Shown piece by piece: positions 1-64,000 of a stretch of DNA of 64,000 bases (positions within the stretch are counted from its first letter, which is position 1; every line of letters begins with the position of its first letter). Where the stretch lies: positions 64,001-128,000 of the forward strand of contig JABCTZ010000007.1 of the NCBI GenBank assembly GCA_018238155.1. Direction: 5' to 3'. Source of the stretch: Candidatus Heimdallarchaeota archaeon (lineage in GTDB: Archaea > Asgardarchaeota > Heimdallarchaeia > JABLTI01). A program made the translations under genes and the position numbers. The notes under the pieces are model-generated. The model worked only from the letters and a program-made list of their open reading frames with translations, ran no database searches and had not been told where the DNA came from.

Positions 1-84
1 AAGAATTCTTACAATATGAGAAAATCAATTTGTGCTAGCTGTGGTTTTGGCGCTTCCAAAAAATTACGATCACATAGCTGGTAA
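1..84 (+). CDS. rpl37e: 50S ribosomal protein L37e, 3' part (truncated by window edge)
   Basis: Frame 1 reads KNSYNMRKSICASCGFGASKKLRSHSW*, the typical L37e C-terminal CxxCG(F/Y)G...R..W signature. Not in the ORF track. Confidence 0.93.
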   Translation, partial: KNSYNMRKSICASCGFGASKKLRSHSW

Positions 85-107
85 GTTTATCAGCTAAATA
101 TTGAAAT

Positions 108-151
108 GATGACTTTGCTTATTTTGAAGGTCATCCAAAATTTTTTCTTTT
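108..151. terminator. Hairpin plus T-tract between convergent genes, possible terminator
   Basis: GATGACTTT...GAAGGTCATC inverted repeat followed by a T-rich run. Confidence 0.35.
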
Positions 152-158
152 GAATTTA

Positions 159-725
159 TTACTTTTCAGCTAAAACTTGCTTAAGAAGGTTTTCGATTTG
201 CTTAACAAATTCTTCTTTATTTATATTCTCATTTAAGATAAAATAATCTGCTTTTGTTATTACATCCCCTAATCCAAATGCAAGTTCTCTTTGTTCTCTC
301 TCTTCAAAATCCCCCAGTTTTCCAAGATCTATCCTTTTCCTAGCTTCTACTCTTTGTTTTCGTTTCTTCAATGAGGTCATTATTGCTACCAGTCTTACAT
401 CATTCAATTTCTCACGGAAATAGCTTAATTCTTCATGTGACCTTATTCCATCAATAATCAATAATTTTGGTTTTCTCTCTAACTCTTTTTGTATTGCAGA
501 AATTGCTTTACTTGCAATAACTTGTTTTCCTCCCTCATATCGTAATACAGATGACATTTTCCCCATATTTCTTCCATTAATTTCCAATCCTCTTTTCTTA
601 CATTCCTCAATTATGATATTGCCCAAACGGTAGGTTGGAATATTGTACTTGTCTTTAGCGATATAAGTAAAAACAGATTTCCCTGAACCTTGTGCTCCTG
701 TTATTGCAAGAAAGATAGTTGCCAT
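159..725 (-). CDS. UPF0200-family P-loop nucleotide kinase (dephospho-CoA-kinase-like)
   Basis: AITGAQGSGKS Walker A, IIDGIRS, FEEREQRELAFGLG..I..AD motifs. Confidence 0.85.
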   Translation of the reverse strand: MATIFLAITGAQGSGKSVFTYIAKDKYNIPTYRLGNIIIEECKKRGLEINGRNMGKMSSVLRYEGGKQVIASKAISAIQKELERKPKLLIIDGIRSHEELSYFREKLNDVRLVAIMTSLKKRKQRVEARKRIDLGKLGDFEEREQRELAFGLGDVITKADYFILNENINKEEFVKQIENLLKQVLAEK

Positions 726-962
726 CTTAATTCCTCATTTTCTTTTTGTCCTTCTTCGGTTTTAAGTCTATTTTCTAGTTTTTCTTTCACCACATCAAAT
801 AAATCTTTAAATATTCTTAAATAAAGCTGAATTTCAGTCTAAAAAGAAAGGGATTTATTACTTGTTAATCTAAACCTTCAAAAAAGTTAAATAATCGATA
901 GGTGAGGAAATCTTCTCATAGGATTACTCATCAAAATTTAATTCGAAAGAAATGGTAGATGC

Positions 963-2243
963 ATGCATATGAACTCTAAGAAATTCTATACTACTATGTT
1001 TGTTATTGCTTTGCTAGCAATTGTTATTCAAATGAGCTTTACTTCAACTGGCACTTATGAAACAGCCGGTTTTAAGGGTGAAAAACCAATTGTTATTTTT
1101 GATATTGCTCATCAAACCTCTTTCAATAATACTCACATGCAATCTGCTTTAGCTTTATTGGAAACAAAATATGATGCTGAAATAATTGTCAATGAAGATA
1201 ATTTCACGTTAACAAATCTTCGTGGAGCAGATTTACTTATCTTATCCGCTCCCTACTATCTAGCAAGAAATCCCTACTCTGATTTAGAAAAATTAGCTTT
1301 AACTGAATTCATTCAAGATAGTGGTTCAGTTTTATTTATGGCAAACCCATTTATTTTTGAAGATAGTATGCGAAATTTCACCTCTCATACAAATTATCTA
1401 AATTCAATGATGGATGGTACTTATGGTGAACTAAGTTTTCAACCTCGAAATACTCTGATGTTGAATGATTTCTCATATAGATATGATGATCAGCGTTTCA
1501 TTTATTTAAATAGTAGTGATTTTGATACAAAACATTCAATCATCACTGGTAATTCTGAAATTGATGAAGCAATTGATGAACTATTAACTATTACAACGAG
1601 TATTAGTGCAACTGGTTCTAGCGAGAGGATAATAACCGTTCCTGAAACCTCATATTATCTGGAATATACTGATGAGAATACCAGTTCAATTCCTGTTGGT
1701 GCGGTTAGTGACCATACAATTTTAAATGCTAATGAAAAATACGGCGGTCGAGCAATTTCAATTTGTTCTGGAATTATGTTTAGTGATATAGAAATAATTG
1801 GCGCAAATATGACTTGGTTTGAAGCATATGATAATGCTCAACTTTGGGAGAATCTTATTTCTTGGCTCTTTTTCAAATTGCCTGTTAATCCTCAATCAAA
1901 CCCCGTTCCTGATTTCTGGGTTTTTACTCTTAGTATATTAGGTGGATTTTTAGTTCTTATGGTATTCGGATTGATTTTGTTTACTGCAGGTAAAGAAACC
2001 AAACGAGTTGAAGTTTCGGATGCTTTACAGAAAATACGTGAGAAAGATTCCCGACGAAAAAGCGAAGAAAAAGAAATCGAAGAAGCTTTCTATGCTGAAG
2101 ATGAAGTTGATGAGGACGTAATTGAAGAAGAAGAAGAACTTGTTGAAGAGGTTAAAGAAGTAGATATGAAAAGCATTTCTGATGAAGTTAAGAAGAAACC
2201 TCCAAAATCCCGTTCACGAAGTGATCGTAGAAGAAATGATTAA
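963..2243 (+). CDS. Single-pass membrane protein with extracellular GldG/IFT52 (GIFT)-like domain and acidic cytoplasmic tail
   Basis: Signal-like N-terminus; IFDIAH, LRGADLLILSAP, YSDLEKLALTEFIQDSGSVLFM; TM helix near aa 318-342; D/E-rich tail ending in a basic RS-rich stretch. Confidence 0.6.
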   Translation: MHMNSKKFYTTMFVIALLAIVIQMSFTSTGTYETAGFKGEKPIVIFDIAHQTSFNNTHMQSALALLETKYDAEIIVNEDNFTLTNLRGADLLILSAPYYLARNPYSDLEKLALTEFIQDSGSVLFMANPFIFEDSMRNFTSHTNYLNSMMDGTYGELSFQPRNTLMLNDFSYRYDDQRFIYLNSSDFDTKHSIITGNSEIDEAIDELLTITTSISATGSSERIITVPETSYYLEYTDENTSSIPVGAVSDHTILNANEKYGGRAISICSGIMFSDIEIIGANMTWFEAYDNAQLWENLISWLFFKLPVNPQSNPVPDFWVFTLSILGGFLVLMVFGLILFTAGKETKRVEVSDALQKIREKDSRRKSEEKEIEEAFYAEDEVDEDVIEEEEELVEEVKEVDMKSISDEVKKKPPKSRSRSDRRRND

Positions 2244-2312
2244 TTCATTTTTTTCTTTCTTTATTTTATATTTTCATCGAAAAATATATGATATTTGAAG
2301 ATAATCTGAAAG

Positions 2313-4328
2313 TTGAATATTATGCCATTAAAATTTACTTTTCCACATAGTATTAGTGGAATAATTATTGCCGGTGGTACAAGTTCTCGATTTCAGAAAA
2401 AAAATGAACCATGGCAAGATAAAGCTCTTTTTACAATATCAGGAAATTTGAATCTATTACAAAGAACAGTAATGGTTTTTTCTGATATATGTGATGAAAT
2501 CATTGTTGTTGTTAATAATTCAATTCAAATTTCACTTTATTCATCTGCAATATCTATGTTGAATGATGAAATAAAACCAAAAGTGAAAATCATAAAAGAT
2601 AATCCATCCTATTTGTGCTCTGGTCCTACTTTGGGTATATTGACTGGTATTCAAGCAGTAAAGAATAATTTTGTTTTATTGGCTCCTGTTGATATACCTT
2701 TGTTATCCTCAATTGTTCTCCAACAACTAATTAGTAATATTATGGATTCATCAATGATAGTACCCTATTGGCCTTCAACAGGAAAAATTGAACCCTTAAT
2801 CGCTGCTTTGAATGTACAGAGTATTTTAGAAAATGGACTTTTACTTTCATTAATAAAACGAAGTAGAGCTGATGATATTCATCGCCTAGTTCCAAAAATA
2901 CGATTTCTACCAATATCCTCTAAGTATAAAGAAATATTAGAAAAGATTTTTACAAATTTGAATAAACCAGAATTAATAGCCAACACAAAATCACTAGATC
3001 TTGACTTCTCAGGTTTAGATTTTTTTATTCCAAATCAATCATTTTCTGTGAATAATAAATTCGAGAAAAATGAATTGAATGAATTATATGATTTTCTACA
3101 AGAGAAAATGTTTATGCAACTTTCTCAGAAAGATTTGGATAAAATAACTAATTTAACTAATTTGTTATTTAAAAAGGAGAACTATTTTATTGTAGGTTTA
3201 GTTCTTAACAATTTATTTGGCTTAATATCAGAGGATAACCAGAGTAGAAAAGAAATCCAATCTCTCTGTTTCCAAGCTTTTACAAAGGAAGCTGAAAAGT
3301 GGAATAGAAATGAAGTGAGCTTCCTAGAATTACATTCATATACTGATGCTTCAAGTGTTCAAAACTCATCGCTTAAACAACAAACTAATCAAACATTGAA
3401 AATTAAAATTTCATCACTAATGGACAAGATGCATTTGAAGAAGAAAAATCATAAGAAATACGATATGGATGAGCTAATCAACAAACGATCACCAAAGCTA
3501 CTTGAAAAAATCAAACATATCATTCAAAAATCCGAGAGTGATTTCAATAAAGAAAATTCTTCTTATGAAACTAATTTCTTGTGGGATCATTCATATCGTG
3601 TAGGGAAAATCGCTTACACTCTTGCTCTAAGAGAGGGAGTTCATCCACTAATTCCTACAATTGCTGCTTTATTCCATGATGCCGGGAAGTTTTTTTTAGG
3701 ACAGTATCACGTTGATGATATTCCCGAAGAAACTCACTCTGCAAATATCGCTGAGCATATATTGACAGAAGAGGGATTCCCCTCTAAAGAGATACAACTA
3801 ATTCTTTCTGCAATATCTGCGCTTTATAACGATCAAATGGATTGTGATTTTCATTGTCAAATTGTACATGATGCTGATCGTTTGGAAAAATTAGGTCTAT
3901 TAGGAATAGCAAATTTTTTCACTAAAGCTACTCTGCGAAGTAAAAATCTTTCAGAAGCTCTTAGCAGTAGTTTAAGTAGGGAGTTAACTTATGCAAATGT
4001 GTCTCCAAAAACAATGCTAACAAAATCTGGTCGTTTATTTGCTCTTGAAGCAAGTAAAAAAACCATTAACTATTTTGATGGCTTACTAGAAGAGTTAGAA
4101 TTATTTGGACTTGGAAAATTTCATTCGAAGAAAACATTGCTTGATATGGGTATAGAGATTATCTTAGTTGTTCCTGAGAATTGTTTGCATTGTAAGGGTG
4201 AATATTTGATTACTATCACTACTGAAATAGGTATTAAATGTGAGAAACTTACTGCTCATTTTTCATGTAATAGATGCAAAGAGCAATATGATATCTCATT
4301 TTGTTTGCCGATAATAAATCAAATTTAA
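2313..4328 (+). CDS. MobA-like NTP-transferase fused to an HD phosphohydrolase and a C-terminal Cys4 Zn ribbon
   Basis: IIAGGTSSRF...DKAL, GPTLGI, PVDIP, EPL (MobA); HSYRV...FHDAGK...HDADRLE (HD); CLHC...CNRC. Confidence 0.8.
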   Translation: MNIMPLKFTFPHSISGIIIAGGTSSRFQKKNEPWQDKALFTISGNLNLLQRTVMVFSDICDEIIVVVNNSIQISLYSSAISMLNDEIKPKVKIIKDNPSYLCSGPTLGILTGIQAVKNNFVLLAPVDIPLLSSIVLQQLISNIMDSSMIVPYWPSTGKIEPLIAALNVQSILENGLLLSLIKRSRADDIHRLVPKIRFLPISSKYKEILEKIFTNLNKPELIANTKSLDLDFSGLDFFIPNQSFSVNNKFEKNELNELYDFLQEKMFMQLSQKDLDKITNLTNLLFKKENYFIVGLVLNNLFGLISEDNQSRKEIQSLCFQAFTKEAEKWNRNEVSFLELHSYTDASSVQNSSLKQQTNQTLKIKISSLMDKMHLKKKNHKKYDMDELINKRSPKLLEKIKHIIQKSESDFNKENSSYETNFLWDHSYRVGKIAYTLALREGVHPLIPTIAALFHDAGKFFLGQYHVDDIPEETHSANIAEHILTEEGFPSKEIQLILSAISALYNDQMDCDFHCQIVHDADRLEKLGLLGIANFFTKATLRSKNLSEALSSSLSRELTYANVSPKTMLTKSGRLFALEASKKTINYFDGLLEELELFGLGKFHSKKTLLDMGIEIILVVPENCLHCKGEYLITITTEIGIKCEKLTAHFSCNRCKEQYDISFCLPIINQI

Positions 4329-4345
4329 ATAATTGCCTGAAAATC

Positions 4346-4651
4346 TCATCTTCCAAAGAATTGGTCCAATGTTTGATCATTGGGTCCTTTCATTATCTTG
4401 AAATTTTTCTTTTTGTGAGAAAATGAAGGGTCAAGCAATTTTCTTCTTTTAATCGAAATGGTGATTTTATGTTTATTTATTTGTAAAATTGCGCAAGCGT
4501 TTTTTTCATTGCACCCAATTGCACCGTAATATGTTTTAGTAGCAATATCTAATCTAAGACACCTTTCAGGATCCATGCAGCTGCAAACTTCAATATAATT
4601 AGACTCTTGAGAGTTAGCATATCGTCTTATTGAAGTATCTAAATTTGCCAT
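4346..4651 (-). CDS. Small Cys-rich hypothetical protein with C-terminal PIP-box-like motif
   Basis: About 101 aa from ATG 4651; five Cys; ends DQTLDQFFGR; downstream of uvrA on the same strand. Confidence 0.6.
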   Translation of the reverse strand: MANLDTSIRRYANSQESNYIEVCSCMDPERCLRLDIATKTYYGAIGCNEKNACAILQINKHKITISIKRRKLLDPSFSHKKKNFKIMKGPNDQTLDQFFGR

Positions 4652-4744
4652 AATCAAATGCGCTCAATTATATTCAATCTTTGTTTCTTTTAAAAGATTT
4701 GTAATATTAGCTAAAACTTGCTAGTGATATTGTTACACTATTTC

Positions 4745-7700
4745 TTATTTCGTGAGAATTTTATTTAGAAATTGTCCCGTTAGCGAATCTGAATTCTTAA
4801 TTATTGATTCAGGGGTTCCTTGTGCAACAATCATTCCTCCCTTGTCTCCTCCTTCGGGTCCAAGATCAATAATCCAATCTGCATATTTTATCACTTCAAG
4901 ATTATGTTCAATTACAATAACTGAATTTCCTGTTTCTACTAATTTGTTCAAAATATTGAGAAGCTTATGAACATCAAATGCTGCTAATCCAACTGTTGGT
5001 TCATCTAGTAAGTAGAGTGTTTTTCCCGTTTGAGGTTTACACAATTCAGCAGCTAATTTTACTCTTTGAGCTTCACCACCAGATAAGGTCGTAGCAGATT
5101 GTCCTAATTGTATATATCCCATTCCCACGTCTTGCATCACCTTAAGAATTTTAGCTATTTTTGGTTGGTTGACAAAAAAGGTCAATGCTTCATCGATTGA
5201 CATATGTAAAACATCTGCAATTGTTTTATCTCTGAATTTAACCTTTAGTGTTTCCCTGTTGAACCTTTTACCTTTACACTCTTCACAAATTATCTCAACA
5301 TCACTTAGGAACAACATCTCAACACGTTTAACACCTCTTCCTCTACAAACTGAACATCGTCCTTTAGAACTATTATATGAAAATCTAGAAAGAGTATACC
5401 CTCTTATTTTCGATTCAGGCATACGTGCAAAGAGTTTTCTAATGGGTTCAAACACTCCAGTATATGTTGCCGGATTTGATCTTGGAGTTCGTCCTATTGC
5501 ATCTTGGTTGATAAGTACTACTTTGTCAAGATGCTCTAATCCATCAAAAGATGAGTAATTGTTTGCTATTTTCTTTGATCTATGATATGCCCTACTTAAT
5601 ATTTTATGAAGAGTTTCTATTACCAAAGAGCTTTTACCTGAACCACTAACTCCTGATATTACTGTAAAAACTCCTAAAGGAAATTTAACTGTGATATTTT
5701 TCAGATTATTCTGTTTTGCTCCGGTAAGCGTTAAATATTTTTTACCTTTCCTTCTTTTTTCTGGTATTGGTATGCAATCTTTTCTACTAATGTACTTTCC
5801 TGTTAGAGATTTCTTATTTGCTATAATTTGTTCGAGTGTGCCTTGAGCAACAATTTCTCCACCTAGTTGACCTGCACCTGGTCCTAAATCAATGATATGA
5901 TCTGCACTTCTGATTGTATCTTCATCATGTTCTATTACAACTACCGTGTTACCAAGTTCTTTCAATTCTCTCAAGGTGTTAATTAATCTTGCATTATCTC
6001 GAGGGTGTAATCCTATACTAGGTTCATCTAAAACATATAATACCCCCACTAACTTGTTTCCAATCTGAGTTGCTAAGCGAATTCTTTGAGCTTCACCTCC
6101 TGAAAGTGTTCGTGATTCTCTATTCAAGGTTAGATATTCTAAACCAACATCTTTCAGAAACTTTAATCGATTCAATATTTCTTCGATTAGACCTTGAGCA
6201 ATAATTTGATCTGCTCCACCAAAAGAAAGGTTTTCAAAGAATGTATAAGTTTCACCCAAAGACAACTCTGATATTTGTTTAATATTGAATCCTGCTATTT
6301 TAACAGCAAGAGTAGTTGGTTTTAACCTAGCTCCATTGCATTCTGAACAAATTTGAATATTGGTAAATCTGTCCATCCAATTTATCCACCACATAGAAGC
6401 CGTATTGGATATCCACCGCTCATAAATTGGAATCAAACCACTAAATTCACTTTCACGTTCAAATGTATAGGAATAACTCTTTCTACTAACATCTCTAATA
6501 AGTTTGATTCTCCGATTTGTGCCATAGAGTAAAATATTATATTGTTCTTTTGTGAAGTCTTTTACGGGCGTATCAATGGTAAAACCAAATTCTTTTCCTA
6601 CACTTGTAATGAGTGATAGTATCCAACTATTTTCGTCTTTATTCTCTGTTATCGGTCCGAACGCACCACCTCTTATTGATTTGTTCGAATCCTTGACAAA
6701 TAATTTTGGATCGATGGATTTGATTGTTCCCAATCCGGCACATTTTTCACATGCACCTACATGAGAATTAAATGAGAAAATCTTCGGTGAAAGTTTTATT
6801 GGCAATTTTATCTCACAGTCAAAGCATTCTCTTTTTGTGCTGAATGTTAGAACAGTTCCGTTAACTTTTATCTTTACTACACCATCACTTTTAATTAGCG
6901 CAGTTTCAATTGAATCAAATAATTGCCCTTTATCCTCAGTGCTTACATTTAATCTATCAACAATAAGATCAATGGTATATGCCACATCTTTATCGATAAC
7001 AACATAATTGCTTTCTTTATTCTTGTGAGAGAATTTTACATCTTCAAGTATCGTCTCTTCTCCATTAACGATTATCCTAGTGAAGCCCTCTCGAATAAGT
7101 TCTTTGATCAATGGTTTGTAATTTCCTTTTGAGTTCTTAACTAGCGGAGCGATAATTTTGATTTTTATTCCTTCACCTAACTCGAGTGTTTTGTGTACCA
7201 TTTCTTGTAAGGGTGTTGGTGAAATATCTTTCCCACATTGCGGACAATATGTTATACCAACTGTAGCAAAAAGAATACGAAGATAATCGTTAATTTCAGT
7301 CATTGTTCCCACAGTAGAACGAGGGTTTCTTCCAGCAGATTTTTGATCAATTGATATTGCTGGTGATAATCCTGTTATTTTCCCTACATCTGCACTATCC
7401 ATTCTTCCTAAGAATTGTCTTGCATATGTGGATAATGATTCGACAAACCTTCTTTGCCCCTCCGCGAATATTGTATCAAGTGCTAGTGATGATTTCCCTG
7501 AGCCACTTACTCCTGTTATTACTGTTAGAGCATTTTTTGGTATGTGAACATCGATGTTTTTCAGATTATTCTTTGTTGCTCCAAAAACAGATAGGTGCGT
7601 TTTTTCTTTTGGATTGCTACTCCGTCTAGCTTCAGTGCTTTCTATTAAGTTACCTTCTTTAGTAGAAGGTTTGACAAGTAAGCTAGTATCTAATGCTTTC

Positions 7701-10630
7701 TTAAGAGCTTGTCCAGTATATGATTCTCTGTTTTTAGCTACATTCTCAGGTGTTCCTTGAGCAACTATTTCTCCGCCAAATTCTCCTCCTTCAGGTCCTA
7801 AGTCTATTACCCAGTCAGAACTTTTGATCATGTCAAGATTATGCTCTACTACCACTATAGTATTTCCAGCATCTACTAAACGATTTAATACAATTAGTAA
7901 ATTGTTAATATCAAAGGAATGCAATCCAACAGTAGGTTCTTCTAATAGATACAATGTTCTACCAGTTGCTTTTTTACTTAATTCTCTTGAAATCTTGATT
8001 CTTTGAGCTTCTCCACCACTTAAAGTGGTTGATGATTGTCCAAGTTTAATGTATCCTAATCCTACATCTTGAAGCGTTTGAAGAATCTTGACTATCTTTG
8101 GATGATCTTTGAAGAAGAGAAGAGCTTGATTAACAGTCATATCAAGTATTTCGAAGATATTTTTCTCTCGATATCTTATTTCGAGCGTTTCTCCACTAAA
8201 TCTTTTACCCCGACAAACTTCACATTCAACTTCAACATTAGGTAAGAATTGCATTTCTACTCTATTGTATCCTAATCCTCTACAAGCTTCACATCTTCCT
8301 TGCTTGGTATTAAAGGAAAACCGGCCTTTTTTGAATCCTCGTGCTTTGGCCATTGGTAAAGAAGCAAAAAAATCTCTAATATGATCAAGTAGTTTTGTAT
8401 ATGTTGCAGGAATGGAACGAGGCGTATACCCGATAGGTGATTGTGAAATCGAAATAACTTTGTCTAGATGTTCTATACCGGTTATTTTTTTATGTTTTCC
8501 CGGTTTAGTTTTTGCTCTATTCAATTCTCTAGCTAACGAAGTCCAAAGTACATTGGAAACTAAAGAACTCTTTCCAGAACCACTCACTCCTGTGACACAA
8601 ATAAAAATCCCTAATGGGAACTCAACATCTACGTCTTTGAGGTTATTCTCTGCAGCACCAATTACTTTGAGGACAGCACCTTTTCCTTTTCGCCTTTTCT
8701 TTGGAATCTCAATTTTCTGTTTTCCAATTAAAAATTGACCTGTTATTGATCTATCTACTTTCCCTACTATCTCAGCAGGTCCTTCAGCAATGACTTCTCC
8801 TCCAAACTCTCCTGCTTTTGGACCAATGTCAATTAACCAATCTGCAGCAAGCATTGTATCAATATCATGTTCTGAAACTAAGACAGTATTACCTTTATCA
8901 CGCAAAGTTTGCAAAGTGTCAATGAGCTTCAAGTTATCCCTATTATGCAATCCGATACTTGGTTCATCTAGAATATATAGAACGTCCTCCAGACCAGAAC
9001 CAATCTGAGTTCCAAGTCTAATTCTTTGACCTTCTCCACCTGATAAAGAATTTGCTCTTCGATTGAGTGTTAGGTAAGGTAATCCAACATTATCTAGAAA
9101 TGTTAATCGCATTTTAATTTCTTTTAATAATCCTTCAGCAATCTGTTTTTCAACATCAAATAATTTAATTGAATCAAAAAATTCAATACACTGTGAAATC
9201 GCCATACTTGAGAGTTCGTTAATACTTTTTCCTTTAAAAATAACCGATCTGCTTTCTTTTCGAAGTCCCGAACCCATACAATCAGGGCAATTAGTTGGTC
9301 GAGTAAAGTCTTGAATCATATCACGAATGTATTGCGATGAAGTCTTCTCAAAACGCTTCTTCATTTGGGGGAGTAACCCTTGATATTTAATTTTTGCAGT
9401 TCCTCTACCCTTTCCCTTTGTTTCATTTCCCCAATGGAATTCATATTCTACAAGTAAAGGTTTCTTTGGACCATAGAAGAAATCATTCCATTGTTGTTCC
9501 GTTAATTCTTTCAATGGTGTATAAACAGTAAAACCTAGTTTCTCTACAACGGCTTTGATTCTATTAATACCTAAATTTGATACTCTAAATCGTTGAGTAT
9601 CAGGATTATAATCAGCTAATGCTCCTTCAATTAATGATAAATTACTATCTACAATTAACAATTTAGGATCATATTCAATGGTGGTTCCTAATCCTTTACA
9701 AGTCGAACACGCACCATGAATTGTATTAAATGAAAAATTTCTGGGTTCCAATTTCGGAAAGCTTAGATTACATTTCGGACATGCAAGGTGAACTGAAAAT
9801 AGTATCTCATATTTTGTTTCCTTCTCCAAATCTACTTTCTTCTCTTTCTTTTTAATCTGGGATAATTTTCTCATAGCATTTGATGCATCAGAAGTTGTTA
9901 TAGTAACTAATCCATCAGCCATATTTGTAGCATGTTCAATAGATTCTACCAATCGATCTTCTTCTTGTCTACTGACAGTAAATCTATCGATAACTGCCTC
10001 TATTGTATGTCTATAATATCTCGAGAGGGTCATTTCTTCTGAGGTTAGTTCATCTAATCTTTTAGTTTCATAATCGATTCTTACTCGAGAGAAACCTGCT
10101 TCTAGTAGTCCCTTTAGTTCTTTTCGATATTCTCCTTTTCGATCTCGAATAATAGGTGCGAGAATCATTATTTCTTTATCGGCATAAGTAATCAATATTT
10201 GATCTACAATATTTGTAATTGTTTGAGCTTTGATCTCAATTCCACAATTTGGGCAGTGGGGAATACCTACTCTAGCATATAACACTCTTAAGAAATCATA
10301 AATTTCTGTTACAGTACCTACTGTACTCCTCGGATTATAGCTGGTTGTTTTTTGACTAATTGATATTGTGGGCGATAGACCTTCTATAGATTCAACATCT
10401 GGTTTTGTCATCTGAGACATAAATTGTCTTGCATAAGCTGAAAGGGATTCTATATACCTTCTTTGTCCCTCTGCAAAAATAGTATCAAAAGCTAAAGATG
10501 ATTTTCCTGATCCTGAAACACCTGTAAGCACAACAAATTTATCTCTTGGAATTTCTAAATCAAAATTTTTGAGATTATGTTGTTTAGCACCTTTGATTTT
10601 TATATATTCTCGAATCTCCTCAGAAGTCAA
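4745..10630 (-). CDS. uvrA: Excinuclease ABC subunit A, double-length (two tandem UvrA modules)
   Basis: [10 protein letters not shown] occurs four times, LSGGExQR four times, and EGQRR(Y/F)xESLS twice; Zn fingers; 1961 aa. Confidence 0.97.
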
Positions 10631-10914
10631 AGCAATGTTTTCCTCGATAAAGTTAGTAATTTTTTAAAGAGTAAGGTTACCCATCTCGGCTATTCATGAC
10701 CTCCTCCTTTTTACAAGTCAATTTTTGTCATGAGTAGGTAACTGTGGATATCAATCCTAATTAAAGTCTTGTCTTTAATTTCTGCTATAAAGTTCATATA
10801 CAGTGTTATTCTTTTACTGCAAGATTAATAGCTGATTCTAGAGAGGTTGCCGAAAGTATTAGCTGTGCTAACAAAGTAAGCAGAAGAAATAAGAAAGCAG
10901 AATAACAATTCCAT

Positions 10915-11640
10915 TTGAGAATAATGGAGCTAAATAAAATCTATTACGAAGATTGTATCTCAAATATACATAAGAGAGTACCTGAGAATTCCATTGATTT
11001 AATCATCGCAGATCCTCCCTTCGGAATAAAATTCGATGGAAAAGGGGCACAATATAATCGAAAAAGTAAATTTGTAGTATCAGGTTATTCTGAAATAACT
11101 CAAGCAAACTATCTTGAATTTTCTCGTTCTTGGTTAAAGGCAATCTATCCTGTTTTAAAAGAAACTGGAAGTGCATATATTGTTTCAGGGTGGACTAATT
11201 TGAAGGATGTGCTAATAGCAATTGATGAAGCAGGTTTTATAACTCAAAATCATATAATCTGGAAATATCAATTTGGCGTGTTTACCAAAAGGAAATATGT
11301 AACAAGTCATTATCACATTTTGTTTCTTATAAAAAATAAAAAGAAATATTTTTTTAACAAAGTTGATCATTACCCTGAAGATGTTTGGGAAATAAAGAGA
11401 GAATATCTCCCCGGCAAAAAAAAGAATTCTACAAAATTACCTGATAGGCTTGTCGAAAAATTAATACAATATTCCAGTAAACCTAATGATGTCGTATTGG
11501 ACCCTTTTATGGGCAATGGAACAACTGCAGTCGCTTGTATTAAATTACAACGAAATTATGTTGGGTTTGAAATAAATCCATTTGCTCAAGAAATCATTGA
11601 CAATAATATTGCAAACGCAAAAGCTTTGAAACTGGATTAA
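10915..11640 (+). CDS. Site-specific DNA methyltransferase (N4-C/N6-A, beta class), orphan
   Basis: ADPPF catalytic motif precedes VLDPFMGNGTT SAM motif; likely start ATG 10924. Confidence 0.92.
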   Translation: MRIMELNKIYYEDCISNIHKRVPENSIDLIIADPPFGIKFDGKGAQYNRKSKFVVSGYSEITQANYLEFSRSWLKAIYPVLKETGSAYIVSGWTNLKDVLIAIDEAGFITQNHIIWKYQFGVFTKRKYVTSHYHILFLIKNKKKYFFNKVDHYPEDVWEIKREYLPGKKKNSTKLPDRLVEKLIQYSSKPNDVVLDPFMGNGTTAVACIKLQRNYVGFEINPFAQEIIDNNIANAKALKLD

Positions 11641-11722
11641 TTGTGAGTTCGCCCTTGACTCTTTCTACATCATTGACAGGAGTATCCTTTCTCTGTAAAG
11701 TTTAAGGTATGAGCGAACTCGT
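11639..11722 (-). ncRNA. Candidate box H/ACA guide sRNA (K-turn hairpin plus ACA)
   Basis: Minus strand: 8-bp stem GAGUUCGC/GCGAACUC immediately followed by ACA; internal pocket; K-turn UACAGA...AAUGAUGUA; pocket complementary to LSU rRNA H69 consensus; BRE/TATA-like element upstream. Confidence 0.7.
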
Positions 11723-11740
11723 GTATATCTTTACTCTTAT

Positions 11741-11757
11741 CTTAAAGGGTTTTTTTA
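11741..11757 (-). promoter_or_regulatory. BRE-TATA-like promoter for the candidate H/ACA RNA
   Basis: Minus strand reads an A-run, then CCC, then TTTAAG, about 20-25 nt upstream of the hairpin. Confidence 0.45.
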
Positions 11758-11912
11758 CAGAAATGGTCGTTTTTTTTCAGAAAAACTTAAAATTACTCAT
11801 TCGTAAGATTATCGTGAGATAGTCAATTAGAAGTATCTATATTTCAACATTTGATAATTGGATATTAGATTATATTATCTATCTTAACCAACTATATGAG
11901 TCGATTTCAACT

Positions 11913-12755
11913 ATGGTTTATACCGATTTGTTATTTCCAAATGAACCTATATTCTTCTGTATACTAATAATTGCCGTAACCATAATTGCCTTGTGCGTTT
12001 TTGGCATGCTATTCTTTATTACTGCAGGTTATGGACGTCACTTGAAAGAAATATGGGGTCCTAAAATGAATACCCATCTTGGTTGGTTTATAATGGAAGT
12101 TCCAACATTGTTAGTAATGGGTTTATGTTTTATTTTCAGTGATAAATGGCATGTCAATGGAACGATTAAGTGGACCTATTTTGTGTTTTTATTCATTTGG
12201 TTTTTACACTATGGTCACAGAGTTTTAATTTACCCCCTTCAAATTCGTAATGGTAAGAAGATGCCTATAACCGTTGTTTCTATGGGCTTTTTATTTAATC
12301 TTTCAAATGTGTACATACAAGGGAGATGGCTCTTTACACTTTCAGATCCAATTTATACTGATCAATTACTCTTTCCAATTTCAAATGTTTTGTATTCAAC
12401 TAATTGGTTATATTCTCCTCAATTTATTATCGGTTTGGTGATATTTCTAGTCGGATATTATATCAATAAACGATCCGATATAACACTTCGTGGGTTGCGC
12501 AAAGCTTCGAATGGGGGTGGATATAAAATTCCCTATGGCGGACTTTATAATCGTGTTTCCTGTCCAAATTATCTTGGAGAAATAATGGAATGGATTGGTT
12601 GGGCTGTTTTAACATGGTCCTTAGCTGGGTTAACTTTTGTTATTTGGACAACAGCTAATCTATTACCTCGAGCACTTTCCCATCATAAGTGGTATCAAGA
12701 AGAGTTTGAGGATTATCCTGAAAACAGAAAAGCACTCATTCCATTTATTCTATAA
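11913..12755 (+). CDS. Steroid 5-alpha-reductase family enzyme (SRD5A1/2, DET2-like)
   Basis: GWFIMEVP, HYGHR, GYKIPYGGLY.RVSCPNYLGEIMEW.GWA, NLLPRA..HHKWY...F.DYP..RKALIPF; multi-pass membrane protein. Confidence 0.92.
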   Translation: MVYTDLLFPNEPIFFCILIIAVTIIALCVFGMLFFITAGYGRHLKEIWGPKMNTHLGWFIMEVPTLLVMGLCFIFSDKWHVNGTIKWTYFVFLFIWFLHYGHRVLIYPLQIRNGKKMPITVVSMGFLFNLSNVYIQGRWLFTLSDPIYTDQLLFPISNVLYSTNWLYSPQFIIGLVIFLVGYYINKRSDITLRGLRKASNGGGYKIPYGGLYNRVSCPNYLGEIMEWIGWAVLTWSLAGLTFVIWTTANLLPRALSHHKWYQEEFEDYPENRKALIPFIL

Positions 12756-12854
12756 TTTTCTTTTTTTCTTTTTATAATTACTTAAATAAAGGTAAAAGTA
12801 AAATAGGACTTGTATTCTCTTACAGTAAAGAGTTCTTTTGGATGGAAAAATATC

Positions 12855-14918
12855 ATGCCTAAAGTTACATATGAACCAATTTCTGCTAAAGATGCCCTAA
12901 AAGAAATTAAGGACCTCTGTAGTATTATGGTAGATTTAGCATACGGAGCAGTTCTTTTTGAAGATAAAGGTCTTGCGGAACAAGTTGATGAAATACGTAA
13001 TCTTGTTGTCCACAATAACTATTTATTAACAATGTCTTTACAAGTAGCGGTTAGAGATGGAAAAGATGCCCAAGCAACACTACCTTTAGTTGTTATAGGT
13101 CAAGCTAGTATAGATATTGCTAATTCTGCTGCAGATATTGCTCATGTTTTGGGAAAAGGTTTTGGAATTCATCCTACTATTAAAGAACTTGCACAAAAAT
13201 GTGCTCGAGATTTATGTAAAGGTAAAATTTCAGAAGAATCTATTCTCAAAGGTTATTCATTGAAAGCCATTATAGAAAAAATGAATTATTCAATAGCGAT
13301 ATTTGCCGTAAGACGTGGTGGAAAATGGCTTATTCTCCCCGATGAAGAAATGAAGCTGGAATCTGACGACACTATTATTGCTAGTGGTTCTAGTTCTGGT
13401 ATCAGCTTATTGAAATTACTAATAGGTGGTACAGCAGAAGAAATTAGTCCACCTGATGAAGAGGATGATGATTTAGCTGTTGAATCTTTGCAAGATAATA
13501 TTGTTGATTATATGATTGCACTTAAAGATACGAGTGAAGTAATGGTTGATCTTGCATATGGTGCTGTTCTCTATAATAACAAAGAATTAGCACAACTCGT
13601 AACTAATATGGAAAAGCGTGTTGATACTATAAGAAATAAAGCAGAAGTCGCAATTTTGCGACTCGCAAGGGAACCAAAGGAAGACATATCCTCTCTGCAA
13701 GGTTTATATCGAATTGTAGAAGCTTCTGAAGATATTTCTGATGCAGCAAATCAAATCGCAAAGATTGTTCTAGCAGAATTACCATCTCATCCTATTATTC
13801 AATTGGTGATTGGTGAATCAACTGAAAATCTTTTTGAGAAACAAGTTGAAGAATTATCTCTTATTGTAGGTAAAACTGTTCCTGCTGGAAATTATTTGGA
13901 TGAATTTGGAATTCGCGTATTAGCTGTTAAGCGTGTTGGTGGTTATTATTTCAAACCAAGAAGACGAACGATGATTCGTGCTGGTGATACTATTATTTTT
14001 ACTGGATTGAAAGACGCTTGTTTAGCATTTCAACAACGTGAAGAAGATGCAGTCGTAGAAAAAGTTGCTGAGCTTGAAGCTACGAAAAAAGCTGCTGAAG
14101 CTGTAAGTGATGCTGTTGTAGAAAAGGTTAGTGAAGAAGTTTCTAGCGAAGCTGCAAAAGAAGTTTCAAAGAAAGCTGCGAGAGATGTTGCAGAAAAAGC
14201 TACAGTAAAAGCTACTGATAAACTCTCAAAGAAAGCTGTTGAAGAAGTAGCAGAGGAAGTTGCAGATAAGGTTACCAAAGATGTTGCTGAAAAAATAATC
14301 TCTGAAGTTGTAGCTGAAGCAGTTGAAACTATTAAAGCAGAAAGACCTGATCTTTCCAAGAAAGAAACCATAAAGGTTGTCCAAGAAGCAACAGAGGCTG
14401 CAACAAGGAAATCTGTTGAAGCTGCTCGTCAAAAAGTTACGAAAGCAGCAAAAGAAGCTGCAGATGAAAAAGTGGAAGAAACATCTGTAGAAGTAAGAAA
14501 GAAAGCCACAAAAGCTGTTGAGAAAAAGGTTAGAGAAGAAGTAGCTTCTGTAGTTAAAGATGCAATTAAAGCCGAATCAGAAAGAGCAGCTAAAAAAGCA
14601 GTAAACACAGCTATAAAAGAAACTGTTACTATTGAAGAACCTGAGAAACTTGTAAAGGAAGCTGCAGAAGATGCCGCAAAAGAAGCAGCAGAGAAAGCTG
14701 CTCAGAAAGCCATTGAGCGAAGTGGAAAACGCATTGCCACAAAAGTTGCTGAAGAAACCGCTACAGAGGTCATTGAAAAAGAAACAAAGAAAGTTGCCAT
14801 GAAAGCTGCTAAAGAAGCAGCAGAAGAAGTGGCTAAGGAGGTGCTTGTTAAAGAAGTGAAAGAAGCCGCACAAAAAGCTGCTGAGGAAGCTGCTGAGAAA
14901 GTAACGAAAAATGAATAG
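12855..14918 (+). CDS. Tandem PhoU/TrkA-C (RCK-C) regulatory protein with a long Ala/Glu/Lys-rich helical tail
   Basis: KD....MVDLAYGAVL twice; AVRRGG and AVKRVG RCK-C motifs; about 290-aa AEK tail; ATG 12855 preferred over 12810. Confidence 0.85.
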   Translation: MPKVTYEPISAKDALKEIKDLCSIMVDLAYGAVLFEDKGLAEQVDEIRNLVVHNNYLLTMSLQVAVRDGKDAQATLPLVVIGQASIDIANSAADIAHVLGKGFGIHPTIKELAQKCARDLCKGKISEESILKGYSLKAIIEKMNYSIAIFAVRRGGKWLILPDEEMKLESDDTIIASGSSSGISLLKLLIGGTAEEISPPDEEDDDLAVESLQDNIVDYMIALKDTSEVMVDLAYGAVLYNNKELAQLVTNMEKRVDTIRNKAEVAILRLAREPKEDISSLQGLYRIVEASEDISDAANQIAKIVLAELPSHPIIQLVIGESTENLFEKQVEELSLIVGKTVPAGNYLDEFGIRVLAVKRVGGYYFKPRRRTMIRAGDTIIFTGLKDACLAFQQREEDAVVEKVAELEATKKAAEAVSDAVVEKVSEEVSSEAAKEVSKKAARDVAEKATVKATDKLSKKAVEEVAEEVADKVTKDVAEKIISEVVAEAVETIKAERPDLSKKETIKVVQEATEAATRKSVEAARQKVTKAAKEAADEKVEETSVEVRKKATKAVEKKVREEVASVVKDAIKAESERAAKKAVNTAIKETVTIEEPEKLVKEAAEDAAKEAAEKAAQKAIERSGKRIATKVAEETATEVIEKETKKVAMKAAKEAAEEVAKEVLVKEVKEAAQKAAEEAAEKVTKNE

Positions 14919-15006
14919 AATTGCAATCGAATTTCAAACATAAGCGAATAATTTGCTCAATAATTAGGTGAGTGATTCCCTTGTTCAATGATACAGTTCA
15001 ATCACA

Positions 15007-16404
15007 ATGGTGAAACAAATGTCGAAGACTAATATAGCTAAAAAAACCGCGATTAATTTGTTTATTGGTATGTTCCTCCAAGCTATGATAGCTCTCGCAT
15101 TTGATAGTGGTGGCATTGTTTCTGGTACTATAGCCTCATTTTTAATGGATACTCAGAGGATAAAATGGATTATATTAATTTATGGTCCTTTACTTGCTGC
15201 GAGAGGGGATATAGCAGTACTTGCTGGGAAACTGGGTACAGGTTTGAATTTAGGGAGTGTTAAACCAACTTTTAGAAATAATACTCCTGTTTATCGAAGT
15301 TTAGTATCCTCCACATTGACAATAGCTATGTTAGATGCTTTCTTAGTAGGAATTGTTACTTATATTATGAATCTTCTAACTTTTCCCGTGGGTGTTAGAG
15401 TTTTAAACCCGACATTGTTTCTTGTAATTCCGATTTTAGTGATGGCTGTAACTGCACTAATTTCAACTCAAATTACTAGTGCTGTCTCATTTTTTGTCTA
15501 TAAAAAGGGACTAAATCCAGATGTCTATGTCGTACCAGTTATGTCTACAACAAATAATATTCTCATAACAATGATTTACGCTGGTGTTTTAGCTATATTG
15601 AAACCTTGGGGACAACCAATAACTGTCGAAGGAGTTGGAGAAGTATTTGCAGTTGCATCAAATAGTGAATTATTGGGAACATATATTGCAATAATTCCTG
15701 CTGTACTAGCAATTGCAGGTATTATTATTGTTATTATAAGAAATATCAAAGATTTTGAGTATAAAAAAATGATGAAAGAAGCTATGTTCGCTGTATTTGC
15801 CAGTGCTATTATCGGTACTATTACTGGAGTAACTCTATCAAAAGGTGAGGCTGCTTTGGAATTATACCCTCAATTGCTTGTTGCCTTTCCTGCTTTAATC
15901 GGCACGGTGGTTGATCAAAATGCTATCTTTGCTAACATGTTAATTACTGATTTTTCATCTGGTTATGTTGAACCTGAGATAAAATCAGCTAAGAAGCCGA
16001 AAGTCTGGGCCATTTTTTTGGGTATTGGAGCAGGTGGGCTTGTTGTAACGTTTTTCTTAGGAATAATTGGCACTTTAATAAAGCTGAGTACTGTTCGAGC
16101 CGTATCAGCGGAATTAGGTGTAGCGGTTATTTGGTTGATACTTTTAGTCATGGTTGTAACATTAATTGCAAATATACTTGCTTTCATTATCGTTGGAACA
16201 TTAATTTTTGCTCTATCAATATATGCTTTCCGAAAAGAAATGGATCCAGATAATTTTGCGATACCATTATCTGCTTGTTTAGCTGATTTAGCAACTGCGG
16301 GTTTTATAATAATCTTCGCCTTTGGTATGTTACCTGGTGTAGGCGGGCATGAAGCTGCCGCGGAAGCTGTACGAGTTTTAGTTTCAGCAACAACTCATCT
16401 TTAA
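15007..16404 (+). CDS. MgtE/SLC41-type divalent cation transporter (two MgtE membrane repeats)
   Basis: GPLLAARG...KLGTGLNLG, GLNPD, MDPDNFAIPL...LAD motifs. Confidence 0.85.
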   Translation: MVKQMSKTNIAKKTAINLFIGMFLQAMIALAFDSGGIVSGTIASFLMDTQRIKWIILIYGPLLAARGDIAVLAGKLGTGLNLGSVKPTFRNNTPVYRSLVSSTLTIAMLDAFLVGIVTYIMNLLTFPVGVRVLNPTLFLVIPILVMAVTALISTQITSAVSFFVYKKGLNPDVYVVPVMSTTNNILITMIYAGVLAILKPWGQPITVEGVGEVFAVASNSELLGTYIAIIPAVLAIAGIIIVIIRNIKDFEYKKMMKEAMFAVFASAIIGTITGVTLSKGEAALELYPQLLVAFPALIGTVVDQNAIFANMLITDFSSGYVEPEIKSAKKPKVWAIFLGIGAGGLVVTFFLGIIGTLIKLSTVRAVSAELGVAVIWLILLVMVVTLIANILAFIIVGTLIFALSIYAFRKEMDPDNFAIPLSACLADLATAGFIIIFAFGMLPGVGGHEAAAEAVRVLVSATTHL

Positions 16405-16679
16405 TTTAGGATTTTTATCTTACTGCTAAAAAATTTTGAGTTCCTATTTTGAAACATTAAAATAGTATAAAAACAAATAATCACTTGGAAGTATTTTGCT
16501 ATATCTATAGGTACTTTTTCTTTAGCAAATATCACTTAACTATTTGTTAAATAATCAATAAATTAAAAGAGTCATCAAACATTTGGTAAATTATAGGAGA
16601 TAATTTTCTTATTCGATAAGGAATTCCCCTTCTAATCTTTATTTGCCCATTCATCTAGCTACTGGAGAGTAAAATTAAT

Positions 16680-17981
16680 TTGCGCTTTAAAAAAATCAAA
16701 GAATGGTTCAAGAAACCCACAACAATTAGAATTATAATGTTGTTGGTGTTTCAATCATTTCTAGCTCTCCTCTTTGATGTTTTTGGTTTAGGCGCCGGAA
16801 GTATTGGTACATTTACTTTCATGAATTTTGAAAGTGATTTTGCTATTCAGAGCAATTTAGCATATGCTAGCGCTTTTATCATTTTGTTTTATCCTCCATT
16901 ATTATCTTCGGATGGAGGTATTGGTGTTTTGGTTAGTAATTTAGGTACTGGTTTACATCTAGGTACAGTAAAACCTAAACTGTTTAAAAATACACAATAT
17001 TACTATACCTTAGTTGCCTCTGTGCTAACCCTAGGTACTTTCAATGGGTTATGGATTGGATTAATTTCTTATATAACGAATCTAATTGCATTAGGTACTG
17101 CACGAATTCTAAATCCCGTTCCATTTCTCGTTATTCCTATACTAACCTTGACTATTGCATCGCTTATTTCATCTCAAGCTTCAAGTTTCTTAGCTTTCTT
17201 TATGTTCAAGAAGAAACTAAATCCTGATATGTGGGTTTACCCAACAATGTCAACAGTTAACAATATATTGAGCACTATATTTTATGCTTTAATAATAATG
17301 ATAATAAAGCCTGGTAATTGGTTTTTGGAAACAGGTGAATGGTCAACAATTACCGCGCCAACTTATTACTTGCTTATTCCGTTTGTATTATATTTGGGTT
17401 TTATGTGTTATATCTTAGGTCGTAATATTAAGAATAAACATTATCGTAAAATTCTCAAACAAGCAATACCAATTCAATCTGTAACTTTGACAATTAATTC
17501 ACTTACTGGTGGTATTTTAAGTAAAGCAGATGGCGCATTAACTAATCTTAGAGGTTTATTCTTAGTTTATCCTGCTTTAATTGATACTTTGGGCGATGAA
17601 TGTACAATTATTGCTAATACCACCTCTACTAATCTTGCAATTGGAACTCTTAAACCAAATCTAAAAGCAATAAAAGACAAAGACCTCTGGACGAATATAG
17701 TTGGAGTTGGTATAGCCGGTTTATTTCTTCACGTGATCTATGGTATATTTGGGTCTTTAATTGTTGGAGATTTCTCCAACATGGGTTTAGTTCTTGGAAT
17801 TGCACTTTTAATCAACCTTTTTGGTTTTGTAATAATACAAGGCTTGGTTTTTCTTTTGATAATATTCAGTTACAAGAAAGGTTTAGATTCTGATAATTTT
17901 GCTGTACCGATTATTGCTGCATTATCGAACCTACTGAGTTCATCTTTGATACTCTTCTTTACATTTATATTTCAAGTATAA
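16680..17981 (+). CDS. MgtE/SLC41-type transporter paralog
   Basis: LGTGLHLG, LNPD, LDSDNFAVPI; clearly similar to the upstream gene. Confidence 0.82.
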   Translation: MRFKKIKEWFKKPTTIRIIMLLVFQSFLALLFDVFGLGAGSIGTFTFMNFESDFAIQSNLAYASAFIILFYPPLLSSDGGIGVLVSNLGTGLHLGTVKPKLFKNTQYYYTLVASVLTLGTFNGLWIGLISYITNLIALGTARILNPVPFLVIPILTLTIASLISSQASSFLAFFMFKKKLNPDMWVYPTMSTVNNILSTIFYALIIMIIKPGNWFLETGEWSTITAPTYYLLIPFVLYLGFMCYILGRNIKNKHYRKILKQAIPIQSVTLTINSLTGGILSKADGALTNLRGLFLVYPALIDTLGDECTIIANTTSTNLAIGTLKPNLKAIKDKDLWTNIVGVGIAGLFLHVIYGIFGSLIVGDFSNMGLVLGIALLINLFGFVIIQGLVFLLIIFSYKKGLDSDNFAVPIIAALSNLLSSSLILFFTFIFQV

Positions 17982-18092
17982 TTTTGTCTATTAACTAAAT
18001 TATTTTAGTTAACAAAAGAGATTAAAACAAAAATATTTGTAAAATATACTATCTATTAAATCAATAAGATAATTTCAAAGGAGTAAAAACGT

Positions 18093-18389
18093 TTGAACCA
18101 AAGGGTCACCCCAGATAGTCTTAAATTAAAAATCGTCATTGATACCAATGGTGTTAAAGCAGGCATTGTTAAAGGAGTTATCAGAGAAAAGTATGAAAGG
18201 CTTTCAATAGATTTCCTTGAAATAGAGATTGATAAGAAAATTCCTTTGGGTTTGAAAGATATAGTCAAAATTCATACTCGAGATGCATCTTTACAAGCTG
18301 ATGGTACTATCAAAGTGAAATTTACAAAAGAACAACTTAAAACCATGTCAAAGGAACAAGAGCTTCAGAAACATCCGCCAACCATTTGA
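18093..18389 (+). CDS. PRC-barrel-like small protein
   Basis: LKLKIVIDTNGVKAGIVKGV matches the PRC-barrel V.d..G...G.V pattern; GGAG SD before TTG. Confidence 0.6.
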   Translation: MNQRVTPDSLKLKIVIDTNGVKAGIVKGVIREKYERLSIDFLEIEIDKKIPLGLKDIVKIHTRDASLQADGTIKVKFTKEQLKTMSKEQELQKHPPTI

Positions 18390-18564
18390 TCTCCTTGTGT
18401 GTTTTATTTCACTTTTTCATTCTTCTTTCTAATTACAGAATGATAACTCAATAGTTTCTTCACAATATAAATTTAATAACAAAATTAATCAAAGCAAAAA
18501 TCGTTTGCCAAATCGAGCAATATTTTTAGTAAATTTTTCAGTATGAACATCAAGAAGGATTTAG

Positions 18565-19527
18565 TTGTTGACCAATATAAAAAAGATCATAGATGGATGG
18601 GCTATATTAGGACGACCAGGTCATGCTGGTCGTAAAAAAGCTTTACGAAGAACTGAACTGGAAAATAAATTCGGTAAAGGTAATTGGAAAATCGTTCATC
18701 TAATTGATGGAAAGCTATTGTCTCAAGATGAAGCACTGGATTATTTAGAGGAAGGATATAATCAATTTTTTAAGAAAAATACCGAATTACTAGATTGGTT
18801 AATACTTACTGCTCAAGACATATATGATACTGCCCCTTCGAATATAGATTCGAAATTTGATTATTCGATACAAGAAACAGAAACAGCTCATCTAAATGAC
18901 ATTGCTATCCGTCGTGTAATAAAGAGACTAGGAAAGGAATTTCAAGGATCAAAATTACTTCAAATACATGGTGAAGACAGTGAAGGCTTTGTTTTAACGA
19001 CTGGTCAAGTGCCTTTCCACAAGCTAGATTTAATTTATTCACCACAAATTAAAGGTTGGTGGAATAAAAATTCTATCGAAGCATTTTGGCAAAGCAATAA
19101 AGTTCTTGTGGTTCGAGTTGATAGATTAAAACAGTTATCCAAAAAAATGGTTGGAGTAGTTTTACGAAAGGATATTCATATGGGTAAGGGTAAATTTGCA
19201 ACACAAGCAGCACATGCAATTGTCACCTTGATTCCAGAACGTGGTGAAACATGGGATTTTGAACAACATCCTATTGAAGTTTGGACTGTTAAAGGCGAAG
19301 AGAATTTACTAGGCATATATTCAACTATGTCAAAGATGAAATATGATTGTACAATTATTAGGGATGCAGGGAAAACACAATTGATTCCAGGCACTCGAAC
19401 TGCAGTTGGTATTGGTCCCATAAATGAAGCAGAATTTGATAGCATATTGAGTAGGTATGGAGCTTCACCCGCTGAAAGTAGAACGAGGGATTATCTTGCA
19501 TTTAAATCATTTATTTTACGAAAATAA
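18565..19527 (+). CDS. Uncharacterised N-terminal domain fused to peptidyl-tRNA hydrolase type 2
   Basis: C-terminal VLRKDIHMGKGKFATQAAHA...IRDAGKTQLIPGTRTAVGIGP is Pth2. Confidence 0.85.
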   Translation: MLTNIKKIIDGWAILGRPGHAGRKKALRRTELENKFGKGNWKIVHLIDGKLLSQDEALDYLEEGYNQFFKKNTELLDWLILTAQDIYDTAPSNIDSKFDYSIQETETAHLNDIAIRRVIKRLGKEFQGSKLLQIHGEDSEGFVLTTGQVPFHKLDLIYSPQIKGWWNKNSIEAFWQSNKVLVVRVDRLKQLSKKMVGVVLRKDIHMGKGKFATQAAHAIVTLIPERGETWDFEQHPIEVWTVKGEENLLGIYSTMSKMKYDCTIIRDAGKTQLIPGTRTAVGIGPINEAEFDSILSRYGASPAESRTRDYLAFKSFILRK

Positions 19528-19685
19528 AAAACAATAGGTAAAATGAATTGGTTATATTGTACTAGAGTTTTAATATTGAGTGTTGTCTTTTGCTTAAATG
19601 AGCACAAGTCTTTTGAATAAGCCACTATAAGATGAGTGTAGTTTAGCAAATAGAATGCTGTCAAGAAAATCTCGGTGTTAGAAAA

Positions 19686-20396
19686 ATGGCAAAAGTTAAG
19701 ATGGGCGATTTTATTCGGATAGCTTATACTTTGAAAGTTAAAGGAACGAAGCAAATTATTGAAACCTCAGATGAAAATCTAGCAAAGAAAGAAAACCTCT
19801 ATGATGAGAAAAATAGTTATGGTCCTAGATTATTGATTGTAGGTAATGAAGAAATGTTTCTCAAACGGGTAAATGATACTGTTATTGGAAAAGATGTTGG
19901 TGATAAATTTAAAGTTGACATTCCTCCTGAAGAAACGTTTGGTTATAAAGATAATTCAAAAGTTAAACTACTGGGCAGAAAAGAATTGGTTGCAAAAAAT
20001 ATTTATCCCGAAATTGGTAGACAAATTCAATGGGGTAATCAAAATGGCATTATTATCTCGGCTCTTGGTGGTAGAGTTAGAGTTGATTTTAACCACCCTT
20101 TAGTAGGACAAACTATAGTATATGCTGTCGAAATTATCGAGAGAATATCTGCTGTCAAGAAAAAATTAGAAGCAATTATTGACTATAGGATGCCTGGAAT
20201 TGATATCAGTACTTTTACAATAAAAGATGAAAAAGATAAAATTACTATTACTATGCCGGAAGAAATTATCACTACAGACCTATATATTCAATTTAGAAAA
20301 ATGCGCCTTGCTGGTGATATCAATAAAATTTTTCCTAGTAAAACAGAAATAGTTTTTGTTGAGAGCTGTAAATTCAAAGCTTCCGCATCAAAATAG
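19686..20396 (+). CDS. slyD: FKBP-type peptidyl-prolyl isomerase (long archaeal SlyD-like)
   Basis: GDFIRIAYT, IPPEETFG, GGRVRVDFNHPLVG. Confidence 0.9.
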   Translation: MAKVKMGDFIRIAYTLKVKGTKQIIETSDENLAKKENLYDEKNSYGPRLLIVGNEEMFLKRVNDTVIGKDVGDKFKVDIPPEETFGYKDNSKVKLLGRKELVAKNIYPEIGRQIQWGNQNGIIISALGGRVRVDFNHPLVGQTIVYAVEIIERISAVKKKLEAIIDYRMPGIDISTFTIKDEKDKITITMPEEIITTDLYIQFRKMRLAGDINKIFPSKTEIVFVESCKFKASASK

Positions 20397-20439
20397 ATTC
20401 TAAAATACAATTGATTTCTATTTCAGGATATCAATTGCG

Positions 20440-20985
20440 TTATTTTCCTTTTCGAAGATACCATCCTAAATCAATGATGTTTCTTAGTGCAATATTTCTT
20501 GTATCTTTGTGATTTATAATGTCATCCAAAATTTGTTCTAATTTTCCAACACCTAAAAATTCATTCTTTGTATTTACAACAATTACCTTATCACCAATAT
20601 TCACTTTTTTGGTTATTTGTGTAATAGAAGTAGATATAATATCTCGTTTGAAGAGAAAGAGCTGTTCAGCCTTCTCATTTATAACTGCTTTTATTTCAGT
20701 TTGATTGCAGAGAATACCTCCTCCTCCCAAGCTTAAAAGAAGCCCTGATTTCTTGTACTCTCCAAATCCTAATCCAACGCTATAAGGAGAAATCTTTTCA
20801 TCATTAATTACTAGATCAAAGGTTATAGGATTAACTATGAATAATTCTCTCCAATTACCTTCTCCTACCATAAATCTGTTCTCGTGGTATAATCGTTGTT
20901 TGTTCTCGTCTGAGATCCAATAAGATAATTCCTTATCTAATTGCTCTTCCTCTATTTGATTCAATTTTCTAAAGATAATTACCAT
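20440..20985 (-). CDS. Nip7-like PUA-domain ribosome biogenesis protein
   Basis: FRKL N-terminus, AEQLFLFKRDI, VIVVN...FLGVG, DLGWYLR; translationally coupled to the Nop2-like gene. Confidence 0.8.
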   Translation of the reverse strand: MVIIFRKLNQIEEEQLDKELSYWISDENKQRLYHENRFMVGEGNWRELFIVNPITFDLVINDEKISPYSVGLGFGEYKKSGLLLSLGGGGILCNQTEIKAVINEKAEQLFLFKRDIISTSITQITKKVNIGDKVIVVNTKNEFLGVGKLEQILDDIINHKDTRNIALRNIIDLGWYLRKGK

Positions 20986-20986
20986 C

Positions 20987-21949
20987 TTATCCTTCTCCTA
21001 AATATCTGAGTTTGCAAGCGAAAAATCCTTCTGTTTTATGTATATGTGGATACAATCTAATTGCTTTGAGTAAATCTGTGTTATATGTTTTATTTTGAAC
21101 TGAAATTAAACCAGAACTAAAGTTACCTAGTTCTGTTTTCTCTACCACTAAATTATGTTGTTTCAACATTTCATCAATAATTTCTTCATTTTCCTCTGGT
21201 GCTGTAGAACAAGTCGAATAGACAATAATACCATCCTTTTTTAGCACCTTTAGAGCTGCTTCGAACAATTGTTTCTGTAACTCTACCATACGAGCAATAT
21301 CTTCTTCATTTCTTGCCGTTCTTCTAGATTTATCAATTGCCATTAAACCTTCACCACTACAAGGTGTATCTAGTAGAATTTTGTCTGCCTTTAAATCCAG
21401 ATCACTTATATCTCGAGCGTCCATTCGTTTACAAATAACATTTTTTATTCCACATCTCCCAAGGTTTGATCGGAGAGATTTTATTCGCTCTCTAGAGATA
21501 TCAAGACAAAAAAGTGTGCCTGTATTGTTCATTAATTGGGCAATATGTGTTGCTTTTCCTCCTGGTGCTGCTGCCATATCAATAACAATTTCATCTGGTT
21601 TTGGATCAAGTAATAATACAGGTAACCAAGATGCTTTTGATTGAATGAAATAATATCCAGAAAGATATTCTATTGTGCCTCCTAAAGAAAAGGGTTCGTT
21701 TGAAACAACAAATCCATTGGCATACCATTCACAAGGAATGAGTTTGAAACCTTTATTCGTTAGCTTTTCAAATAATTCTTGTACAGAAATCTTCAATGTG
21801 TTTACTCGTATTGTTGTAGGAGGTTTGTGTTTATATGCTTCTAACATTTCTTCAGTTTCAGTTAAACCAAAAGATGAAATAAATCTTTCAATGGTACTTT
21901 TCAAATAACCATATTTTTTAGCTAATTTCTCTGCTTCAATTGAAACCAA
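20987..21949 (-). CDS. Nop2/RsmB-family RNA (cytosine-C5) methyltransferase
   Basis: DMAAAPGGKAT, ILLDTPCSGEG, VYSTCS..PEENE, GFF. Confidence 0.95.
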   Translation of the reverse strand: MVSIEAEKLAKKYGYLKSTIERFISSFGLTETEEMLEAYKHKPPTTIRVNTLKISVQELFEKLTNKGFKLIPCEWYANGFVVSNEPFSLGGTIEYLSGYYFIQSKASWLPVLLLDPKPDEIVIDMAAAPGGKATHIAQLMNNTGTLFCLDISRERIKSLRSNLGRCGIKNVICKRMDARDISDLDLKADKILLDTPCSGEGLMAIDKSRRTARNEEDIARMVELQKQLFEAALKVLKKDGIIVYSTCSTAPEENEEIIDEMLKQHNLVVEKTELGNFSSGLISVQNKTYNTDLLKAIRLYPHIHKTEGFFACKLRYLGEG

Positions 21950-22042
21950 TTAATTCACCTTTTTTTATTACTCGATTTCATAAATGGTTAGAGAAGGTTT
22001 TATATCTTTTCTGTAATACAATCATTAATTGGTGAGAATTTA

Positions 22043-22384
22043 GTGACTTTAGAGAAATCAAAAGACCAATTCGAGTACTTGAAGAGCAAACTGAACAAAT
22101 TTTTAGAGGAAAGAAATTGGAAAGAATATCATTCGCCTAAAAATATTGCTATGTCCATATCCATTGAAGCAGCAGAATTAATGGAAGTCTTTCAATGGAT
22201 TAATCCTTCTGCTCTGGAAGTTACAACTAATAAGAAACTAATGACAGAAATTGAAGATGAAGTTGCAGATATAATCATTTATACTATAAGCTTAGCACGT
22301 TCACTTGAAATTGATATTTTTCAAACTGTGATTGATAAAATGGAAAAAAACAACGTTCGATTTCCTCCTATCAAAGAAAGCTGA
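22043..22384 (+). CDS. MazG-like nucleotide pyrophosphohydrolase (DCTPP1 type)
   Basis: ERNW..YHSPKNIAMSISIEAAELME.FQW, DEVADI.IY. Confidence 0.92.
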   Translation: MTLEKSKDQFEYLKSKLNKFLEERNWKEYHSPKNIAMSISIEAAELMEVFQWINPSALEVTTNKKLMTEIEDEVADIIIYTISLARSLEIDIFQTVIDKMEKNNVRFPPIKES

Positions 22385-22690
22385 GTTTTCGTATATCATT
22401 TTGATGATATATTAGTTTAAAAAGAAAAATGAGTATTTTCACTTAATAATCATAGAAAATAATTTAATATGCCCGAATAGTAATTATAATTAATGATAAA
22501 GATTGAAAAGAATTCGATAGGAACAAGACCTCAGCTATGTCTTTATCAAAGGTCTTATAAGAAAGCATAAGATAACATCTAAATGAAAGTTTTTGCTTTC
22601 TGTGATATCGGAAAACTTTTTCGATACATAAACGGGTAATTAGAAAAAACTAAAATATTCAATATATTAACGTTCAAGGGGCAAAAGTAA

Positions 22691-23656
22691 TTGGCAATTG
22701 CAGATTTCTTTGATATAATTCCAAGTATAGGTATTTTTTGGAATACAGTAATATTTACTTCGCTAGCTTGGTTGCTAGTTGTGATTGTAATAGTAATAAT
22801 TTTTATACTAACTTCAAAAAAGAAGAAAGGCGTTGATGTTTCTGCTTTAGCTGCTCTGGCATCATCTGAACCGATGAGTGAAGAAACAGCACCAGATGCT
22901 AATCCAAAAGAAGTTATGGCTATTTTACAAATAGAACGCGTTGCAGCGAGTACTGCTTTATCTGCAGTCAAAGATGCGCGAAAATCTAAAAGAATAAGTT
23001 CAGGTGTACGTGATTCATTAGCTAATCGGTATAAAGCTCGGATTGCAAAAATTGATGCTGACTTGAAACGCAGATCTGGCGCTCAAGAATATAAATCATT
23101 AGCAGATAGTTTAGAACAATCCAGAGATCGAGTAAGAGGTGAAATTGTTCCAGGTACTGGACCAAGTTCAATACCCCCTCCTCCCCCCTCCTCAAGCACT
23201 CCAGGTATTCCATCAATTGCTCCCCCCGTACCTGGTGTCCCTCGTCCACCATCAACAGCAGGTCCTCCAAGTATTCCATCAACAGGTCCACCTAAAGTTC
23301 CCTCATTGGGCACACCTCCATCAAAACCATCTTCACCAATACCCATACCACCAAGCATCCCAACGGTATCCTCTTCCGCTAGACCTACAACTGTAGTTCC
23401 TCCAAGTGTTGCTCCTCCAACAGTTTCAACACCACCTTTACCCCCTAGATTACCTGCATCTTCCCCAATTGCTCCTCCAACAACATCAAATATAGCTCCT
23501 CCACCTGTTCCTACATCCACACCTGCAGCGTCTCCAACAGCTCCTGTTGCGCCAACTGGTGATGGCGACGGTCAAAGTATAAGTGGTTTAAGAATGGAAA
23601 TGCTGAGAGAATTAGCACGATTGAAGAAATTTATGAGTGAAGAAACTCAAGATTAA
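22691..23656 (+). CDS. Membrane-anchored proline-rich protein with C-terminal amphipathic helix (WH2- or MIM1-like)
   Basis: N-terminal TM plus KKKK, helical hairpin, about 140 aa of Pro/Ser/Thr-rich sequence, then GLRMEMLRELARLKKF and a short acidic end. Confidence 0.8.
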   Translation: MAIADFFDIIPSIGIFWNTVIFTSLAWLLVVIVIVIIFILTSKKKKGVDVSALAALASSEPMSEETAPDANPKEVMAILQIERVAASTALSAVKDARKSKRISSGVRDSLANRYKARIAKIDADLKRRSGAQEYKSLADSLEQSRDRVRGEIVPGTGPSSIPPPPPSSSTPGIPSIAPPVPGVPRPPSTAGPPSIPSTGPPKVPSLGTPPSKPSSPIPIPPSIPTVSSSARPTTVVPPSVAPPTVSTPPLPPRLPASSPIAPPTTSNIAPPPVPTSTPAASPTAPVAPTGDGDGQSISGLRMEMLRELARLKKFMSEETQD

Positions 23657-23761
23657 TTCTATAAAAAATAGAGGGAAAACTCCCTCCTAATTGTTTTTCT
23701 GAAATTGTAGAAATTGCCTTAATGTACCAAGATATAACATTAAATACTATCTTCTTGTTAT

Positions 23762-24715
23762 TTGGTATTATCTATTGGATTTGAAATGATGTCCGCAATA
23801 AAAGGAGTAATCTCAAAATTTGAAACCAAAGTTTCTATTGCACTAATCGGTTTAACCAACTCTGGTAAGACATCATTAGTAAAAAGAATTATTCAATCAC
23901 AAGACTTTTTGCAAGGTTCGATTTCAGGTATTTCTGAACTAGAATATCATACTATCGATAATTTAACACTGATTACTTGGGATTTAAAGGACCATATACC
24001 TCAATATCAATCATTATGGAAACGCTCAATTTTGGGTGCAGATGCATTATTTTTCTTAGTAGATTCAACTGATTCATCCACTTTCGAAAAAAATAAACAA
24101 CTCATATTAGAGGTAGTCGAATTTAATTCTCCAATTAAAATGCTGGTACTAGCATCAAAATCTGACCTTGAGTCTTCTGTTCCTGTAAGTAGTTTATTAG
24201 AACAACTTGAGTTGATAAGCTTAGACCGACATAAATGTACCTGCGATCTGTTCAAATTTTCTTCCCAAACAGGTGAAGGAATATATGCCATTAGTGAATG
24301 GCTAAATAAGTCATTTTTCAAACAAAAAGAACGAGCAATAAACTATGTTGAAATTAAAGCTTCACTTATTCTAAATGAAGAAACTGATCAATTATTCGAA
24401 GCATTATTTGTAGATAATCCAAATATCTTGCTATTAACTGCCTTTAGAGAGCTAAGACGCAAAGCACGAGTTTTTTCTCGAACGATGCGCATTAATGTTG
24501 TAGGAGAAGAAGTGATTGAAATAGCAAATTACAAAGTTATTTTTGTGAAAGAAAAATCTTATGTTATTGCATTTTTAACAGGTTACAATGATCCAATTAA
24601 TAGAGCCATTGAAATTGCTAGAAATGTACTATACAATGCTACTTTAATGAATGACAAGCGCCTTAACTTAAGAAAACTAATTGGTGATCTTTATCCCTTA
24701 GACCTTCCGCGATAA
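23762..24715 (+). CDS. Arf/Rag-like small GTPase with degenerate G3/G4 and a C-terminal longin/roadblock-like domain
   Basis: GLTNSGKTS, TWDLKD, LWKRS..GADALFFLVDS, LASKSD, FSSQTGEGI...EWL; about 130-aa alpha/beta C-terminal domain. Confidence 0.8.
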   Translation: MVLSIGFEMMSAIKGVISKFETKVSIALIGLTNSGKTSLVKRIIQSQDFLQGSISGISELEYHTIDNLTLITWDLKDHIPQYQSLWKRSILGADALFFLVDSTDSSTFEKNKQLILEVVEFNSPIKMLVLASKSDLESSVPVSSLLEQLELISLDRHKCTCDLFKFSSQTGEGIYAISEWLNKSFFKQKERAINYVEIKASLILNEETDQLFEALFVDNPNILLLTAFRELRRKARVFSRTMRINVVGEEVIEIANYKVIFVKEKSYVIAFLTGYNDPINRAIEIARNVLYNATLMNDKRLNLRKLIGDLYPLDLPR

Positions 24716-24746
24716 TTTTAATTCTTTTTTACTTTTCGCTGTATCT

Positions 24747-24898
24747 TTTACATAGACTACATACTTTACATAGTCTACATACTTTACATAGTCTACATAC
24801 TTTACATAGACTACATACTTTACATAGACTACATATTTTACATAGACTACATATTTTACATAGACTACATACTTTACATAGATTACATATTTTACATA
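24747..24898. repeat. Tandem repeat, 18-bp unit TTTACATAG(A/T)CTACATA(C/T), about 8.4 copies
   Basis: Units start at 24747, 24765, 24783, 24801, 24819, 24837, 24855 and 24873, with a partial unit at 24891; TACATA recurs every 9 bp. Confidence 0.98.
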
Positions 24899-25096
24899 AA
24901 TTGCAATTTATCTTATCGTTTAGTTTCTATTGGAGAACTGTTTTATTCAAAAATATGTTTCTTTTAATAAATGAATATGATCAATTTATTATCTGTTTCA
25001 ACCAAAATGATTCTATTATGGATTATGACTAATTGATTAATATTAAACTTAATCGAATAATTTTTTAAGCATAAGAAAATTACACTTTCTCACAAA

Positions 25097-25426
25097 TTGG
25101 AAATGTTGCGTTTGCACATGACACTTAAAAAAGCAATTTCATTTATACCTCCCAAATACAAAGAGCAGGAGAAATGGCACTTAAAGATCATAACAGATCG
25201 ATGCAAAGGATGCTTATTTTGTATAAACTTTTGTCCAACGGAGATACTGGAAAGTTCTCCTGAAATTAATTCTAAAGGATATCATCCCCCAAGAATCAAG
25301 GATGATATGGATATGGACGATTGTGCAAAATGTGGTTTCTGTGAATTGATTTGCCCCGAATTCTCAATATTTCTTGAGAAAGAAGATACCTCAGGTGCAA
25401 AAAAACAATCGAAAATTCGGAAATAA
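25097..25426 (+). CDS. korD: 2-oxoacid:ferredoxin oxidoreductase delta subunit (2x[4Fe-4S])
   Basis: CKGCLFCINFCP and CAKCGFCELICP, with NSKGYHP; true start may be ATG 25118. Confidence 0.88.
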   Translation: MEMLRLHMTLKKAISFIPPKYKEQEKWHLKIITDRCKGCLFCINFCPTEILESSPEINSKGYHPPRIKDDMDMDDCAKCGFCELICPEFSIFLEKEDTSGAKKQSKIRK

Positions 25427-25454
25427 CTGAATGAAACTTACAAGGCGAATTTAT

Positions 25455-26621
25455 ATGAGTAAAAAAGCACCAATACAAGATGTCTTAACTGGAGAGCACT
25501 ATATTAGTGGTAATGAAGCTATTGCAGAAGGTTGCCTAGCAGCTGGCTGTAGATTCTTTGGCGGATACCCAATCACTCCTTCGAGCGAAGTCGCAGAGAG
25601 AATGGCTCATCGCTTACCGCAAGTGGGTGGAGTTTTCATCCAAATGGAAGACGAAATCGCTTCAATTGCAACTATTTTAGGCGCTTCTTGGGCTGGCAAG
25701 AAATCCATGACCGCAACTTCGGGTCCTGGTATTTCTTTGATGATGGAGAACATAGGTCTTGGAGCCATGACTGAAACTCCCTTTGTTATTATTAATGTTC
25801 AAAGGGCTGGACCTTCAACAGGTCTCCCAACACTTGTAGGACAAGGAGATGTAATGCAAGCACGATGGGGCTCTCATGGTGACTATGAAATAATTGCTCT
25901 TTCACCCAATTCTGTGCAAGAGGCATTCGATTTATCGATTGAAGCCTTTAATCTTGCAGAGGAATATCGAACACCAGTTATAATGTTAACTGATGAATCT
26001 ATATGTCACATGGTTGAAAAACTAATTATTCCATCCAAGTCTAAAATCAAAATAAAAAACAGAAAGAAACCAACAGGTTCAAAGAAGAACCATTTGACTT
26101 TTAAACCAGATGATGACATGATTCCTCCAATGGCTGCAGCCGGAGAAGGTTACAATGTTTTTGTTACAGGGTTAACTCATGATACAAAAGGATATCCAGT
26201 AATAACACCTGAAGCACAAGAAATCTTAGTAAAACGCTTGTGTGATAAAATATTGCTAAATGAAGAAAAAATCCGATTGACAGAAGAGCACTTGACAAAA
26301 GATGCAAAAATACTTGTTATCTCATATGGAATAACTGCTCGATCTGCAAAAGGTGCGGTCAATCTTGCTCGAAAGAAAGGAATCAAAGCTGGACTACTTC
26401 GCTTAATTACAATTTGGCCTTTCCCAACAAAGCTAATTGAAAAGCTTGCAGAAAAGGTTGATGCAATTATTGTTGCAGAGATTAACAATGGGCAAATAGT
26501 CAAAGAGGTTAGAGAAGTAACTCGAAAGAGTGTTCCTGTTGTTCTGTCTTCAAAGCTAGGTGGGATTGTTCATACTCCAAAAGAAATCCTAGCGAAAATA
26601 GAGGAGGTAAATAAGAAATGA
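25455..26621 (+). CDS. korA: 2-oxoacid (2-oxoglutarate-type):ferredoxin oxidoreductase alpha subunit
   Basis: GYPITPSSE, QMEDEIAS, TATSGPG, QRAGPSTGLPT. Confidence 0.92.
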   Translation: MSKKAPIQDVLTGEHYISGNEAIAEGCLAAGCRFFGGYPITPSSEVAERMAHRLPQVGGVFIQMEDEIASIATILGASWAGKKSMTATSGPGISLMMENIGLGAMTETPFVIINVQRAGPSTGLPTLVGQGDVMQARWGSHGDYEIIALSPNSVQEAFDLSIEAFNLAEEYRTPVIMLTDESICHMVEKLIIPSKSKIKIKNRKKPTGSKKNHLTFKPDDDMIPPMAAAGEGYNVFVTGLTHDTKGYPVITPEAQEILVKRLCDKILLNEEKIRLTEEHLTKDAKILVISYGITARSAKGAVNLARKKGIKAGLLRLITIWPFPTKLIEKLAEKVDAIIVAEINNGQIVKEVREVTRKSVPVVLSSKLGGIVHTPKEILAKIEEVNKK

Positions 26622-27484
26622 CCATCTCAGAACAAAACGTTGATGATACGATACTAGAAGCAAAGAAACATCCGATGGATTACTTATTACGTTGGGATCG
26701 ACTCCCACATGTATGGTGTAGCGGTTGTGGTTTAGGTAGTGTGCTTTCATGTTTCATCCATGCAATCGTCGAATCTGGAGTAGACACTAAGAAACTTGTT
26801 GTTGTATCCGGAATCGGATGTACTGGAAGAGCATCTGGTTACTTAGAACTGGATGTATTCCATACAACACATGGTAGAGCAATACCATTTGCTATCGGAT
26901 TAAAATTAGCAAATCCTGAGCTAAAAGTAGTTGTGTTTTCAGGAGATGGTGATTTGTTCGCAATTGGTGGAAATCATATAATCCATGCTGCAAGAAGAAA
27001 TGCTGACATTACTGTAATTTGTTCAAATAATTTCATTTACGGTATGACTGGTGGTCAATTAGCACCAACAACTCCGATGGACTCTTGGACATCAACTTCC
27101 CCATACGGAAATGTTGAACCAAATTTCAATCTCTGTCATTTAGTTGCATCTGCAGGAGCAGTATATGTTGCAAGATGGACCTCTCTAAACGCAAGAAGAT
27201 TACAACAATCAATGGTAGAAGCAATCAAAAAGAAAGGATTCTCCTTCATTGAAGTAATTCCCCCATGTCCAACAACTTTTGGTAGAAGAAATAAATTTGA
27301 GGAAGGAATTAAGATGTTGGAATTCTTCAGAGATAATACGATTATCAAACATGGTATTGACCCGGGTGATGCAGAAGTTCGATTGGGTGAAGAAGTCGTT
27401 GTCGGTAAGTTTGTCGATAAAGAAGACAAACCAACATTGAGTGACCATATAGAGCGAATTCAAAATATCGCTAAACGAAGGTGA
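26618..27484 (+). CDS. korB: 2-oxoacid:ferredoxin oxidoreductase beta subunit (TPP binding)
   Basis: WCSGCG, SGIGC, HTTHGRA, GDGD...NN.IYGMTGGQ. Confidence 0.92.
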   Translation: MTISEQNVDDTILEAKKHPMDYLLRWDRLPHVWCSGCGLGSVLSCFIHAIVESGVDTKKLVVVSGIGCTGRASGYLELDVFHTTHGRAIPFAIGLKLANPELKVVVFSGDGDLFAIGGNHIIHAARRNADITVICSNNFIYGMTGGQLAPTTPMDSWTSTSPYGNVEPNFNLCHLVASAGAVYVARWTSLNARRLQQSMVEAIKKKGFSFIEVIPPCPTTFGRRNKFEEGIKMLEFFRDNTIIKHGIDPGDAEVRLGEEVVVGKFVDKEDKPTLSDHIERIQNIAKRR

Positions 27485-27488
27485 AAAA

Positions 27489-28055
27489 ATGGCAAGAATT
27501 GAAATTCGTTTGTGTGGATTTGGTGGTCAGGGTATAGCACTTATGGGTAAAATACTCGGAGCTGCTGTATCTATCTTTGAGAAGAGAAAGTCAGTAACTA
27601 CACAGTCATATGGTCCCGAAAGCAGAGGTGGTGCCAGTGCTTGTAATATTGTTATATCCGAAGAGGAAGTAGATTTTCCTTATGTAATAAATCCGGATGC
27701 ATTCATTTGTATGAGTAAGGAAGCCTATACAACACATATTGATTCTCTCAAAGAAGGTGGATGGTTTTTTTATGAAGAAAACCTCGTACCCGTTGATGAT
27801 AGGATGAATAAAGCTGGTCGTATCTTTAGTATTCCTGCAACAGCAATTGCTGAAAAAGAACTTGGTAAAAAAATAGTTGCGAATATTGTTATGGTAGGGT
27901 TCTTTGCAGAACTTAACGAATATATTGATCAAAAAGCGATTTTAAAATCTGTTTTGAAATTCGTACCAGCTCGTTTCAGGGAATTGAACGAAAAAGCGTT
28001 CAATACTGGAAAGAACTATGCAAAAAAAGTGAAAAAACAGGAGGCTAAGAAATAA
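27489..28055 (+). CDS. korC: 2-oxoacid:ferredoxin oxidoreductase gamma subunit
   Basis: GFGGQG, QSYGPESRGG, ANIVMVG. Confidence 0.92.
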   Translation: MARIEIRLCGFGGQGIALMGKILGAAVSIFEKRKSVTTQSYGPESRGGASACNIVISEEEVDFPYVINPDAFICMSKEAYTTHIDSLKEGGWFFYEENLVPVDDRMNKAGRIFSIPATAIAEKELGKKIVANIVMVGFFAELNEYIDQKAILKSVLKFVPARFRELNEKAFNTGKNYAKKVKKQEAKK

Positions 28056-28056
28056 C

Positions 28057-30051
28057 TTGTCTCAAAAAAAGAAAACAAGAGAACCAGAAGAAGCTAAACG
28101 CTTAGGTGTTTTCGTTTGTCATTGTGGTAAGAATATCGCTGCTACAGTAGACGTCGAAAATATTGCTAAAGAAGTTACTAATCTTCATGGAGTAGTTCAT
28201 GCAACAGATAGCCATTATTTGTGCTCGGAGCCAGGTCAAAAAGCACTTCAAGATGATATTAAGTATCATCGATTAGATGGAATTATTTGTGCATGTTGCT
28301 CACCAACGTTACATGAAGAAACATTCAGAAAAGCTGCATCAGATGTTGGTGTCAATAAATATGAGGTTGAAATAGCAAATATTCGAGAAAAGTGCAGCTG
28401 GGTTCATTCAGATAGAGGAAAAGCAACTGAAAAAGCAATGAAAATCATTGAAACTAAAGTTGAAAAAGCTTTGTTGAATGAAGCATTAATACCAATTTCT
28501 GTAGACGTAAATCGTAATGCAATGGTGGTTGGTGCGGGAATAACTGGAATTCAAGCTGCTCTAGATTTAGCAAACTCTGGATATCATGTTTATTTAATTG
28601 AGCAATCACCAACGATTGGTGGACACATGGCCCAATTATCTTCAACCTTCCCAACACTAGATTGTTCTCAATGTATCCTATCACCAAAAATGTCTGAAAT
28701 AGCTCATCATGATAATGTTGAGCTAATAACAAACGCTAAACTAACTGGTGTTACAGGTTTCGTAGGGAACTTCAATGCTAAAGTAACCAAGAAACCGAAA
28801 TTTGTTATTGAAGAGCTTTGTAATTTGTGTGATGATTGTGTCACAGTCTGCCCTGTAATAGTTCCAAATGACTTTGAAGGTGGACTTGGTCCAAGAAAAG
28901 CAATCTACTTACCTTTTCCACAAGCAGTTCCAAGTGCTTATATACTTGATATTGAGAATTGTTTGGGAATTCACCCACTGGTTTGTTCAAAATGTCGTGA
29001 TGCTTGCGAACAAAAAGCTATCGATTATGATATGAAAGAAGAAATCGTAGAATTAAATGTTGGCGCAATAGTAATTGCTACAGGATATGATCTCTACGAT
29101 ATCTCAAAGATTTCGGAATATGATTTTGGTCCAGAAGTTGATGTCATAGATGGATTACAATTCGAGCGTTTGTTAAGCAGTGCTGGTCCAACTGGCGGTG
29201 AAATTTTAAGACCATCTGATCACAAGAAACCAGAAACCGTTGTTTTTGTTCAATGTGTTGGTAGTAGAGATCCAGAACATCATATGGCTTATTGTAGTAA
29301 AATCTGTTGTACATACACAGGAAAACATGCTTTGCTACTTAAAGATCAAGAACCAGATACAGAAGTATATGTCTTTTATATTGATATACGAGCTGCTGGT
29401 CGAGGATATGAAGAGTTCATCGACAGAGCCCAAGAAATGGGTGTAATTTACATTAGAGGAAAACCATCAAAAATCTTCAGAGATGGAGATAAAACGATGA
29501 TTTGGGCTGCAAATACACTTACAGGTGAAAGATTAGAAGTTGAAGCCGATTTGGTTGTTTTAGCTCCTGCTATGATTCCTTCATTTGATACTAAAGTGCT
29601 TTCAGGAGTAACAAAGTGTAGCCTTGATGAATATGGATTTTTCAAGGAAGCACATGTAAAATTGAAACCAGTCGAAAGTTTGGTTCAAGGGCTATTTGTA
29701 GCTGGTGCCGCACTTTCACCAAAGGATATTCCTGAGTGTGTTTCTCAAGGTAGTGCTGCAGCATCAAAAGCAATAGCATTATTATCAAAACCACAACTTT
29801 TCCATGACCCCATAGTTGCTATTGTAAATGAACAAGCATGTAGTGGTTGTAAAGTATGTCAAAGCCTCTGCCCCTATGGTGCAATATCATTTGACTCAGT
29901 AAAGAATATTTCAGTTGTGAAAGAAATTCTCTGCCAAGGTTGTGGCACTTGTGCAAGCGCTTGCCCAAGCCAAGCATTGACTTTGAAGAATCAAACTGAT
30001 AAGCAAATCTCGAATATGATTCGAATTGCTTTGAAAACGGAGGCTAAATAA
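28057..30051 (+). CDS. hdrA: Heterodisulfide reductase subunit A (bifurcating flavoprotein)
   Basis: GVFVCHCG.NIA, NIRE.CSWVH, GAGITG, TFPTLDC, QCVGSRD, CSKICC, C-terminal ferredoxin motifs. Confidence 0.96.
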   Translation: MSQKKKTREPEEAKRLGVFVCHCGKNIAATVDVENIAKEVTNLHGVVHATDSHYLCSEPGQKALQDDIKYHRLDGIICACCSPTLHEETFRKAASDVGVNKYEVEIANIREKCSWVHSDRGKATEKAMKIIETKVEKALLNEALIPISVDVNRNAMVVGAGITGIQAALDLANSGYHVYLIEQSPTIGGHMAQLSSTFPTLDCSQCILSPKMSEIAHHDNVELITNAKLTGVTGFVGNFNAKVTKKPKFVIEELCNLCDDCVTVCPVIVPNDFEGGLGPRKAIYLPFPQAVPSAYILDIENCLGIHPLVCSKCRDACEQKAIDYDMKEEIVELNVGAIVIATGYDLYDISKISEYDFGPEVDVIDGLQFERLLSSAGPTGGEILRPSDHKKPETVVFVQCVGSRDPEHHMAYCSKICCTYTGKHALLLKDQEPDTEVYVFYIDIRAAGRGYEEFIDRAQEMGVIYIRGKPSKIFRDGDKTMIWAANTLTGERLEVEADLVVLAPAMIPSFDTKVLSGVTKCSLDEYGFFKEAHVKLKPVESLVQGLFVAGAALSPKDIPECVSQGSAAASKAIALLSKPQLFHDPIVAIVNEQACSGCKVCQSLCPYGAISFDSVKNISVVKEILCQGCGTCASACPSQALTLKNQTDKQISNMIRIALKTEAK

Positions 30052-30062
30052 GAAATAGGTGT

Positions 30063-30518
30063 GTGAGTACAATGTCTGAATTGTTGAACCCCGAACCCAA
30101 AGTAATTGCATTTCTCTGCAAATGGTGTAGTAGTAATGCAGCTGATCTAGCTGGTGTTTCTCGAATGAAATACCCCGCAAATATCATCGCTATTGAAACC
30201 CCTTGTTCAGGTCGAGTTGATCCTACCTATATCTTTGATGCATTATCAAATGGAGCAGATGGTGTAATTGTTGCAGGTTGCCACCCAGGTGAATGTCACT
30301 ATATCACTGGAAACTACAAAACGTTGAAGAGAATGGTTTTGGTCAAAGAACTTGCTGAACAAATGGGCATAGAAGATGAACGAATACATCTCGAGTGGAT
30401 TTCTTCTTCAGAAGCTAAGAAATTCGTCAAGACAATGACTGAGTTTATTGAAAAACTCAAACATCTCCCCCCAAATCCCTTAAGAAATAATAGGGTAGCT
30501 CAGGAGGCCAAACATTAA
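30063..30518 (+). CDS. mvhD: Methyl-viologen-reducing hydrogenase delta subunit
   Basis: FLCKWC...AADLAG, PCSGRVDP, GADGV.VAGCHPGECHY..GN. Confidence 0.95.
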   Translation: MSTMSELLNPEPKVIAFLCKWCSSNAADLAGVSRMKYPANIIAIETPCSGRVDPTYIFDALSNGADGVIVAGCHPGECHYITGNYKTLKRMVLVKELAEQMGIEDERIHLEWISSSEAKKFVKTMTEFIEKLKHLPPNPLRNNRVAQEAKH

Positions 30519-31541
30519 ATGAAGAAGATAAAATTAGCTGTTGCAGCAGGTTCATTTTGTGGTGGTTGTGATATGTCTATCATTAATCTTAATGAGATGC
30601 TAATTCCAATCGAAGAAGCTATTGAACTTGTATTTTGGCAAGTTGCTTCTGATTTTAAATTCAAAGATGTGGAAGCTCTCGAAGATAATGAAATTGACAT
30701 TTGTTTATATCATGGACCTATCAGAACATCAGAACACGCTGAAATTGCCCATTTGTTTAGAAAGAAGAGTAAAGTAATGATTGCTTATGGGTCTTGCTCT
30801 TGTTTTGGTGGAATACCACAACTTGCTAATCCATATAACGCACAAACCGTTTTAGAGGCAGTTTATACTAATGGATATAATATTGATGAATCTGGTCCGA
30901 ATCAAAATTTTATGCGACCTAAATCTGAATACAAAAAAGGGCGAGCAATGACTTTACCAAAACTATTGGATTCTTGTTTACCACTTACATCTGAAGTAGA
31001 TGTTAATTATTTTGTTCCTGGTTGCCCTCCCGTCCCAGCTCAATGGGAAATTCTTGTTTCCGTTATAACTAATTTTATCAAGACGGGAGAATTACCACCA
31101 AAGGGAACAGTAGTTGCAGGTGATACAGCCCTTTGCGAAGAGTGTGGTCGTGAAAAACCCGAAGAAATCGTCATAAATCGTTTTAGACGACCTTTTGAGG
31201 TTGATCCTGATCCTGAAAAATGTTTGTTATCACAAGGGATTATTTGTATGGGTCCTGCCACGCGTTCAGGCTGTGGTGGACAGTGTACTTTAGGAGCTAA
31301 TATGCCATGCAGAGGTTGCTTTGGCCCTGCTCCAGATGTGCAAGATCCTGGATTAAAAATGCTTTCTGCAATTGCTTCAATAGGTGGAGCAAAAATCGAA
31401 GCAGAACTTGGTCCCGAAGGTCTGAAGAAATTGATGGAATCAATACCTGATCCGTTTGGTACTTTTTATCGTTTTTCCACACCGGAGTACATAATTAAGA
31501 CGAAAAAGAAAGTTGCTGAAGAGGAGAGCTCTAAGAAGTAA
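30519..31541 (+). CDS. mvhG: [NiFe] group 3c hydrogenase small subunit
   Basis: CGGC, GSCSCFGGI, PGCPP, CLLSQG..CMGPATRSGC, PCRGCFGP. Confidence 0.93.
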   Translation: MKKIKLAVAAGSFCGGCDMSIINLNEMLIPIEEAIELVFWQVASDFKFKDVEALEDNEIDICLYHGPIRTSEHAEIAHLFRKKSKVMIAYGSCSCFGGIPQLANPYNAQTVLEAVYTNGYNIDESGPNQNFMRPKSEYKKGRAMTLPKLLDSCLPLTSEVDVNYFVPGCPPVPAQWEILVSVITNFIKTGELPPKGTVVAGDTALCEECGREKPEEIVINRFRRPFEVDPDPEKCLLSQGIICMGPATRSGCGGQCTLGANMPCRGCFGPAPDVQDPGLKMLSAIASIGGAKIEAELGPEGLKKLMESIPDPFGTFYRFSTPEYIIKTKKKVAEEESSKK

Positions 31542-31556
31542 ATAGAGGGAACTATC

Positions 31557-33014
31557 ATGACAAAAAAGACAATTTATATTAATCCCGTCTCTCGATTAGA
31601 AGGAGAAGCAAAAATATCAATATTTCTCGATGATAAGGGAAATGCTGTAGATGCTTATTTCCAAGTTCAAGAATTGAGGGGTTTTGAAAAGTTCTGTGAA
31701 GGAAGACCAGCAGAAGAAATGCCTCGAATTGTGAGTAGGATATGTGGTGTATGCCCTTGGCCTCATCATATAGCCAGTGCAAAAGCACTTGATAAAATCT
31801 TTCATGTTGAACCTAAGAAAACAGGTGAAGATTTACGAAGGATGGGTGCGACAGCTCATGTTTGGTATTCTCATTCAGCTCACTTCTTTGCTCTCGCCGG
31901 ACCCGATTTTGTTATGGGAATAGATGCTCCTCCTGTTGATAGGAATCTTCTTGGAATGCTTCGAGCTGATAAAGACTTAACAGTTGAGGTTCTAAAACAA
32001 AGAAATAATTCTCATAGAATTCAACAAATTCTTGGAGGAAAATCCGTTCATCCTGTAACTGCTATTCCTGGTGGAGTATCGAAAGGACTTAAACCAGAAG
32101 AACGAGATGAAATTCTGAAACGAGCTAAAGAAATGGTTAAATTCAGTCAGTGGAGTTTAGAGTGGTTCGAAGATTTGATTAAAGAGAAGAAACTTCTGAA
32201 GTTAATCACAGGTGATATCTATAAAAACGAATTTAATTACATGGCTTCTGTGGATGAGAATGGTCTCATTGATTATTACAGTAGCGAAGCAGTAATAATT
32301 AATCCTGAGGGTAAAGAAATTGATCGTTTCTCACCCGATAAATATTATGAACATATCACTGAACATTGCGAACCCTGGTGCACCGCAAAACAAACCTTCA
32401 TTCAAAAAATAGGTTGGAAAGGTTTTGAAACAGGTGCTGAAAGTGGTGTATACAGTGTTGGTCCACTTGCAAGATTGAACATTGGAAAATATTCTACTCC
32501 TCTTGCTCAAAAAGCACAAAAACGACTTTTTGAAGTAGTGCCAAAACCATGCCACTTACAATTAGTTTCTAATTGGGCTCGATTAGTTGAGATGCTTAAT
32601 GCTGCAGAAATCATAGTAGATTTAGCTAAAAAACCCTACATAACCAATAGCGAATACCGTGTTATTCCTAAAGAAATGGGCGGAAGAGGTATTGGTATGG
32701 TAGAAGCACCAAGAGGTACTCTTATTCACGACTATACCGCAGACGAAAATGGTATGATCACGAAAGTTAACCTAATTGTTGCAACGACACACAATATTGC
32801 TCCAATCAATATTAGTGTTAGAGAAGCAGCAAAACATGTTATCAAAAATGGCAACTACACAGATCAAGCTGTCTTGAATATGGTAGAAGTTGCATTTAGA
32901 TCATATGATCCTTGTTTAGCTTGTTCAACACATACTCCTACGGGAAGTATGCCTCTTGAAGTAAAGATATACGATAAGGATCGAAAGCTCAAGGATGTGC
33001 TAAAAAACCAATGA
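31557..33014 (+). CDS. mvhA: [NiFe] group 3c hydrogenase large subunit
   Basis: RLEGE, RGFEKF, RICGVC (L1), EAPRGTLIH, DPCLACSTH (L2) plus cleavable C-terminal tail. Confidence 0.96.
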   Translation: MTKKTIYINPVSRLEGEAKISIFLDDKGNAVDAYFQVQELRGFEKFCEGRPAEEMPRIVSRICGVCPWPHHIASAKALDKIFHVEPKKTGEDLRRMGATAHVWYSHSAHFFALAGPDFVMGIDAPPVDRNLLGMLRADKDLTVEVLKQRNNSHRIQQILGGKSVHPVTAIPGGVSKGLKPEERDEILKRAKEMVKFSQWSLEWFEDLIKEKKLLKLITGDIYKNEFNYMASVDENGLIDYYSSEAVIINPEGKEIDRFSPDKYYEHITEHCEPWCTAKQTFIQKIGWKGFETGAESGVYSVGPLARLNIGKYSTPLAQKAQKRLFEVVPKPCHLQLVSNWARLVEMLNAAEIIVDLAKKPYITNSEYRVIPKEMGGRGIGMVEAPRGTLIHDYTADENGMITKVNLIVATTHNIAPINISVREAAKHVIKNGNYTDQAVLNMVEVAFRSYDPCLACSTHTPTGSMPLEVKIYDKDRKLKDVLKNQ

Positions 33015-33526
33015 ATGAAATTTCTTCTCTGAACTATCAAAACAATGGAAAAGCTAAGACACTAATAATTGGTGTTGGCAATCCTATTCTATCTGATGAT
33101 GGTGTAGGGATACATATTGTTAGATTACTCGAGAAGAAATATTCCAACACTCCTGAATTCGAGTTTGATGAAGTATCTATTGGTGGCTTAAGTCTTGTAG
33201 AACGATTTATCGGCTATGATACAGTCATTATGATTGATGGCTTAGCATTACAAGGTGGAACTCCTGGTGATGTTTACAAGTTTTCAATTGATGATTTTAG
33301 AACAACTATACATACGTATTGTGCTCACGACTGCAATTTAGCTACTGCTTATGATCTTCTTAAAACCGAACTAGGAGAGGAAAAATTACCTAAAGAAGTT
33401 ACAATTATTGGTATTGAAGTTGAAAATATCAGTGATTTTAGTGAATCACTTTCTGATAAAGTTCTGAAAGCGGTTCCAGAAGCAATATCAATAATTGAAA
33501 AAGAACTTGAAAAAATCTTGAATTAG
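33011..33526 (+). CDS. Hydrogenase maturation protease
   Basis: IGVGNPILSDDGVG, IDG, AHD. Confidence 0.93.
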   Translation: MNEISSLNYQNNGKAKTLIIGVGNPILSDDGVGIHIVRLLEKKYSNTPEFEFDEVSIGGLSLVERFIGYDTVIMIDGLALQGGTPGDVYKFSIDDFRTTIHTYCAHDCNLATAYDLLKTELGEEKLPKEVTIIGIEVENISDFSESLSDKVLKAVPEAISIIEKELEKILN

Positions 33527-33574
33527 AAATATGTTATGATTTAATTAGTTGAGATATCAATGGAGTGAAATTAA

Positions 33575-33982
33575 TTGTCAATGGTAAAACTAACCAAAAC
33601 TGAGAAACGCATTGCATTTCGTCAGAAGGTCTTAGATCTCGCCGGTGATAATATTATGCGATGTTATCAATGTGGTGAATGTTCGGGTGGTTGTCCTGAA
33701 TCTGCTGTAATGGACCTTCTACCAAATCAAATAATTCATAAGATTCAACTTGGCGATGAATCCGTTTTGGACACTAACACCTTCTGGGTTTGCTCATCAT
33801 GCTTAGTATGTAGTGCAAGATGTCCAAAAGGAATTGATATTGCTAAAGTGATGGAATCTTTACGAGAAATATCACTGAGAGCAAAGAAGAGCTATGTTAC
33901 ACTTGAAGCTCTTACAAGAGAAGAGCTAGAAGAATTACCTCAAATAGCTCTAATTAGTAGCTTTAAGAAACAAACATCATAA
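33575..33982 (+). CDS. hdrC: Heterodisulfide reductase subunit C
   Basis: CYQCGECSGGCP and WVCSSCLVCSARCP. Confidence 0.92.
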   Translation: MSMVKLTKTEKRIAFRQKVLDLAGDNIMRCYQCGECSGGCPESAVMDLLPNQIIHKIQLGDESVLDTNTFWVCSSCLVCSARCPKGIDIAKVMESLREISLRAKKSYVTLEALTREELEELPQIALISSFKKQTS

Positions 33983-33999
33983 TCGGAGCGTAAACAAAG

Positions 34000-34920
34000 A
34001 TGACAGAAAAAATAGCCTACTACCCCGGTTGTACAGCAAAATCATACGCAAAATACATGGATTTAACTGCTCGAGAAGTTATGAAGAAATTCGATATTGA
34101 ATTAGTAGAATTGTCAAGATGGAATTGTTGTGGAACTTTCTTTGGTTTAGCTGAAGATAATCTCACAAGCCAATTAGCTCCTATGCGAAATATGATTCGT
34201 ACACGTGAAGATGGTTTTACAGATCTCACAACTACTTGTTCTATGTGCTATAATACTCTAAAACGAGCAAATCTTCTCATTCAGAATGACGAAGAAAAGG
34301 CTTCTCGTTTAAACGCTTTCATGTATGAAGAAGAAGACTATGAAGGTGGGGTGCGTGTATGGCATTTACTTGAACTTCTGCTAGAAAAAGTCGATTTTGC
34401 TGATATAGCAAAGAAAATTGTTAATCCACTTAAAGGATTGAAAATTGCGCCATATTATGGATGCACTTTGCTTCGACCTGAAGAAATAACAATTGACAAG
34501 AATCCTGAAAAACCAACCATTCTCTCTGATTTGATTTTTGCTCTTGGAGCAGAAGCAATTGAGGATCCTTATATGACTGAATGTTGTGGTTCTTATCTTA
34601 CAGTGAAAGATAAGCATTTAGTAGCTGACAGAACAAATAGAATAGTTGGTTCGGTTGCTCGAAGAGATGCAGATCTAATAGTGGTCTCTTGTCCATTATG
34701 TCAATTTAACTTGGATCGACGCCAAAAGGAAGCTCGAGAATTGAATTCAGCACTACCTGAAATTCCTGTAGTGTACTTTACTCAATTAATGGCTTTAGCT
34801 TTTGGTGCAGATGTAAAAGAATTGGGTTTTCATGAACACTATGTTGACCCTACTCCTGTTTTAAGGAAACGGAAGGTATTGGGAGCCAAAGTAAAAGTTC
34901 CCATAAAAGTAAAGAAATGA
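34000..34920 (+). CDS. hdrB: Heterodisulfide reductase subunit B (two CCG domains)
   Basis: YYPGC...WNCCG...CSMC and YYGC...ECCG...CPLCQ.NLD. Confidence 0.93.
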   Translation: MTEKIAYYPGCTAKSYAKYMDLTAREVMKKFDIELVELSRWNCCGTFFGLAEDNLTSQLAPMRNMIRTREDGFTDLTTTCSMCYNTLKRANLLIQNDEEKASRLNAFMYEEEDYEGGVRVWHLLELLLEKVDFADIAKKIVNPLKGLKIAPYYGCTLLRPEEITIDKNPEKPTILSDLIFALGAEAIEDPYMTECCGSYLTVKDKHLVADRTNRIVGSVARRDADLIVVSCPLCQFNLDRRQKEARELNSALPEIPVVYFTQLMALAFGADVKELGFHEHYVDPTPVLRKRKVLGAKVKVPIKVKK

Positions 34921-34921
34921 G

Positions 34922-35623
34922 GTGGAAAAAACGACCACTGAAGTGACTTATGAGAAAGTAAAAATAATTGTTGCTAATACTGAATTTGAAGTTCCATCTA
35001 ACCTAACGATAATGAAAGCCCTTGAATATCTCGGATGGAGATTGGATCGTGGTGTTGGTTGTCGTGGAGGTTTCTGTGGAGCCTGTAGTACAATATATCG
35101 TTTGAAAGGAGATCATAAACTCTATACAGGTTTATCCTGTGCAACGAAAGTTGAAGATGGTATGATCATCGCTCAAATACCAATTAGTCCCGCGAACAAG
35201 AAGCTCTATGACTTAGAGTCATTAAAAGCAGTTCCAAATACGATGCTTGAATTTTATCCCGAAATTGCTAGATGTATCTCTTGCAATACGTGCTCAAAAG
35301 CTTGCCCAATGGATATAGAAGTAATGGATTATGTGCAAGCAGCATTAAGAGGTGATATTGCTCTGGCAGCAACTTTGAGTTTTGACTGTATTATGTGCGG
35401 ACTTTGTGCTACTAGATGTCCTGCTGAAATCACTCAATTTAATGTTGGTGTTTTAGCAAGAAGACTATATGGTCGTTATATTCAACCAGAGTATAAACAA
35501 ATGGCCAAAAGAGTCAAAGAAGTTGAGAAAGGTAAATATGATGCTGAATTAGAAAAGCTCATGAAAACCGATAAAAAAGGTCTCGTGAAACTCTATGCAG
35601 AGCGTGTGCGAGAAAAAGCCTGA
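34922..35623 (+). CDS. SdhB/FrdB/TfrB-like iron-sulfur subunit ([2Fe-2S] plus 2x[4Fe-4S])
   Basis: GCRGGFCGAC...LSC; CISCNTCSKACP; CIMCGLCATRCP. Confidence 0.85.
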   Translation: MEKTTTEVTYEKVKIIVANTEFEVPSNLTIMKALEYLGWRLDRGVGCRGGFCGACSTIYRLKGDHKLYTGLSCATKVEDGMIIAQIPISPANKKLYDLESLKAVPNTMLEFYPEIARCISCNTCSKACPMDIEVMDYVQAALRGDIALAATLSFDCIMCGLCATRCPAEITQFNVGVLARRLYGRYIQPEYKQMAKRVKEVEKGKYDAELEKLMKTDKKGLVKLYAERVREKA

Positions 35624-35644
35624 GGAACTGAGGTGTAAAAGAAC

Positions 35645-37297
35645 ATGGTAAATGATCCTTATCCAGACTATATGCGAGAATCAATCAAAAACGTTGAAAA
35701 AACTCGTGAAAAACGATTGAAAGTAACTATGGACCATTGTTCACCAGATGAAATTGATGATGTGTTGAATAACTTCCATCCTGATTTCATTAAGGAACAG
35801 AAAGCAAGTCTACGTTTTGGTGTTTCAAAAGGTGAAGTAGTTCCTCTTGAAGTTTCAAAGTTAATTGAAACAAAATCAGTACTAGACCCCAAGAAAGTAG
35901 ATCTCAATAAAATTGATTTTAATGTTGATATGTTAATCATTGGTGGTGGTGGTGCTGGTGCAAATGCTGCACTCTGGGCAATAAAAAATGGTGTGAAAGC
36001 AGAAAACATTCTAATTGCTACAAAATTAAGAATGGGTGATTCAAACACTACCATGGCTCAAGGAGGAATACAAGCAGCAGTAAGAGAAGTTGATAGTCCC
36101 GCAATTCACTATTTAGATGCTATTGGTGGTGGGCATTATGAAAATGATCCCCCATTAACTAGAAGATTAGTACGTGATGCTCCACTATTACTTCAATGGT
36201 ATGAAAAACTTGGTATGATGTTTGATAAATTCGAAGATGGTACCATGGATGCCATACATGGTGGAGGAACTTCTAGAAAGAGAATGCATTTTGCCAAAGA
36301 CTTCACTGGTGCCGAAATCATGAAGACTTTGAGAGACGAAGTTTTTAATCATGAAATTCCAATCATTGAATTCTGTCCTGCAATAGAGCTCATTAAAGAT
36401 GATAAAGGTCAAGTCGCTGGTGCTGTTTTACTTAATCTTGACAGTAAGGAATATATCACCGTAAAAGCTAAAGCAACAGTTGTAACAACTGGAGGTTTTG
36501 GTCGATTACATATTCAAGGCTTCCCAACATCAAACCATTATGGCGCAACTTTTGACGGTTGTGTAATGGGCTATCGTGCTGGTGCTCCACTGAAAATGAT
36601 GAAATCAGTTCAATATCATCCAACAGGTGCTGCTTTTCCAGAACAGATTGTTGGTTTATTGGTAACTGAGAAAGTTCGAGGAAAAGGTGCCCAAGTGCTA
36701 AATAAAAATGGTGAACAATTCTGTTTCCCACTTGAGACACGAGATGTTGAAGCAAGTTTGATCATTAGAGAATGCAGTAAAAGAAATAATGGGCTAGTAA
36801 CTCCCTCAGGACAACCTGGTCTATGGTTAGATTCTCCATTAATTGATCAAATTCATGGAGAAGGCACTATCGCAAAGAATTTCGCCGCTATGGTTAGACA
36901 ATTCGAACGTTTTGGTGTAAACATGATTGAAGATCCTATCTTGATCTATCCTACACTTCATTATCAAAATGGTGGCTTAGCAATTGATGAGAACACTGCA
37001 ACAGCAGTGAAAAACCTCTATGCTGCTGGTGAAGTATGTGGTGGTACACATGGAAGTAATCGTTTAATGGGAAATAGTTTGCTAGAAATTAGTGTATTTG
37101 GAAGAGCTGCAGGTATCGCAGCCGCTAAGAATATACCAAAGGTTTCTCTTGGCAAATTAACTCTTGATCATATTACAAAATACAATGCTCTTTGTGATGA
37201 ACACAAAGTAAAGAATCCGCCCTCGCCAATTCTCTTCCCAGATTATTCTCAAGATAAACATAAAGATAGAGTAATTCCAACTAATTTCTTAGTATAA
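35645..37297 (+). CDS. Soluble fumarate reductase/SdhA (TfrA-like) flavoprotein
   Basis: GGGGAG, MAQGGI, QYHPT, TEKVRG, TRDV, LHYQNGG, AAGE, HGSNRLMGNSL; catalytic His/Arg set kept, covalent-FAD His absent. Confidence 0.9.
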   Translation: MVNDPYPDYMRESIKNVEKTREKRLKVTMDHCSPDEIDDVLNNFHPDFIKEQKASLRFGVSKGEVVPLEVSKLIETKSVLDPKKVDLNKIDFNVDMLIIGGGGAGANAALWAIKNGVKAENILIATKLRMGDSNTTMAQGGIQAAVREVDSPAIHYLDAIGGGHYENDPPLTRRLVRDAPLLLQWYEKLGMMFDKFEDGTMDAIHGGGTSRKRMHFAKDFTGAEIMKTLRDEVFNHEIPIIEFCPAIELIKDDKGQVAGAVLLNLDSKEYITVKAKATVVTTGGFGRLHIQGFPTSNHYGATFDGCVMGYRAGAPLKMMKSVQYHPTGAAFPEQIVGLLVTEKVRGKGAQVLNKNGEQFCFPLETRDVEASLIIRECSKRNNGLVTPSGQPGLWLDSPLIDQIHGEGTIAKNFAAMVRQFERFGVNMIEDPILIYPTLHYQNGGLAIDENTATAVKNLYAAGEVCGGTHGSNRLMGNSLLEISVFGRAAGIAAAKNIPKVSLGKLTLDHITKYNALCDEHKVKNPPSPILFPDYSQDKHKDRVIPTNFLV

Positions 37298-37458
37298 AAA
37301 TAGTATTAAGAGAATTTTTCTCTTCATACTTTTTCTTTCCTTTTTTTCCTTTCATTGATTAAAATTAATTAAATAATAAGCTTACACATAATAATTGAAA
37401 TTATCATGGTTTATAATATTGATTTCCTTATATTAAATAAGGAACTCGTTTTATTGAG

Positions 37459-37647
37459 GTGAATGAAATCAGAAAAAAGAAAAAAACTAGGAAAGTAACA
37501 ATATCAAGGCACAATCCAAGGGTGAATAGAGTTTCAATGGATATTCATATGAGACAAGGGGACAATCCAATTATTGGAACTATATCTGAACCAATTATTA
37601 TGGAAGTACCAATCAAAGAAAAGAAAAAGGATAAGAAAAAGAAATAA
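37459..37647 (+). CDS. Small basic hypothetical protein
   Basis: 62 aa, Lys-rich ends, GAGG overlapping the GTG start. Confidence 0.45.
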   Translation: MNEIRKKKKTRKVTISRHNPRVNRVSMDIHMRQGDNPIIGTISEPIIMEVPIKEKKKDKKKK

Positions 37648-37754
37648 CCAGAAAAGTTATTTTTTATTTCCTTTCTAATATAAAATCTTTTTATTTAGTA
37701 TTAGGTATCAGATATTTGCTTTTGTTTAGCACAGTTGTTTTTGGACGTCCCGAA

Positions 37755-38975
37755 ATGAGATTTGATACTATTATTATAGGTGCTGGAATTATTGGTACTA
37801 GCACTGCTTATTACTTACAGAAATATTCTCCAAAACAAAAAATACTTCTCATTGACAAGAACTCAAAAATTGCTGGTGGGAATACTTCAAGAAGTGCAGC
37901 ACTTTACCGGAACCTATTTTCATCTAGGACAAGCCAAGTACTTTCAGCCAGTTCAATAGGCTTTTATGAAACAATTGCCGATAAAATCGGTCTTAAAAAT
38001 CTTGGTTATCTTTGGATGTTCTCACAAGACGATTGGAAAAAATCTCAGAAAGGATTACAAAATCTAAATGATCAATCAGAAACCTTCGAAATACTTTCAC
38101 CGAAGGAATTTCCTAAGAATCTTCAACTGAATTTTAATTCCTCAGATGATTTCCCTGCTATTCATCAAGCACTTTATGGGCATCGATGTGGTTCTTTATC
38201 AGCAATAAATCTTGCCAAATATTATGCAAAGCAATTTGAAGATTTAGGTGGAAAAATAGCTTTGGAAAAAAACATCCAGAAATTATCTCTATCTGAAGAA
38301 GAGCGACACTTCCCTCCATGGTCTGGAATAAAACTCCTTTCAATAATGGATCAAAACAGGGATGAGTATCTAGCTGATGATTTCCTTTTCACTACTGGTG
38401 CATGGACGAATGACCTTTTAGCACCAATTGGTATTGCTTCCCAAATATATCCTAAGAAACGTCAACTTTATACTCTTAAATTAGATTCTACACAAATTGT
38501 TTCAAATCCAAAAGAAAGCACACCAATCCTTATACTTCCAACAGGAGGAGTGTATGTTAAACCTATTTTACAAAATGGAATCATTATGGTCGGTTGTGCA
38601 AATGAATTAGGAAATCCATATCAAATGAATATATATCCACCTGCCGCAGAACAAGAATACTTTGAATTCGCTATTAAACCTATTTTGCAATATTACTTTC
38701 CTAAATTAAAAGAATTCAAATTATTCTCAAAATGGGCTGGATATTACGCTTATTACTGGCCCGATAAAAATCCAGTTATTGAAAAAGTGTCCAATATTCA
38801 ATGGATTAGTGGCACATCTGGATCTGGAATAATGAAAGCGGATGCGATAGGAAGGATTTCTGCTGCAAAAGTATTAGGTCTTGAAAAAACGGAACTATTT
38901 GATGGGACAAAATTCAAAATAGACAATTTATCGCTAAAGAAAAGAGCAGTTGATGCGGAAGAACTAATAATTTAA
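37755..38975 (+). CDS. FAD-dependent oxidoreductase (DAO / sarcosine oxidase beta family)
   Basis: IIIGAGIIGTSTAY, GNTSRSAA, GAWT, WAGYY...PD.NPVI, GSGIMK. Confidence 0.9.
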   Translation: MRFDTIIIGAGIIGTSTAYYLQKYSPKQKILLIDKNSKIAGGNTSRSAALYRNLFSSRTSQVLSASSIGFYETIADKIGLKNLGYLWMFSQDDWKKSQKGLQNLNDQSETFEILSPKEFPKNLQLNFNSSDDFPAIHQALYGHRCGSLSAINLAKYYAKQFEDLGGKIALEKNIQKLSLSEEERHFPPWSGIKLLSIMDQNRDEYLADDFLFTTGAWTNDLLAPIGIASQIYPKKRQLYTLKLDSTQIVSNPKESTPILILPTGGVYVKPILQNGIIMVGCANELGNPYQMNIYPPAAEQEYFEFAIKPILQYYFPKLKEFKLFSKWAGYYAYYWPDKNPVIEKVSNIQWISGTSGSGIMKADAIGRISAAKVLGLEKTELFDGTKFKIDNLSLKKRAVDAEELII

Positions 38976-39079
38976 ACTTCAATCCTTTCTCGAAAGATTA
39001 TTTAAAATGGTTCTTCATATCATTTCTATATATAATTAATTATTAAAAATATTTTATAACAATCTGCGAGTGTGAAAAA

Positions 39080-39520
39080 ATGAATAAAGCAATTTATTAC
39101 AAATATTTGTTTATTATTGCAGGATTTTGGAATATTGGCACAGCTCTTATTTTTGGAATTTTTGCCCCTTTACTTTCTAGTTTCTTACCATTCTTTGGTT
39201 TATCAACATTTAATAATGAAATCTATTTTTGGATGTATGGTTTCTTAATTTTAGCCGCTATATCTGGTTTCAAATATTTTCTTGTTGGATTAGATATAAC
39301 AAAAAACCATCTGGTAGTGTCCTCAGGTTTAATTGCAAAATTTGGTATTTTTATACTTACATTGGTTTTCTTTATTTTAGGTACAATTACTTGGCCACTT
39401 TTTGTAATGGGCATAATCAATTTGATTTTTACCGGTCTTTTCATTGAATTTTATGTCAATTATAAAAAACTACTAGCTAGTGATATCGGTGGAGCATATA
39501 GCTACAGGAAAAATATTTAG
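39080..39520 (+). CDS. Small hypothetical membrane protein (about 4 TM)
   Basis: Hydrophobic 146-aa ORF with ATG start. Confidence 0.7.
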   Translation: MNKAIYYKYLFIIAGFWNIGTALIFGIFAPLLSSFLPFFGLSTFNNEIYFWMYGFLILAAISGFKYFLVGLDITKNHLVVSSGLIAKFGIFILTLVFFILGTITWPLFVMGIINLIFTGLFIEFYVNYKKLLASDIGGAYSYRKNI

Positions 39521-39657
39521 CTATTTTTCCTAATTTACTATTTTTCATAAATATTACAAATAACAACATTCTTTTACTTGATAGAACATTGTTCCCTCAT
39601 ACTGAGTAAAAAAAATTCTTTGAAAATCCTGTTGTATATCCAAATAAATAGCTGTAG

Positions 39658-40932
39658 GTGAATTGCTTGTCTATTTATGATGACATGCTGAGTGAAGAAA
39701 AATACTTGAAAAAATATAAACTCCATAGAAACCCTTTCGATAAAATATCTGCTGAATCAATGACTGCTGCAGAAATTGTTAAAATGCATGTTGTTACTGC
39801 TGCAGATAAGAAGATAGCTTCTAATTTATCTACTATTCTTAATGGTGGTTCTGCAACAGTTGCTCTTATTGGTGAATATGGATCTGGAAAATCTATTCGA
39901 GCAAGTTCTATCATTGAAACATTGAAGCGAAAAAAAGCATTAGTCTTTTATACAAAATTACCCGGAGGAACACCTGGTATTGTAACATATGCGCTTTTTG
40001 AAAGCGTTTGCATTCCACTAATGGACAACGAAGATGTTCCAGAAGAATTACGAAATTATGCTGAAAAACTTTGGGAACATTATCGTGGCATTGCTTCTCT
40101 TCCAGATGCGAAATTCAAACCTTTTCAAGCAGGAAAAGATTTAGCTAAACTCTTCAAAAAAATCAGTGCAAATAATTTACTTTCAGGATTGATAATAGAT
40201 GAATTCGAGGAAATAATTGAGGCTAGTATACAACGTGAGATTAGGAAAACATTCGAAATTTTGCGTGAATATTTGAGTCATGCAGTTGGTATTCCTGGAC
40301 ATATCACCGTTATTTGTTCTACACCAAATGCTTGGGCTTCTTTGAAGGAGATTCATCCTGCTGTAGCTACTCGAGTCCATGTTGAAATTGAGTTTAAACC
40401 CGTTTCAGATAAAATTGCAATTAAAATCATACAAAAAAGATTAGCTGCATTTCGTCCCGAAGACCCTAATAATTTATCACCATTTGATGAATCCATTATT
40501 TCAAAAGTAAACAAGGAGTATGCTACAGGAAATCCACGAATGTTGTTACTAGTCTTAAGATCTATATTAGATGTTACTGCTCAAAATAATCTTAAGAAAG
40601 TAGATCTTCCATCTGTTGAAGGTGGTGTAGAATTCGCTCGAGAGAAATTGAAAGATGCTCAAAGCGAACGAATCAAACAAATTCTAACACCTAAGATGAG
40701 AGATATTTTAGAATGTATAATCAGTGAAAAAGGAGGAGGTCCTGTTGTTGGAACTTCTCTTTCAGATGAACTTGGGATGGACCAAGGAAACCTCTCACGG
40801 TATCTAAACCAAATGGCTGCACTCAATTTTCTGAATAAACATCGAGATGGCAGAATTGTGTCCTTCGAGATAAAACCCGAGCTCAAATTAATCTTTGCGG
40901 AAGAATTAGGATTAATCGAAGATGAAAAATAA
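39658..40932 (+). CDS. AAA+ ATPase (Orc1/Cdc6- or STAND-like) with C-terminal winged HTH
   Basis: LxRNPF, GEYGSGKS, LIIDEFE, ATR (R-finger), GNPR (sensor II), LSDELGMDQGNLSRYLNQM HTH. Confidence 0.75.
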   Translation: MNCLSIYDDMLSEEKYLKKYKLHRNPFDKISAESMTAAEIVKMHVVTAADKKIASNLSTILNGGSATVALIGEYGSGKSIRASSIIETLKRKKALVFYTKLPGGTPGIVTYALFESVCIPLMDNEDVPEELRNYAEKLWEHYRGIASLPDAKFKPFQAGKDLAKLFKKISANNLLSGLIIDEFEEIIEASIQREIRKTFEILREYLSHAVGIPGHITVICSTPNAWASLKEIHPAVATRVHVEIEFKPVSDKIAIKIIQKRLAAFRPEDPNNLSPFDESIISKVNKEYATGNPRMLLLVLRSILDVTAQNNLKKVDLPSVEGGVEFAREKLKDAQSERIKQILTPKMRDILECIISEKGGGPVVGTSLSDELGMDQGNLSRYLNQMAALNFLNKHRDGRIVSFEIKPELKLIFAEELGLIEDEK

Positions 40933-41227
40933 AAATGATATGGGATGTGAGTTATCTTATTCATTTATTTCTTTTGGAACTTCGATTTCCTCTTTCCCTT
41001 AACTTGTATTTACATTAATTATTTCAAGTATAATAGGTACAGATATTTCTTTTACTTGATATTTATCTCATTTTTTCTTTCATTGAATTGGATCGTAGTA
41101 AGAATTACCAATTTTTCCCTGTTCTATTACTAGTTTACCTTTACAAATTAATTTTCAGCTTTGCAGTAGCTTTTAAGAGTTAACTAAGTGTAAGTAATAT
41201 TAAATCAATTGTGAAGGGAAACAATAT

Positions 41228-42199
41228 ATGGCTAATATTAGACAAATTTTTCGAGTTCCAGTTAGTATCTTTATTGTTTTATTAATTTGTAATTTCATGC
41301 CTATTGTTTTTTCAACTGCCACACGAAACGTTACCTTCGATCAAAATATAGATTCAATAAATCCTCAAGATCCTTGTTTAACTCCACAAGATAATGCTTA
41401 CAATGCAGACTTACATTGGGTAAAAACAAACGTCACAATAGATAGTAAAGGATTAGGTACAGTATCAATGCTTCTTAATTGTACACCCACTGAAGATCAT
41501 TTTGGTATTTTTATAAGGACTATCGAAGAAGCAAATGAAATCAATTATGGGAAAACATATGCATTTACAGAAGGGGAAATATTGGGGCTCAACATTTCAG
41601 CTACCGGTAAATATGATGTTTCATACTATCTTTATTTACAAAATAGCTCAAAAGTTCAGGCAGGAAAACCTATTCTCTACTACATCTCTTATAATGCAGA
41701 TTTCTTTAAGGAAAGTCAAATTTTCCATTATGGAGTAGAAACAAATCTGGTTGGGATAAATCTTATTCGTCCAGATTGGGATGATAGTTTAGAGTTTGAA
41801 TCTTTGAGAATTCAACTGCCTGTTGCCGTTTCAAATTCAAGTATCTCATCAACTTTTTTGGATGAAATTGATTTCAGTGCTAATCAACTAATGATTGATA
41901 ATTATAATCTTTCATATGTAGGGCAACTAGATAATGATGGTCAATACTGGTTGACGTTTATTTCTTCAAAAGAAAACCTTCTATCAAGAGGGGCCTTTGA
42001 AGCTACTTTCTATCTTTCAATAGAGTATTTCTCTCTTCCAAAAGTATTGAATTGGTTCGTAATTACTTTTTCATTGCTATTCTCATTGATATCTATAGCA
42101 TTATTTGTTGTTGTTATTTCGGTGAAAAATAAATCCCAAGAGGAAAATTCTGAATTCCATGCAGAACTTTATGCTGTCTTGAAACAAGAAGATGAATGA
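41228..42199 (+). CDS. Secreted beta-rich protein with C-terminal membrane anchor
   Basis: Signal peptide, several NxS/T sequons, C-terminal TM and acidic tail. Confidence 0.7.
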   Translation: MANIRQIFRVPVSIFIVLLICNFMPIVFSTATRNVTFDQNIDSINPQDPCLTPQDNAYNADLHWVKTNVTIDSKGLGTVSMLLNCTPTEDHFGIFIRTIEEANEINYGKTYAFTEGEILGLNISATGKYDVSYYLYLQNSSKVQAGKPILYYISYNADFFKESQIFHYGVETNLVGINLIRPDWDDSLEFESLRIQLPVAVSNSSISSTFLDEIDFSANQLMIDNYNLSYVGQLDNDGQYWLTFISSKENLLSRGAFEATFYLSIEYFSLPKVLNWFVITFSLLFSLISIALFVVVISVKNKSQEENSEFHAELYAVLKQEDE

Positions 42200-42270
42200 A
42201 TGATTTTTAAATTAGTATTGTTTTCTTTTTCTCAATACTAATCGTTCCTATTACTAACTATCTCAATGAG

Positions 42271-43104
42271 TTGATATTATCTATGAATAAAAATAGTAAA
42301 ACGATACTTGTTACAGGTGCAGCTAGCGGCATTGGATTAGCGATTACTAATTTTTTGGTTGAAAAAGGGGACCACGTTATTGCTACGGATTTCAATGAAA
42401 AAGCTCTTGATCTATTATCTAACATCGATTCTATTAGCACTTTTTATTTAGATGTAACAAATCCCCAAAGTATCAATGATGCGTTTGAAAAGATATGTGA
42501 AAAATTCACCACCATTGATGGACTTGTTAATAATGCGGGAATTTTTGTAGGTGGTCCTTTAGTAGAGATTCGTACTGAAGACTTAGAGCGAATCTTTGCA
42601 GTTAACGTTATAGGTGTTTTCAATATAACCAAAGCATTCTTTCCACTATTATATCCCGTTAAAGGGAGAATCGTAAATATTGGTTCAGAATCCGGCAGGT
42701 TTTCATATCCATTGAATGGACCCTATTCAATGTCAAAATATGCATTAGAAGCATTTTCTGATTCTCTCAGAAGGGAACTTATGTTTCTTGATATTTCAGT
42801 AGTTCATTTACAAATAGGTGCAGTAAAAACACCACTCCTTCACCAGACATATACTTGCTTTGCAGAAGATAATGATGTTGAAAATTCGCTTTTTAAGAAG
42901 CAATTAGAACAAGTAATAAAAGTTTGTGAAAAAGAAATTGATAAGGGTGCAGAACCAGAAACCATTGCTAAAGTAGTGTACAAAGCTCTTCATAAAAGAA
43001 AACCAAAATCTCGATATAAAGTTAAGAATGATAAATTGCGTAGATTTTTGGAGTTCCTTCCGACATCTGTGGTAGATACAGCAATGAAAAAAGCACTCAA
43101 ATGA
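42271..43104 (+). CDS. Short-chain dehydrogenase/reductase (17beta-HSD/RDH-like)
   Basis: TGAASGIG, NNAG, YSMSK, SDSLRREL. Confidence 0.93.
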   Translation: MILSMNKNSKTILVTGAASGIGLAITNFLVEKGDHVIATDFNEKALDLLSNIDSISTFYLDVTNPQSINDAFEKICEKFTTIDGLVNNAGIFVGGPLVEIRTEDLERIFAVNVIGVFNITKAFFPLLYPVKGRIVNIGSESGRFSYPLNGPYSMSKYALEAFSDSLRRELMFLDISVVHLQIGAVKTPLLHQTYTCFAEDNDVENSLFKKQLEQVIKVCEKEIDKGAEPETIAKVVYKALHKRKPKSRYKVKNDKLRRFLEFLPTSVVDTAMKKALK

Positions 43105-43233
43105 TTTCTATCCACAAAAAGGGTTCGCTTTTTTTCTACAATGTTTACAAAAAACTTTAATTACTTCTCCCGTCGAAAGATTTCATAAGTACAGAACAAT
43201 TGTACAAGCAAAGATTATATCAGGTGATTAATT

Positions 43234-45120
43234 TTGCGAATTTTAACTGTGCATTCAGATTTCATTGAATTTGAACCAAAAAAGAAAGCGCTAAAAGCAG
43301 CCGAAGAAATTGAGAAGAAACTCAAGAGAGTAGAAGAATGTTTAGTAGTCTTCTCTTCGGTGGAAAAAGGTGATGAAGATCATTTCGAAAATGTTGCTGA
43401 AAAGGCAGTCATTGAAGTTGAATCAATAACTGAACAACTTGGAATAAAGAATGTTGTTCTTTATCCATGGGTCCATATTTCAAATACTCCCTCAAGACCA
43501 GATGTTGCTTTACGTGTGTTGAAAATCATGGAAGCATCTCTAAAAGAGAAAGGTTTCACTATAACTCGTGCTCCATTTGGTTGGTACAAAGCATTTAACA
43601 TAAAATGTAAAGGACATCCACTTTCTGAGTTATCACGTTCTATAATTGCTGATGGTGTTCTTGTAAAGAAAGCAGATGGCTCCCAAATTGAGAGCGAAGC
43701 ATTAAAAGCTGAAGAGGAATCAAAACACGAATTCTTCATTATGGATCCAGATGGCACACTAACACCTGTAAAAGAATATAAGTTTGGCAATAACAAGAAA
43801 TTAGAAAAATTTGCCAAATATGAAACTGATAAGCTCCGTGCTTCTGAGACTCCTCCACCACATGCACTGTTAATGAGAAAATTAGCTTTGGTGGATTATG
43901 AACCTGGAAGCGATGCGGGTAATTTTCGCTGGTATCCAAAAGGGTGGATGGTAAAATATCTCATAGAGGAATTTGTGAAGAATAAAACTATTGAATATGG
44001 TGGCATGCCCATCGAAAGTCCAATTATGTATAGTTATACTCATCCAGCAATTGAGAAATATATGCATAGATTTCCTGCAAGACAATATATGCTAAAATCG
44101 GGAACTGACAATTACTTCCTTCGTTTTGCTGCGTGCTTTGGACAATTTCTAATGAGTGCAGATGCAATAATGTCCTACAATAATCTTCCAATCAAATTAT
44201 TTGAAATGAGCCATTATTCCTTTAGAAGGGAACAAAGAGGAGAATTAGCTGCTTTAAGAAGATTGCGAACTTTCACTATGCCAGATATGCATACCATTGC
44301 TAAAGATCTCAAATCTGCTCAAAAATACTTTAGAGAACAGTTTGATCTTTCGATGGAAACACTAGATGCTTTCGAGTTAGAATATGAATCAGCATTTCGT
44401 TCACAAAAAGATTTCTTTGAGAAAAACAAGAAATGGTTCCAAGAAATGGTTAAAGCTCGAAATAAACCCGCTCTAATTGAAACCTATGAGAAAATGTATG
44501 CTTATTTCATTTGCAAGTTTGAATTTAATTTCGTGGATAATCAAAATAAAGCTTCAGCTTTAAGCACCGTGCAAATAGACATTGAAAATGCAGAACGTTT
44601 TGACATAAGTTACATTGACAAGAATAACGAACCACAAAGACCACTTATCTTACATACAAGTATATCTGGAGCCATTGAAAGAATAGTTTATGCTATTCTT
44701 GAAAAAGCTTATACTGAACAAATTCAAGGAAAAGCTCCTATGTTTCCAGTTTGGTTATCACCAACCCAGGTGCGACTATTACCTGTAAATGAAGATTTCA
44801 TTTCTCATTGTAAGAAACTCGCTAAAAAATTCCAAAAGGAAAACATCAGAATTGACATCGACGATCGTTCAGAACGTGTAGGTAAAAAGATACGTGCTGC
44901 CGAGAAAGAATGGATCCCTTACATAATTGTAGTTGGCGAAAAAGAGCTTGAATCAAAAAATTACAATGTTCGTGTACGAGAAGAAGAAAGAAAAGAAATA
45001 CCAATGACTGAAAAAGAATTAATCAAACGAATAAAGCTTGAAGTTAAAGGTTTACCGTATGTCCCCTTAACTTTACCAATGCTAATGTCATTGAGACCAA
45101 TCTTTTCACAAGTGAATTAA
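43234..45120 (+). CDS. thrS: Threonine-tRNA ligase, archaeal type
   Basis: Archaeal editing domain (RAPFGWYKAF...GHPLSELSR), LRFAACFG, FRREQRGEL, P.WLSPTQVR. Confidence 0.98.
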   Translation: MRILTVHSDFIEFEPKKKALKAAEEIEKKLKRVEECLVVFSSVEKGDEDHFENVAEKAVIEVESITEQLGIKNVVLYPWVHISNTPSRPDVALRVLKIMEASLKEKGFTITRAPFGWYKAFNIKCKGHPLSELSRSIIADGVLVKKADGSQIESEALKAEEESKHEFFIMDPDGTLTPVKEYKFGNNKKLEKFAKYETDKLRASETPPPHALLMRKLALVDYEPGSDAGNFRWYPKGWMVKYLIEEFVKNKTIEYGGMPIESPIMYSYTHPAIEKYMHRFPARQYMLKSGTDNYFLRFAACFGQFLMSADAIMSYNNLPIKLFEMSHYSFRREQRGELAALRRLRTFTMPDMHTIAKDLKSAQKYFREQFDLSMETLDAFELEYESAFRSQKDFFEKNKKWFQEMVKARNKPALIETYEKMYAYFICKFEFNFVDNQNKASALSTVQIDIENAERFDISYIDKNNEPQRPLILHTSISGAIERIVYAILEKAYTEQIQGKAPMFPVWLSPTQVRLLPVNEDFISHCKKLAKKFQKENIRIDIDDRSERVGKKIRAAEKEWIPYIIVVGEKELESKNYNVRVREEERKEIPMTEKELIKRIKLEVKGLPYVPLTLPMLMSLRPIFSQVN

Positions 45121-45255
45121 AAAAATAAACAGTTATCCATCTTGAGAGTTACTAAATGGGTAAACTGTTTTTCATCATTTTTTATTATAGAAAATGAATA
45201 AATAGTACTTTTATTTCACTAAAGGATTATAGTAGTAATACACTAGAGGAATTCG

Positions 45256-45891
45256 ATGTCACTATCAAATGGAATATTAATTGCTTTGGAAGGAATTGAT
45301 GGAACAGGAAAAACATCAATAATAGCTGTACTCCAAAAACGTTTAACAGATGATGGATTTAGTGTTGTCACTTTTAAAGAACCAACCAATGAAACGGTAG
45401 CCGGAAAAAAAATACGTAATAGCTACATTGCTGGTCGTGTGTCTCTAGAAGAAGAATTACAATGGTTCATTGATGATAGAGAATGGGATGTGAAAGAAAG
45501 AATTTTGCCATCTTTAGTGGAGAAAAAAATCGTTCTAATGGATCGCTATTTCTTTTCAACAGCTTGTTATCAAGGTGCACGGATGAATGATGATTGGAGT
45601 AGCATTCTGAAAACAAATAGAGCAAAGTTTCCAGAACCGGATCTTACAATAATTATTGATGTTGATCCCGGGATAGCACAACAACGGATAGTAAAAGATC
45701 GACAGAAAAGCAACACCTTTGAAGAGTTGGATTATCAAAGAAATGTCCGACAACTATTTATGGAAATAATAAAAAAAGATCCTATTGGCATTTTTCTACT
45801 AGTAGATGGTGAAGCTCCTCTAATAGAGATAATTGATAATCTCTATCTAAGAATTAAATTATTCATTAAAGAAAAAGAAATTGAAAAGTAA
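45256..45891 (+). CDS. tmk: Thymidylate kinase
   Basis: ALEGIDGTGKTS, KEP, MDRYFFST.CYQG, PDL. Confidence 0.95.
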   Translation: MSLSNGILIALEGIDGTGKTSIIAVLQKRLTDDGFSVVTFKEPTNETVAGKKIRNSYIAGRVSLEEELQWFIDDREWDVKERILPSLVEKKIVLMDRYFFSTACYQGARMNDDWSSILKTNRAKFPEPDLTIIIDVDPGIAQQRIVKDRQKSNTFEELDYQRNVRQLFMEIIKKDPIGIFLLVDGEAPLIEIIDNLYLRIKLFIKEKEIEK

Positions 45892-45913
45892 TTAATGATA
45901 CTTTTCATCAAAA

Positions 45914-46681
45914 TTAATCTTTTAGTGCTTTATTTATCTGTGCGGGTGAGAATATCTCAAATTTAGCTTTTGGTAGTATTTTCCCAATTCTTGGTATCAA
46001 ACCCTTAGCATTAGTATTGAATTTACACGTAAGAACATTTTCCATCCACCCCACAGTTTCGATTTCTATAATATCGTTGTGGTGCTTCGTATCTTTGAGA
46101 ACATCTTGTACTGTCTCTTTTGATGTTCCTAAAACAAACAATTTTTCAAGACCATCATCTATCCAGCGTTGAAAGGTTTCAGCTTGAGTATCTGATAAGC
46201 GTCCTTCAATTTTCTTGGTACCAATACTTACCTTTTCTAAAATGACTTCTAGAGGGAAATTGTTTATTAATCCAAATAAATCTATTAACTTTCTAACAGG
46301 GATTTTTTTATCATCAACTAATTGCTTTCTTAAAATAAAAAGGGGAATTAATACATCAATCTGATATGGACTTTTAATTCCTATATCTACAAAAAGACCA
46401 AAACCTACTTTGCCACTTGAACAAATATAGCCTTTTATAATATCGCCTTCTTTCAATTCACCAAATTTTTTGCTCTCACCAAAAAGAGAAGCAATATAAT
46501 TGCTTGCAGCAATTTCATCTTCACCTTCTAAAACAATGGTAATAAACCCATCATCGTCTAGAATGTTAGATGTGATTGTTACGTTCAAATCTTTAGTTTG
46601 TTCTTCTATCTCTCTTTGAATATGGCTAAAAACTCTTTTTTTGCTTGAATAAATTTTTGTCATTAATTTCAATTTTTTCAT
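45914..46681 (-). CDS. DUF2110 family protein
   Basis: GEDE..A.N, GKVGFGLFVDIG; usual position downstream of tfe in archaea. Confidence 0.85.
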   Translation of the reverse strand: MKKLKLMTKIYSSKKRVFSHIQREIEEQTKDLNVTITSNILDDDGFITIVLEGEDEIAASNYIASLFGESKKFGELKEGDIIKGYICSSGKVGFGLFVDIGIKSPYQIDVLIPLFILRKQLVDDKKIPVRKLIDLFGLINNFPLEVILEKVSIGTKKIEGRLSDTQAETFQRWIDDGLEKLFVLGTSKETVQDVLKDTKHHNDIIEIETVGWMENVLTCKFNTNAKGLIPRIGKILPKAKFEIFSPAQINKALKD

Positions 46682-46774
46682 TTATTATTCCTTCAGTCAT
46701 TAAATCGTGATTGTCAAAATTCACCTTTCTTATAAAAATAAAAAAGAAAAAGGATGAATAGTTAATCTTTTTCA

Positions 46775-47440
46775 TTAATCAGAACCAAGAAGAGATTCAC
46801 TGTCAATGGTTGCTGCTACTTTACCTGTAGCAATGATTTGACCTAAATCATCTTTTGCACCAGTATCTAGATGATCAATATCTACACCAGACTCCATAAG
46901 AGATTTGTATAATTCGTCAACTTTCTTACTTAGTTTTTCGATAATTTCTTCATTGTTAAATGCTTTCAATTCATTACTACATTCGGGGCATTTGAAATTA
47001 TTCTCCATAGCTTCATCGAAAATATATCTTGGACAATAATCTTGATCACATTTAAAGAAATGGAATCTTTTTTCATAATCTAATCGGGCTTTGAGTTTTC
47101 TGTAAACAGTTTTTTTGCGATTGATAACTAATTCTTCAACTCTATTGGGTTTAAGGCGCCAAAAATAGATGAACCAGCCAGTGCTTTTATCTCTAATTCG
47201 TCTGAATTCTGCCAAACGAGCATCGTATAATCTATAGAGAATTTTACGAACCGCATTGAGTTTCATTTCTGCTCCAGCAGCAATTGCTTCGTCAGTTGTT
47301 TCTTCTTTTGGGTTAAGTAACCCGGCAACTTTAATTGCATCATCTCCACCAATCTCTCTTACAACAGATTCAAGAAGATTATAATCGGAGTCTTGAGTAG
47401 GCATTCTAGAAATCATTTCCTTTAGTAGCAAATATGACAT
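46775..47440 (-). CDS. tfe: Transcription factor E (TFIIE alpha)
   Basis: TDEAIA...LNAVRKILYRLY, RDKSTGWFIYFW, C....C...F.CPEC Zn ribbon. Confidence 0.96.
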   Translation of the reverse strand: MSYLLLKEMISRMPTQDSDYNLLESVVREIGGDDAIKVAGLLNPKEETTDEAIAAGAEMKLNAVRKILYRLYDARLAEFRRIRDKSTGWFIYFWRLKPNRVEELVINRKKTVYRKLKARLDYEKRFHFFKCDQDYCPRYIFDEAMENNFKCPECSNELKAFNNEEIIEKLSKKVDELYKSLMESGVDIDHLDTGAKDDLGQIIATGKVAATIDSESLLGSD

Positions 47441-47597
47441 ATGATGCGCATGGATATTCCAAAAGGGAAATCAAAGATGTAATAAATCTTTGGGCACATT
47501 CTTTATTCTTATGTATATATATTGTCCTTTATAGTATTTGATTTTTTCTTTCCTTTCAACCATTTTTGAACCTTTTACTAAAATTTAGGCGCATTCT

Positions 47598-48551
47598 TTA
47601 GAGTAAAGAGGCAACTAATAAAGGTAAAGCAATTATTGCATCGGAAATAATGTTAGCTGTTTTAGCTTTTTCATCAACTTTTCCCCAAGAAACACCTTCG
47701 CTAATAGATGCACCACTAACACCACCATGCTCAGGACGATCCATAGTAATTTGGACTGCATAATCTAAGGCTTTGCCGGCAACTTGAGCTGCAAGAGCTA
47801 GGAAATGCTTTGGTACACCACCACCAACAATGAGTGCACCGACTTTAGTATTGTCCTCATCATTTTTCCATGTAAAGTCAAGAAGATCACCTTGGTCAAG
47901 TGAAGGATTAACTTTTAGCTTATGTAGCTGAGAGAACATCCAAATCTGAAATCCTAAAATACTGTCGGGTAAAGATGGGCAAAAAATAGGAATGCCTCGG
48001 TCTGCTGCTAATTTGGGAATACATTTAACGGTCATTTTTTTACCAAGTTCATTAATAAATTTGGAAGAAGACATTGTCTCTTGAGGGAGTTCAGGAAATA
48101 ATGCTTGAAGACCATCTTCCAATACTCTATAACCTTTCGTAGGAACAACGACATTATAGATTCGATTAAGCTCTTCTTTCTGTAATTCATAGTCCGGAAC
48201 TTGTAAAGGGGCATGGAAATGAGCTTCGCCAAAAGCTTCGATTAAATCATGAGTAAGCATCGCACCAGTAACAATTAAGCCATCGACTAAATTGTTCTCG
48301 AGTAAAGCATAAATGACTTTTTTAAGACCACCCGGAATAAGTGCACCAGCAAGAGTAGCAAATTTAATACATTCTTTATCATCAATCATTGCTTTCATTA
48401 CATGATGAGCCTTAGCAAGTTCTTTACCATTGAAACCTGTTTTTTGATATTCAACGAATAAATCGGTTATGGTCATTCCTTTCCATATTTCAGCATGCTT
48501 AACTTTTTTCAACTTCTTAGCTTTTTTTGGCAAATTACATTCCGTCTCCAA
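47598..48551 (-). CDS. dys: Deoxyhypusine synthase
   Basis: TGAMLTHD, GGGVPKH, GGVSGASISEGVSWGK; true start uncertain. Confidence 0.93.
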   Translation of the reverse strand: METECNLPKKAKKLKKVKHAEIWKGMTITDLFVEYQKTGFNGKELAKAHHVMKAMIDDKECIKFATLAGALIPGGLKKVIYALLENNLVDGLIVTGAMLTHDLIEAFGEAHFHAPLQVPDYELQKEELNRIYNVVVPTKGYRVLEDGLQALFPELPQETMSSSKFINELGKKMTVKCIPKLAADRGIPIFCPSLPDSILGFQIWMFSQLHKLKVNPSLDQGDLLDFTWKNDEDNTKVGALIVGGGVPKHFLALAAQVAGKALDYAVQITMDRPEHGGVSGASISEGVSWGKVDEKAKTANIISDAIIALPLLVASLL

Positions 48552-48823
48552 GTTAAAAACAGAAAAGTATGTGTTTAATAAGATTATTATTATGAAAACA
48601 AAATTTATTCATTAACAACCAAAACTGAAGATACACTAACACATGGTTTCTTCATATACGTTATATTCTTACCTCTTATTATTTTGGCAAAAAGGAAAAA
48701 GAGTAAATAGTTCTTCACTCATTTTTCCCCGCAGAGATTATTTTTAGCTAAAAGGAATATGCAATATTTGCCGTTATCTTTAATAATAAGATATGAAGAG
48801 AAATAAATAACGTAAACACCCTT

Positions 48824-48958
48824 GCACAGGTAGTCTAGCGGCCAGGCGAGGGATTGCAAACGGATGCAAAAGTTTTGCACCGACAACTATCCCTTTTACG
48901 TGAGCCAAATTTAGCTGTTGCTATTTTTGCACGAATTCAAATCTCGCCCTGTGCTCCA
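48824..48958 (+). tRNA. tRNA-Cys(GCA) with two introns (37/38 at 48860-48888; 53/54 at 48905-48935) and encoded CCA
   Basis: Acceptor GCACAGG/CCTGTGC, U73, CCA; D stem GTCT/AGGC; anticodon stem AGGGA/TCCCT; T stem GTGAG/CTCGC with TTCAAAT; BHB-type junctions at both introns. Confidence 0.9.
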
Positions 48959-49099
48959 TTTTTCTTTTACTCCTTGACATTTCTCACTAGTCATCCATGA
49001 TTTTGCTTACTTTGATTGCTTCCTCTTCTAATTTATCGATTTGATGTTGTCAAAATCGAAATTTCACTAATGGCTTAAAAAAAAGAAGTGAAAATGAAA

Positions 49100-49291
49100 T
49101 TAGATTCTTATTCTCGTAGGATTTTGTTTTTTATGCTTTTTCAATTCCTCGATATCATTCGTCATATTTCTAATGGTTTCTTTCAATTGCTCTATCTCTC
49201 AATAGAATTGAATAATTAGCTCATCACGACTGTACTGACTTGCTAGAATTTTTCCAAGTTATTCTTCATTTTTCATTTCATGTATCTCCAT
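49100..49291 (-). pseudogene. Possible decayed coiled-coil ORF with two in-frame stops
   Basis: MEIHEMKNEE*LGKILASQYSRDELIIQFY*EIEQLKETIRNMTNDIEELKK...; GGAG before the second ATG. Confidence 0.35.
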
Positions 49292-49373
49292 GAAACAGCT
49301 CTCAAATTAAACTAAAAAACTCCTTGAATTTTTTAAGAAAGAAAAAAATGAAAGAAATATAAAGCGTCTAACT

Positions 49374-50102
49374 TTATATGTCCTCTAAATCAAGTACAAA
49401 AATTGCAATTAACTCAGACAAAACCATAATTTTTTGCCACAAAGGAACAGTAAGTACTAACCCTGTTAGTCCTATCGTTTTATCTAAAATAAACAAAATT
49501 CCTACTAGTATCACTAATGAGAAAACAACAACAACGATAAGAACATCAAAGTAAAAACCTGCTGGTTTCTTTTCAAACTTCAAATCATGTTTCCGAGTAA
49601 ACCGTAGTAATTGTTGAACAAAGTTTACTATGGCAAAACTGAACACAAAAAGGAATGCACCAATAACATGATAGAGAGATAATGTTGGATGATCGCCTGG
49701 GATTGTTACTAATGCTGTTCCAATAGAAACTAGAACGTAAAGGCAACCTTTCAGCTTGTTATAACGAAGAACGGGTCGTATGAAATAGAAAATTGCTATC
49801 ATTAAATTCATGAATGATAATATGCTGAAACCCGTGGTCATGATTATCCTAGAAGTTGTGTTGATATTATCAAGATCAAAACTTCTGATGTTGCCTAATG
49901 CGCTTATATACTCATTAACGAATTCATAACTTTCAGCATAGTAAATCCAAGCAAGCCCGAGTGTAATAATGATAACTGGGACTGTTAACCAAATGATTAA
50001 TCGAACGACTTTTTGTGATTTTATTATTTTGTTATCAATCATAGCAGCGCGAGCTTCTGTTGCATCAATCATAGATATCACGAAGTAATTATGGACTCTC
50101 AT
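49374..50102 (-). CDS. DUF998/Frag1-like multi-pass membrane protein
   Basis: EYISALG motif, H..GA.LF, WQKI; about 6 TM helices. Confidence 0.65.
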   Translation of the reverse strand: MRVHNYFVISMIDATEARAAMIDNKIIKSQKVVRLIIWLTVPVIIITLGLAWIYYAESYEFVNEYISALGNIRSFDLDNINTTSRIIMTTGFSILSFMNLMIAIFYFIRPVLRYNKLKGCLYVLVSIGTALVTIPGDHPTLSLYHVIGAFLFVFSFAIVNFVQQLLRFTRKHDLKFEKKPAGFYFDVLIVVVVFSLVILVGILFILDKTIGLTGLVLTVPLWQKIMVLSELIAIFVLDLEDI

Positions 50103-50318
50103 CTTATTTAACCATTAACATTCAAAACAAAGTAGATACAAAATGGGAAAAAAATAAGAAGATTACACAAAGAGCTCGTTTCGAATGAAGAAAAACTTCT
50201 GAAAGTAAAGAGGTAAAATCCATGATGAGAGGTTTATTAGTTGGTTTTCTCTTATTGAAATATTGTTATACAAAATATTTAGAAAGGGAAAGAACAAAAA
50301 ATATCTTGGTGTAGAACA

Positions 50319-50816
50319 TTGTCTTTTGAAGAACGTTTACAAGAATTAGCCACAGAAATCCTTAACGAATTCACTACTCGTGGATTGACCCTTTCTATTG
50401 CAGAGAGCTGTACAGGAGGTTTAGCAACCTCCCTTCTGACTGATTTAGATGGCTCATCAGAAATTTTATCCTTTAGTATAGTTACTTATTCAACAGATGC
50501 AAAAGAAGAATTTCTAGGACTTCCTTCATACATTATTTCTGATTTTGGTTCTATTTCAATAGAATGCGCTAAGCTAATGGCTGAAGGTTTACTTAGTTAT
50601 GAAGTTGATGTTGGTCTTTCTACTACAGGAGTAATTGGTGAATCTTTCGAAGATAAATTAAAAGGCACTGCTTTTATCGCAATAGCTATTTCAGGTCATG
50701 AAACCTATGCAAAGGAATTAACTTTGGATCCTAAACAAACGCGCATTCAATTAAAACAAGAGATAGTGAAAATACTCTTTGAAGCAACATTACAAGCGAT
50801 CAATCTAACCTTCTGA
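50319..50816 (+). CDS. cinA: CinA/PncC nicotinamide-nucleotide amidohydrolase family
   Basis: AESCTGG, TYS..AK..FLG, A..MAEG, TTGV.G. Confidence 0.9.
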   Translation: MSFEERLQELATEILNEFTTRGLTLSIAESCTGGLATSLLTDLDGSSEILSFSIVTYSTDAKEEFLGLPSYIISDFGSISIECAKLMAEGLLSYEVDVGLSTTGVIGESFEDKLKGTAFIAIAISGHETYAKELTLDPKQTRIQLKQEIVKILFEATLQAINLTF

Positions 50817-50853
50817 TTTTTTAAAAAAAATGATCGAATATTTCTACTTTTCT

Positions 50854-51597
50854 TTATTGTAGAAATACTTCAATTTTGAGCATCTTGCCGTCAGGTAACG
50901 TTTTTGTTCCTTCTTCTGCTAATTTTTCCCGCATATATATGGGCGCAATAGCTTCAAGAATGTCTTTGTTGTGATGTGTTCTACTTGGAATTATGATTGC
51001 TCCCATCGTTCCATCCTCAAATCGAGCTTTGTAACACATAACATCACCAAAATATCTACCCTTCTTTTCAAAACCATGAATAATATAGGGTTCAGATTGC
51101 CTTATTTGAGCGACTTTTTTCAAATCATCAACATTGAGTATTCGTAAATTAATTGTTCCCGGATAAGGGAGAAACCCTAATGTTTCCTCAAATTGTTTTG
51201 TATATTCCTCTTGCATAATATACCATGCTCCTTCTCCTAAACCGTTTTCAATTACACCATAAATTGTAGTTGAGCGTTTTTGCGAGTAAAGAGCCTTTGT
51301 AATCATAATACTGAGATTTTCTAAAAGTTCTTTTCCTAATTTAGTAATATGTACTGCTTGACCTCTTGATGTCCGTGAACGTTCGATGAGATGATTTTTT
51401 TCTAACTCAACAAGATATCTTGCAGCCGTCTGTTGAGATACACCTAAATATTTACCTAATTCACTACTAGTGATATCAATAGGATTGCTCAATGCTCCAT
51501 AAATGCCTAGCTTTAGGACCACTGCTAATTGTTTGCTATCAAAATCAACACTACTACCAAAAAAGAAGCTTTTCTTCTCTTGAGATTTTTTTGCCAT
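50854..51597 (-). CDS. ribK: CTP-dependent riboflavin kinase with N-terminal HTH (RbkR)
   Basis: SSELG..LGVSQQTAAR HTH; GLGEG.WY, LGF.PYPGT.N, PSRTHH, EAIAP..MR. Confidence 0.93.
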   Translation of the reverse strand: MAKKSQEKKSFFFGSSVDFDSKQLAVVLKLGIYGALSNPIDITSSELGKYLGVSQQTAARYLVELEKNHLIERSRTSRGQAVHITKLGKELLENLSIMITKALYSQKRSTTIYGVIENGLGEGAWYIMQEEYTKQFEETLGFLPYPGTINLRILNVDDLKKVAQIRQSEPYIIHGFEKKGRYFGDVMCYKARFEDGTMGAIIIPSRTHHNKDILEAIAPIYMREKLAEEGTKTLPDGKMLKIEVFLQ

Positions 51598-51639
51598 TAA
51601 CTATCCTTCCTTCAATCCTGTTTTGGATTTTAATAACTA

Positions 51640-51657
51640 TTACTCAAATTTGAGTAA
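51640..51657. promoter_or_regulatory. Perfect 18-bp palindrome, candidate RbkR operator
   Basis: TTACTCAAATTTGAGTAA about 43 bp upstream of the start; imperfect second copy TACTCATTTTTGAGAG at 51717-51732. Confidence 0.65.
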
Positions 51658-51822
51658 ATGGAGGTTGAACTCTTTTCTTAAAAAGATATTTGTACATACT
51701 CAATTTTCTCCTTCCCTACTCATTTTTGAGAGCTTATTTTTCATTATACATCAAGTTAAAACAGAAAAAAAGTGGATAATGGGTCCCTTTTATGAGGTTC
51801 CCATGTTTGTGTTAATTAGAGC

Positions 51823-54177
51823 TTATTTTAGCTCTCGAGAGATCGAGAGTGCTTGACGACCGAGCGTCTCACCAATAACGACATTCTTGAATCCATCCGA
51901 AGTGGAGAGAATACCAACCCAATCCTTTTCAGTTTCATCTTTGAAAGCAATGAGCATTTCTTCTCCTCCATCTCTATCAAAAGCGATGTATTCTGCAAAC
52001 CCTTGCATATCTTGCATACCAATCTTTCTTATTTTGGCTCTTCCAAGTGCATCTGATGCTTTGATTTCATCAATAATATTCTTGTCAGCGACTTCATCAA
52101 TTTTTGATATGATGGTCATTTTAGCTTGTGCTTTGACCTTTCCTAAAGTCTTTGTTGGAATATCACTGGGTTCAGGTATGACCATAGTTACATTGGATTT
52201 TATTCTCAAAGTGAGCATATCATCCAATCTATCAAAGATTGCATCTTTACTGTAAAGAATTGCTGTTTCTATTTTTGGTCTTGGATAGGTTGTAACTGTC
52301 GTTTGGAACGCTTCATTTTGACTCTTGAATTCCATCAATAGTTGAGATATTTTCAATGAATCTTTTGAAAATCTATTATAATAATCATTGAATCCACCCT
52401 TTACGGCTTCTATTTCTTTTCTAACAGATGATTCAACTACATCGGTTATTGTTGAAATCGCTTTCAAGGAGGTTTCTTCATTGTTCCTGATACAAGTTGT
52501 TGCTGTGGTATTTACATCACTTATTACCGCAGTGGTTGTACTTCCAATAGTTTCAGTACCGGTAGTGCAATCTTTAGCAACTTTTTGCTTCGTTTTCTTG
52601 GTATCATTGATGAATGAATCCTTAGTCTCTTTCAGATTTTCTTTAGAGCTTGTAACCGTAGCATCTGCCATAGATGCAATATCTGCCGTCATCTGTGTTG
52701 TTGTTGTAGTTGTAGTATCAGAATTAGATGTTGTTAGAGAGGTTAATTTCTCTGTAACATTATTCTTTGTTAAATCGAATTCAGTTTTTGAGGTGTCTAC
52801 AGAGCTATCAATTGATGCATGCATTCCTGTAACTGTTTCTTCAACTTTGGCATTAATGTCTGCTGAGTAGTTAGATTTCAATAAAACAACACTTGAATTT
52901 AAGGTTGCGACTGTAGAATTTGTTGCTTCCAAAGTATTTGCATTTTGTTCTTCAACCTTTGTTAGCATAGATGCAGTTCCATCTTCTACAGCTTTATTAT
53001 CGATATCTACATTTGCAGCTATTTCTTCATTGTGTTTAGTTACTAATTCAGCAACAGAGGCATTAGCGTTCTCCATTAGAGCAGCAATTTCTTTGCTTGT
53101 GTTCGCATTCAAATCGTCAATTTGCTTTTTATATTTTTCAGAAATTTTCGTTAATTGCTTATTGAATTTCCCTTCAAAATCATTCATATCTGAAGCAAAA
53201 TGCTCTTTCACTTGATCAAAATTGGTACTAAGTCCTTCTTTGAATTGATTATTCAAATCAATTCTATTTTTCTTAGCTTCCTCAGCTGTTTCCTTCAAGA
53301 AAGCTCCTTGTTCATTTGTTGCTGTAGTGATTGTTTCACTAAGAGTTGTTACATTGCCTTCTGTTTCATTTACAAAAGTATCCAATCCTGATAAGACATG
53401 ATCTCTTGTATCTTCTAATTTTTCTTTAGAGTCATTTTTCAAAGCATTGCCAAGTTTTTCAACTTCATTGGTGATGGTTTGTGTTGCAGTAGCAATAGCA
53501 TTTGTTCCCTCGTTAAGGAATTCATCATTTCTTCCTTTGATTGTCGAATTCAATTCTTCTAGAGCAGTCTGGGAATTTGACTTTGCATTAGTTGAAAAAG
53601 TGTCTAAATTCTCATTTACATTTCCCTCAAAAGCTTCAACTGTTTCGGTTTGTTTGGTCAAGAAATCGTTTGTTTCTGATTTGATTGCTTTCTTGGTTGA
53701 ATTAACAGCTACATTAACAGACTCTTTTGCTTCGAGTGTTTTACTTTCAACAGAAGCTTTGCTTTCGTTGCTATTTAGAGAAACAATATCACTATTTTTC
53801 TTCTTTTCAGAGTGAACAAATTCTTCTGTATCTTTCATTACTTGATCGAAATGCTTAATCTGATTTGCAACGTACTCTTTCAATTCAGTTACTAGCTGAT
53901 CAATCTTATGTGCATCTTTTCCTGCTTCTTCGGCTATTTCTCTAAAAGGATAAAGACCAATTGCTTTATCTACTAACCCCTCAATATTATAGGCATAATT
54001 CTTTCCAAATAATACTTCAAGAGTTGCTTTTACTTTTGAGATGGGTTTAACTTGGGAATACTTAGAAATCTCTCCTAAAGTTAAAGGGCCCAAAGAAAGT
54101 AATGCGAGATACACCTTTTGTTCTATTTCACTTAAACCAAGTCTCTCAAGAAATGGTGTAGTAGTTGGTGTTGACAT
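51823..54177 (-). CDS. TrmB-family wHTH protein with very long central coiled coil and C-terminal TrmB effector-like domain
   Basis: LERLGLSEIEQKVYLALLSLGPLTLGEIS (TrmB HTH); about 550 aa of helical repeats; ILYSKDAIFDRLDDML...VTMVIP. Confidence 0.8.
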   Translation of the reverse strand: MSTPTTTPFLERLGLSEIEQKVYLALLSLGPLTLGEISKYSQVKPISKVKATLEVLFGKNYAYNIEGLVDKAIGLYPFREIAEEAGKDAHKIDQLVTELKEYVANQIKHFDQVMKDTEEFVHSEKKKNSDIVSLNSNESKASVESKTLEAKESVNVAVNSTKKAIKSETNDFLTKQTETVEAFEGNVNENLDTFSTNAKSNSQTALEELNSTIKGRNDEFLNEGTNAIATATQTITNEVEKLGNALKNDSKEKLEDTRDHVLSGLDTFVNETEGNVTTLSETITTATNEQGAFLKETAEEAKKNRIDLNNQFKEGLSTNFDQVKEHFASDMNDFEGKFNKQLTKISEKYKKQIDDLNANTSKEIAALMENANASVAELVTKHNEEIAANVDIDNKAVEDGTASMLTKVEEQNANTLEATNSTVATLNSSVVLLKSNYSADINAKVEETVTGMHASIDSSVDTSKTEFDLTKNNVTEKLTSLTTSNSDTTTTTTTQMTADIASMADATVTSSKENLKETKDSFINDTKKTKQKVAKDCTTGTETIGSTTTAVISDVNTTATTCIRNNEETSLKAISTITDVVESSVRKEIEAVKGGFNDYYNRFSKDSLKISQLLMEFKSQNEAFQTTVTTYPRPKIETAILYSKDAIFDRLDDMLTLRIKSNVTMVIPEPSDIPTKTLGKVKAQAKMTIISKIDEVADKNIIDEIKASDALGRAKIRKIGMQDMQGFAEYIAFDRDGGEEMLIAFKDETEKDWVGILSTSDGFKNVVIGETLGRQALSISRELK

Positions 54178-54400
54178 AATATATCCCTTCATATCATTTT
54201 TACAAATTGATTTATTGCTTCATTTTTTCATAGTAAATCAAAGGTAGCAAATTTCTGTTATACTAACAAAAATTAACAAGTAAAACAGAAAAGGAGATTG
54301 TATAAATGTATTGCTCTTCATACAAATTTATGGCAAAGAAAAAATAGCTCAAAACACAAATTATGCGTTTTTTCTTAAAAATTAGATGAGAAGATAGGAA

Positions 54401-55165
54401 TTATAATGTTCCTTCTTCAATTGCCTTTATATCTAAGAAGGATTCCAATATGCCTTCATAGATTTTTCCATCAAGAATTGTTAAAGGTCTTTTTGCTTCT
54501 TTTGCAATCATATCTTCATGAGTTACAACAACAAGAGTAACGCCTTCTTCTTCGTTAATCTTCATTAAATAATCAATGATTTCTCGTGAGGTATTGCTAT
54601 CTAATTGACCTGTGGGTTCATCTAAAAGGATTAGTTCAGGTTTATTAGCCAATGCACGAGCAATTGCTACTCTTTGTCTTTGCCCACCACTTAGCTCCAT
54701 TGGAAAATGATCGCCTCTATCTGGTAATCCAATTACTTCAAGAAGTTCATACACTCTCTCTTCTCTTTCAGAAGTTGGAGTTCCATTTATAATCATTGGA
54801 AGTGCGATGTTTTCTGCTGTTGTCAAAATTTCAAGAAGATTAAATGCTTGGAAAACAAAACCAATTTTATTTCTGCGAATATCACGAATATCCTTGTTTG
54901 GCATTTGAGTTAGATTTACTCCATTAAAGAAAATTTCACCTGCAGTAGGATTGTCTATTGTTCCAATCAAATTGAGAAAAGTTGTTTTTCCACTTCCAGA
55001 AGGACCTACTATTGTTGCATACTCTCCTCTCTCGAGAGCAAAGTCAATACCATTAATAGCTTTGATTGTTGCTTCTCCAAAAGGGTATTCTTTTGTCAGT
55101 CCTTTAGTCTGAATAATAAAGTCATTTTTTTCAGCCAATGAAATTCGCTCCAGCTGTTTTATCAA
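54401..55165 (-). CDS. ABC transporter ATP-binding protein (LolD/MacB/FtsE type)
   Basis: [43 protein letters not shown]. Confidence 0.95.
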
Positions 55166-55281
55166 AGGATATCAGAATAAAAAGCATTTCTAACAATCTA
55201 ATTATAATTTAAATTGAAAGAAGAAAAGGAACTGATGGAATTAATTCTCTTCTTAATTCATGATTAATGAATTTTCTATCT

Positions 55282-57513
55282 TTAAATAAGCCCCCTTCTT
55301 TTTTTATAGCTATTTTTAACAACAAAGTATCCAGAAATTGCTAGAATTATTATTGTTCCTCCTATTATTGGTCCTAAAGTCCAAAGTGGGAAAGGCTTGT
55401 CGAAAGGATCATTCGGATCACTACCACGTTTAATTTCCACATCATCAGTTATCCCGTCCCCATCCGTATCATCATTAATCGGATTTGTACCGTAAATATC
55501 GATTTCATCAACATTTGAAATTCCATCGCCATCTGAATCCAAATTCGCATCCTGAACAAGAGGATTTGTTAAATATCGTTTCACTTCATCCCCATCTAAT
55601 AGTCCATCTCCGTCCGTATCAGAAATATCTGGATTTGTGCTATGAGTGTACTCTTCAATATTAGTTAGCTTGTCTTCATCTAGATCTTCGTAAGTATCTG
55701 GTACAAACGGATCTGGATTTTCATATTGCACCTCAAACCCATCTGGTAAGAAATCTCCATCTGTATCTGAATTGAGTGGATTTGTTCCCGAAAATAATAC
55801 CTCATACCCATCTTCTAAATCATCTTGATCTGTATCTTTGATTGTTGGATCTGTAAAATAAATATCTGCTTCTTCTACATTTGTTAATAAATCACCATCT
55901 GTATCGAAATCTGTATCATTCTTTGTTGGATCCAAGCGATATCTGTAAATTTCATCTCCATCTAGTAACCCATCTCCATCTGTATCCTTCATTTGAACGT
56001 TGCTCCCAACAATTTCTTCCTCCAAATCACTTAGTCCATCCTGATCCATATCTGCAGTCAAACCGATTCGCTCATTGCCTCCCCGATAGCTTGGCCATGG
56101 TAAGAGTCCAAATGAACCTAGTTTATAACAATAAACATCTGAAAGGTCTCGCTCAGTCCCTGTGCCATGAGTTGTAATAATGATTTCAATTATCCCATCT
56201 TTATCAATGTCGCCTATTACTGGTGCAGAATCAATTCCTTTTATGCTTATTTCTTTCTTATACAGCTCAGTTCCATTATTCGAAATAATTAGTATTTTCC
56301 CAGAAGGCGTCACTTCGACAATTTCAGGAATAAAATCCCCATTTATATCACAAATAATTGAATCTTTGTAAATGACTTCACTATTAGTGCTATTCCAATA
56401 AACGTTCTTACTATTTCTTGCATCAGTAAAAGCAAAGAGTGTGACATTTGTGGGTTGAATTAGGAAGTCATTAATTCCATCCATATCCAAATCACCAATT
56501 GTTACACTATTTAGTATTGCATTTTCTGCCTCCCAAGGCCATTCGCTGAATTGTGAGCCGTTTTGATGATAAATGTACAAATTTCTGTCCCACGAACCAA
56601 TAATTATTTCATTCTTACTATCATTATTCAAATCAGTAACTGCAGGAGAAGCTCTAATATGATATGTTGTATTTTGTGGCCACCCTGGTAGTGGAACACC
56701 ATGACCATCAATAACGTGTATTGCATTGTCATAAGAACCAAAAACAATTTCTAATGCAGAATCTCCACCTAAATCCGCTAAAGCTGGTGTACCAATGATT
56801 TGATCTGTTGCACCTGTATATGGAAATCCTTCTACTTCTGATCCATTAAGCTCAAAAGCATGAATATTGTTATCCCACGTTCCAATAATTATTTCTTTCT
56901 CTCCGTCTCCATCAATATCCCCTGCAGAAAGTGATGATGTAATTTTATTACTTAATTCAATATCCCAGTTTGGAACCTCTGTAGCATTTAAAAACCAAGC
57001 ATGTAACGTTCCTGGATTGTGTGTTGCACAAATAATTTCTTTCTCACCATCTTCATTAAGATCTAAAGCAATTGGATATGGTGATATGCCTAAATCTGAT
57101 GTTAATTTCTCATTTGTAGCAATAGTACCATATGTTCCCCAACCTTCAAGAAAATTTCCTTCATGGTCTAAAATATAGATGAAACTATTTGCAGTCAAGA
57201 TAATAATTTCCATATCTCCATCTCCATCAAGGTCTGATAAAATTGGTGAAGATATTGCCGAGCCAATCAAATCTTCATGTATCCAAAGGGCATTTGTGAA
57301 GAATGACTCTATTTCTGCGCCAGAGTTAATAGAAAATATCGGCTCAGTAATAAACACTTGTTTCTGTTCAATTCGAGGGTTTAGCTGTTTTAATTTCAAA
57401 ATATCAGCGTCAAATGATTGTGCTAAACCAATATTTACACAAATCGTTAGTACAATAAAAATAAGTCCTATTCTGGAAATTATTATTTTATTTACCATTA
57501 AAGCATACCACAA
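55282..57513 (-). CDS. Cell-surface protein: FG-GAP/VCBS repeats, TSP3-like Ca-binding repeats and C-terminal TM anchor
   Basis: Repeated SP...D(L/I)DGDG..EII blades; many DTDGDGL.DG.E repeats; signal peptide; TM followed by KKRR. Confidence 0.88.
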   Translation of the reverse strand: MWYALMVNKIIISRIGLIFIVLTICVNIGLAQSFDADILKLKQLNPRIEQKQVFITEPIFSINSGAEIESFFTNALWIHEDLIGSAISSPILSDLDGDGDMEIIILTANSFIYILDHEGNFLEGWGTYGTIATNEKLTSDLGISPYPIALDLNEDGEKEIICATHNPGTLHAWFLNATEVPNWDIELSNKITSSLSAGDIDGDGEKEIIIGTWDNNIHAFELNGSEVEGFPYTGATDQIIGTPALADLGGDSALEIVFGSYDNAIHVIDGHGVPLPGWPQNTTYHIRASPAVTDLNNDSKNEIIIGSWDRNLYIYHQNGSQFSEWPWEAENAILNSVTIGDLDMDGINDFLIQPTNVTLFAFTDARNSKNVYWNSTNSEVIYKDSIICDINGDFIPEIVEVTPSGKILIISNNGTELYKKEISIKGIDSAPVIGDIDKDGIIEIIITTHGTGTERDLSDVYCYKLGSFGLLPWPSYRGGNERIGLTADMDQDGLSDLEEEIVGSNVQMKDTDGDGLLDGDEIYRYRLDPTKNDTDFDTDGDLLTNVEEADIYFTDPTIKDTDQDDLEDGYEVLFSGTNPLNSDTDGDFLPDGFEVQYENPDPFVPDTYEDLDEDKLTNIEEYTHSTNPDISDTDGDGLLDGDEVKRYLTNPLVQDANLDSDGDGISNVDEIDIYGTNPINDDTDGDGITDDVEIKRGSDPNDPFDKPFPLWTLGPIIGGTIIILAISGYFVVKNSYKKRRGLI

Positions 57514-57676
57514 ATATACAAGTCTCCTCTTTCAAATTTAATTTTTGTTAAAAAACCGTTAATATTCCTTACATTTTGATTATCTTTTCTCCTTCAAATG
57601 AATTAACTCTCTAAAATGATATTAGTATAAATGCTTAAAACTGATTTCAACAAATCTTATCTGGGTAGTATATCTG

Positions 57677-60559
57677 ATGAGCTTAATATCTAGAGTTTTC
57701 GAAAAACTTAATCTGTTTTTCAGAATGATTTTCATTAATAAAAAATACACTCTAGTAGCATTTGTGGGCTTAGGAATAAGCCTTTCCCTTATATCTACAA
57801 GTTTAATTTTTCTTTATAGTTACCAATTTAACGCATTCAATAAATATGTCGTTGATCATCCCGAAGAGCAAATAACAATATCACCAAATAATATGCTTAA
57901 TTCTTTTGGGCAAGAGGATACTTTGATTCCTGATTTAAACTCGCTTGTGGATACTTCAATAAGTGATTCTGGGTTACAAGGTCGTGTTTCATATAGAGGA
58001 TGGTATAATCGTCGTGCGGTAGTTCTTCCTTATGAAGATCGAACTCATTATAATACCACTGAACTTTTACCCTTGTCAATGGTTGGTGTCCCAGTAGAAT
58101 TTTTTGATATATTGCAACCATATCTCATTGAGGGTGGAAGAATGCCTGCAAGTTCAAATGAAATTATTATATTGCTACGATCAGAATACTTTTCAACAAC
58201 AAATATTAGTGTCGGCGAACAAAATATCTTTGTTATTTCTAATCCTATAAATATTTGGGCTTCAGTATGGGACGGAGTTCCTAATGGCGGAGTGAGGATG
58301 AATGTTACCGGTATTATCAATGTCTATGATTTACAGAACAGTTTAAACAACACTTCAGATTCCACAACAAAAATCAGCAATCTATTTTCTGTTATTGATA
58401 CTGATGAAATGATATTAACGTTTCATAAAAATGTTATGGATTTCACATCTGGTTTAACTGGCATGCCGTCCTTGGTTGCTCCAAATAAACAAACCTATGT
58501 AGGATCTATTCTTTTCAATTTGAACGAAGTAAATGCTTTTAGAATCAATGATGATATATCTAACTTGATCGCTTTTTCTGAACAGTTACGTACTTCTATT
58601 GAAACTACAAGTTTAACAAATGATGTTCATATCGATTTGGATTTAGTAGTTATCCTTCAAGGGTTCGCATCTGAATTTGAAGTTTTTAAGATTTTTACCC
58701 TGTTATTTATGGTACCCATTATAAGTATGGCTTTATCTTTAACAGCATACTCGACTAACTTGGTCAAAAAACGCAGAAAACGCCAACTTGCTTTGTTAGG
58801 TCAAAGAGGTGTTTCTCAATTTGAGATTCTCTTTATGTTGTTTAGTGAGACCTTACTTTTTACCGTTATTGCAATAGTAATATCATTCATTATTGCGTAT
58901 CCATATTCATTTCTAATTTTAAAGAGTGATGCTTTTCTAAGTTTTCAGGGAGAAATAATTACTCCACAACTATATATTTTCATTATTGAAATTATAATTG
59001 CGATAGGTTTTGGTGGGTCATTGTTAGTAAATTTCAGCAATATCTGGAATTTAAGCAAAATAAGTGCTGAAGAAGCTTTCAGCGAAACGAAAACCAAAAA
59101 GCCATTCTGGGAACGATTTTATATTGATATATTCTTCTTAATTGTAGGAATTGTTGCTTGGATAATAACATTTTACCAACTTCGTAATACAGCTGTATCT
59201 TCTGCTTTTGCTCGAGTATTAGGAACACCGGCACCAATACTAATAATTGTTGGAACAGTTTTATTCATTTCTAGATTATATCCACTAATTACTACTTGGT
59301 TATCTAAAATTTCTTGGAAATATACTAAATTAGAAATGATTAGCATTTCACTAAGAAGTTTAAGTAGAAGAAGAAGTGCCTCGATGCGGTCATTAGTTCT
59401 AATTATGCTTACGTTTACTATGGCAATAATTTCTATTGTAATACCAGATACATATCAAAATTTCGATTATGAAAATGCTGCTTATGACATTGGATCAGAT
59501 ATAGTGATATCAGGGGTTTCTATGAATGATCCTAGTTTCCAGGCAAATATTGAAGCAATTGAGGGTGTTGAAGATACCACATATGTAGCCTTACTAACCT
59601 ATAATCCAATATCCCGGGGGAGTATAATCTATTCTTATTCAATAGTAGGTATAAATACTTCTGAATTTGCTAACGTTGCCTTTTTTGAAGATGAATATTT
59701 GGATGATGATTTAGAGGAAACATTAACTATTTTAGCACAACCCCCAGAATTGGGGTCTTCTGCCAATGTTTTAATTCAAGAGGATCAAGTAAAAGCATTT
59801 AATTTAACTGAAGGGAAAAATTTCAATATAACATATTTGCCCAGTGGTTCAAACGTGGAATACAATTATACCGTTACTACTGTTGGTTTCTATAATTATT
59901 GGCCTACTTTATACAAAATTGCACCAGAACAAGGTTCAACTATTTTCAGACTTGGTATGGTCACCAATTTAGCAACAATCTATGCTCTTGCAATGGATTC
60001 TGCCAACGTCAATGTTCAGTTGTATGTAGATGTAAAAGATGATTATATCGTTGAGACAGTTGCAGATGATATTCGTGGGAAAGTTTTTGGGCGGAGAATT
60101 GAAGACATAGATGAAAGAGTGACTATTTCGACAGGTAGTCTCAGAGCAGCAGTCATATATGGCTCTCTAAATTCCAATTTTATTGCATCTATTTTCATTC
60201 TTATCTTTGCTATGTCGTTAATGATGGTAATACATAGTTTGGAGCGTTCAAACGAAGTAGGAATTTTGAAAGCTATTGGTATATCTCCAAAGCAACTCTT
60301 CTCGTTTTTCTTCGTAGAATCACTCACTGTTATAATTGTAGGTGCAATAGTTGGAACATTCCTGGGGATGATTACTTCATATATGTTTATGTCAATAATA
60401 ACAATCAATAGATTCATCCCACCCTGGGGGATGGTTTTTTCACCATGGAAGATTATTGGAACAATATTAGTTATGTTATTTGCATCCATGCTTAGCTCAG
60501 CAATTCCAGGAGTTCTCTTTTCAAGACGGAAAGAAGCGCAAATTATGCGAGAGCTATGA
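57677..60559 (+). CDS. FtsX/MacB-like ABC permease (two repeats, large extracellular domains)
   Basis: RKRQLALLGQRG and ERSNEVGILKAIG FtsX motifs; GSDI motif. Confidence 0.9.
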   Translation: MSLISRVFEKLNLFFRMIFINKKYTLVAFVGLGISLSLISTSLIFLYSYQFNAFNKYVVDHPEEQITISPNNMLNSFGQEDTLIPDLNSLVDTSISDSGLQGRVSYRGWYNRRAVVLPYEDRTHYNTTELLPLSMVGVPVEFFDILQPYLIEGGRMPASSNEIIILLRSEYFSTTNISVGEQNIFVISNPINIWASVWDGVPNGGVRMNVTGIINVYDLQNSLNNTSDSTTKISNLFSVIDTDEMILTFHKNVMDFTSGLTGMPSLVAPNKQTYVGSILFNLNEVNAFRINDDISNLIAFSEQLRTSIETTSLTNDVHIDLDLVVILQGFASEFEVFKIFTLLFMVPIISMALSLTAYSTNLVKKRRKRQLALLGQRGVSQFEILFMLFSETLLFTVIAIVISFIIAYPYSFLILKSDAFLSFQGEIITPQLYIFIIEIIIAIGFGGSLLVNFSNIWNLSKISAEEAFSETKTKKPFWERFYIDIFFLIVGIVAWIITFYQLRNTAVSSAFARVLGTPAPILIIVGTVLFISRLYPLITTWLSKISWKYTKLEMISISLRSLSRRRSASMRSLVLIMLTFTMAIISIVIPDTYQNFDYENAAYDIGSDIVISGVSMNDPSFQANIEAIEGVEDTTYVALLTYNPISRGSIIYSYSIVGINTSEFANVAFFEDEYLDDDLEETLTILAQPPELGSSANVLIQEDQVKAFNLTEGKNFNITYLPSGSNVEYNYTVTTVGFYNYWPTLYKIAPEQGSTIFRLGMVTNLATIYALAMDSANVNVQLYVDVKDDYIVETVADDIRGKVFGRRIEDIDERVTISTGSLRAAVIYGSLNSNFIASIFILIFAMSLMMVIHSLERSNEVGILKAIGISPKQLFSFFFVESLTVIIVGAIVGTFLGMITSYMFMSIITINRFIPPWGMVFSPWKIIGTILVMLFASMLSSAIPGVLFSRRKEAQIMREL

Positions 60560-60798
60560 AACAAATTTTTTTGTTTATAATAATGTAAAAGAGAAAGGAT
60601 AATTGCTACAAACAAAATAGAAGTTACAAAGAAAAACGAATGAAAACTCATAAATGAACAAAAAATTTTAAAACTGAACAAAAGAGACTAAAATATAGTG
60701 AAGTTATTCTTTTAATAACCTCTACAAAACATTATTAAAAGGAAAATGAAACAGCAATTAATATAAGAAAAATTTAACTGTTAATTAGGTGTAAACAA

Positions 60799-62202
60799 AT
60801 GGCAGATGATAAACCGCATTTGAATCTAGTCGTCATTGGTCATGTTGATCATGGTAAAAGTACAATGACTGGACATGCTCTCTACAAAGCAGGAGCAGTC
60901 GACGAAAGGTTGATCCAGAAGTATGCAGAAGAATCAGAGGCAATCGGAAAGCCTTCATGGAAATACGCTTGGGTCTTGCAAAAGCTCCAGGAAGAACGCG
61001 AAAGAGGTTTAACTATTGATGTTTCTTTCTTCAAGTTTGAAACTAAAAATAGCGTTTTTACAATTATAGATGCCCCTGGTCACAGGGACTTTGTAAAGAA
61101 CATGATTACTGGTGCCTCTCAAGCTAACGCTGCAATTCTCGTCGTTTCTGTTGAAAAGAACGACCTTGAGTCTGGTCTTGCTGAAGAGCGAGTTGAGAAA
61201 ACACCAAAGGGTGATCGAAGAATCCCTGGTGGTCAAACAATTGAGCATTTAACACTTGCAATTACTCTTGGCATTACCCAAATAGTTGTTGCAGTAAATA
61301 AAATGGATCTGGTAAAGTTTGAAGAAAAAGCTTACCTTGGTGTTGTTGAAAGAATAACCGCATTACTTCAAGGTTTTGTTAAAAGTGGTCTTGTTTCAAA
61401 AGAACGTGTTGATTCCATAAAATTCGTTCCAACAAGTGGAATGACTGGAGATGGTTTAGTTGGCAAAAGCGATAAAATGACTTGGTATAAAGGTTTAGCT
61501 TTAATGGATGCAATTAATGAATTCAAAGCACCAGAAAAACCAACTAGTAAACCACTCAGAATGCCTGTTCAAGATGTGTATGCAATCAAAGGTGTAGGTA
61601 CTGTCCCAGTAGGGAAAATCGAATCTGGTATATTAAAACCAGGCGATGAAGTTGTTTTCCCAATTTCAAATCAAAGTGCAAAAGTTCAATCCATTGAAAT
61701 GCATCACGAACAACTTACACAAGCAGTTCCTGGTGATAATGTAGGCTTTAACATAAAAGGTGTTGCTCGAAATGAAATCCTCAAAGGCGATGTCATTGGT
61801 CACGCTAAAGATGCTCCAAAGATCGTTGAGACCTTTGTTGCCCGTACCTTCGTTTTGAAGAACCTCTCCAAACCTGGAGCTTCACAACCAACTGGTATGG
61901 CTAAAGGCTATGCACCAATCATTCATCTTGGTCAAGCTGCACAAGCATGCCAAATTGTTGATTGGAAGGTTTTAAAGAAATCACCACAACGTAAATCCTT
62001 AGTTGCAACTGGTGAATATGATCCAAAAATTTACCTTATACAAGGTGATTTTGCTGAGATTACATTCCAACCATTTGCACCATTCATATGCGAAAAATTC
62101 GCTGACTTCCCCGCATTGGGACGTTTTGCCGCACGTGATATGGGACAAACCGTTGCTGTAGGAATTGTTACAGACGTAAAAGCAAAAAAGATAAAAGAAT
62201 AG
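60799..62202 (+). CDS. tuf: Elongation factor 1-alpha, divergent, with insertions
   Basis: GHVDHGKST, ERERGLTID, DAPGHRDFVKNMITGASQA, NKMD, PLRMPVQDVY, LGRFA.RDMGQTVAVG. Confidence 0.93.
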   Translation: MADDKPHLNLVVIGHVDHGKSTMTGHALYKAGAVDERLIQKYAEESEAIGKPSWKYAWVLQKLQEERERGLTIDVSFFKFETKNSVFTIIDAPGHRDFVKNMITGASQANAAILVVSVEKNDLESGLAEERVEKTPKGDRRIPGGQTIEHLTLAITLGITQIVVAVNKMDLVKFEEKAYLGVVERITALLQGFVKSGLVSKERVDSIKFVPTSGMTGDGLVGKSDKMTWYKGLALMDAINEFKAPEKPTSKPLRMPVQDVYAIKGVGTVPVGKIESGILKPGDEVVFPISNQSAKVQSIEMHHEQLTQAVPGDNVGFNIKGVARNEILKGDVIGHAKDAPKIVETFVARTFVLKNLSKPGASQPTGMAKGYAPIIHLGQAAQACQIVDWKVLKKSPQRKSLVATGEYDPKIYLIQGDFAEITFQPFAPFICEKFADFPALGRFAARDMGQTVAVGIVTDVKAKKIKE

Positions 62203-62361
62203 AAATCTAAATTCTATTCTCTTTTTCTTATTTTTATTACTTCTTATATTCATCTGGAAAAGATTTTTTAATTCAATGCCTCTGAAGATTAATTAAAAAC
62301 ATAAATATAACTTGGATACCAATATATTGTTATCTAACTATAACTTTGGAGTTGTGATTTT

Positions 62362-63033
62362 TTGCCTGGAAAAAGTGAGAGTAGTCATCGCAGTAATAGA
62401 AATTCTGTACCTGAAATAGGACATGAGTTAATATCAGGTTTAACACAATTATTGGTTCTTCTAATCCTTAAAAAAGGCCCTCAGCATGGGTATGAGCTTG
62501 CAAGTATGCTTGAACCAGTTTATGGTCGAAGACTTTCTCCTGGTACTATTTATCCACTTCTCCAAAGGATGAAAACAAAAGAGTATATTCAAAGTAAATC
62601 TACAGTAGTATCTGGTCGTAAAAGGAAAACTTATGTTGTTACTCGTTTAGGTCGAATTGCGATGGATAATGCTCAAGATAGTTTGCATTGCATTATTAAT
62701 AACAAAGCTCCTAATCTAGATACAGATGCCCCTGGAGAAGAGTTGCTGAAAAGTCTAGCTCAATTTAGAATTTTACTAATACTTAAGCTATCTCCTTTAC
62801 ATGGATATGAATTGGTTGAAAAACTAGCTAATTATTTTGGACAGAAAATTGCACTCGGCACCATTTATCCTTCACTTCATCGCTTAGTTGATAAGGGATA
62901 TATCATGGGTAAATCACACTGGGAAGGCGATCGAGAACGAAAAGTCTATGAATTGACAGAAACAGGTAAAAATGCAACCAAAATCGCTCTTGTTGAAGTT
63001 ACACGAATTGTTGATGATACAATATTTAATTAA
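62362..63033 (+). CDS. Tandem PadR-family transcriptional regulator (two wHTH domains)
   Basis: HGYEL...GTIYP.L.R....YI...RK.Y..T..G occurs twice. Confidence 0.9.
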   Translation: MPGKSESSHRSNRNSVPEIGHELISGLTQLLVLLILKKGPQHGYELASMLEPVYGRRLSPGTIYPLLQRMKTKEYIQSKSTVVSGRKRKTYVVTRLGRIAMDNAQDSLHCIINNKAPNLDTDAPGEELLKSLAQFRILLILKLSPLHGYELVEKLANYFGQKIALGTIYPSLHRLVDKGYIMGKSHWEGDRERKVYELTETGKNATKIALVEVTRIVDDTIFN

Positions 63034-63172
63034 TATTTATGTTCTTTTAATCCACCTCGACCTAAATCGATAATTCTTCGTTAATGAAAAATGCTTTAAA
63101 TCAAGAAAAATAAAAGAAATAGTATCAATCCAGAACATTGAACTTTAATTGCTATTACTATTGGTGTAAATA

Positions 63173-63622
63173 ATGCGTGAAAATCACTTCATTTGGTTCA
63201 TAACTAGCAGCGTATTAGGTGTACTTTTTATTATTTGGGCTTCAATTGCACCAAGCCTTCCTCTTGTTCCTGGCGATATTTGGATGTTAATTCCGGGTAT
63301 AATATTAGTCGTAATCGGTTTATTAGGTATCTTTGATAGTATGGTTTCTGATAGAGTGTTTTTGAAATATCTCTCTAAAATGGAAAACGAGCGAATTAGT
63401 TTGACCAATCTTTCAATAGATCTAAATATTGAAATTTCTGATTTGCGTGAACTTTTACTAACTCTACGTAGTCAAGGTAAATTAAAGGTTTTTTTTGACG
63501 AAAAAACCGGTGAAATAGTTTCTTCAAAGCTATATCAAGGAATAATCTGTTCTTTCTGTGGTGAACCTCAATCTGCAGAACAATTTTGTTCTTTCTGCGG
63601 TACAGAAAAACTTGAAGAATAA
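63173..63622 (+). CDS. Two-TM membrane protein with PCI-like wHTH and C-terminal Zn ribbon
   Basis: ISLTNLSIDLNI....LRELL..L...GKL..FFDEKTG; CSFCG...FCSFCG. Confidence 0.65.
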   Translation: MRENHFIWFITSSVLGVLFIIWASIAPSLPLVPGDIWMLIPGIILVVIGLLGIFDSMVSDRVFLKYLSKMENERISLTNLSIDLNIEISDLRELLLTLRSQGKLKVFFDEKTGEIVSSKLYQGIICSFCGEPQSAEQFCSFCGTEKLEE

Positions 63623-63663
63623 ATCATTGTAAATAGTAAATTGAAAAAACTGAGCTGGAAAAA

Positions 63664-64000
63664 ATGGGTAAAAAGTTCAAAGGAATCGGTTGTCCCTGTG
63701 TTACCCCGTTCAATCAAGATGAAAGTTTAGATTTAATTGGATTAAGAGAGTTAATTGACTTTTTAATTAATTCTGAAATTAATGCAATAATCCCTACAGG
63801 TAGTAGTGGGGAACATTATTCTTTAAGTGATGAAGAATATCATCAAGTAATTGATACGGTACTAGATCAAGTAAATGGTGCTGTGCCAGTCTATATCGGT
63901 CTTCCCTCTGAATCTAAAATAAGGTTACTAGAAATTGCTAAATATGCTACAGATGCAGGTGCAGATGGGTTTGTAGTTTACCCCCCAAAAATCCCTACGC
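63664..64000 (+). CDS. Dihydrodipicolinate synthase (DapA/NanA) family protein, 5' part
   Basis: MGKKFKGIGCPCVTPFNQDESLD...TGSSGE..SLSDEE...V.G.VPVYIG; runs off the window and is not in the ORF track. Confidence 0.9.
   Translation, partial: MGKKFKGIGCPCVTPFNQDESLDLIGLRELIDFLINSEINAIIPTGSSGEHYSLSDEEYHQVIDTVLDQVNGAVPVYIGLPSESKIRLLEIAKYATDAGADGFVVYPPKIPT

Follow-up and report, generated by a model that had tools for sequence, protein, structure and literature searches.

The hairpin described here, which lies on the minus strand of a 64,000-nt stretch of archaeal DNA (the window), raises the question of whether it encodes a guide RNA for pseudouridylation of 23S rRNA and, if so, which uridine such a guide would select. 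The host assembly is archaeal (4.08 Mb in 46 contigs), and the organism is an Asgard archaeon of an uncultured lineage in the class Heimdallarchaeia, probably of the order Gerdarchaeales. The GTDB order named after JABLTI01, an assembly congeneric with the host, has since been renamed Gerdarchaeales (PMC11193907). An earlier note on this DNA had proposed an H/ACA-like guide for helix 69 (H69) of the large subunit rRNA, and sequence comparison supported this interpretation overall. We consider it likely that the locus is an independently transcribed, single-hairpin guide sRNA of the classic box H/ACA type acting on H69, with U1923 (E. coli numbering) as the most likely target.

The core of the predicted box H/ACA guide sRNA comprises 79 nt (11642..11720, minus strand, as are all features below), a length that includes both the lower stem, with which it starts, and the ACA, with which it ends. 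Position 11720 is the first G of GAGUUCGC and position 11642 is the last A of ACA; the transcript would probably start a few nucleotides upstream and end a few nucleotides downstream of these limits. The lower stem P1 is formed by 10 bp between the 5' strand GAGUUCGCUC (11711..11720) and the 3' strand GGGCGAACUC (11645..11654), the latter assigned by covariation and RNAalifold. The 5' strand of the pocket has 11 nt (11700..11710) and includes the antisense box UACCUUAA at 11709-11702. The 3' strand has 9 nt (11655..11663) and includes the antisense box GAGUCA at 11661-11656, the first G of which lies 17 nt from the ACA. Above the pocket the sequences UUUACA (11694..11699) and UGUAGA (11664..11669) form the 5' and 3' strands of the upper stem P2, which contains 6 bp including one U.G pair. 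The tandem G.A pairs of a K-turn module (11670..11693) start 6 bp above the pocket. This module is composed of the 5' GA (11693-11692), the C-stem with its loop (11691-11675), an AAU bulge (11674-11672) and the 3' GA (11671-11670); the C-stem opens with a G-C closing pair that is invariant in all 11 orthologues analyzed, and the apical stem is variable in length and sequence. Box ACA (11642..11644) follows directly 3' of P1. The minimum free energy of the hairpin is -24 kcal/mol (z = -4.27), a value equalled by none of 200 shuffled sequences.

Re-reading of the window showed exact agreement with the minus-strand sequence transcribed in the earlier note. The limits given there, 11639-11722, designate the correct locus and are 2-3 nt too wide on each side. 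The basal stem exists as described, but its length is 10 bp and not 8 bp: the next UC pairs with GG (with GA in relatives). The layout of archaeal L7Ae/Cbf5 guides that had been recognized in the note was confirmed, with the lower stem followed by the pocket, an upper stem of 6 bp, the K-turn and finally the ACA. Both the K-turn with its 3-nt AAU bulge and tandem G.A pairs and the ACA abutting the lower stem were found as claimed, and both are invariant in 11/11 orthologues.

The hairpin sits in an intergenic gap of 272 nt, convergent with a gene for an N6/N4 DNA-methylase, whose stop codon (11638-11640) lies 2 nt beyond the ACA, and divergent from a gene for a steroid-5-alpha-reductase-like protein. 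The same methylase and steroid-reductase-like genes flank the RNA in every orthologue. A promoter-like element is located upstream of the hairpin (11739..11756, minus strand). It consists of a BRE-like run of A residues (11756-11750) and the TATA-like sequence TTTAAGAT (11746-11739), the TATA-like box lying 26 nt upstream of P1 in the host. The upstream TATA noticed earlier is thus present in the host, and in 10 of the 11 orthologues an element RAAAA...TTTAA, followed by ATAC or ATACTT, is conserved 26-29 nt upstream of P1. By its resemblance to the consensus, which is the only basis of the assignment, this element fits an archaeal BRE/TATA promoter.

Using BLAST and two covariance models, we found orthologues with the same gene neighbourhood in 10 of the 11 other genomes of the host's Heimdallarchaeial family (f1). 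Of the congeneric genomes, 9 of 10 carry a single copy, as does the sole genome of the sister genus. With the same methods no orthologue was detected in 71 genomes of the six other families of the class. The covariance-model search over Heimdallarchaeia genomes, of the kind that the earlier note had suggested for Asgard genomes, recovered orthologues, all of them confined to f1, with scores of 55-111 bits across the 11 genomes. A pattern with fixed geometry that was blind to the stem sequences, run over about 185,000 species genomes, matched only in the same relatives.

Over the 11 orthologues 95.5% of the paired cells of the alignment are able to pair, compared to 36-48% when the partners were slid. 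Compensatory changes occur in 15 of 22 base pairs of an alignment fitted to the model, a number reached by 0 of 500 shuffles; they affect 8 of the 10 pairs of P1 (99% of cells paired) and 4 of the 6 pairs of P2, and these counts do not represent independent events because every orthologue belongs to one family. RNAalifold, applied to an unfitted MAFFT alignment, arrived at both stems, P1 and P2, again and found 11 pairs to covary. The sequence ACCUUA followed by A or G, the sequence GAGUC, the K-turn motifs GA and (A/U)AUGA and the ACA are invariant across the orthologues, whereas P1, P2, the apical stem and the bases at the top of the pocket vary freely. The two bases between P2 and GAGUC, for example, read AA, CA, AU or CC, and GAGUC always starts 17 nt before the ACA. 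The strand was deduced from the model scores, which amount to 95-111 bits for the minus strand and 22-27 bits for the plus strand, and from the frequent minus-strand G.U pairs, which would be A.C if read on the plus strand. The feature is beyond chance and is a conserved structured minus-strand RNA.

The 16-mer UGACUCUCUUAAGGUA, given in the earlier note as H69 sequence, is present once in the 23S rRNA of the host itself, within H69; the yeast and other eukaryotic sequence at this place is presumably the same as that of the host. The target UGACUC-UC-UUAAGGUA occurs once in the host 23S rRNA, at G000:C1:136067-136082 (G000 denotes the host genome), which is the sole perfect match in the genome. 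Its context GGGAGU-AACUAUG-ACUCUC identifies helix 69 with the universally conserved loop, and the target comprises the 3' strand of H69 plus the linker after it. GAGUCA is able to form 6 bp with UGACUC, and UACCUUAA forms 8 bp with UUAAGGUA; all 14 pairs are Watson-Crick pairs, and U-C stays unpaired between the two helices. The guide variants of the relatives retain or improve this pairing. The base after the invariant ACCUUA (11/11), A or G, gives an A-U or a G.U pair with the target, so that the A-to-G exchange results in G.U; GAGUCG likewise leads to a G.U pair, and GAGUCAU allows an extra pair.

H69 was the best rRNA target with a score of 13.0, compared to at most 7.75 for unrelated sites. 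The host 23S rRNA gene is cut at a contig end, and the missing stretch of about 270 nt at the 3' end was covered by the complete 23S rRNA of a relative. With tRNAs the guide forms at most 9 pairs even if G.U is tolerated. The decoy controls were scored with Watson-Crick pairs only, in place of a G.U-tolerant version with free offsets in which the controls matched equally well. At least 14 Watson-Crick pairs were reached by chance in 3 of 7,221 decoy hairpins searched against the reversed rRNA and in 3 of 4,792 in the reversed genome, and the chance rate of such a target match is about 5e-4 per hairpin.

Comparison of the Heimdallarchaeial families connects the guide with its target. The 3' strand of H69 reads ACUCUC in family f1 (3/3 genomes with an assembled 23S rRNA), AGCUUC in family f2 (16/16) and ACCCUC in the one genome of family f3 with an assembled 23S rRNA. 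GAGUC is complementary only to the f1 type of H69, and the guide RNA was found only in f1. Guide and rRNA target change together between sister families and provide a clean natural example of such co-variation. Family f2 possesses a different K-turn hairpin, conserved in 26 of 31 genomes, with the invariant boxes GCUCA and GUUA, which, matched by eye, fit the loop region of the f2 H69. The four bases 5' of GUUA vary in this sibling hairpin. This variability shows that invariance tracks the pairing with the target, and we therefore argue that in f1 the whole of GAGUC takes part in target pairing. A structural role of AGAG at the top of the pocket, an idea raised by a likeness to G051, was dropped since the equivalent f2 positions vary.

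The proteins of an H/ACA particle are for the most part recognizable in the genome, which encodes Cbf5 (DKCLD, 54.5 bits), Nop10 (61.1 bits) and L7Ae (95.9 bits); the match to a Gar1-like protein is weak (26.8 bits, below the Pfam cut-off of 29.3). Transcription of the locus, assembly of the RNP and its catalysis are inferences, as is the choice of the uridine, and solved archaeal H/ACA RNPs served as the model for the steps of the mechanism. L7Ae would bind the K-turn, and Cbf5, together with Nop10 and Gar1, would use its PUA domain to bind the ACA and the lower stem of 10 bp. The strands of the pocket would pair with the nascent 23S rRNA at the 3' strand of H69 and the linker following it, and between the helices GAGUCA/UGACUC and UACCUUAA/UUAAGGUA, at the pocket top, U-C would stay unpaired.

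The uridines of the U-C-U-C in the host are U2020 and U2022 if numbering begins where the Rfam LSU match begins (G000:C1:134052). Yeast Psi2258 and Psi2260 correspond to E. coli 1915 and 1917, and the H69 stem contains Psi2264 and Psi2266 (PMC2794176); because of these yeast-E. coli equivalences the two host uridines correspond to E. coli 1921 and 1923 and to yeast 2264 and 2266. The equivalence to yeast U2266, or U2264 in a shifted register, had been proposed before and is correct by this numbering (PMC2794176), and the associated spacings of 17 and 15 nt to the ACA are correct on the sequence. In detail, U2022 is equivalent to E. coli U1923, yeast Psi2266, human Psi3749 and S. islandicus Psi2066 and is 17 nt away from the ACA; U2020, equivalent to E. 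coli U1921 and yeast Psi2264, is 15 nt away.

Judged by pairing, the uridine offered to Cbf5 is most likely U2022/U1923, the best-paired target. Maximal pairing leaves U1923 as the sole unpaired uridine. Against this choice, most orthologues carry a G 3' of ACCUUAA, which could pair with the C beside the target uridine and leave only one unpaired base. The spacing also speaks against it in the light of Pyrococcus, where functional guides had 14-15 nt to the ACA and interactions predicted at 17 nt showed no activity (PMC2377435); stem-loop SL2 of H. volcanii sR-h45 is functional at 17 and 19 nt (PMC7075261). In S. islandicus, U2066 of the 23S rRNA is a mapped pseudouridine that is lost on deletion of sR148, with a duplex of 6 bp (PMC11077068). 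The Psi2266-equivalent site in H69 is therefore not new for archaea, because it is already mapped and H/ACA-guided in this organism. On the basis of pairing, invariance and literature for each candidate we rank U1923 first and U1921 second, and both might be modified.

The main rival reading accepts the same RNP and the same rRNA segment and assumes that the canonical ruler decides, which would place the pseudouridine at U1921, 15 nt from the ACA. In this register only GUCA-UGAC pairing is left on the 3' side, and U-C-U(-C) is unpaired. A distance of 15 nt matches the spacing that is canonical for archaea (PMC2377435, PMC7991803), UNN trinucleotides are tolerated (PMC2377435), and orthologues with G after ACCUUAA can start the 5' helix at C, with exactly U-C-U unpaired; moreover, paired target uridines can be modified and the most 5' unpaired uridine is preferred (PMC7075261). 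However, the 3' helix, which is the more important one (PMC2377435), shrinks to 4-5 bp, and to 3 bp in the orthologue of genome G011. The GA of GAGUC is invariant in 11/11 orthologues while the equivalent positions at the pocket top of the f2 sibling vary, which argues for pairing with U1921-C1922. In addition, position 1921 is a U only in f1, whereas position 1923 carries a U in each of the three H69 types, and the documented archaeal pseudouridine is the equivalent of 2266 and not of 2264. We regard modification of U1921 in place of U1923 as quite improbable. A related idea, which we consider unlikely but worth keeping in view, is that one classic hairpin makes both pseudouridines of the H69 stem, the equivalents of yeast Psi2264 and Psi2266. 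The target reads UCUC, a UVUN, and therefore both uridines could be modified, and SL2 of sR-h45 modifies two alternate uridines of an unpaired UVUN in turn (PMC7075261); in contrast to that case, maximal pairing leaves only U-C unpaired here. If the idea were true, one Heimdallarchaeial guide with an enlarged pocket would do the work of two separate eukaryotic snoRNAs, and the H69 sequence of f1 would have co-evolved with a dual-site guide.

Explanations that dispense with a guide function fare worse. A K-turn RNA might bind L7Ae, and perhaps Cbf5, and pair with H69 without modifying it, as an assembly chaperone or a regulatory element. The non-canonical geometry, in which 19 nt separate the P2 base from the ACA, would agree with such a role, and S. 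islandicus contains a Cbf5-associated K-turn RNA without guide regions (PMC11077068). A plain L7Ae-binding element, though, has no need of a conserved ACA, a conserved P1 length, the pocket and both antisense boxes; the locus does not lead any gene, since one neighbouring gene is oriented convergently and the second divergently, and in S. islandicus this very site has been proven to be targeted by an H/ACA RNA. This makes a role without modification highly improbable. Scarcely credible is the proposal that there is no separate RNA gene and that the hairpin belongs to the plus-strand methylase gene, as its terminator or 3'-end structure, or is a palindrome that arose by chance. The start of the hairpin 2 nt past the methylase stop codon is what speaks for it. 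Against it stand the strand-specific G.U pairs, which would turn into A.C on the plus strand, where the model score drops to 22-27 bits from about 100 bits, the conserved internal loop, K-turn and ACA, none of which a terminator requires, and the promoter-like element conserved on the minus strand. The reading as an H/ACA guide for H69 remains the preferred one.

Classic archaeal H/ACA RNAs contain a K-turn or K-loop 5-6 bp above the pocket (PMC2377435, PMC7991803). Apart from the spacing, which is 17 nt for the best-paired uridine and 15 nt for the uridine two positions upstream against the usual 14-16 nt, all structural features of this class were found in the 79-nt RNA. The Pyrococcus RNAs Pab21/Pf1, Pab91 and Pf9/Pab160 and the S. 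islandicus RNAs sR115 and sR435 have the same single-hairpin layout and an rRNA target (PMC2377435, PMC11077068). They differ from the RNA described here by a different target site, and no relation in sequence or by Rfam is detectable. A further difference concerns the pocket: the 3' pocket strand and lower stem together measure 19 nt in the 79-nt RNA and not 14-16 nt, and each pocket strand has two extra unpaired guide bases between P2 and the guide-target helices.

Three of the closest known systems act on H69. S. islandicus sR148 serves the same, Psi2266-equivalent site through a 6-bp duplex with its 3' guide, as proven by deletion (PMC11077068). It is set apart by its description, as it is devoid of a lower stem, an ACA and a 5' guide and also serves U2060 in the H69 loop. 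The class of atypical H/ACA RNAs to which it belongs (Pyrobaculum type; sR148, sR109, sR563) was ruled out for the 79-nt RNA by the covarying 10-bp lower stem and the invariant ACA. SL2 of H. volcanii sR-h45 is likewise an archaeal H/ACA hairpin aimed at H69 and dependent on its ACA (PMC7075261), but it is part of a two-hairpin RNA and targets the loop (E. coli 1915/1917), whereas the target here is the stem. Yeast snR84/snR3 and the guides of human Psi3749/Psi3747 address the same two sites in the H69 stem (PMC2794176). These eukaryotic guides are H/ACA snoRNAs that have two hairpins and lack K-turns, each site being served by its own snoRNA, and common descent with them would hardly be demonstrable.

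Searches of RNA families gave no relative of the hairpin. There was no Rfam match in the window at gathering thresholds, and at E <= 10 no H/ACA family appeared at the locus and only a chance C/D match was present beside it. HgcG (RF00064) reached at best 10.7 bits anywhere in the host genome. A box C/D sRNA, which would have a C box (RUGAUGA) close to its 5' end and a D box (CUGA) close to its 3' end that together form a terminal K-turn, was rejected: box-like sequences are limited to CAGAG and AAUGAUGU inside the internal K-turn, and the ends of the RNA are a 10-bp Watson-Crick stem followed by ACA. A literature search retrieved no paper on H/ACA guides in Asgard archaea.

The analysis adds a well-supported, uncatalogued box H/ACA guide to the Heimdallarchaeia, the archaeal class currently placed closest to the eukaryotes (PMC11193907), and predicts pseudouridylation of the H69 stem in the host lineage. 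The position of yeast Psi2266 contacts the P-site tRNA and affects reading-frame maintenance (PMC2794176). No new mechanism is revealed: modification of the H69 stem site has been described in Sulfolobus, yeast and human, and in Sulfolobus it is known to be H/ACA-guided. What makes the RNA of interest is its H69-stem target in a class placed near the eukaryotes, the co-variation of guide and target at the family level and the non-canonical spacing. The 17-nt spacing combined with the widened pocket provides a natural test case for the strictness of the Cbf5 ruler.

Further guides were searched for in the same genome. A strict descriptor for K-turn H/ACA RNAs gave 17 matches in the whole genome and 6 in the reversed genome, of which only the 79-nt RNA looked genuine; the descriptor scans of the host genome thus uncovered no other clear single-hairpin H/ACA RNA against which its geometry could be gauged. 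A target-first scan without the K-turn requirement resulted in 227 matches, compared to 234 in the control, and no further guides. A regular expression for a guide of the H69 loop (5' GAGUC, 3' GUUA) had no convincing match in the host. One partial model match (G000:C11:105076-105107) is antisense inside a long ORF and was taken as chance. For the hairpins of G051 and G074 and for unit 1 of a multi-hairpin candidate RNA on contig C21 of the host, the simple scorer indicated no decisive targets. The candidate on contig C21 has a compact pocket with about 15 nt, compared to 19 nt in the 79-nt RNA, and the enlarged pocket would therefore be a trait of the 79-nt RNA and not of the lineage.

The helix 69 (H69) region of the host 23S rRNA was located at G000:C1:136062-136083 (C1 being a contig of the host genome, G000). 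Its 3' strand, which we take to be the same in the host as in the eukaryotic version, varies among the Heimdallarchaeial families between ACUCUC, AGCUUC and ACCCUC, while the surrounding region is otherwise invariant. The contig breaks off within the 23S gene (G000:C1:134052-136836), whose sequence stops at model position 2717. The 16S gene (G000:C1:70404-71894) is located on the same contig at a distance of about 62 kb, and therefore the two genes do not belong to a single operon.

Analysis of family f2, one of the other Heimdallarchaeial families, revealed a second conserved K-turn hairpin RNA, which is present in 26 of the 31 genomes of this family (L064:1501-1583, plus strand, genome G051; orthologues L071-L096). 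This RNA consists of a lower stem of 10-12 bp and a covarying upper stem, and contains the invariant boxes GCUCA at the 5' side and GUUA at the 3' side. Because these boxes fit the H69 loop region of family f2, CUAAC-UA-UGAGCU, the RNA is probably a guide for the Psi1915-equivalent position with a spacing of about 15 nt. An ACA or ANA immediately 3' of the lower stem is absent from most copies.

Two further hairpins were found. The hairpin of G047, also a member of family f2 (L066:32-95, plus strand), shares the 3' pocket strand AAGAGUCAA with the RNA studied here and has a 10-bp lower stem resembling that of the related genome G010; it is possibly a remnant of this RNA. It contains neither a K-turn nor an ACA, is non-syntenic with the RNA studied here, and belongs to a family whose H69 is no longer complementary to the GAGUC box. 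It scores 20 bits and may also be due to chance. In G074 (family f3) a K-turn hairpin with a terminal ACA is located at L068:1501-1586 (minus strand). It carries AAUGAUGU, with AGAGUUAG within the 3' pocket strand; H69 is missing from the assembly of this genome.

Outside the window, a stretch of some 270 nt on the host contig C21 (G000:C21:79925-80197, plus strand) forms a GC-rich island. It comprises three hairpin units, and an ACA follows each of them. The string GCGAUGA is repeated ahead of the upper-stem 3' strand, and in unit 1 the pocket measures 6 x 6 nt, with about 15 nt separating the upper stem and the ACA. The island is likely a multi-hairpin H/ACA RNA; it was undetected by Rfam HgcG. 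A regex search additionally identified a short GC-rich stretch containing GUUAAUGAUGAUAA, likewise outside the window (G000:C17:137531-137624, minus strand), which is a possible C/D-box sRNA.

An orthologue of the RNA studied here is also present in a public record titled Candidatus Bathyarchaeia (L057, DATKZI010000048.1). This record corresponds to a genome assigned to the genus of the host, and the title looks like a mislabel. Within the window, a very long ORF of 1,961 aa (4745-10630, minus strand) is located just upstream of the N6/N4 DNA-methylase gene, the convergent neighbour of the RNA studied here, and this adjacency is kept in relatives.

Follow-up and report, generated by a model that had tools for sequence, protein, structure and literature searches.

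P0001, a gene of one Candidatus Heimdallarchaeota genome, encodes a putative variant of a CdvA/ESCRT-I-like membrane adaptor, with Vps4 and actin as candidate partners. It most likely docks Vps4 at the membrane; docking of actin is less likely. The protein is a real, uncharacterised membrane protein of the Heimdall group. Its gene lies in a 64,000-nucleotide stretch of DNA, referred to here as the window, with the following features:

22691..23656, + strand: adaptor gene P0001, 321 aa, TTG start (ORF list and translation)
22733..22828, + strand: TM helix, residues 15-43, followed by KKKK at residues 43-46 (AF2 helix; hydrophobic stretch and basic residues)
22898..23140, + strand: cytoplasmic helical hairpin, steadiness-box/CdvA-like, residues 70-150 (AF2 helices 72-98 and 104-150, pLDDT 78-90)
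23141..23578, + strand: disordered Pro/Ser/Thr-rich tether, residues 151-296 (no secondary structure and low pLDDT in the AF2 model)
23579..23641, + strand: invariant amphipathic C-terminal helix, residues 297-317, followed by an acidic end (21/21 homologues; AF2)
23671..23697, + strand: terminator-like hairpin and T-run directly past the P0001 stop codon (consensus scan only)
23789..24715, + strand: P0002, an Arf/Arl-like GTPase fused to a roadblock/longin-like domain (Pfam Arf 1.3e-17; likely start M10)

The P0001 reading frame is open throughout. Its TTG start codon appears credible, since homologues start at the same position with M-A-I/W. There are 45 close homologues (54-79% identity), all of which come from Heimdall/Asgard MAGs and are annotated as "hypothetical", and no Pfam family covers P0001 or these homologues. 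A Pfam scan of P0001 returned just sub-threshold matches to BatA and DUF4381, both on the TM region, and a scan of 19 relatives gave no match above cut-off. Likewise, a profile of the Snf7 core (alpha1-alpha4) matched neither P0001 (E up to 0.1) nor the 19 relatives, a PDB profile search with the whole P0001 family matched low-complexity Pro/Ala linkers only, and an ESM Atlas search returned unnamed Thorarchaeota clusters only (score 0.83). The AF2 model of P0001, built from an alignment of 21 homologues that are 58-87% identical overall, places helices at residues 15-43 (TM), 50-57 (short), 72-98 and 104-150 (hairpin), and 297-317, and leaves residues 151-296 unstructured. An earlier reading of this DNA from its letters (the sequence-only reading) had listed a TM helix followed by KKKK, a helical hairpin, a Pro-rich stretch, and an end helix, and the translation and the model contain every one of these features. 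All homologues keep a hydrophobic stretch followed by basic residues at the N-terminus, the sequence of the stretch itself being variable. By the positive-inside rule, the predicted topology is N-out, C-in.

The most conserved part of P0001 is its end, GLRMEMLRELARLKKFMSEETQD, the letters of which were correctly given in the sequence-only reading. Residues 297-316 of this tail are invariant in 21/21 homologues, and the tail is nearly unchanged in relatives that are only about 21-28% identical overall. Judged from these alignments, the conservation is far above chance. Of 301 Asgard genomes searched with a tail profile, 256 have a copy, usually only one (84 of the 90 high-quality genomes are positive), and the motif occurs once in the genome of P0001 itself. 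The tail is also portable, being carried by at least two unrelated N-terminal modules: the TM anchor and hairpin of P0001, and a soluble helical module in Loki-type genomes. Being joined to unrelated modules, the tail acts like a peptide that docks onto a conserved hub. Cultured Lokiarchaeia hold the soluble form of the tail protein. The soluble N-terminal module of the Loki-type protein was considered as a steadiness box and rejected.

The tail resembles the MIM1 motifs of ESCRT-III proteins, for which the consensus is (D/E)xxLxxRLxxL(K/R). It is an amphipathic helix at the extreme C-terminus (residues 297-317 of 321) that follows a 145-residue disordered linker, and M304, L308, L311, and K312 occupy the hydrophobic and basic positions of the consensus, with E307 in place of the Arg and R301 in place of the acidic residue. 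The terminal LxxRLxxL(K/R) named in the sequence-only reading is therefore absent as a literal pattern. The ESCRT-III tails of the same genome also have Glu at the MIM1 Arg position, and its ESCRT-III proteins end in E-Phi-x-x-E-Phi-x-x-L-[RK]-K helices. Ungapped comparison of the tail with 44 C-termini of Asgard ESCRT-III proteins gave a median best score of 16, versus 9 for composition-matched charged helices, and 0 of 2000 resamples reached 16. In the closest pair, 9 of 18 residues are identical, including the ...LKKxMSE end.

Asgard Vps4 has a MIT domain that reportedly binds the MIM1 and MIM2 motifs present in Asgard ESCRT-III (PMC7240154). A complex prediction of the Vps4 MIT domain (alignment A4) with the tail (alignment A3), a model that the sequence-only reading had suggested, scored 0.34, as compared with 0.02 for the best of three controls, lending weak support to the pairing. 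Contacts agree in at least 91% in the Vps4 MIT-tail runs, and the partner pLDDT is at least 62. In the benchmark of this prediction, 58 of 80 solved complexes passed, as did 2 of 110 mismatched pairs, counts that hold only roughly for the Vps4 MIT-tail model, for which our own alignments were the input. Passes scoring 0.60 or under comprise just 7 of the 80 solved complexes and both passing mismatches. Since MIT-MIM1 complexes have already been solved, the pass of the Vps4 MIT-tail model may reflect likeness to known complexes rather than binding.

The distribution of the tail across families also connects it with the MIT domain. MIT is present in every tail-holding family, in nearly all genomes of these. 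Against this connection, family f24 has MIT in 7/7 genomes and no detectable tail. Two further patterns come from one lineage each: a co-loss in family f21 (five genomes, 75-83% complete), in which actin is found in 5/5 genomes and MIT, Snf7, and the tail in 0/5 each, and a covariation in family f11. The groove of the f11 MIT domain deviates, with changes at sites that are invariant elsewhere (Y26, E38K, N49L, and Y63C), and the f11 ESCRT-III tails and the family's own tail are both aberrant and resemble each other in this (E-[ML]-L-x-E-[LM]-E), while f11 actin shows the same identity as elsewhere (71-73%). A Vps4-like match near an f11 member was rejected, since it is a proteasomal ATPase of the PAN type that has a coiled coil and lacks a MIT domain. 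The genome of P0001 encodes the proposed partners: Vps4 (394 aa, on contig C41, with the MIT domain at residues 1-80), a second MIT protein on contig C6, two ESCRT-III proteins, a UEV-Vps23-like protein, and Vps28. Both of its Snf7 proteins are located elsewhere than P0001, and in the loci examined an ESCRT gene was never found beside a tail-protein gene. MIT domain identity is 33-44% across the phylum, and the tail is far more conserved than either the MIT domain or the ESCRT-III tails, which hints at a partner that is more constrained than these or at an additional one.

It is also conceivable, if improbable, that the terminal helix binds another conserved Asgard hub, or that it self-associates as a short coiled coil that clusters P0001, in which case its likeness to ESCRT and actin ligands would be generic to charged amphipathic helices. 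In the PDB, the tail profile matches by sequence only variants of the GCN4 leucine zipper (E-V-A-R-L-K-K-L; E 0.02), but a 21-residue helix preserved letter-for-letter across families about 21-28% identical overall is more than a generic zipper needs. HMM cross-searches between the tail and ESCRT-III tails were negative, which also counts against the ESCRT reading: a search of the genome's ORFs with an ESCRT-III-tail HMM left the P0001 tail outside the top 15, and a search of the same genome with a tail HMM did not find the ESCRT-III tails. Such a reading would also accommodate conservation of the tail beyond either proposed partner motif and the tail-like helices present within vWA/Zn-ribbon and small Zn-ribbon proteins. 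The tail helix is nevertheless unique in its genome, and the f21 and f11 patterns, together with the clean controls of the Vps4 MIT complex model, would need a separate explanation.

The cytoplasmic hairpin may link P0001 to ESCRT by a second route. It aligns with the steadiness box of the Asgard Vps23-like protein (hhalign Prob 75.8%, E 2.3e-5, 49 columns), versus under 1% for controls that included an unrelated helical alignment (A8). A fold search with the hairpin (VIA-align, 48,161 chains) placed four ESCRT-I headpiece entries and CdvA within the ten best matches (Z 9.1-9.9), tied with unrelated hairpins; these include the Vps23 steadiness box 2f66_A (Z 9.9, rmsd 2.2, 65/65 residues), which is joint top with unrelated hairpins, as well as 2caz_D (Z 9.1, rmsd 1.0), 6vme_C (Z 9.1), and S. 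islandicus CdvA 9s9g_A (Z 9.2, rmsd 1.2 over 70 residues). The rmsd values of the ESCRT-I and CdvA matches are 1.0-2.2, except for 2p22_A at 20.4. Single family members give sub-threshold Pfam matches to CdvA (7.8e-4) and Vps23_core (0.024), and in a genome search two family members matched Vps23_core at 5.6e-4 and 0.018, below the cut-offs. A search of the genome with PF18822 (CdvA) did not match P0001. Other tail-bearing paralogues likewise join a GE(I/L)(S/T)-type hairpin to the tail. Thus, at a level below Pfam cut-offs, the hairpin resembles the ESCRT-I steadiness box (PF09454) and the CdvA hairpin (PF18822), which are helical hairpins of about 60 residues. A bolder reading, which we consider unlikely though less so than the hub or coiled-coil reading above, is that the near-universal, Asgard-specific P0001 family is the missing ESCRT membrane anchor of Asgard archaea: a third subunit of the steadiness-box kind, functionally the counterpart of Vps37 or CdvA, whose TM helix would fix ESCRT-I and whose portable MIM1-type helix would bring Vps4. 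If true, archaeal CdvA and eukaryotic ESCRT-I would be connected through a single protein.

The tether between hairpin and tail is 34% Pro and 17% Ser. As the sequence-only reading had noted, it holds PPPPP (residues 162-166) and four [IV]APP repeats (at residues 176, 240, 260, and 268), a number that 0 of 5000 linker shuffles reach. The literal PTAP of that reading is likewise present, at residues 282-285, but its position is not conserved across homologues. Shuffling the linker yields one P[TS]AP by chance in 30% of cases, and 17 of 21 homologues hold at least one, often inside a conserved GIP-x-T/S-APPVPG block. The tether also contains three PhiP[RKDE]PhiP cores (VPRPP, PPKVP, and PPRLP), versus 0.38 expected (P 0.006), the MIM2 core being defined by the PhiPxPhiP regular expression of PMC8970359, a loose pattern that other PxxP ligands also fit. 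PhiP[KR]PhiP cores lie at residues 183, 200, and 251, and two sites are retained in 16 of 21 homologues.

The layout of P0001, in which an LKK-containing amphipathic helix comes after a Pro-rich region, is also that of an actin tether. According to this reading, P0001 would be of the Ena/VASP or WH2 type, its Pro-rich region recruiting profilin-actin and its LKK helix binding G- or F-actin, so that actin assembly would be coupled to the membrane; we judge it to be about as improbable as the hub or coiled-coil reading. The tail shares 8 of 19 positions with the human VASP F-actin-binding motif (residues 259-278, as given in PMC10340426), a likeness within the top 0.2-0.3% of proteome windows, but the likeness of other tail variants to this motif falls to the top 1.5-5%. 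In three Lokiarchaeia-type genera, the gene for the soluble tail protein lies one gene upstream, on the same strand, of an actin paralogue that is 41-42% identical to canonical actin. This adjacency is found in one family only, however, and is absent from the Odin-type, f27, and f12 loci and from the Heimdall class. Actin, at 71-76% identity across the phylum, is a better match than the MIT domain for a ligand that does not vary. Two published observations also favour an actin tether: weak polyproline binding by some Heimdall and Thor profilins (PMC8410842), and co-precipitation of an Arf GTPase with Lokiactin (10.1101/2025.11.30.690169), given that an Arf-like gene adjoins P0001.

Other observations weigh against actin. 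There is no Pfam match of P0001 to WH2 or VASP and no sequence match to PDB WH2 or VASP chains. The WH2 profile (PF02205) leaves P0001 unmatched at E values up to 0.1, which lowers the probability of membership without rejecting actin binding, short WH2 motifs being hard to detect. A WH2 motif consists of a short helix, a linker, and then an extended LKK(T/V). In the P0001 family, the LKK lies within the predicted helix with F, L, I, or Y as the next residue, some lineages have LRA, LKG, LKQ, LRD, or LRE instead, and the spacing is unlike that of WH2. The WH2- or WASP-type helix proposed in the sequence-only reading thus finds no family match and has its LKK in the helix rather than in an extended stretch after it, and the nucleation-promoting factor proposed there is unsupported in this analysis. 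The hairpin points to ESCRT-I, and both the phyletic and the covariation data speak against actin: family f21 retains actin without the tail, and in family f11 the tail is altered and actin is not. The sequence-only reading had offered a choice between an ESCRT recruiter and an actin regulator, which, along with the layout it described and a terminal helix that proved to be conserved, was well judged. Its ESCRT option draws support from the ESCRT-III-like tail, the weak MIT model, the hairpin, the f21 co-loss, and the f11 covariation.

The downstream gene P0002 raises a further alternative. P0002 adjoins the P0001 homologue downstream on the same strand in 5/5 Heimdall-family contexts, one of which has different upstream genes. 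Its G3 and G4 motifs are degenerate, its AF2 model (pLDDT 82) has a C-terminal domain of beta-beta-alpha-beta-beta-beta-alpha order, and Foldseek matches it to Arl8A (2.3e-13) and Asgard HodArfR1. BLASTP found no similarity between P0002 and the Gtr1/RagA-like GTPase that adjoins ESCRT-III. P0001 could in principle be a membrane receptor or anchor for P0002, in the manner of LAMTOR1/Ego1 for Rag/Gtr GTPases, with a helix packing on the roadblock domain, and the retained pairing, the GTPase and roadblock/longin-like fold of P0002, and the Rag-like GTPase-roadblock architectures known in Asgard archaea (PMC10933270) are consistent with this. We nevertheless consider it highly unlikely, more so than the actin reading: outside the P0001 family f1, rpiA or other genes adjoin and the tail is nonetheless unchanged, the P0002 GTPase is fast-evolving (34-61% identity) with a degenerate P-loop in one copy, and a terminator-like site lies between the two genes. 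Given this hairpin and T-run after its stop codon, P0001 may be terminated separately from the GTPase gene. A GTPase-anchor role could nonetheless apply to the clade-specific hairpin, and it is compatible with the ESCRT-adaptor explanation.

In the ESCRT reading, P0001 would be an adaptor that spans the membrane once, belongs to the ESCRT machinery of Asgard archaea, and docks the Vps4 MIT domain with its tail, a proposition to which we give about an even chance of being correct. The analysis shows the architecture, the conservation, the phyletic spread, and the portability of the tail, and from these we infer the binding partners and the direction of recruitment. A short N-terminus would lie outside, a single TM helix would serve as the anchor, and the remainder would be in the cytoplasm. 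The hairpin would pack with like hairpins, such as those of the genome's Vps23-like protein and Vps28, or with itself, and would be followed by a flexible tether of about 145 residues bearing conserved short motifs of the PhiP[KR]PhiP and P(T/S)AP types. The terminal helix, of the ESCRT-III MIM1 type, would dock in the groove flanked by helices 2 and 3 of the Vps4 MIT domain. In this way P0001 would keep Vps4 at the membrane or bring it there, perhaps along with ESCRT-I, much as thaumarchaeal CdvA has been proposed to do through its hairpin and a MIM2 motif (PMC8970359, PMC11188069). Homologues of CdvA, Vps37, Vps27, and Bro1 have not been reported in Asgard archaea (PMC11188069). Since the P0001 family occurs in about 85% of the Asgard genomes sampled, with a docking helix that is near-identical across classes and a hairpin that is ESCRT-I/CdvA-like, it is a concrete candidate for the missing membrane link of Asgard ESCRT or actin. 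The docking tail itself is a 25-residue peptide.

Among known systems, thaumarchaeal CdvA, which consists of a CdvA_alpha hairpin, CdvA_beta, and a C-terminal MIM2, resembles P0001, as proposed here, in being a membrane-bound recruiter with a steadiness-box-like hairpin, a Pro-rich stretch, and a C-terminal MIT-interacting motif (PMC8970359, PMC11188069). P0001 differs in lacking a PRC-barrel, in having a true TM helix and a MIM1-type terminal helix rather than a proline MIM2, and in belonging to an Asgard-specific family. Members of CdvA carry a PRC-barrel at the N-terminus and, at the C-terminus, a MIM2 or a BWI strand that binds ESCRT-III, features by which P0001 falls outside the family; at most, it is functionally CdvA-like. 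The subunits of the ESCRT-I headpiece (Vps23/TSG101, Vps28, and Vps37) share the size and shape of the hairpin, and Vps23/TSG101 also has a Pro-rich linker beside it. Unlike them, P0001 lacks a UEV domain, a stalk coiled coil, and a Vps28 C-terminal domain, is TM-anchored, and has a MIM-like tail, which to our knowledge no ESCRT-I subunit carries. The MIM1 of Vps2/24/46-class ESCRT-III proteins is likewise a C-terminal amphipathic helix preceded by a flexible linker; its positions i, i+4, and i+7 are hydrophobic and a basic residue comes next. By contrast, P0001 is without a Snf7 core, has Glu for the consensus Arg, and has a much more conserved tail. Ena/VASP EVH2 also presents a Pro-rich region and then a short basic amphipathic helix, with the 8/19 identity to the human VASP motif described above, but P0001 has neither an EVH1 nor a tetramerisation domain, is TM-anchored, and shows no family match. 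Finally, although ZipA is not homologous to P0001 and ends in a folded FtsZ-binding domain rather than a single helix, the two share the physical logic of a membrane anchor, a long flexible linker (P/Q-rich in ZipA), and, at the end, an element by which a cytoplasmic machine is captured.

The open reading frame at 22691-23656 (+) encodes P0001, a 321-aa protein whose TTG start coincides in the alignment with the Met of its homologues. An AlphaFold2 model of P0001, built from 21 homologues, bears out the TM helix with KKKK, helical hairpin, Pro-rich stretch and terminal helix described in the sequence-only reading:

Residues 15-43: TM helix, followed by K43-K46
Residues 50-57: short helix
Residues 72-98 and 104-150: helical hairpin, confidently modelled
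Residues 151-296: unstructured linker
Residues 297-317: terminal helix (the tail)

The short extracytoplasmic N-terminus ahead of the TM helix (window 22691-22732) carries a motif conserved in the wider-family alignment (A5), F-P-D-x-L-P-P-E-G-L in most members and I-I-P-S-I-G in P0001, which suggests an outside-facing contact. The linker is 34% Pro and contains the PPPPP, four [IV]APP repeats and single PTAP noted earlier; none of 5000 linker shuffles had four [IV]APP. The PTAP, at residue 282, had been put forward as a possible UEV ligand. Its position is not kept among the 21 homologues and 30% of shuffles contain one P[TS]AP by chance, but 17/21 homologues have at least one P[TS]AP somewhere, often within a conserved G-I-P-x-T/S-A-P-P-V-P-G block. 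Charged residues are scarce in the linker, and those present fall in PhiP[KR]PhiP cores (3 vs 0.38 expected, P 0.006), two sites of which are kept in 16/21 homologues.

A word-indexed search found 45 relatives of P0001, none with a name or Pfam family; identities are 54-79% for the first 43 cluster representatives listed, every one of them from a Heimdall-group or Asgard MAG. The tests run placed P0001 in none of the ESCRT-III, CdvA or WH2 families. In the family alignment, conservation is strong in the hairpin and blockwise in the Pro-rich region, and the sequence of the TM segment varies. None of the 21 aligned sequences differs at residues 297-316. Distant members (~21-28% overall identity) came from a profile search of 1.8 billion representatives and keep the plan of a short N-terminal LPPEG-type motif, TM helix, hairpin, acidic and Pro-rich linker and end helix. 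Their hairpin signature is G-E-I-S...Y...L...Y, and their end is almost unchanged (type F-A-K-S-T-S-I-A-A-L-R-M-E-M-L-R-E-L-A-R-L-K-K).

A 34-position profile of the tail (alignment A3) matches 256/301 sampled Asgard genomes and 84/90 high-quality ones, with one match in most genomes and a single occurrence in the window's own genome. The family occurs in nearly all Asgard archaea and is previously undescribed. In the window's class the bearer is the TM-hairpin protein, and one family of that class has 560-aa multi-TM tandem paralogues. The Lokiarchaeia-type (f14), Odin-like (f8) and two further families have a soluble bearer of 216-250 aa instead. Its helical N-terminus is of another kind, and besides the tail it has a G-P-P-K/R-rich linker and a conserved A-A-S-T-L-F-S-L-L-S-G motif; hhalign found no kinship of this N-terminus to the P0001 hairpin (<1%). 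Since the tail occurs on unrelated N-terminal modules, the conserved unit is the Pro-rich linker plus terminal helix, a putative portable docking peptide. Weaker extra copies occur in small hairpin proteins, a vWA/Zn-ribbon protein and Zn-ribbon proteins. The 559-aa Zn-ribbon and vWA-like protein of locus L105 (genome G040, 1300-2976 -) has an internal tail-like helix, L-K-S-E-M-L-N-E-L-N-R-L-K-S, ~70 residues ahead of its C-terminal end, and small Zn-ribbon proteins at L106 and L107 have an internal L-R-D-E-M-L-x-E-L.

Among the proteins encoded in the window's genome are Vps4 (394 aa, MIT at 1-75) and a second protein with an MIT domain; ESCRT-I is represented by Vps28 and a UEV-Vps23-like protein, and ESCRT-III by two proteins. 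The C-terminal helices of both of the latter follow the pattern E-Phi-x-x-E-Phi-x-x-L-[RK]-K, which recurs at E303-K313 of P0001. Against 44 ESCRT-III C-termini from across the phylum, the best pair with P0001 is 9/18 identical, the ...L-K-K-x-M-S-E end included. The best ungapped BLOSUM62 scores have a median of 16, against 9 for charged helices of matched composition from the same proteome, and 0/2000 resamples reach 16; the chance of the maximum of 44 controls reaching the top score is ~0.05. P0001 was not among the 15 best ORFs of the genome for an HMM of ESCRT-III tails, nor did the tail HMM match any ESCRT-III tail there.

The Vps4-MIT docking proposed earlier was modelled by complex prediction of the Vps4 MIT (alignment A4) with the tail, which scored 0.34 against 0.02 for the best of 3 controls, a result graded as weak support. 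Contact agreement between runs was at least 91% and partner pLDDT at least 62. The pass mark is reached by 58/80 solved complexes and 2/110 mismatched pairs, and at scores of 0.60 or less by only 7 of the 80 solved complexes and both passing mismatches, counts that hold roughly for this run, which used custom alignments. Because MIT-MIM1 complexes have already been solved, the pass may reflect likeness to them rather than binding. Asgard Vps4 MIT has been reported to bind MIM1 and MIM2 motifs of Asgard ESCRT-III (PMC7240154). The second MIT protein (contig C6, L013: 859-1713 -, 284 aa) has an N-terminal MIT (Pfam 38.9 bits), then a Lys- and Pro-rich stretch with two PPPPP runs and an unassigned C-terminal domain, and is a possible alternative receptor of the tail.

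By hhalign, the family hairpin (A6) matched the C-terminal steadiness box of Asgard Vps23-like proteins (A7) across 49 columns (Prob 75.8%, E 2.3e-5). Single family members gave sub-threshold Pfam matches to CdvA (7.8e-4) and Vps23_core (0.024), and two members matched Vps23_core in the genome search (5.6e-4 and 0.018). When the hairpin model was searched against 48,161 chains, the ten best matches included yeast ESCRT-I Vps23 (2f66_A, Z 9.9, rmsd 2.2, 65/65 residues), three further ESCRT-I chains (2p22_A, Z 9.9, rmsd 20.4; 6vme_C, Z 9.1; 2caz_D, Z 9.1, rmsd 1.0) and the S. islandicus CdvA filament (9s9g_A, Z 9.2, rmsd 1.2 over 70). Unrelated hairpins score equally high, and by the tool's own warning helical folds often reach such Z values; we therefore count these matches as consistent with a steadiness-box or CdvA likeness, not as proof. 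The CdvA hairpin has already been equated with the steadiness box (PMC11188069). The ESCRT-I genes of the window's genome lie in tandem on contig C21 (L089), Vps23-like at 1477-2229 - (250 aa, UEV-coiled-coil-steadiness-box) and Vps28 at 825-1463 - (212 aa); in sister family f2 the equivalent locus is one 470-489-aa protein with a steadiness-box region and a Vps28-like C-terminal region.

Downstream of P0001 lies P0002 (likely start 23789), an Arf/Arl-like GTPase fused to a roadblock/longin-like domain, with altered G3 (W-D-L-K-D) and G4 (S-K-S-D) motifs. The pair is kept in 5/5 Heimdall-family contexts, one with different upstream genes. Beyond that family, rpiA usually takes this downstream place, with another gene at one locus; the GTPase is fast-evolving, with a degenerate P-loop in one copy, and a terminator-like hairpin lies just 3' of the P0001 stop codon. 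For these reasons P0002 is an improbable partner for the tail found across the phylum, but it may work with the clade-specific hairpin. The degenerate copy, from a more distant Heimdall MAG (L003, 6118-7050 +; P-loop G-L-P-N-V-N-F-M-T, NKxD-type motif lost), is probably a pseudo-GTPase kept for its scaffold. The rpiA gene (ribose-5-phosphate isomerase) lies directly 3' of the TM-hairpin-tail gene in f2, f3 and f11 (L008/L009, L011, L056), a deep synteny without apparent functional significance. One ESCRT-III gene on contig C17 (L018: 1417-2046 + and 2234-3160 +) is immediately followed, in the same orientation, by a gene for a Gtr1/RagA-like GTPase (Pfam 80.8 bits) whose C-terminal half is roadblock-like; BLAST finds no similarity between this GTPase and P0002.

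MIT is present in 278/301 genomes. In the five genomes of family f21 (75-83% complete), MIT, Snf7 and the tail are all absent and canonical actin is retained, 53-54% identical to that of the window's genome; Asgard lineages without ESCRT are known (PMC11188069). ESCRT does not require the tail protein, since family f24 has MIT but no detectable tail. In f11, MIT is altered at otherwise invariant sites (Y26, E38 to K, N49 to L, Y63 to C), the ESCRT-III tails are aberrant (...V-E-E-L-L-L-E-L-E-E-E-A-R...) and the family tail is similarly so (...S-E-M-L-A-E-M-E-R-L-K-A-L-M...); f11 actin (71-73% identity) is as conserved as in other classes. Because each is a single lineage, the f21 co-absence and f11 covariation are suggestive only.

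The invariance of the tail is better matched by the conservation of actin than by that of the MIT domain, and P0001 could instead be an actin-linked protein of Ena/VASP-like layout, which we consider improbable. Its Pro-rich region and LKK helix resemble that layout, and its tail shares 8/19 positions with the human VASP F-actin-binding motif (as given in PMC10340426), a likeness that ranks among the top 0.2-0.3% of proteome windows, whereas other tail variants reach only the top 1.5-5%. P0001 and its tail gave no WH2 or VASP family match in Pfam or a PDB profile search. In three Lokiarchaeia-type genera an actin paralogue (41-42% identical to canonical actin) lies downstream of the soluble tail gene on the same strand, with one variable small gene between; this adjacency is absent from Odin-like, f27 and f12 loci and the Heimdall class. 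Canonical actin of these Loki-type genomes, 74-75% identical, lies at another locus. The soluble tail proteins of the paralogue loci (L050, L051 and L057, in G147, G264 and G008) are 217-234 aa. Polyproline binding is weak in Heimdall LC3 and Thor profilins (PMC8410842), Asgard WH2-like motifs known so far lie within gelsolins (PMC9433394), and a Lokiactin co-precipitate included an Arf GTPase (10.1101/2025.11.30.690169).

The observations of the sequence-only reading are confirmed, and its interpretation is supported in part. The best-supported reading, to which we give about an even chance, is that P0001 would be a TM-anchored adaptor, CdvA-like or ESCRT-I-like in function, whose portable MIM1-type helix would dock Vps4. 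The PhiP[KR]PhiP cores of P0001 fit the loose MIM2-core expression of PMC8970359, but would suit other PxxP ligands too. The closest functional analogue of P0001 would be thaumarchaeal CdvA, which has a hairpin and a MIM2 (PMC8970359).

Follow-up and report, generated by a model that had tools for sequence, protein, structure and literature searches.

Structure of the Cluster

Within the window, a 64,000-nucleotide stretch of a Candidatus Heimdallarchaeota contig, thirteen genes, a predicted operon, lie together on the plus strand between positions 25097 and 37297 (Table 1). Each ORF was confirmed at its coordinates, and Pfam and NCBIfam assign the products in the order korD, korA, korB, korC, hdrA, mvhD, mvhG, mvhA, protease, hdrC, hdrB, frdB', and frdA'. 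The 12 intergenic gaps from korD to frdA' are 4, -4, 4, 1, 11, 0, 15, -4, 48, 17, 1, and 21 bp. The 1-bp gap between hdrB and frdB' assumes that GTG at 34922 is the frdB' start; in relatives this junction is an overlap or a gap of 0-10 bp. An AT-rich spacer of 380 bp lies 5′ of korD, and a T-rich tract is found 3′ of the frdA' stop codon. None of the 13 encoded proteins has a hydrophobic segment of the transmembrane type, and there is no anchor subunit. The earlier note on this DNA had described 13 co-oriented, tightly spaced genes without a membrane anchor, and ORF coordinates, gaps, and hydrophobicity bear this out, as the Pfam and NCBIfam assignments do for its gene identities.

Table 1. 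Genes of the cluster with their coordinates and supporting model matches.
Gene	Position	Strand	Product and evidence
korD	25097..25426	+	Delta subunit, 2x[4Fe-4S] ferredoxin-like; Fer4 domains; best NCBIfam OGOR_delta 52.5 bits, below 125-bit cut-off
korA	25431..26621	+	Alpha subunit, KOR/OGOR-type 2-oxoacid:ferredoxin oxidoreductase; POR_N and PFOR_II domains
korB	26618..27484	+	TPP-binding beta subunit; TPP_enzyme_C; best NCBIfam 2-oxoglutarate Fd oxidoreductase beta 278.6 bits, below 364-bit cut-off
korC	27489..28055	+	Gamma subunit; PF01558; NF006323 200.9 bits (cut-off 235)
hdrA	28057..30051	+	Bifurcating flavoprotein; HdrA2 model 823 bits
mvhD	30063..30518	+	Adaptor, donor module to HdrA; PF02662 FlpD 177 bits
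mvhG	30519..31541	+	Small subunit, group 3c-type NiFe hydrogenase; Oxidored_q6; VhuG model 182.9 bits, below cut-off
mvhA	31557..33014	+	NiFe hydrogenase large subunit; NiFeSe_Hases; VhuA model 338.8 bits
protease	33011..33526	+	Hydrogenase maturation endopeptidase, HycI; TIGR00072 108.7 bits, above cut-off
hdrC	33575..33982	+	2x[4Fe-4S] connector, single copy; Fer4_17 and HdrC models
hdrB	34000..34920	+	Two CCG domains (noncubane cluster sites); HdrB model 164 bits, SdhE model 150 bits
frdB'	34922..35623	+	SdhB-like Fe-S subunit; Fer2 domain and 4Fe-4S dicluster; dhsB model 36 bits (cut-off 88)
frdA'	35645..37297	+	SdhA/FrdA-like flavoprotein; FAD_binding_2 over residues 95-479; TfrA model 324 bits (cut-off 718)

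Kor, Hydrogenase, and Hdr Components

The NCBIfam equivalog cut-off was not reached by FrdA', FrdB', KorB, KorC, KorD, HdrB, or MvhA. KorA passed the cut-off of NF006412 (567 bits against 411) and stayed below that of 2-oxoglutarate synthase alpha (405 bits against 579), the PorA, VorA, and IOR models all scored below 95 bits, and the best PDB matches were 1yd7 and 8ys5, the latter a 2-oxoglutarate synthase. The presumed Kor substrate is 2-oxoglutarate. A second KOR-type cluster lies elsewhere in the genome; the KorA described here stands at 58-65% to the cluster-linked KorA of Thermoplasmata and Acetothermia versus 52% to its own genomic paralogue.

HdrA aligned with methanogen HdrA (8rvu_a) at 659 bits across residues 7-661. 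It is a single-copy gene, with no paralogue found in the genome by tblastn; there is only one hdrA/B/C/mvhD set, and the hdrB of the cluster is the sole stand-alone HdrB. Judged by its nickel-iron ligand motifs (RICGVC..H and DPCLACSTH) and the C-terminal tail for processing, MvhA is apparently intact. Eight cysteines of HdrC are invariant across 22 orthologues. In HdrB, which scored 141 bits against 9sfi_C, the invariant cysteines are C11, 43, 44, 80, and 83 and C155, 195, 196, 231, and 234.

The FrdB'/FrdA' Pair and Its Predicted Contact with HdrB

The invariant cysteines of FrdB' correspond to one [2Fe-2S] site (C47, 52, 55, and 73) and two four-Cys [4Fe-4S] motifs (C118, 121, 124, and 128; C156, 159, 162, and 166), and a domain search detected no CCG domain in this protein. 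FrdA' has an N-terminal extension of 92 residues and lacks the C-terminal helical domain; the best fold match of its AF2 model (pLDDT 95.2) was E. coli FrdA (1kf6_A, TM 0.70). The catalytic H325, T341-E342, R366, H439, and R473 are retained, so that all dicarboxylate-site residues of the E. coli enzyme (equivalents of His232, Thr244/Glu245, Arg287, His355, and Arg390) are matched. The position of the FAD-linking His is occupied by N134, and by Asn throughout the family; on sequence grounds the FAD is non-covalent. At the aspartate-binding Glu of the true NadB of the same genome FrdA' has Gly. FrdA' represents a distinct, highly conserved family, present in at least 590 species genomes, in which the fumarate-site residue set is invariant. 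The genome also has canonical SdhAB, and this SdhA keeps the FAD-linking His.

The methanogen TfrB model was covered piecewise, by FrdB' (17-85), HdrC (131-222), and HdrB (262-478), and FrdB' plus HdrB may therefore be regarded as a split TfrB. Complex modelling, a check proposed in the earlier note, predicts that FrdB' docks on HdrB/HdrC: the prediction for HdrC, HdrB, and FrdB' scored 0.88, which is the model's confidence in the complex and not a measurement, against 0.00 for the best of three controls. Among solved complexes 58 of 80 attained this mark, compared with 2 of 110 mismatched pairs; the calibration applies only roughly here, since the alignments were our own and three chains were modelled together. 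At least 92% of contacts are shared between runs, the partner pLDDT is at least 76, and the predicted interface lies between the N-terminal CCG region of HdrB (9-16, 40-45, and 56-63) and the 4Fe-4S domain of FrdB'. No solved structure pairing an HdrB homologue with an SdhB-like chain was found by sequence search.

Linkage across Phyla

Heimdall MAGs down to ~75% identity share the order of all 13 genes, and a 12-gene version occurs in Thermoplasmata, so the arrangement is not due to chance. We counted the neighbours of frdA' in 33 loci with sufficient flank, from several phyla and with several gene orders: frdB' was present in 31, hdrC in 29, hdrB and hdrA in 27 each, mvhD in 23, kor in 18, and mvhGA in 14. 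The gene-order survey that the earlier note had called for thus reveals a frdB'-hdrB-hdrC-hdrA linkage kept through rearrangements in two domains of life. In gut Clostridia, all 35 of 35 FrdA' loci have the nine-gene arrangement hdrBCA-flxDCBA-frdB'A'. The donor module beside frdB'A'-hdr is either mvhGA (H2) or flxABC (NADH), and in another Heimdall lineage flxCBA replaces mvhGA; with Hdr and Frd constant, the mid-potential donor therefore appears exchangeable. The kor genes are missing from about half of the loci, including nearly all those of Clostridia, so coupling to Kor must be optional. Four-gene modules hdrC-hdrB-frdB'-frdA' without adjacent hdrA also exist, for example, in Methanofastidiosia, Theionarchaea, and Ammonifex.

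Genome Context

The genome (completeness 90.7%) contains a SucC-like gene, class I fumarase, aconitase, and IDH as pathway partners. Among the genes that the earlier note had proposed to look for, a succinyl-CoA synthetase candidate (the SucC-like gene) and fumarase are thus present, and for CoM/CoB synthesis comA was not found in this genome; neither was mcrA. Citrate synthase and ATP-citrate lyase were not detected in it; support for the reductive TCA role claimed earlier is thus limited to the branch from fumarate to 2-oxoglutarate and does not extend to a full reverse cycle. Because canonical SdhAB and a second KOR-type cluster are encoded elsewhere, neither redox step strictly needs the cluster.

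Proposed Electron Path and Alternatives

What process could such a cluster serve? We think it probable that its products constitute a soluble system for H2:fumarate/ferredoxin electron bifurcation, together with a dedicated enzyme that consumes the ferredoxin, and that HdrC-HdrB is wired directly into FrdB'A'. MvhAG would oxidise H2 and pass electrons via MvhD to the FAD of HdrA, where the pair would be split. The low-potential electron would go to ferredoxin, or directly to the ferredoxin-like subunit KorD, and Kor would spend it in carboxylating succinyl-CoA reductively to 2-oxoglutarate. The high-potential electron would reach the noncubane clusters of HdrB via HdrC and move on, by way of the three FrdB' Fe-S clusters and without a thiol/disulfide carrier, to the non-covalent FAD of FrdA', which would reduce fumarate to succinate. 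In sum, H2 would power the two redox steps of the fumarate-to-2-oxoglutarate reductive branch. H2-driven bifurcation at HdrA with fumarate and Kor as the high-potential and ferredoxin sinks had been suggested from the sequence at the outset; the cross-phylum linkage, the MvhGA/FlxABC swap, the predicted HdrB-FrdB' contact, the single hdrABC, and the failure to find mcrA or comA all speak for it. So do the complete gene set with its intact metal and flavin sites, the retained fumarate-site residues of FrdA', the split-TfrB pattern, the pathway partners, and the greater similarity of KorA to cluster-linked KorA than to its paralogue. This suggests that fumarate, in place of the methanogen disulfide, would let a Heimdall-group Asgard archaeon make reduced ferredoxin from H2.

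Mvh-HdrABC might instead reduce some low-molecular-weight or protein disulfide, while HdrCB-FrdB'A', as a split thiol:fumarate reductase, would oxidise the resulting thiols again, so that fumarate would be the terminal sink only via a diffusible carrier. This is the mode of methanogen TfrAB according to Heim et al. (1998) as cited in PMC8163825, and the modules without adjacent hdrA are compatible with it. In methanogens the CCG motifs of HdrB form the disulfide-reducing site, and here both are fully conserved, so some disulfide could still be a substrate. However, with one HdrB and one HdrC in the genome the same site must both reduce and re-oxidise the carrier, with no gain over a direct wire; FrdB' itself lacks a CCG domain and is predicted to dock on HdrB, and comA and mcrA were not found in the genome. 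We regard a thiol carrier as a minor possibility. It is unlikely that the products are separate enzymes co-regulated for redox balance, with no single electron path, or that FrdA' acts on another unsaturated acid or dicarboxylate. FrdA' and FrdB' reach no family cut-off, the flavoprotein superfamily also holds urocanate reductase and other reductases (6t85), and linkage to Kor is not universal; against this, the entire fumarate-site residue set is invariant, the frdB'-hdrB-hdrC-hdrA linkage survives many rearrangements in two domains of life, and the TfrB domain architecture with the predicted HdrB-FrdB' contact favours one electron path.

The earlier note had also considered the reverse direction, in which Kor-reduced ferredoxin and electrons from succinate would meet at HdrA to yield H2 that a syntrophic partner could use. 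Syntrophic H2 production, with Mvh-Hdr-type clusters, is widely inferred for Asgard archaea (10.1101/2025.02.26.640444), and H2-coupled succinate oxidation above 65 C was considered for Culexarchaeia by their authors (PMC9723716). From the potentials of fumarate/succinate (+33 mV; PMC5861303), H+/H2 (-414 mV), and ferredoxin (~-500 mV), the forward reaction is calculated at ~-70 kJ per 2 H2 under standard conditions. The reverse reaction would therefore cost ~+70 kJ, and still ~+13 kJ at 1 Pa H2. Moreover, the FrdA' family has Asn for the FAD-linking His that succinate oxidation normally needs, and the canonical SdhA of this genome keeps the His. In the Sdh/Frd family, a non-covalent flavin accompanies fumarate reduction. 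Energetics and flavin attachment together make the H2-evolving mode highly improbable.

Comparison with Known Systems

The bifurcating H2:fumarate/ferredoxin system that we favour has counterparts among known systems. A place for Hdr outside methanogens, raised in the earlier note, is not novel, given the known Flx-Hdr systems. The coupling idea itself is already in print for NADH-driven bacterial versions, for example, those of tubeworm symbionts and Pseudoclostridium thermosuccinogenes, and the analogous model was published with co-expression data (PMC6315080, PMC11636981, PMC7282089). In tubeworm symbionts and Thioflavicoccus mobilis, the cluster flxABCD-hdrABC-korDABC-frdBA, whose co-expression was shown (Rubin-Blum et al. 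2019, PMC6315080; Mitchell et al. 2024, PMC11636981), has by gene table the same parts except the donor: separate frdB, frdA, hdrC, and hdrB, korDABC, hdrA, and an MvhD-like flxD. The proposed logic is also the same, namely, bifurcation to OGOR and fumarate reductase, possibly in one complex. However, the donor there is NADH via FlxABC, as opposed to H2 via MvhGA with its maturation protease here, and the bacterium there is autotrophic and has ATP-citrate lyase, whereas no citrate-cleaving or -forming enzyme was found in the Heimdall genome. In P. thermosuccinogenes, an Hdr-linked anchor-less fumarate reductase is likewise proposed to couple fumarate and ferredoxin reduction, its nine-gene layout matches the hdrBCA-flxDCBA-frdB'A' of the Clostridia loci, and the host does excrete succinate; however, the system is NADH-driven and its operon lacks Kor.

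All six subunit types of the MvhAGD-HdrABC of hydrogenotrophic methanogens (PDB 5odc, 8rvu, and 9sfi) occur in the Heimdall cluster with cofactor motifs intact. The methanogen acceptor is CoM-S-S-CoB, whereas here the FrdB'A' pair follows hdrB and mcrA and comA were not found in the genome. TfrAB of Methanothermobacter, likewise soluble, reduces fumarate in the reductive branch that leads to 2-oxoglutarate, and FrdB' and HdrB together show the domain order of TfrB (2Fe-2S, 2x4Fe-4S, 2xCCG). TfrB, however, is one fused chain with CoM-SH and CoB-SH as donors, and FrdB' and HdrB are separate; FrdA' differs from TfrA in its sub-cut-off score, the missing C-terminal domain, and the N-terminal extension. 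The C-E subunits of the Hydrogenobacter thermophilus fumarate reductase are reportedly Hdr-like and GltD-like. This soluble, NADH-dependent, five-subunit enzyme of the reductive TCA cycle was purified, and its A subunit is homologous to FrdA, according to the account of Miura et al. (2008) given in PMC13147460.

Operon Composition

The operon consists of 13 ORFs on the plus strand, which were named by Pfam and NCBIfam in the order KorD, KorA, KorB, KorC, HdrA, MvhD, MvhG, MvhA, hydrogenase maturation endopeptidase, HdrC, HdrB, FrdB', and FrdA'. Spacing between the genes ranges from -4 to 48 bp, none of the 13 proteins has a membrane-spanning hydrophobic segment, and no hydrophobic subunit is encoded. 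These ORFs, their family assignments, the short spacings, and the lack of membrane segments confirm the compact, co-oriented cluster described in the earlier note. A 380-bp AT-rich spacer lies 5' of korD and a T-rich tract lies 3' of the frdA' stop. A scan for sigma-70 promoters and hairpin terminators found no excess over shuffled sequences, a sigma-70 scan being ill-suited to archaea. In three metatranscriptome runs, next to no sequence words from the operon were present. The window, which belongs to a Heimdallarchaeota MAG, has a G+C content of about 33%, and FrdA' of the nearest public relative is 96% identical at the amino-acid level.

The hydrogenase and Hdr subunits look intact. HdrA matches the methanogen HdrA (8rvu_a) end to end over residues 7-661 with 659 bits, and MvhD matches FlpD with 177 bits. 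MvhA has kept both NiFe-ligand cysteine pairs (RICGVC..H and DPCLACSTH) and the C-terminal tail for the maturation protease. HdrC carries two [4Fe-4S] motifs and HdrB two CX31-39CCX35-36CXXC (CCG) motifs; all 8 cysteines of the former and all 10 of the latter are invariant in 22 orthologues. The genes hdrA, mvhD, mvhG, hdrC, and hdrB each occur in the genome as a single copy, and the three remaining CCG proteins (383-439 aa) are of another type. The set thus resembles MvhADG-HdrABC in its full-length HdrA, MvhD, MvhG/MvhA with NiFe motifs, HdrC with two [4Fe-4S] motifs, and HdrB with a double CCG motif. It differs in its setting, which does not look like that of a CoM-S-S-CoB acceptor, as ComA and McrA have no match in this 90.7% complete genome.

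The four KOR subunits (delta, alpha, beta, and gamma) have complete domains. KorA passes model NF006412 with 567 bits against a cut-off of 411, and matches the POR, VOR, and IOR models much more weakly. The next-best matches of Kor are 2-oxoglutarate-specific models, all of them under their cut-offs (alpha 405 of 579, beta 279 of 364, and delta 52 of 125 bits), and a match in the PDB is the 2-oxoglutarate synthase 8ys5. The genome also has a second, stand-alone korDABC cluster of KOR type. KorA of the operon is 58-65% identical to cluster-linked KorA of other phyla versus 52% to that of the second cluster.

The FrdA' and FrdB' Components

The flavoprotein FrdA' (550 aa) has kept the complete dicarboxylate site of E. 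coli FrdA: its residues H325, T341/E342, R366, H439, and R473 align with His232, Thr244/Glu245, Arg287, His355, and Arg390 and are invariant. Asn134 stands at the position of the FAD-linking histidine, and the protein has an N-terminal extension of 92 residues. The chain stops about 70 residues past the NRL motif and thus lacks the customary C-terminal domain. An AlphaFold model built from a 66-row alignment reached pLDDT 95.2, replacing the model from a 12-row alignment (pLDDT 58.8); its best fold match is E. coli FrdA (TM 0.70 over about 450 columns). FrdA' stays under every NCBIfam cut-off, with 324 of 718 bits for TfrA, 267 of 567 for SdhA/FrdA, and 253 of 453 for NadB, and it matches the TfrA model NF004900 only over profile positions 7-411 of 546. 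FrdB' (233 residues) has a [2Fe-2S] motif and two complete [4Fe-4S] motifs. As both of the latter have four cysteines, the [3Fe-4S] site that quinone-linked enzymes usually have is lacking. It has no CCG domain; the CCG domains sit on the separate HdrB.

Thus FrdB'A' shares the dicarboxylate-site residues of classical complex II (SdhAB/FrdAB) but lacks the covalent-FAD histidine, the C-terminal domain, the [3Fe-4S] motif, and the membrane anchor. From TfrAB it differs in that FrdA' reaches neither the TfrA equivalog score nor the full-length architecture and in that FrdB' is not fused to two CCG domains. A canonical SdhA with the FAD histidine kept, together with SdhB, is encoded in the same genome apart from the operon, and a true NadB (692 bits) on contig C15. 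FrdA' is therefore a third, distinct paralogue. The reading of FrdA' as the L-aspartate oxidase NadB was rejected: it scores 253 bits with TIGR00551 against a cut-off of 452.75, and a Gly occupies the position at which the NadB of this genome carries, within its LEGGHS motif, the aspartate-binding Glu (Glu121 in the E. coli enzyme). A type-E succinate:quinone reductase (SdhABE), which came up through a 150-bit match of HdrB to the SdhE model, was rejected as the main reading because of the lack of a membrane-associating subunit and the constant linkage to hdrA and mvhD.

Two related arrangements were also seen. In the same genome the canonical SdhA/SdhB genes are followed by a YdjM-family membrane protein in place of SdhCD; this pair, the NadB gene, and the second korDABC cluster lie on contigs C19 (L007:5008-8628) and C15 (L006:7044-8642; L008:5859-8521). 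The metagenomic protein P0127 (727 aa) is a natural fusion of an FrdB'-like domain (2Fe-2S plus 4Fe-4S dicluster) and an FrdA'-like flavoprotein with the N-terminal extension.

Predicted Connection between HdrB and FrdB'

The NCBIfam TfrB model is covered piecewise by FrdB' (17-85), HdrC (131-222), and HdrB (262-478), which suggests that FrdB' and HdrB together correspond to TfrB split into two chains. In complex prediction HdrC, HdrB, and FrdB' were predicted to associate with a score of 0.88, whereas the best of three controls scored 0.00. This mark is attained by 58 of 80 solved complexes and by 2 of 110 mismatched pairs, a calibration that is only rough here because our own alignments and three chains were used. 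The runs agree in at least 92% of contacts, with a partner pLDDT of at least 76. On the HdrB side the predicted interface includes residues 9-16, 40-45, and 56-63, around C11 and C43/C44 of the first CCG motif. On the FrdB' side it includes residues 104-122, 126, 135-145, and 167, around the [4Fe-4S] motifs, and HdrC contributes its C-terminal tail. By sequence, none of the solved structures holds an HdrB homologue and an SdhB-like chain together, so the prediction is unlikely to be a simple copy of a complex already solved. The modelling supports, but does not show, a direct electron wire from HdrB to FrdB'.

Distribution of the Operon across Different Taxa

Homologues of FrdA' with the same N-terminal extension are 53-61% identical across many phyla, and two scans found the family in at least 590 species genomes. 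Its archaeal carriers are Thermoplasmata, Bathyarchaeia, Thor-, Heimdall-, and Borrarchaeota, Theionarchaea, Methanofastidiosia, and Culexarchaeia; the bacterial ones include Chloroflexota, Bacillota, Cloacimonadota, WOR-3, Thermodesulfobacteriota, and Acetothermia. Neighbours were counted in 33 loci with at least 8 kb upstream and at least 6 kb downstream. Here frdB' was present in 31 loci, hdrC in 29, hdrB and hdrA in 27 each, mvhD in 23, kor in 18, and mvhGA in 14.

Gene order varies among these taxa. In Heimdall-group archaea the kor genes lie upstream and in Chloroflexota downstream, and Thermoplasmata show both positions; hdrCB adjoins frdB' in some loci and lies several kb off in others. 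A Bathyarchaeia locus has kor-hdrA-mvhD-hdrCB-frdB'A' without hydrogenase, and a Methanofastidiosia locus has hdrC-hdrB-frdB'-frdA' alone. In a second Heimdall lineage (L023) and in Sporomusa rhizae (L091) mvhGA is replaced by flxC-flxB-flxA, and all 35 well-flanked loci of gut Clostridia have the order hdrB-hdrC-hdrA-flxD-flxC-flxB-flxA-frdB'-frdA'. These varied orders point to a constant core of Hdr plus FrdB'A', an exchangeable donor module (H2 or NAD(P)H), and a frequent but optional Kor; the core recurs in archaea and bacteria alike, as the gene-order survey proposed in the earlier note now makes clear. In Anaerolineae/Chloroflexota (loci L041, L044, L056, L066, L077, and L089) the HdrC-like match falls within a protein of 376-396 aa, and frdB'A' is bordered by several HdrA-like genes; here the same fumarate-reductase pair is wired to Hdr in another, more elaborate way.

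Related clusters have been described in bacteria. Rubin-Blum et al. 2019 (PMC6315080) found frdB, frdA, hdrC, hdrB, korDABC, hdrA, and flxDCBA as one cluster in tubeworm symbionts and Thioflavicoccus and proposed a complex bifurcating NADH electrons to OGOR and fumarate reductase. Co-expression of the tubeworm-symbiont cluster was shown by Mitchell et al. 2024 (PMC11636981), and a 2026 survey restates the idea. In Pseudoclostridium thermosuccinogenes a co-regulated "succinate operon" comprises fumarate hydratase, Flx-Hdr, and fumarate reductase, the latter proposed to be bifurcating (2019 preprint); the locus of this species was not among the 80 loci listed in our Clostridia-centred scan. Compared with such Flx-Hdr-Frd clusters, with or without Kor, the window likewise has frdB'A' beside hdrC, hdrB, hdrA, and the MvhD/FlxD adaptor, but instead of the FlxABC NADH module it has mvhG, mvhA, and the protease. 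In papers on MAGs of Asgard archaea and of further archaea that are not methanogens, MvhADG-HdrABC is listed apart from "TfrA/SdhA" and its disulfide acceptor is left open; PMC9723716 calls the disulfide unknown. Our literature search found no paper stating an H2-driven archaeal version. Judged by sequence, the operon is a real and conserved unit of ordinary parts, and it appears to be an H2-driven variant of the already proposed Hdr-coupled fumarate reductase.

Direction of the Reaction and Alternative Readings

In the H2-consuming direction the reaction would be 2 H2 + fumarate + Fd(ox) -> succinate + Fd(red). With E0' of +33 mV for fumarate/succinate (PMC5861303), -414 mV for H+/H2, and about -500 mV for ferredoxin, we calculated about -70 kJ; CoM-S-S-CoB would provide roughly half this driving force. 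As an acceptor, fumarate is far stronger than the heterodisulfide of methanogens, and so the reaction should be feasible at very low H2; by calculation it stays exergonic to about 0.1 Pa. The reverse, H2-evolving syntrophic mode, also put forward in the earlier note, fares poorly: it comes to +70 kJ and still to about +13 kJ at 1 Pa H2, and the covalent flavin link has been lost throughout the family, which argues for a reductase, whereas the canonical SdhA of the genome has kept the link. We consider it highly improbable. On the same grounds, energetics and flavin attachment, the forward, H2-consuming reading is probably the correct one, and the comparative evidence likewise supports H2-driven bifurcation with fumarate and Kor as sinks, the main proposal of that note.

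How the electrons would reach FrdB' may be viewed in two further ways. They could pass through a thiol shuttle, and here the intact CCG motifs and the existence of stand-alone four-gene modules are in favour; yet a carrier would be superfluous where there is a single HdrB and FrdB' lacks a CCG domain, and we regard this variant as distinctly unlikely. It is somewhat less doubtful, though still a tentative idea, that Kor, HdrABC, MvhADG, and FrdB'A' form one soluble supercomplex with neither free ferredoxin nor a thiol carrier, in which H2 electrons would be channelled into CO2-fixing carboxylation and fumarate. Such a supercomplex would parallel the methanogen Hdr-formylmethanofuran dehydrogenase megacomplex and would be workable to about 0.1 Pa H2 by our calculation. 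Fumarate would then be the long-sought physiological Hdr acceptor in Asgard archaea, Bathyarchaeia, Thermoplasmata, and many anaerobic bacteria.

For the H2-consuming reading itself, the gene linkage offers a concrete answer to the open question of the Hdr acceptor, namely fumarate via a split TfrB-like wire. If this is true, fumarate reduction would pay for low-potential ferredoxin from H2 (from NADH in the Flx version), a cytoplasmic energy coupling whose carriers, at least 590 species genomes, would range from archaea of sediments to Clostridia of the gut. The answer also matters for models of eukaryote origin, which draw on whether Heimdall-group archaea are consumers or producers of H2.

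Genome Context

Methanogens have an incomplete reductive branch from oxaloacetate to 2-oxoglutarate, of which Tfr and Kor are the two redox steps. The gene set found here fits such a branch. Among the functions that the earlier note had singled out, a class I fumarase gene is present, a SucC-like gene scores slightly below its cut-off (355.9 bits), and ComA (PF02679) had no match at a genome completeness of 90.7%; McrA (PF02249) likewise had none. The genes for aconitase and isocitrate dehydrogenase are neighbours. Neither a citrate synthase nor an ATP-citrate lyase domain was found, absence being not proven at this completeness; a full, autotrophic reverse TCA cycle was rejected on this basis, and the label "TCA module" was not borne out.

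The surroundings of the operon contain several further features.

Operon and neighbouring features in the window
Feature	Positions	Strand	Description
Arf-family small GTPase	23762-24715		317 aa with C-terminal extension; directly upstream of the operon spacer
Tandem array	24747-24898		18-bp unit TTTACATAGACTACATAC, 8.4 copies, 95% matches, perfect-looking; in the spacer about 200 bp upstream of korD
Operon korD to frdA'	25097-37297	+	13 ORFs
Possible ORF	37459-37647		62 aa, Lys-rich; inside the enlarged frdA'-DAO gene spacer
DAO-family FAD oxidoreductase	37716-38975		downstream; weakly similar to sarcosine, glycine, and L-2-hydroxyglutarate oxidases
P-loop ATPase	39658-40932		424 aa; weak NACHT and BrxC/D-like matches

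Multiple Arf-family GTPase paralogues are typical of Asgard archaea, and tblastn found at least eight paralogues of the upstream gene in this genome. The tandem array may bind a regulator or may be a hypervariable repeat. The P-loop ATPase is possibly a defence or signalling NTPase. The four closest Heimdall relatives also have the DAO-family gene after frdA', and other phyla do not; a link to 2-oxoglutarate metabolism is possible. The spacer between frdA' and this gene is 418 bp in the window versus about 100 bp in locus L001, and the 100-bp spacer of the closest relative has no room for the small Lys-rich ORF.
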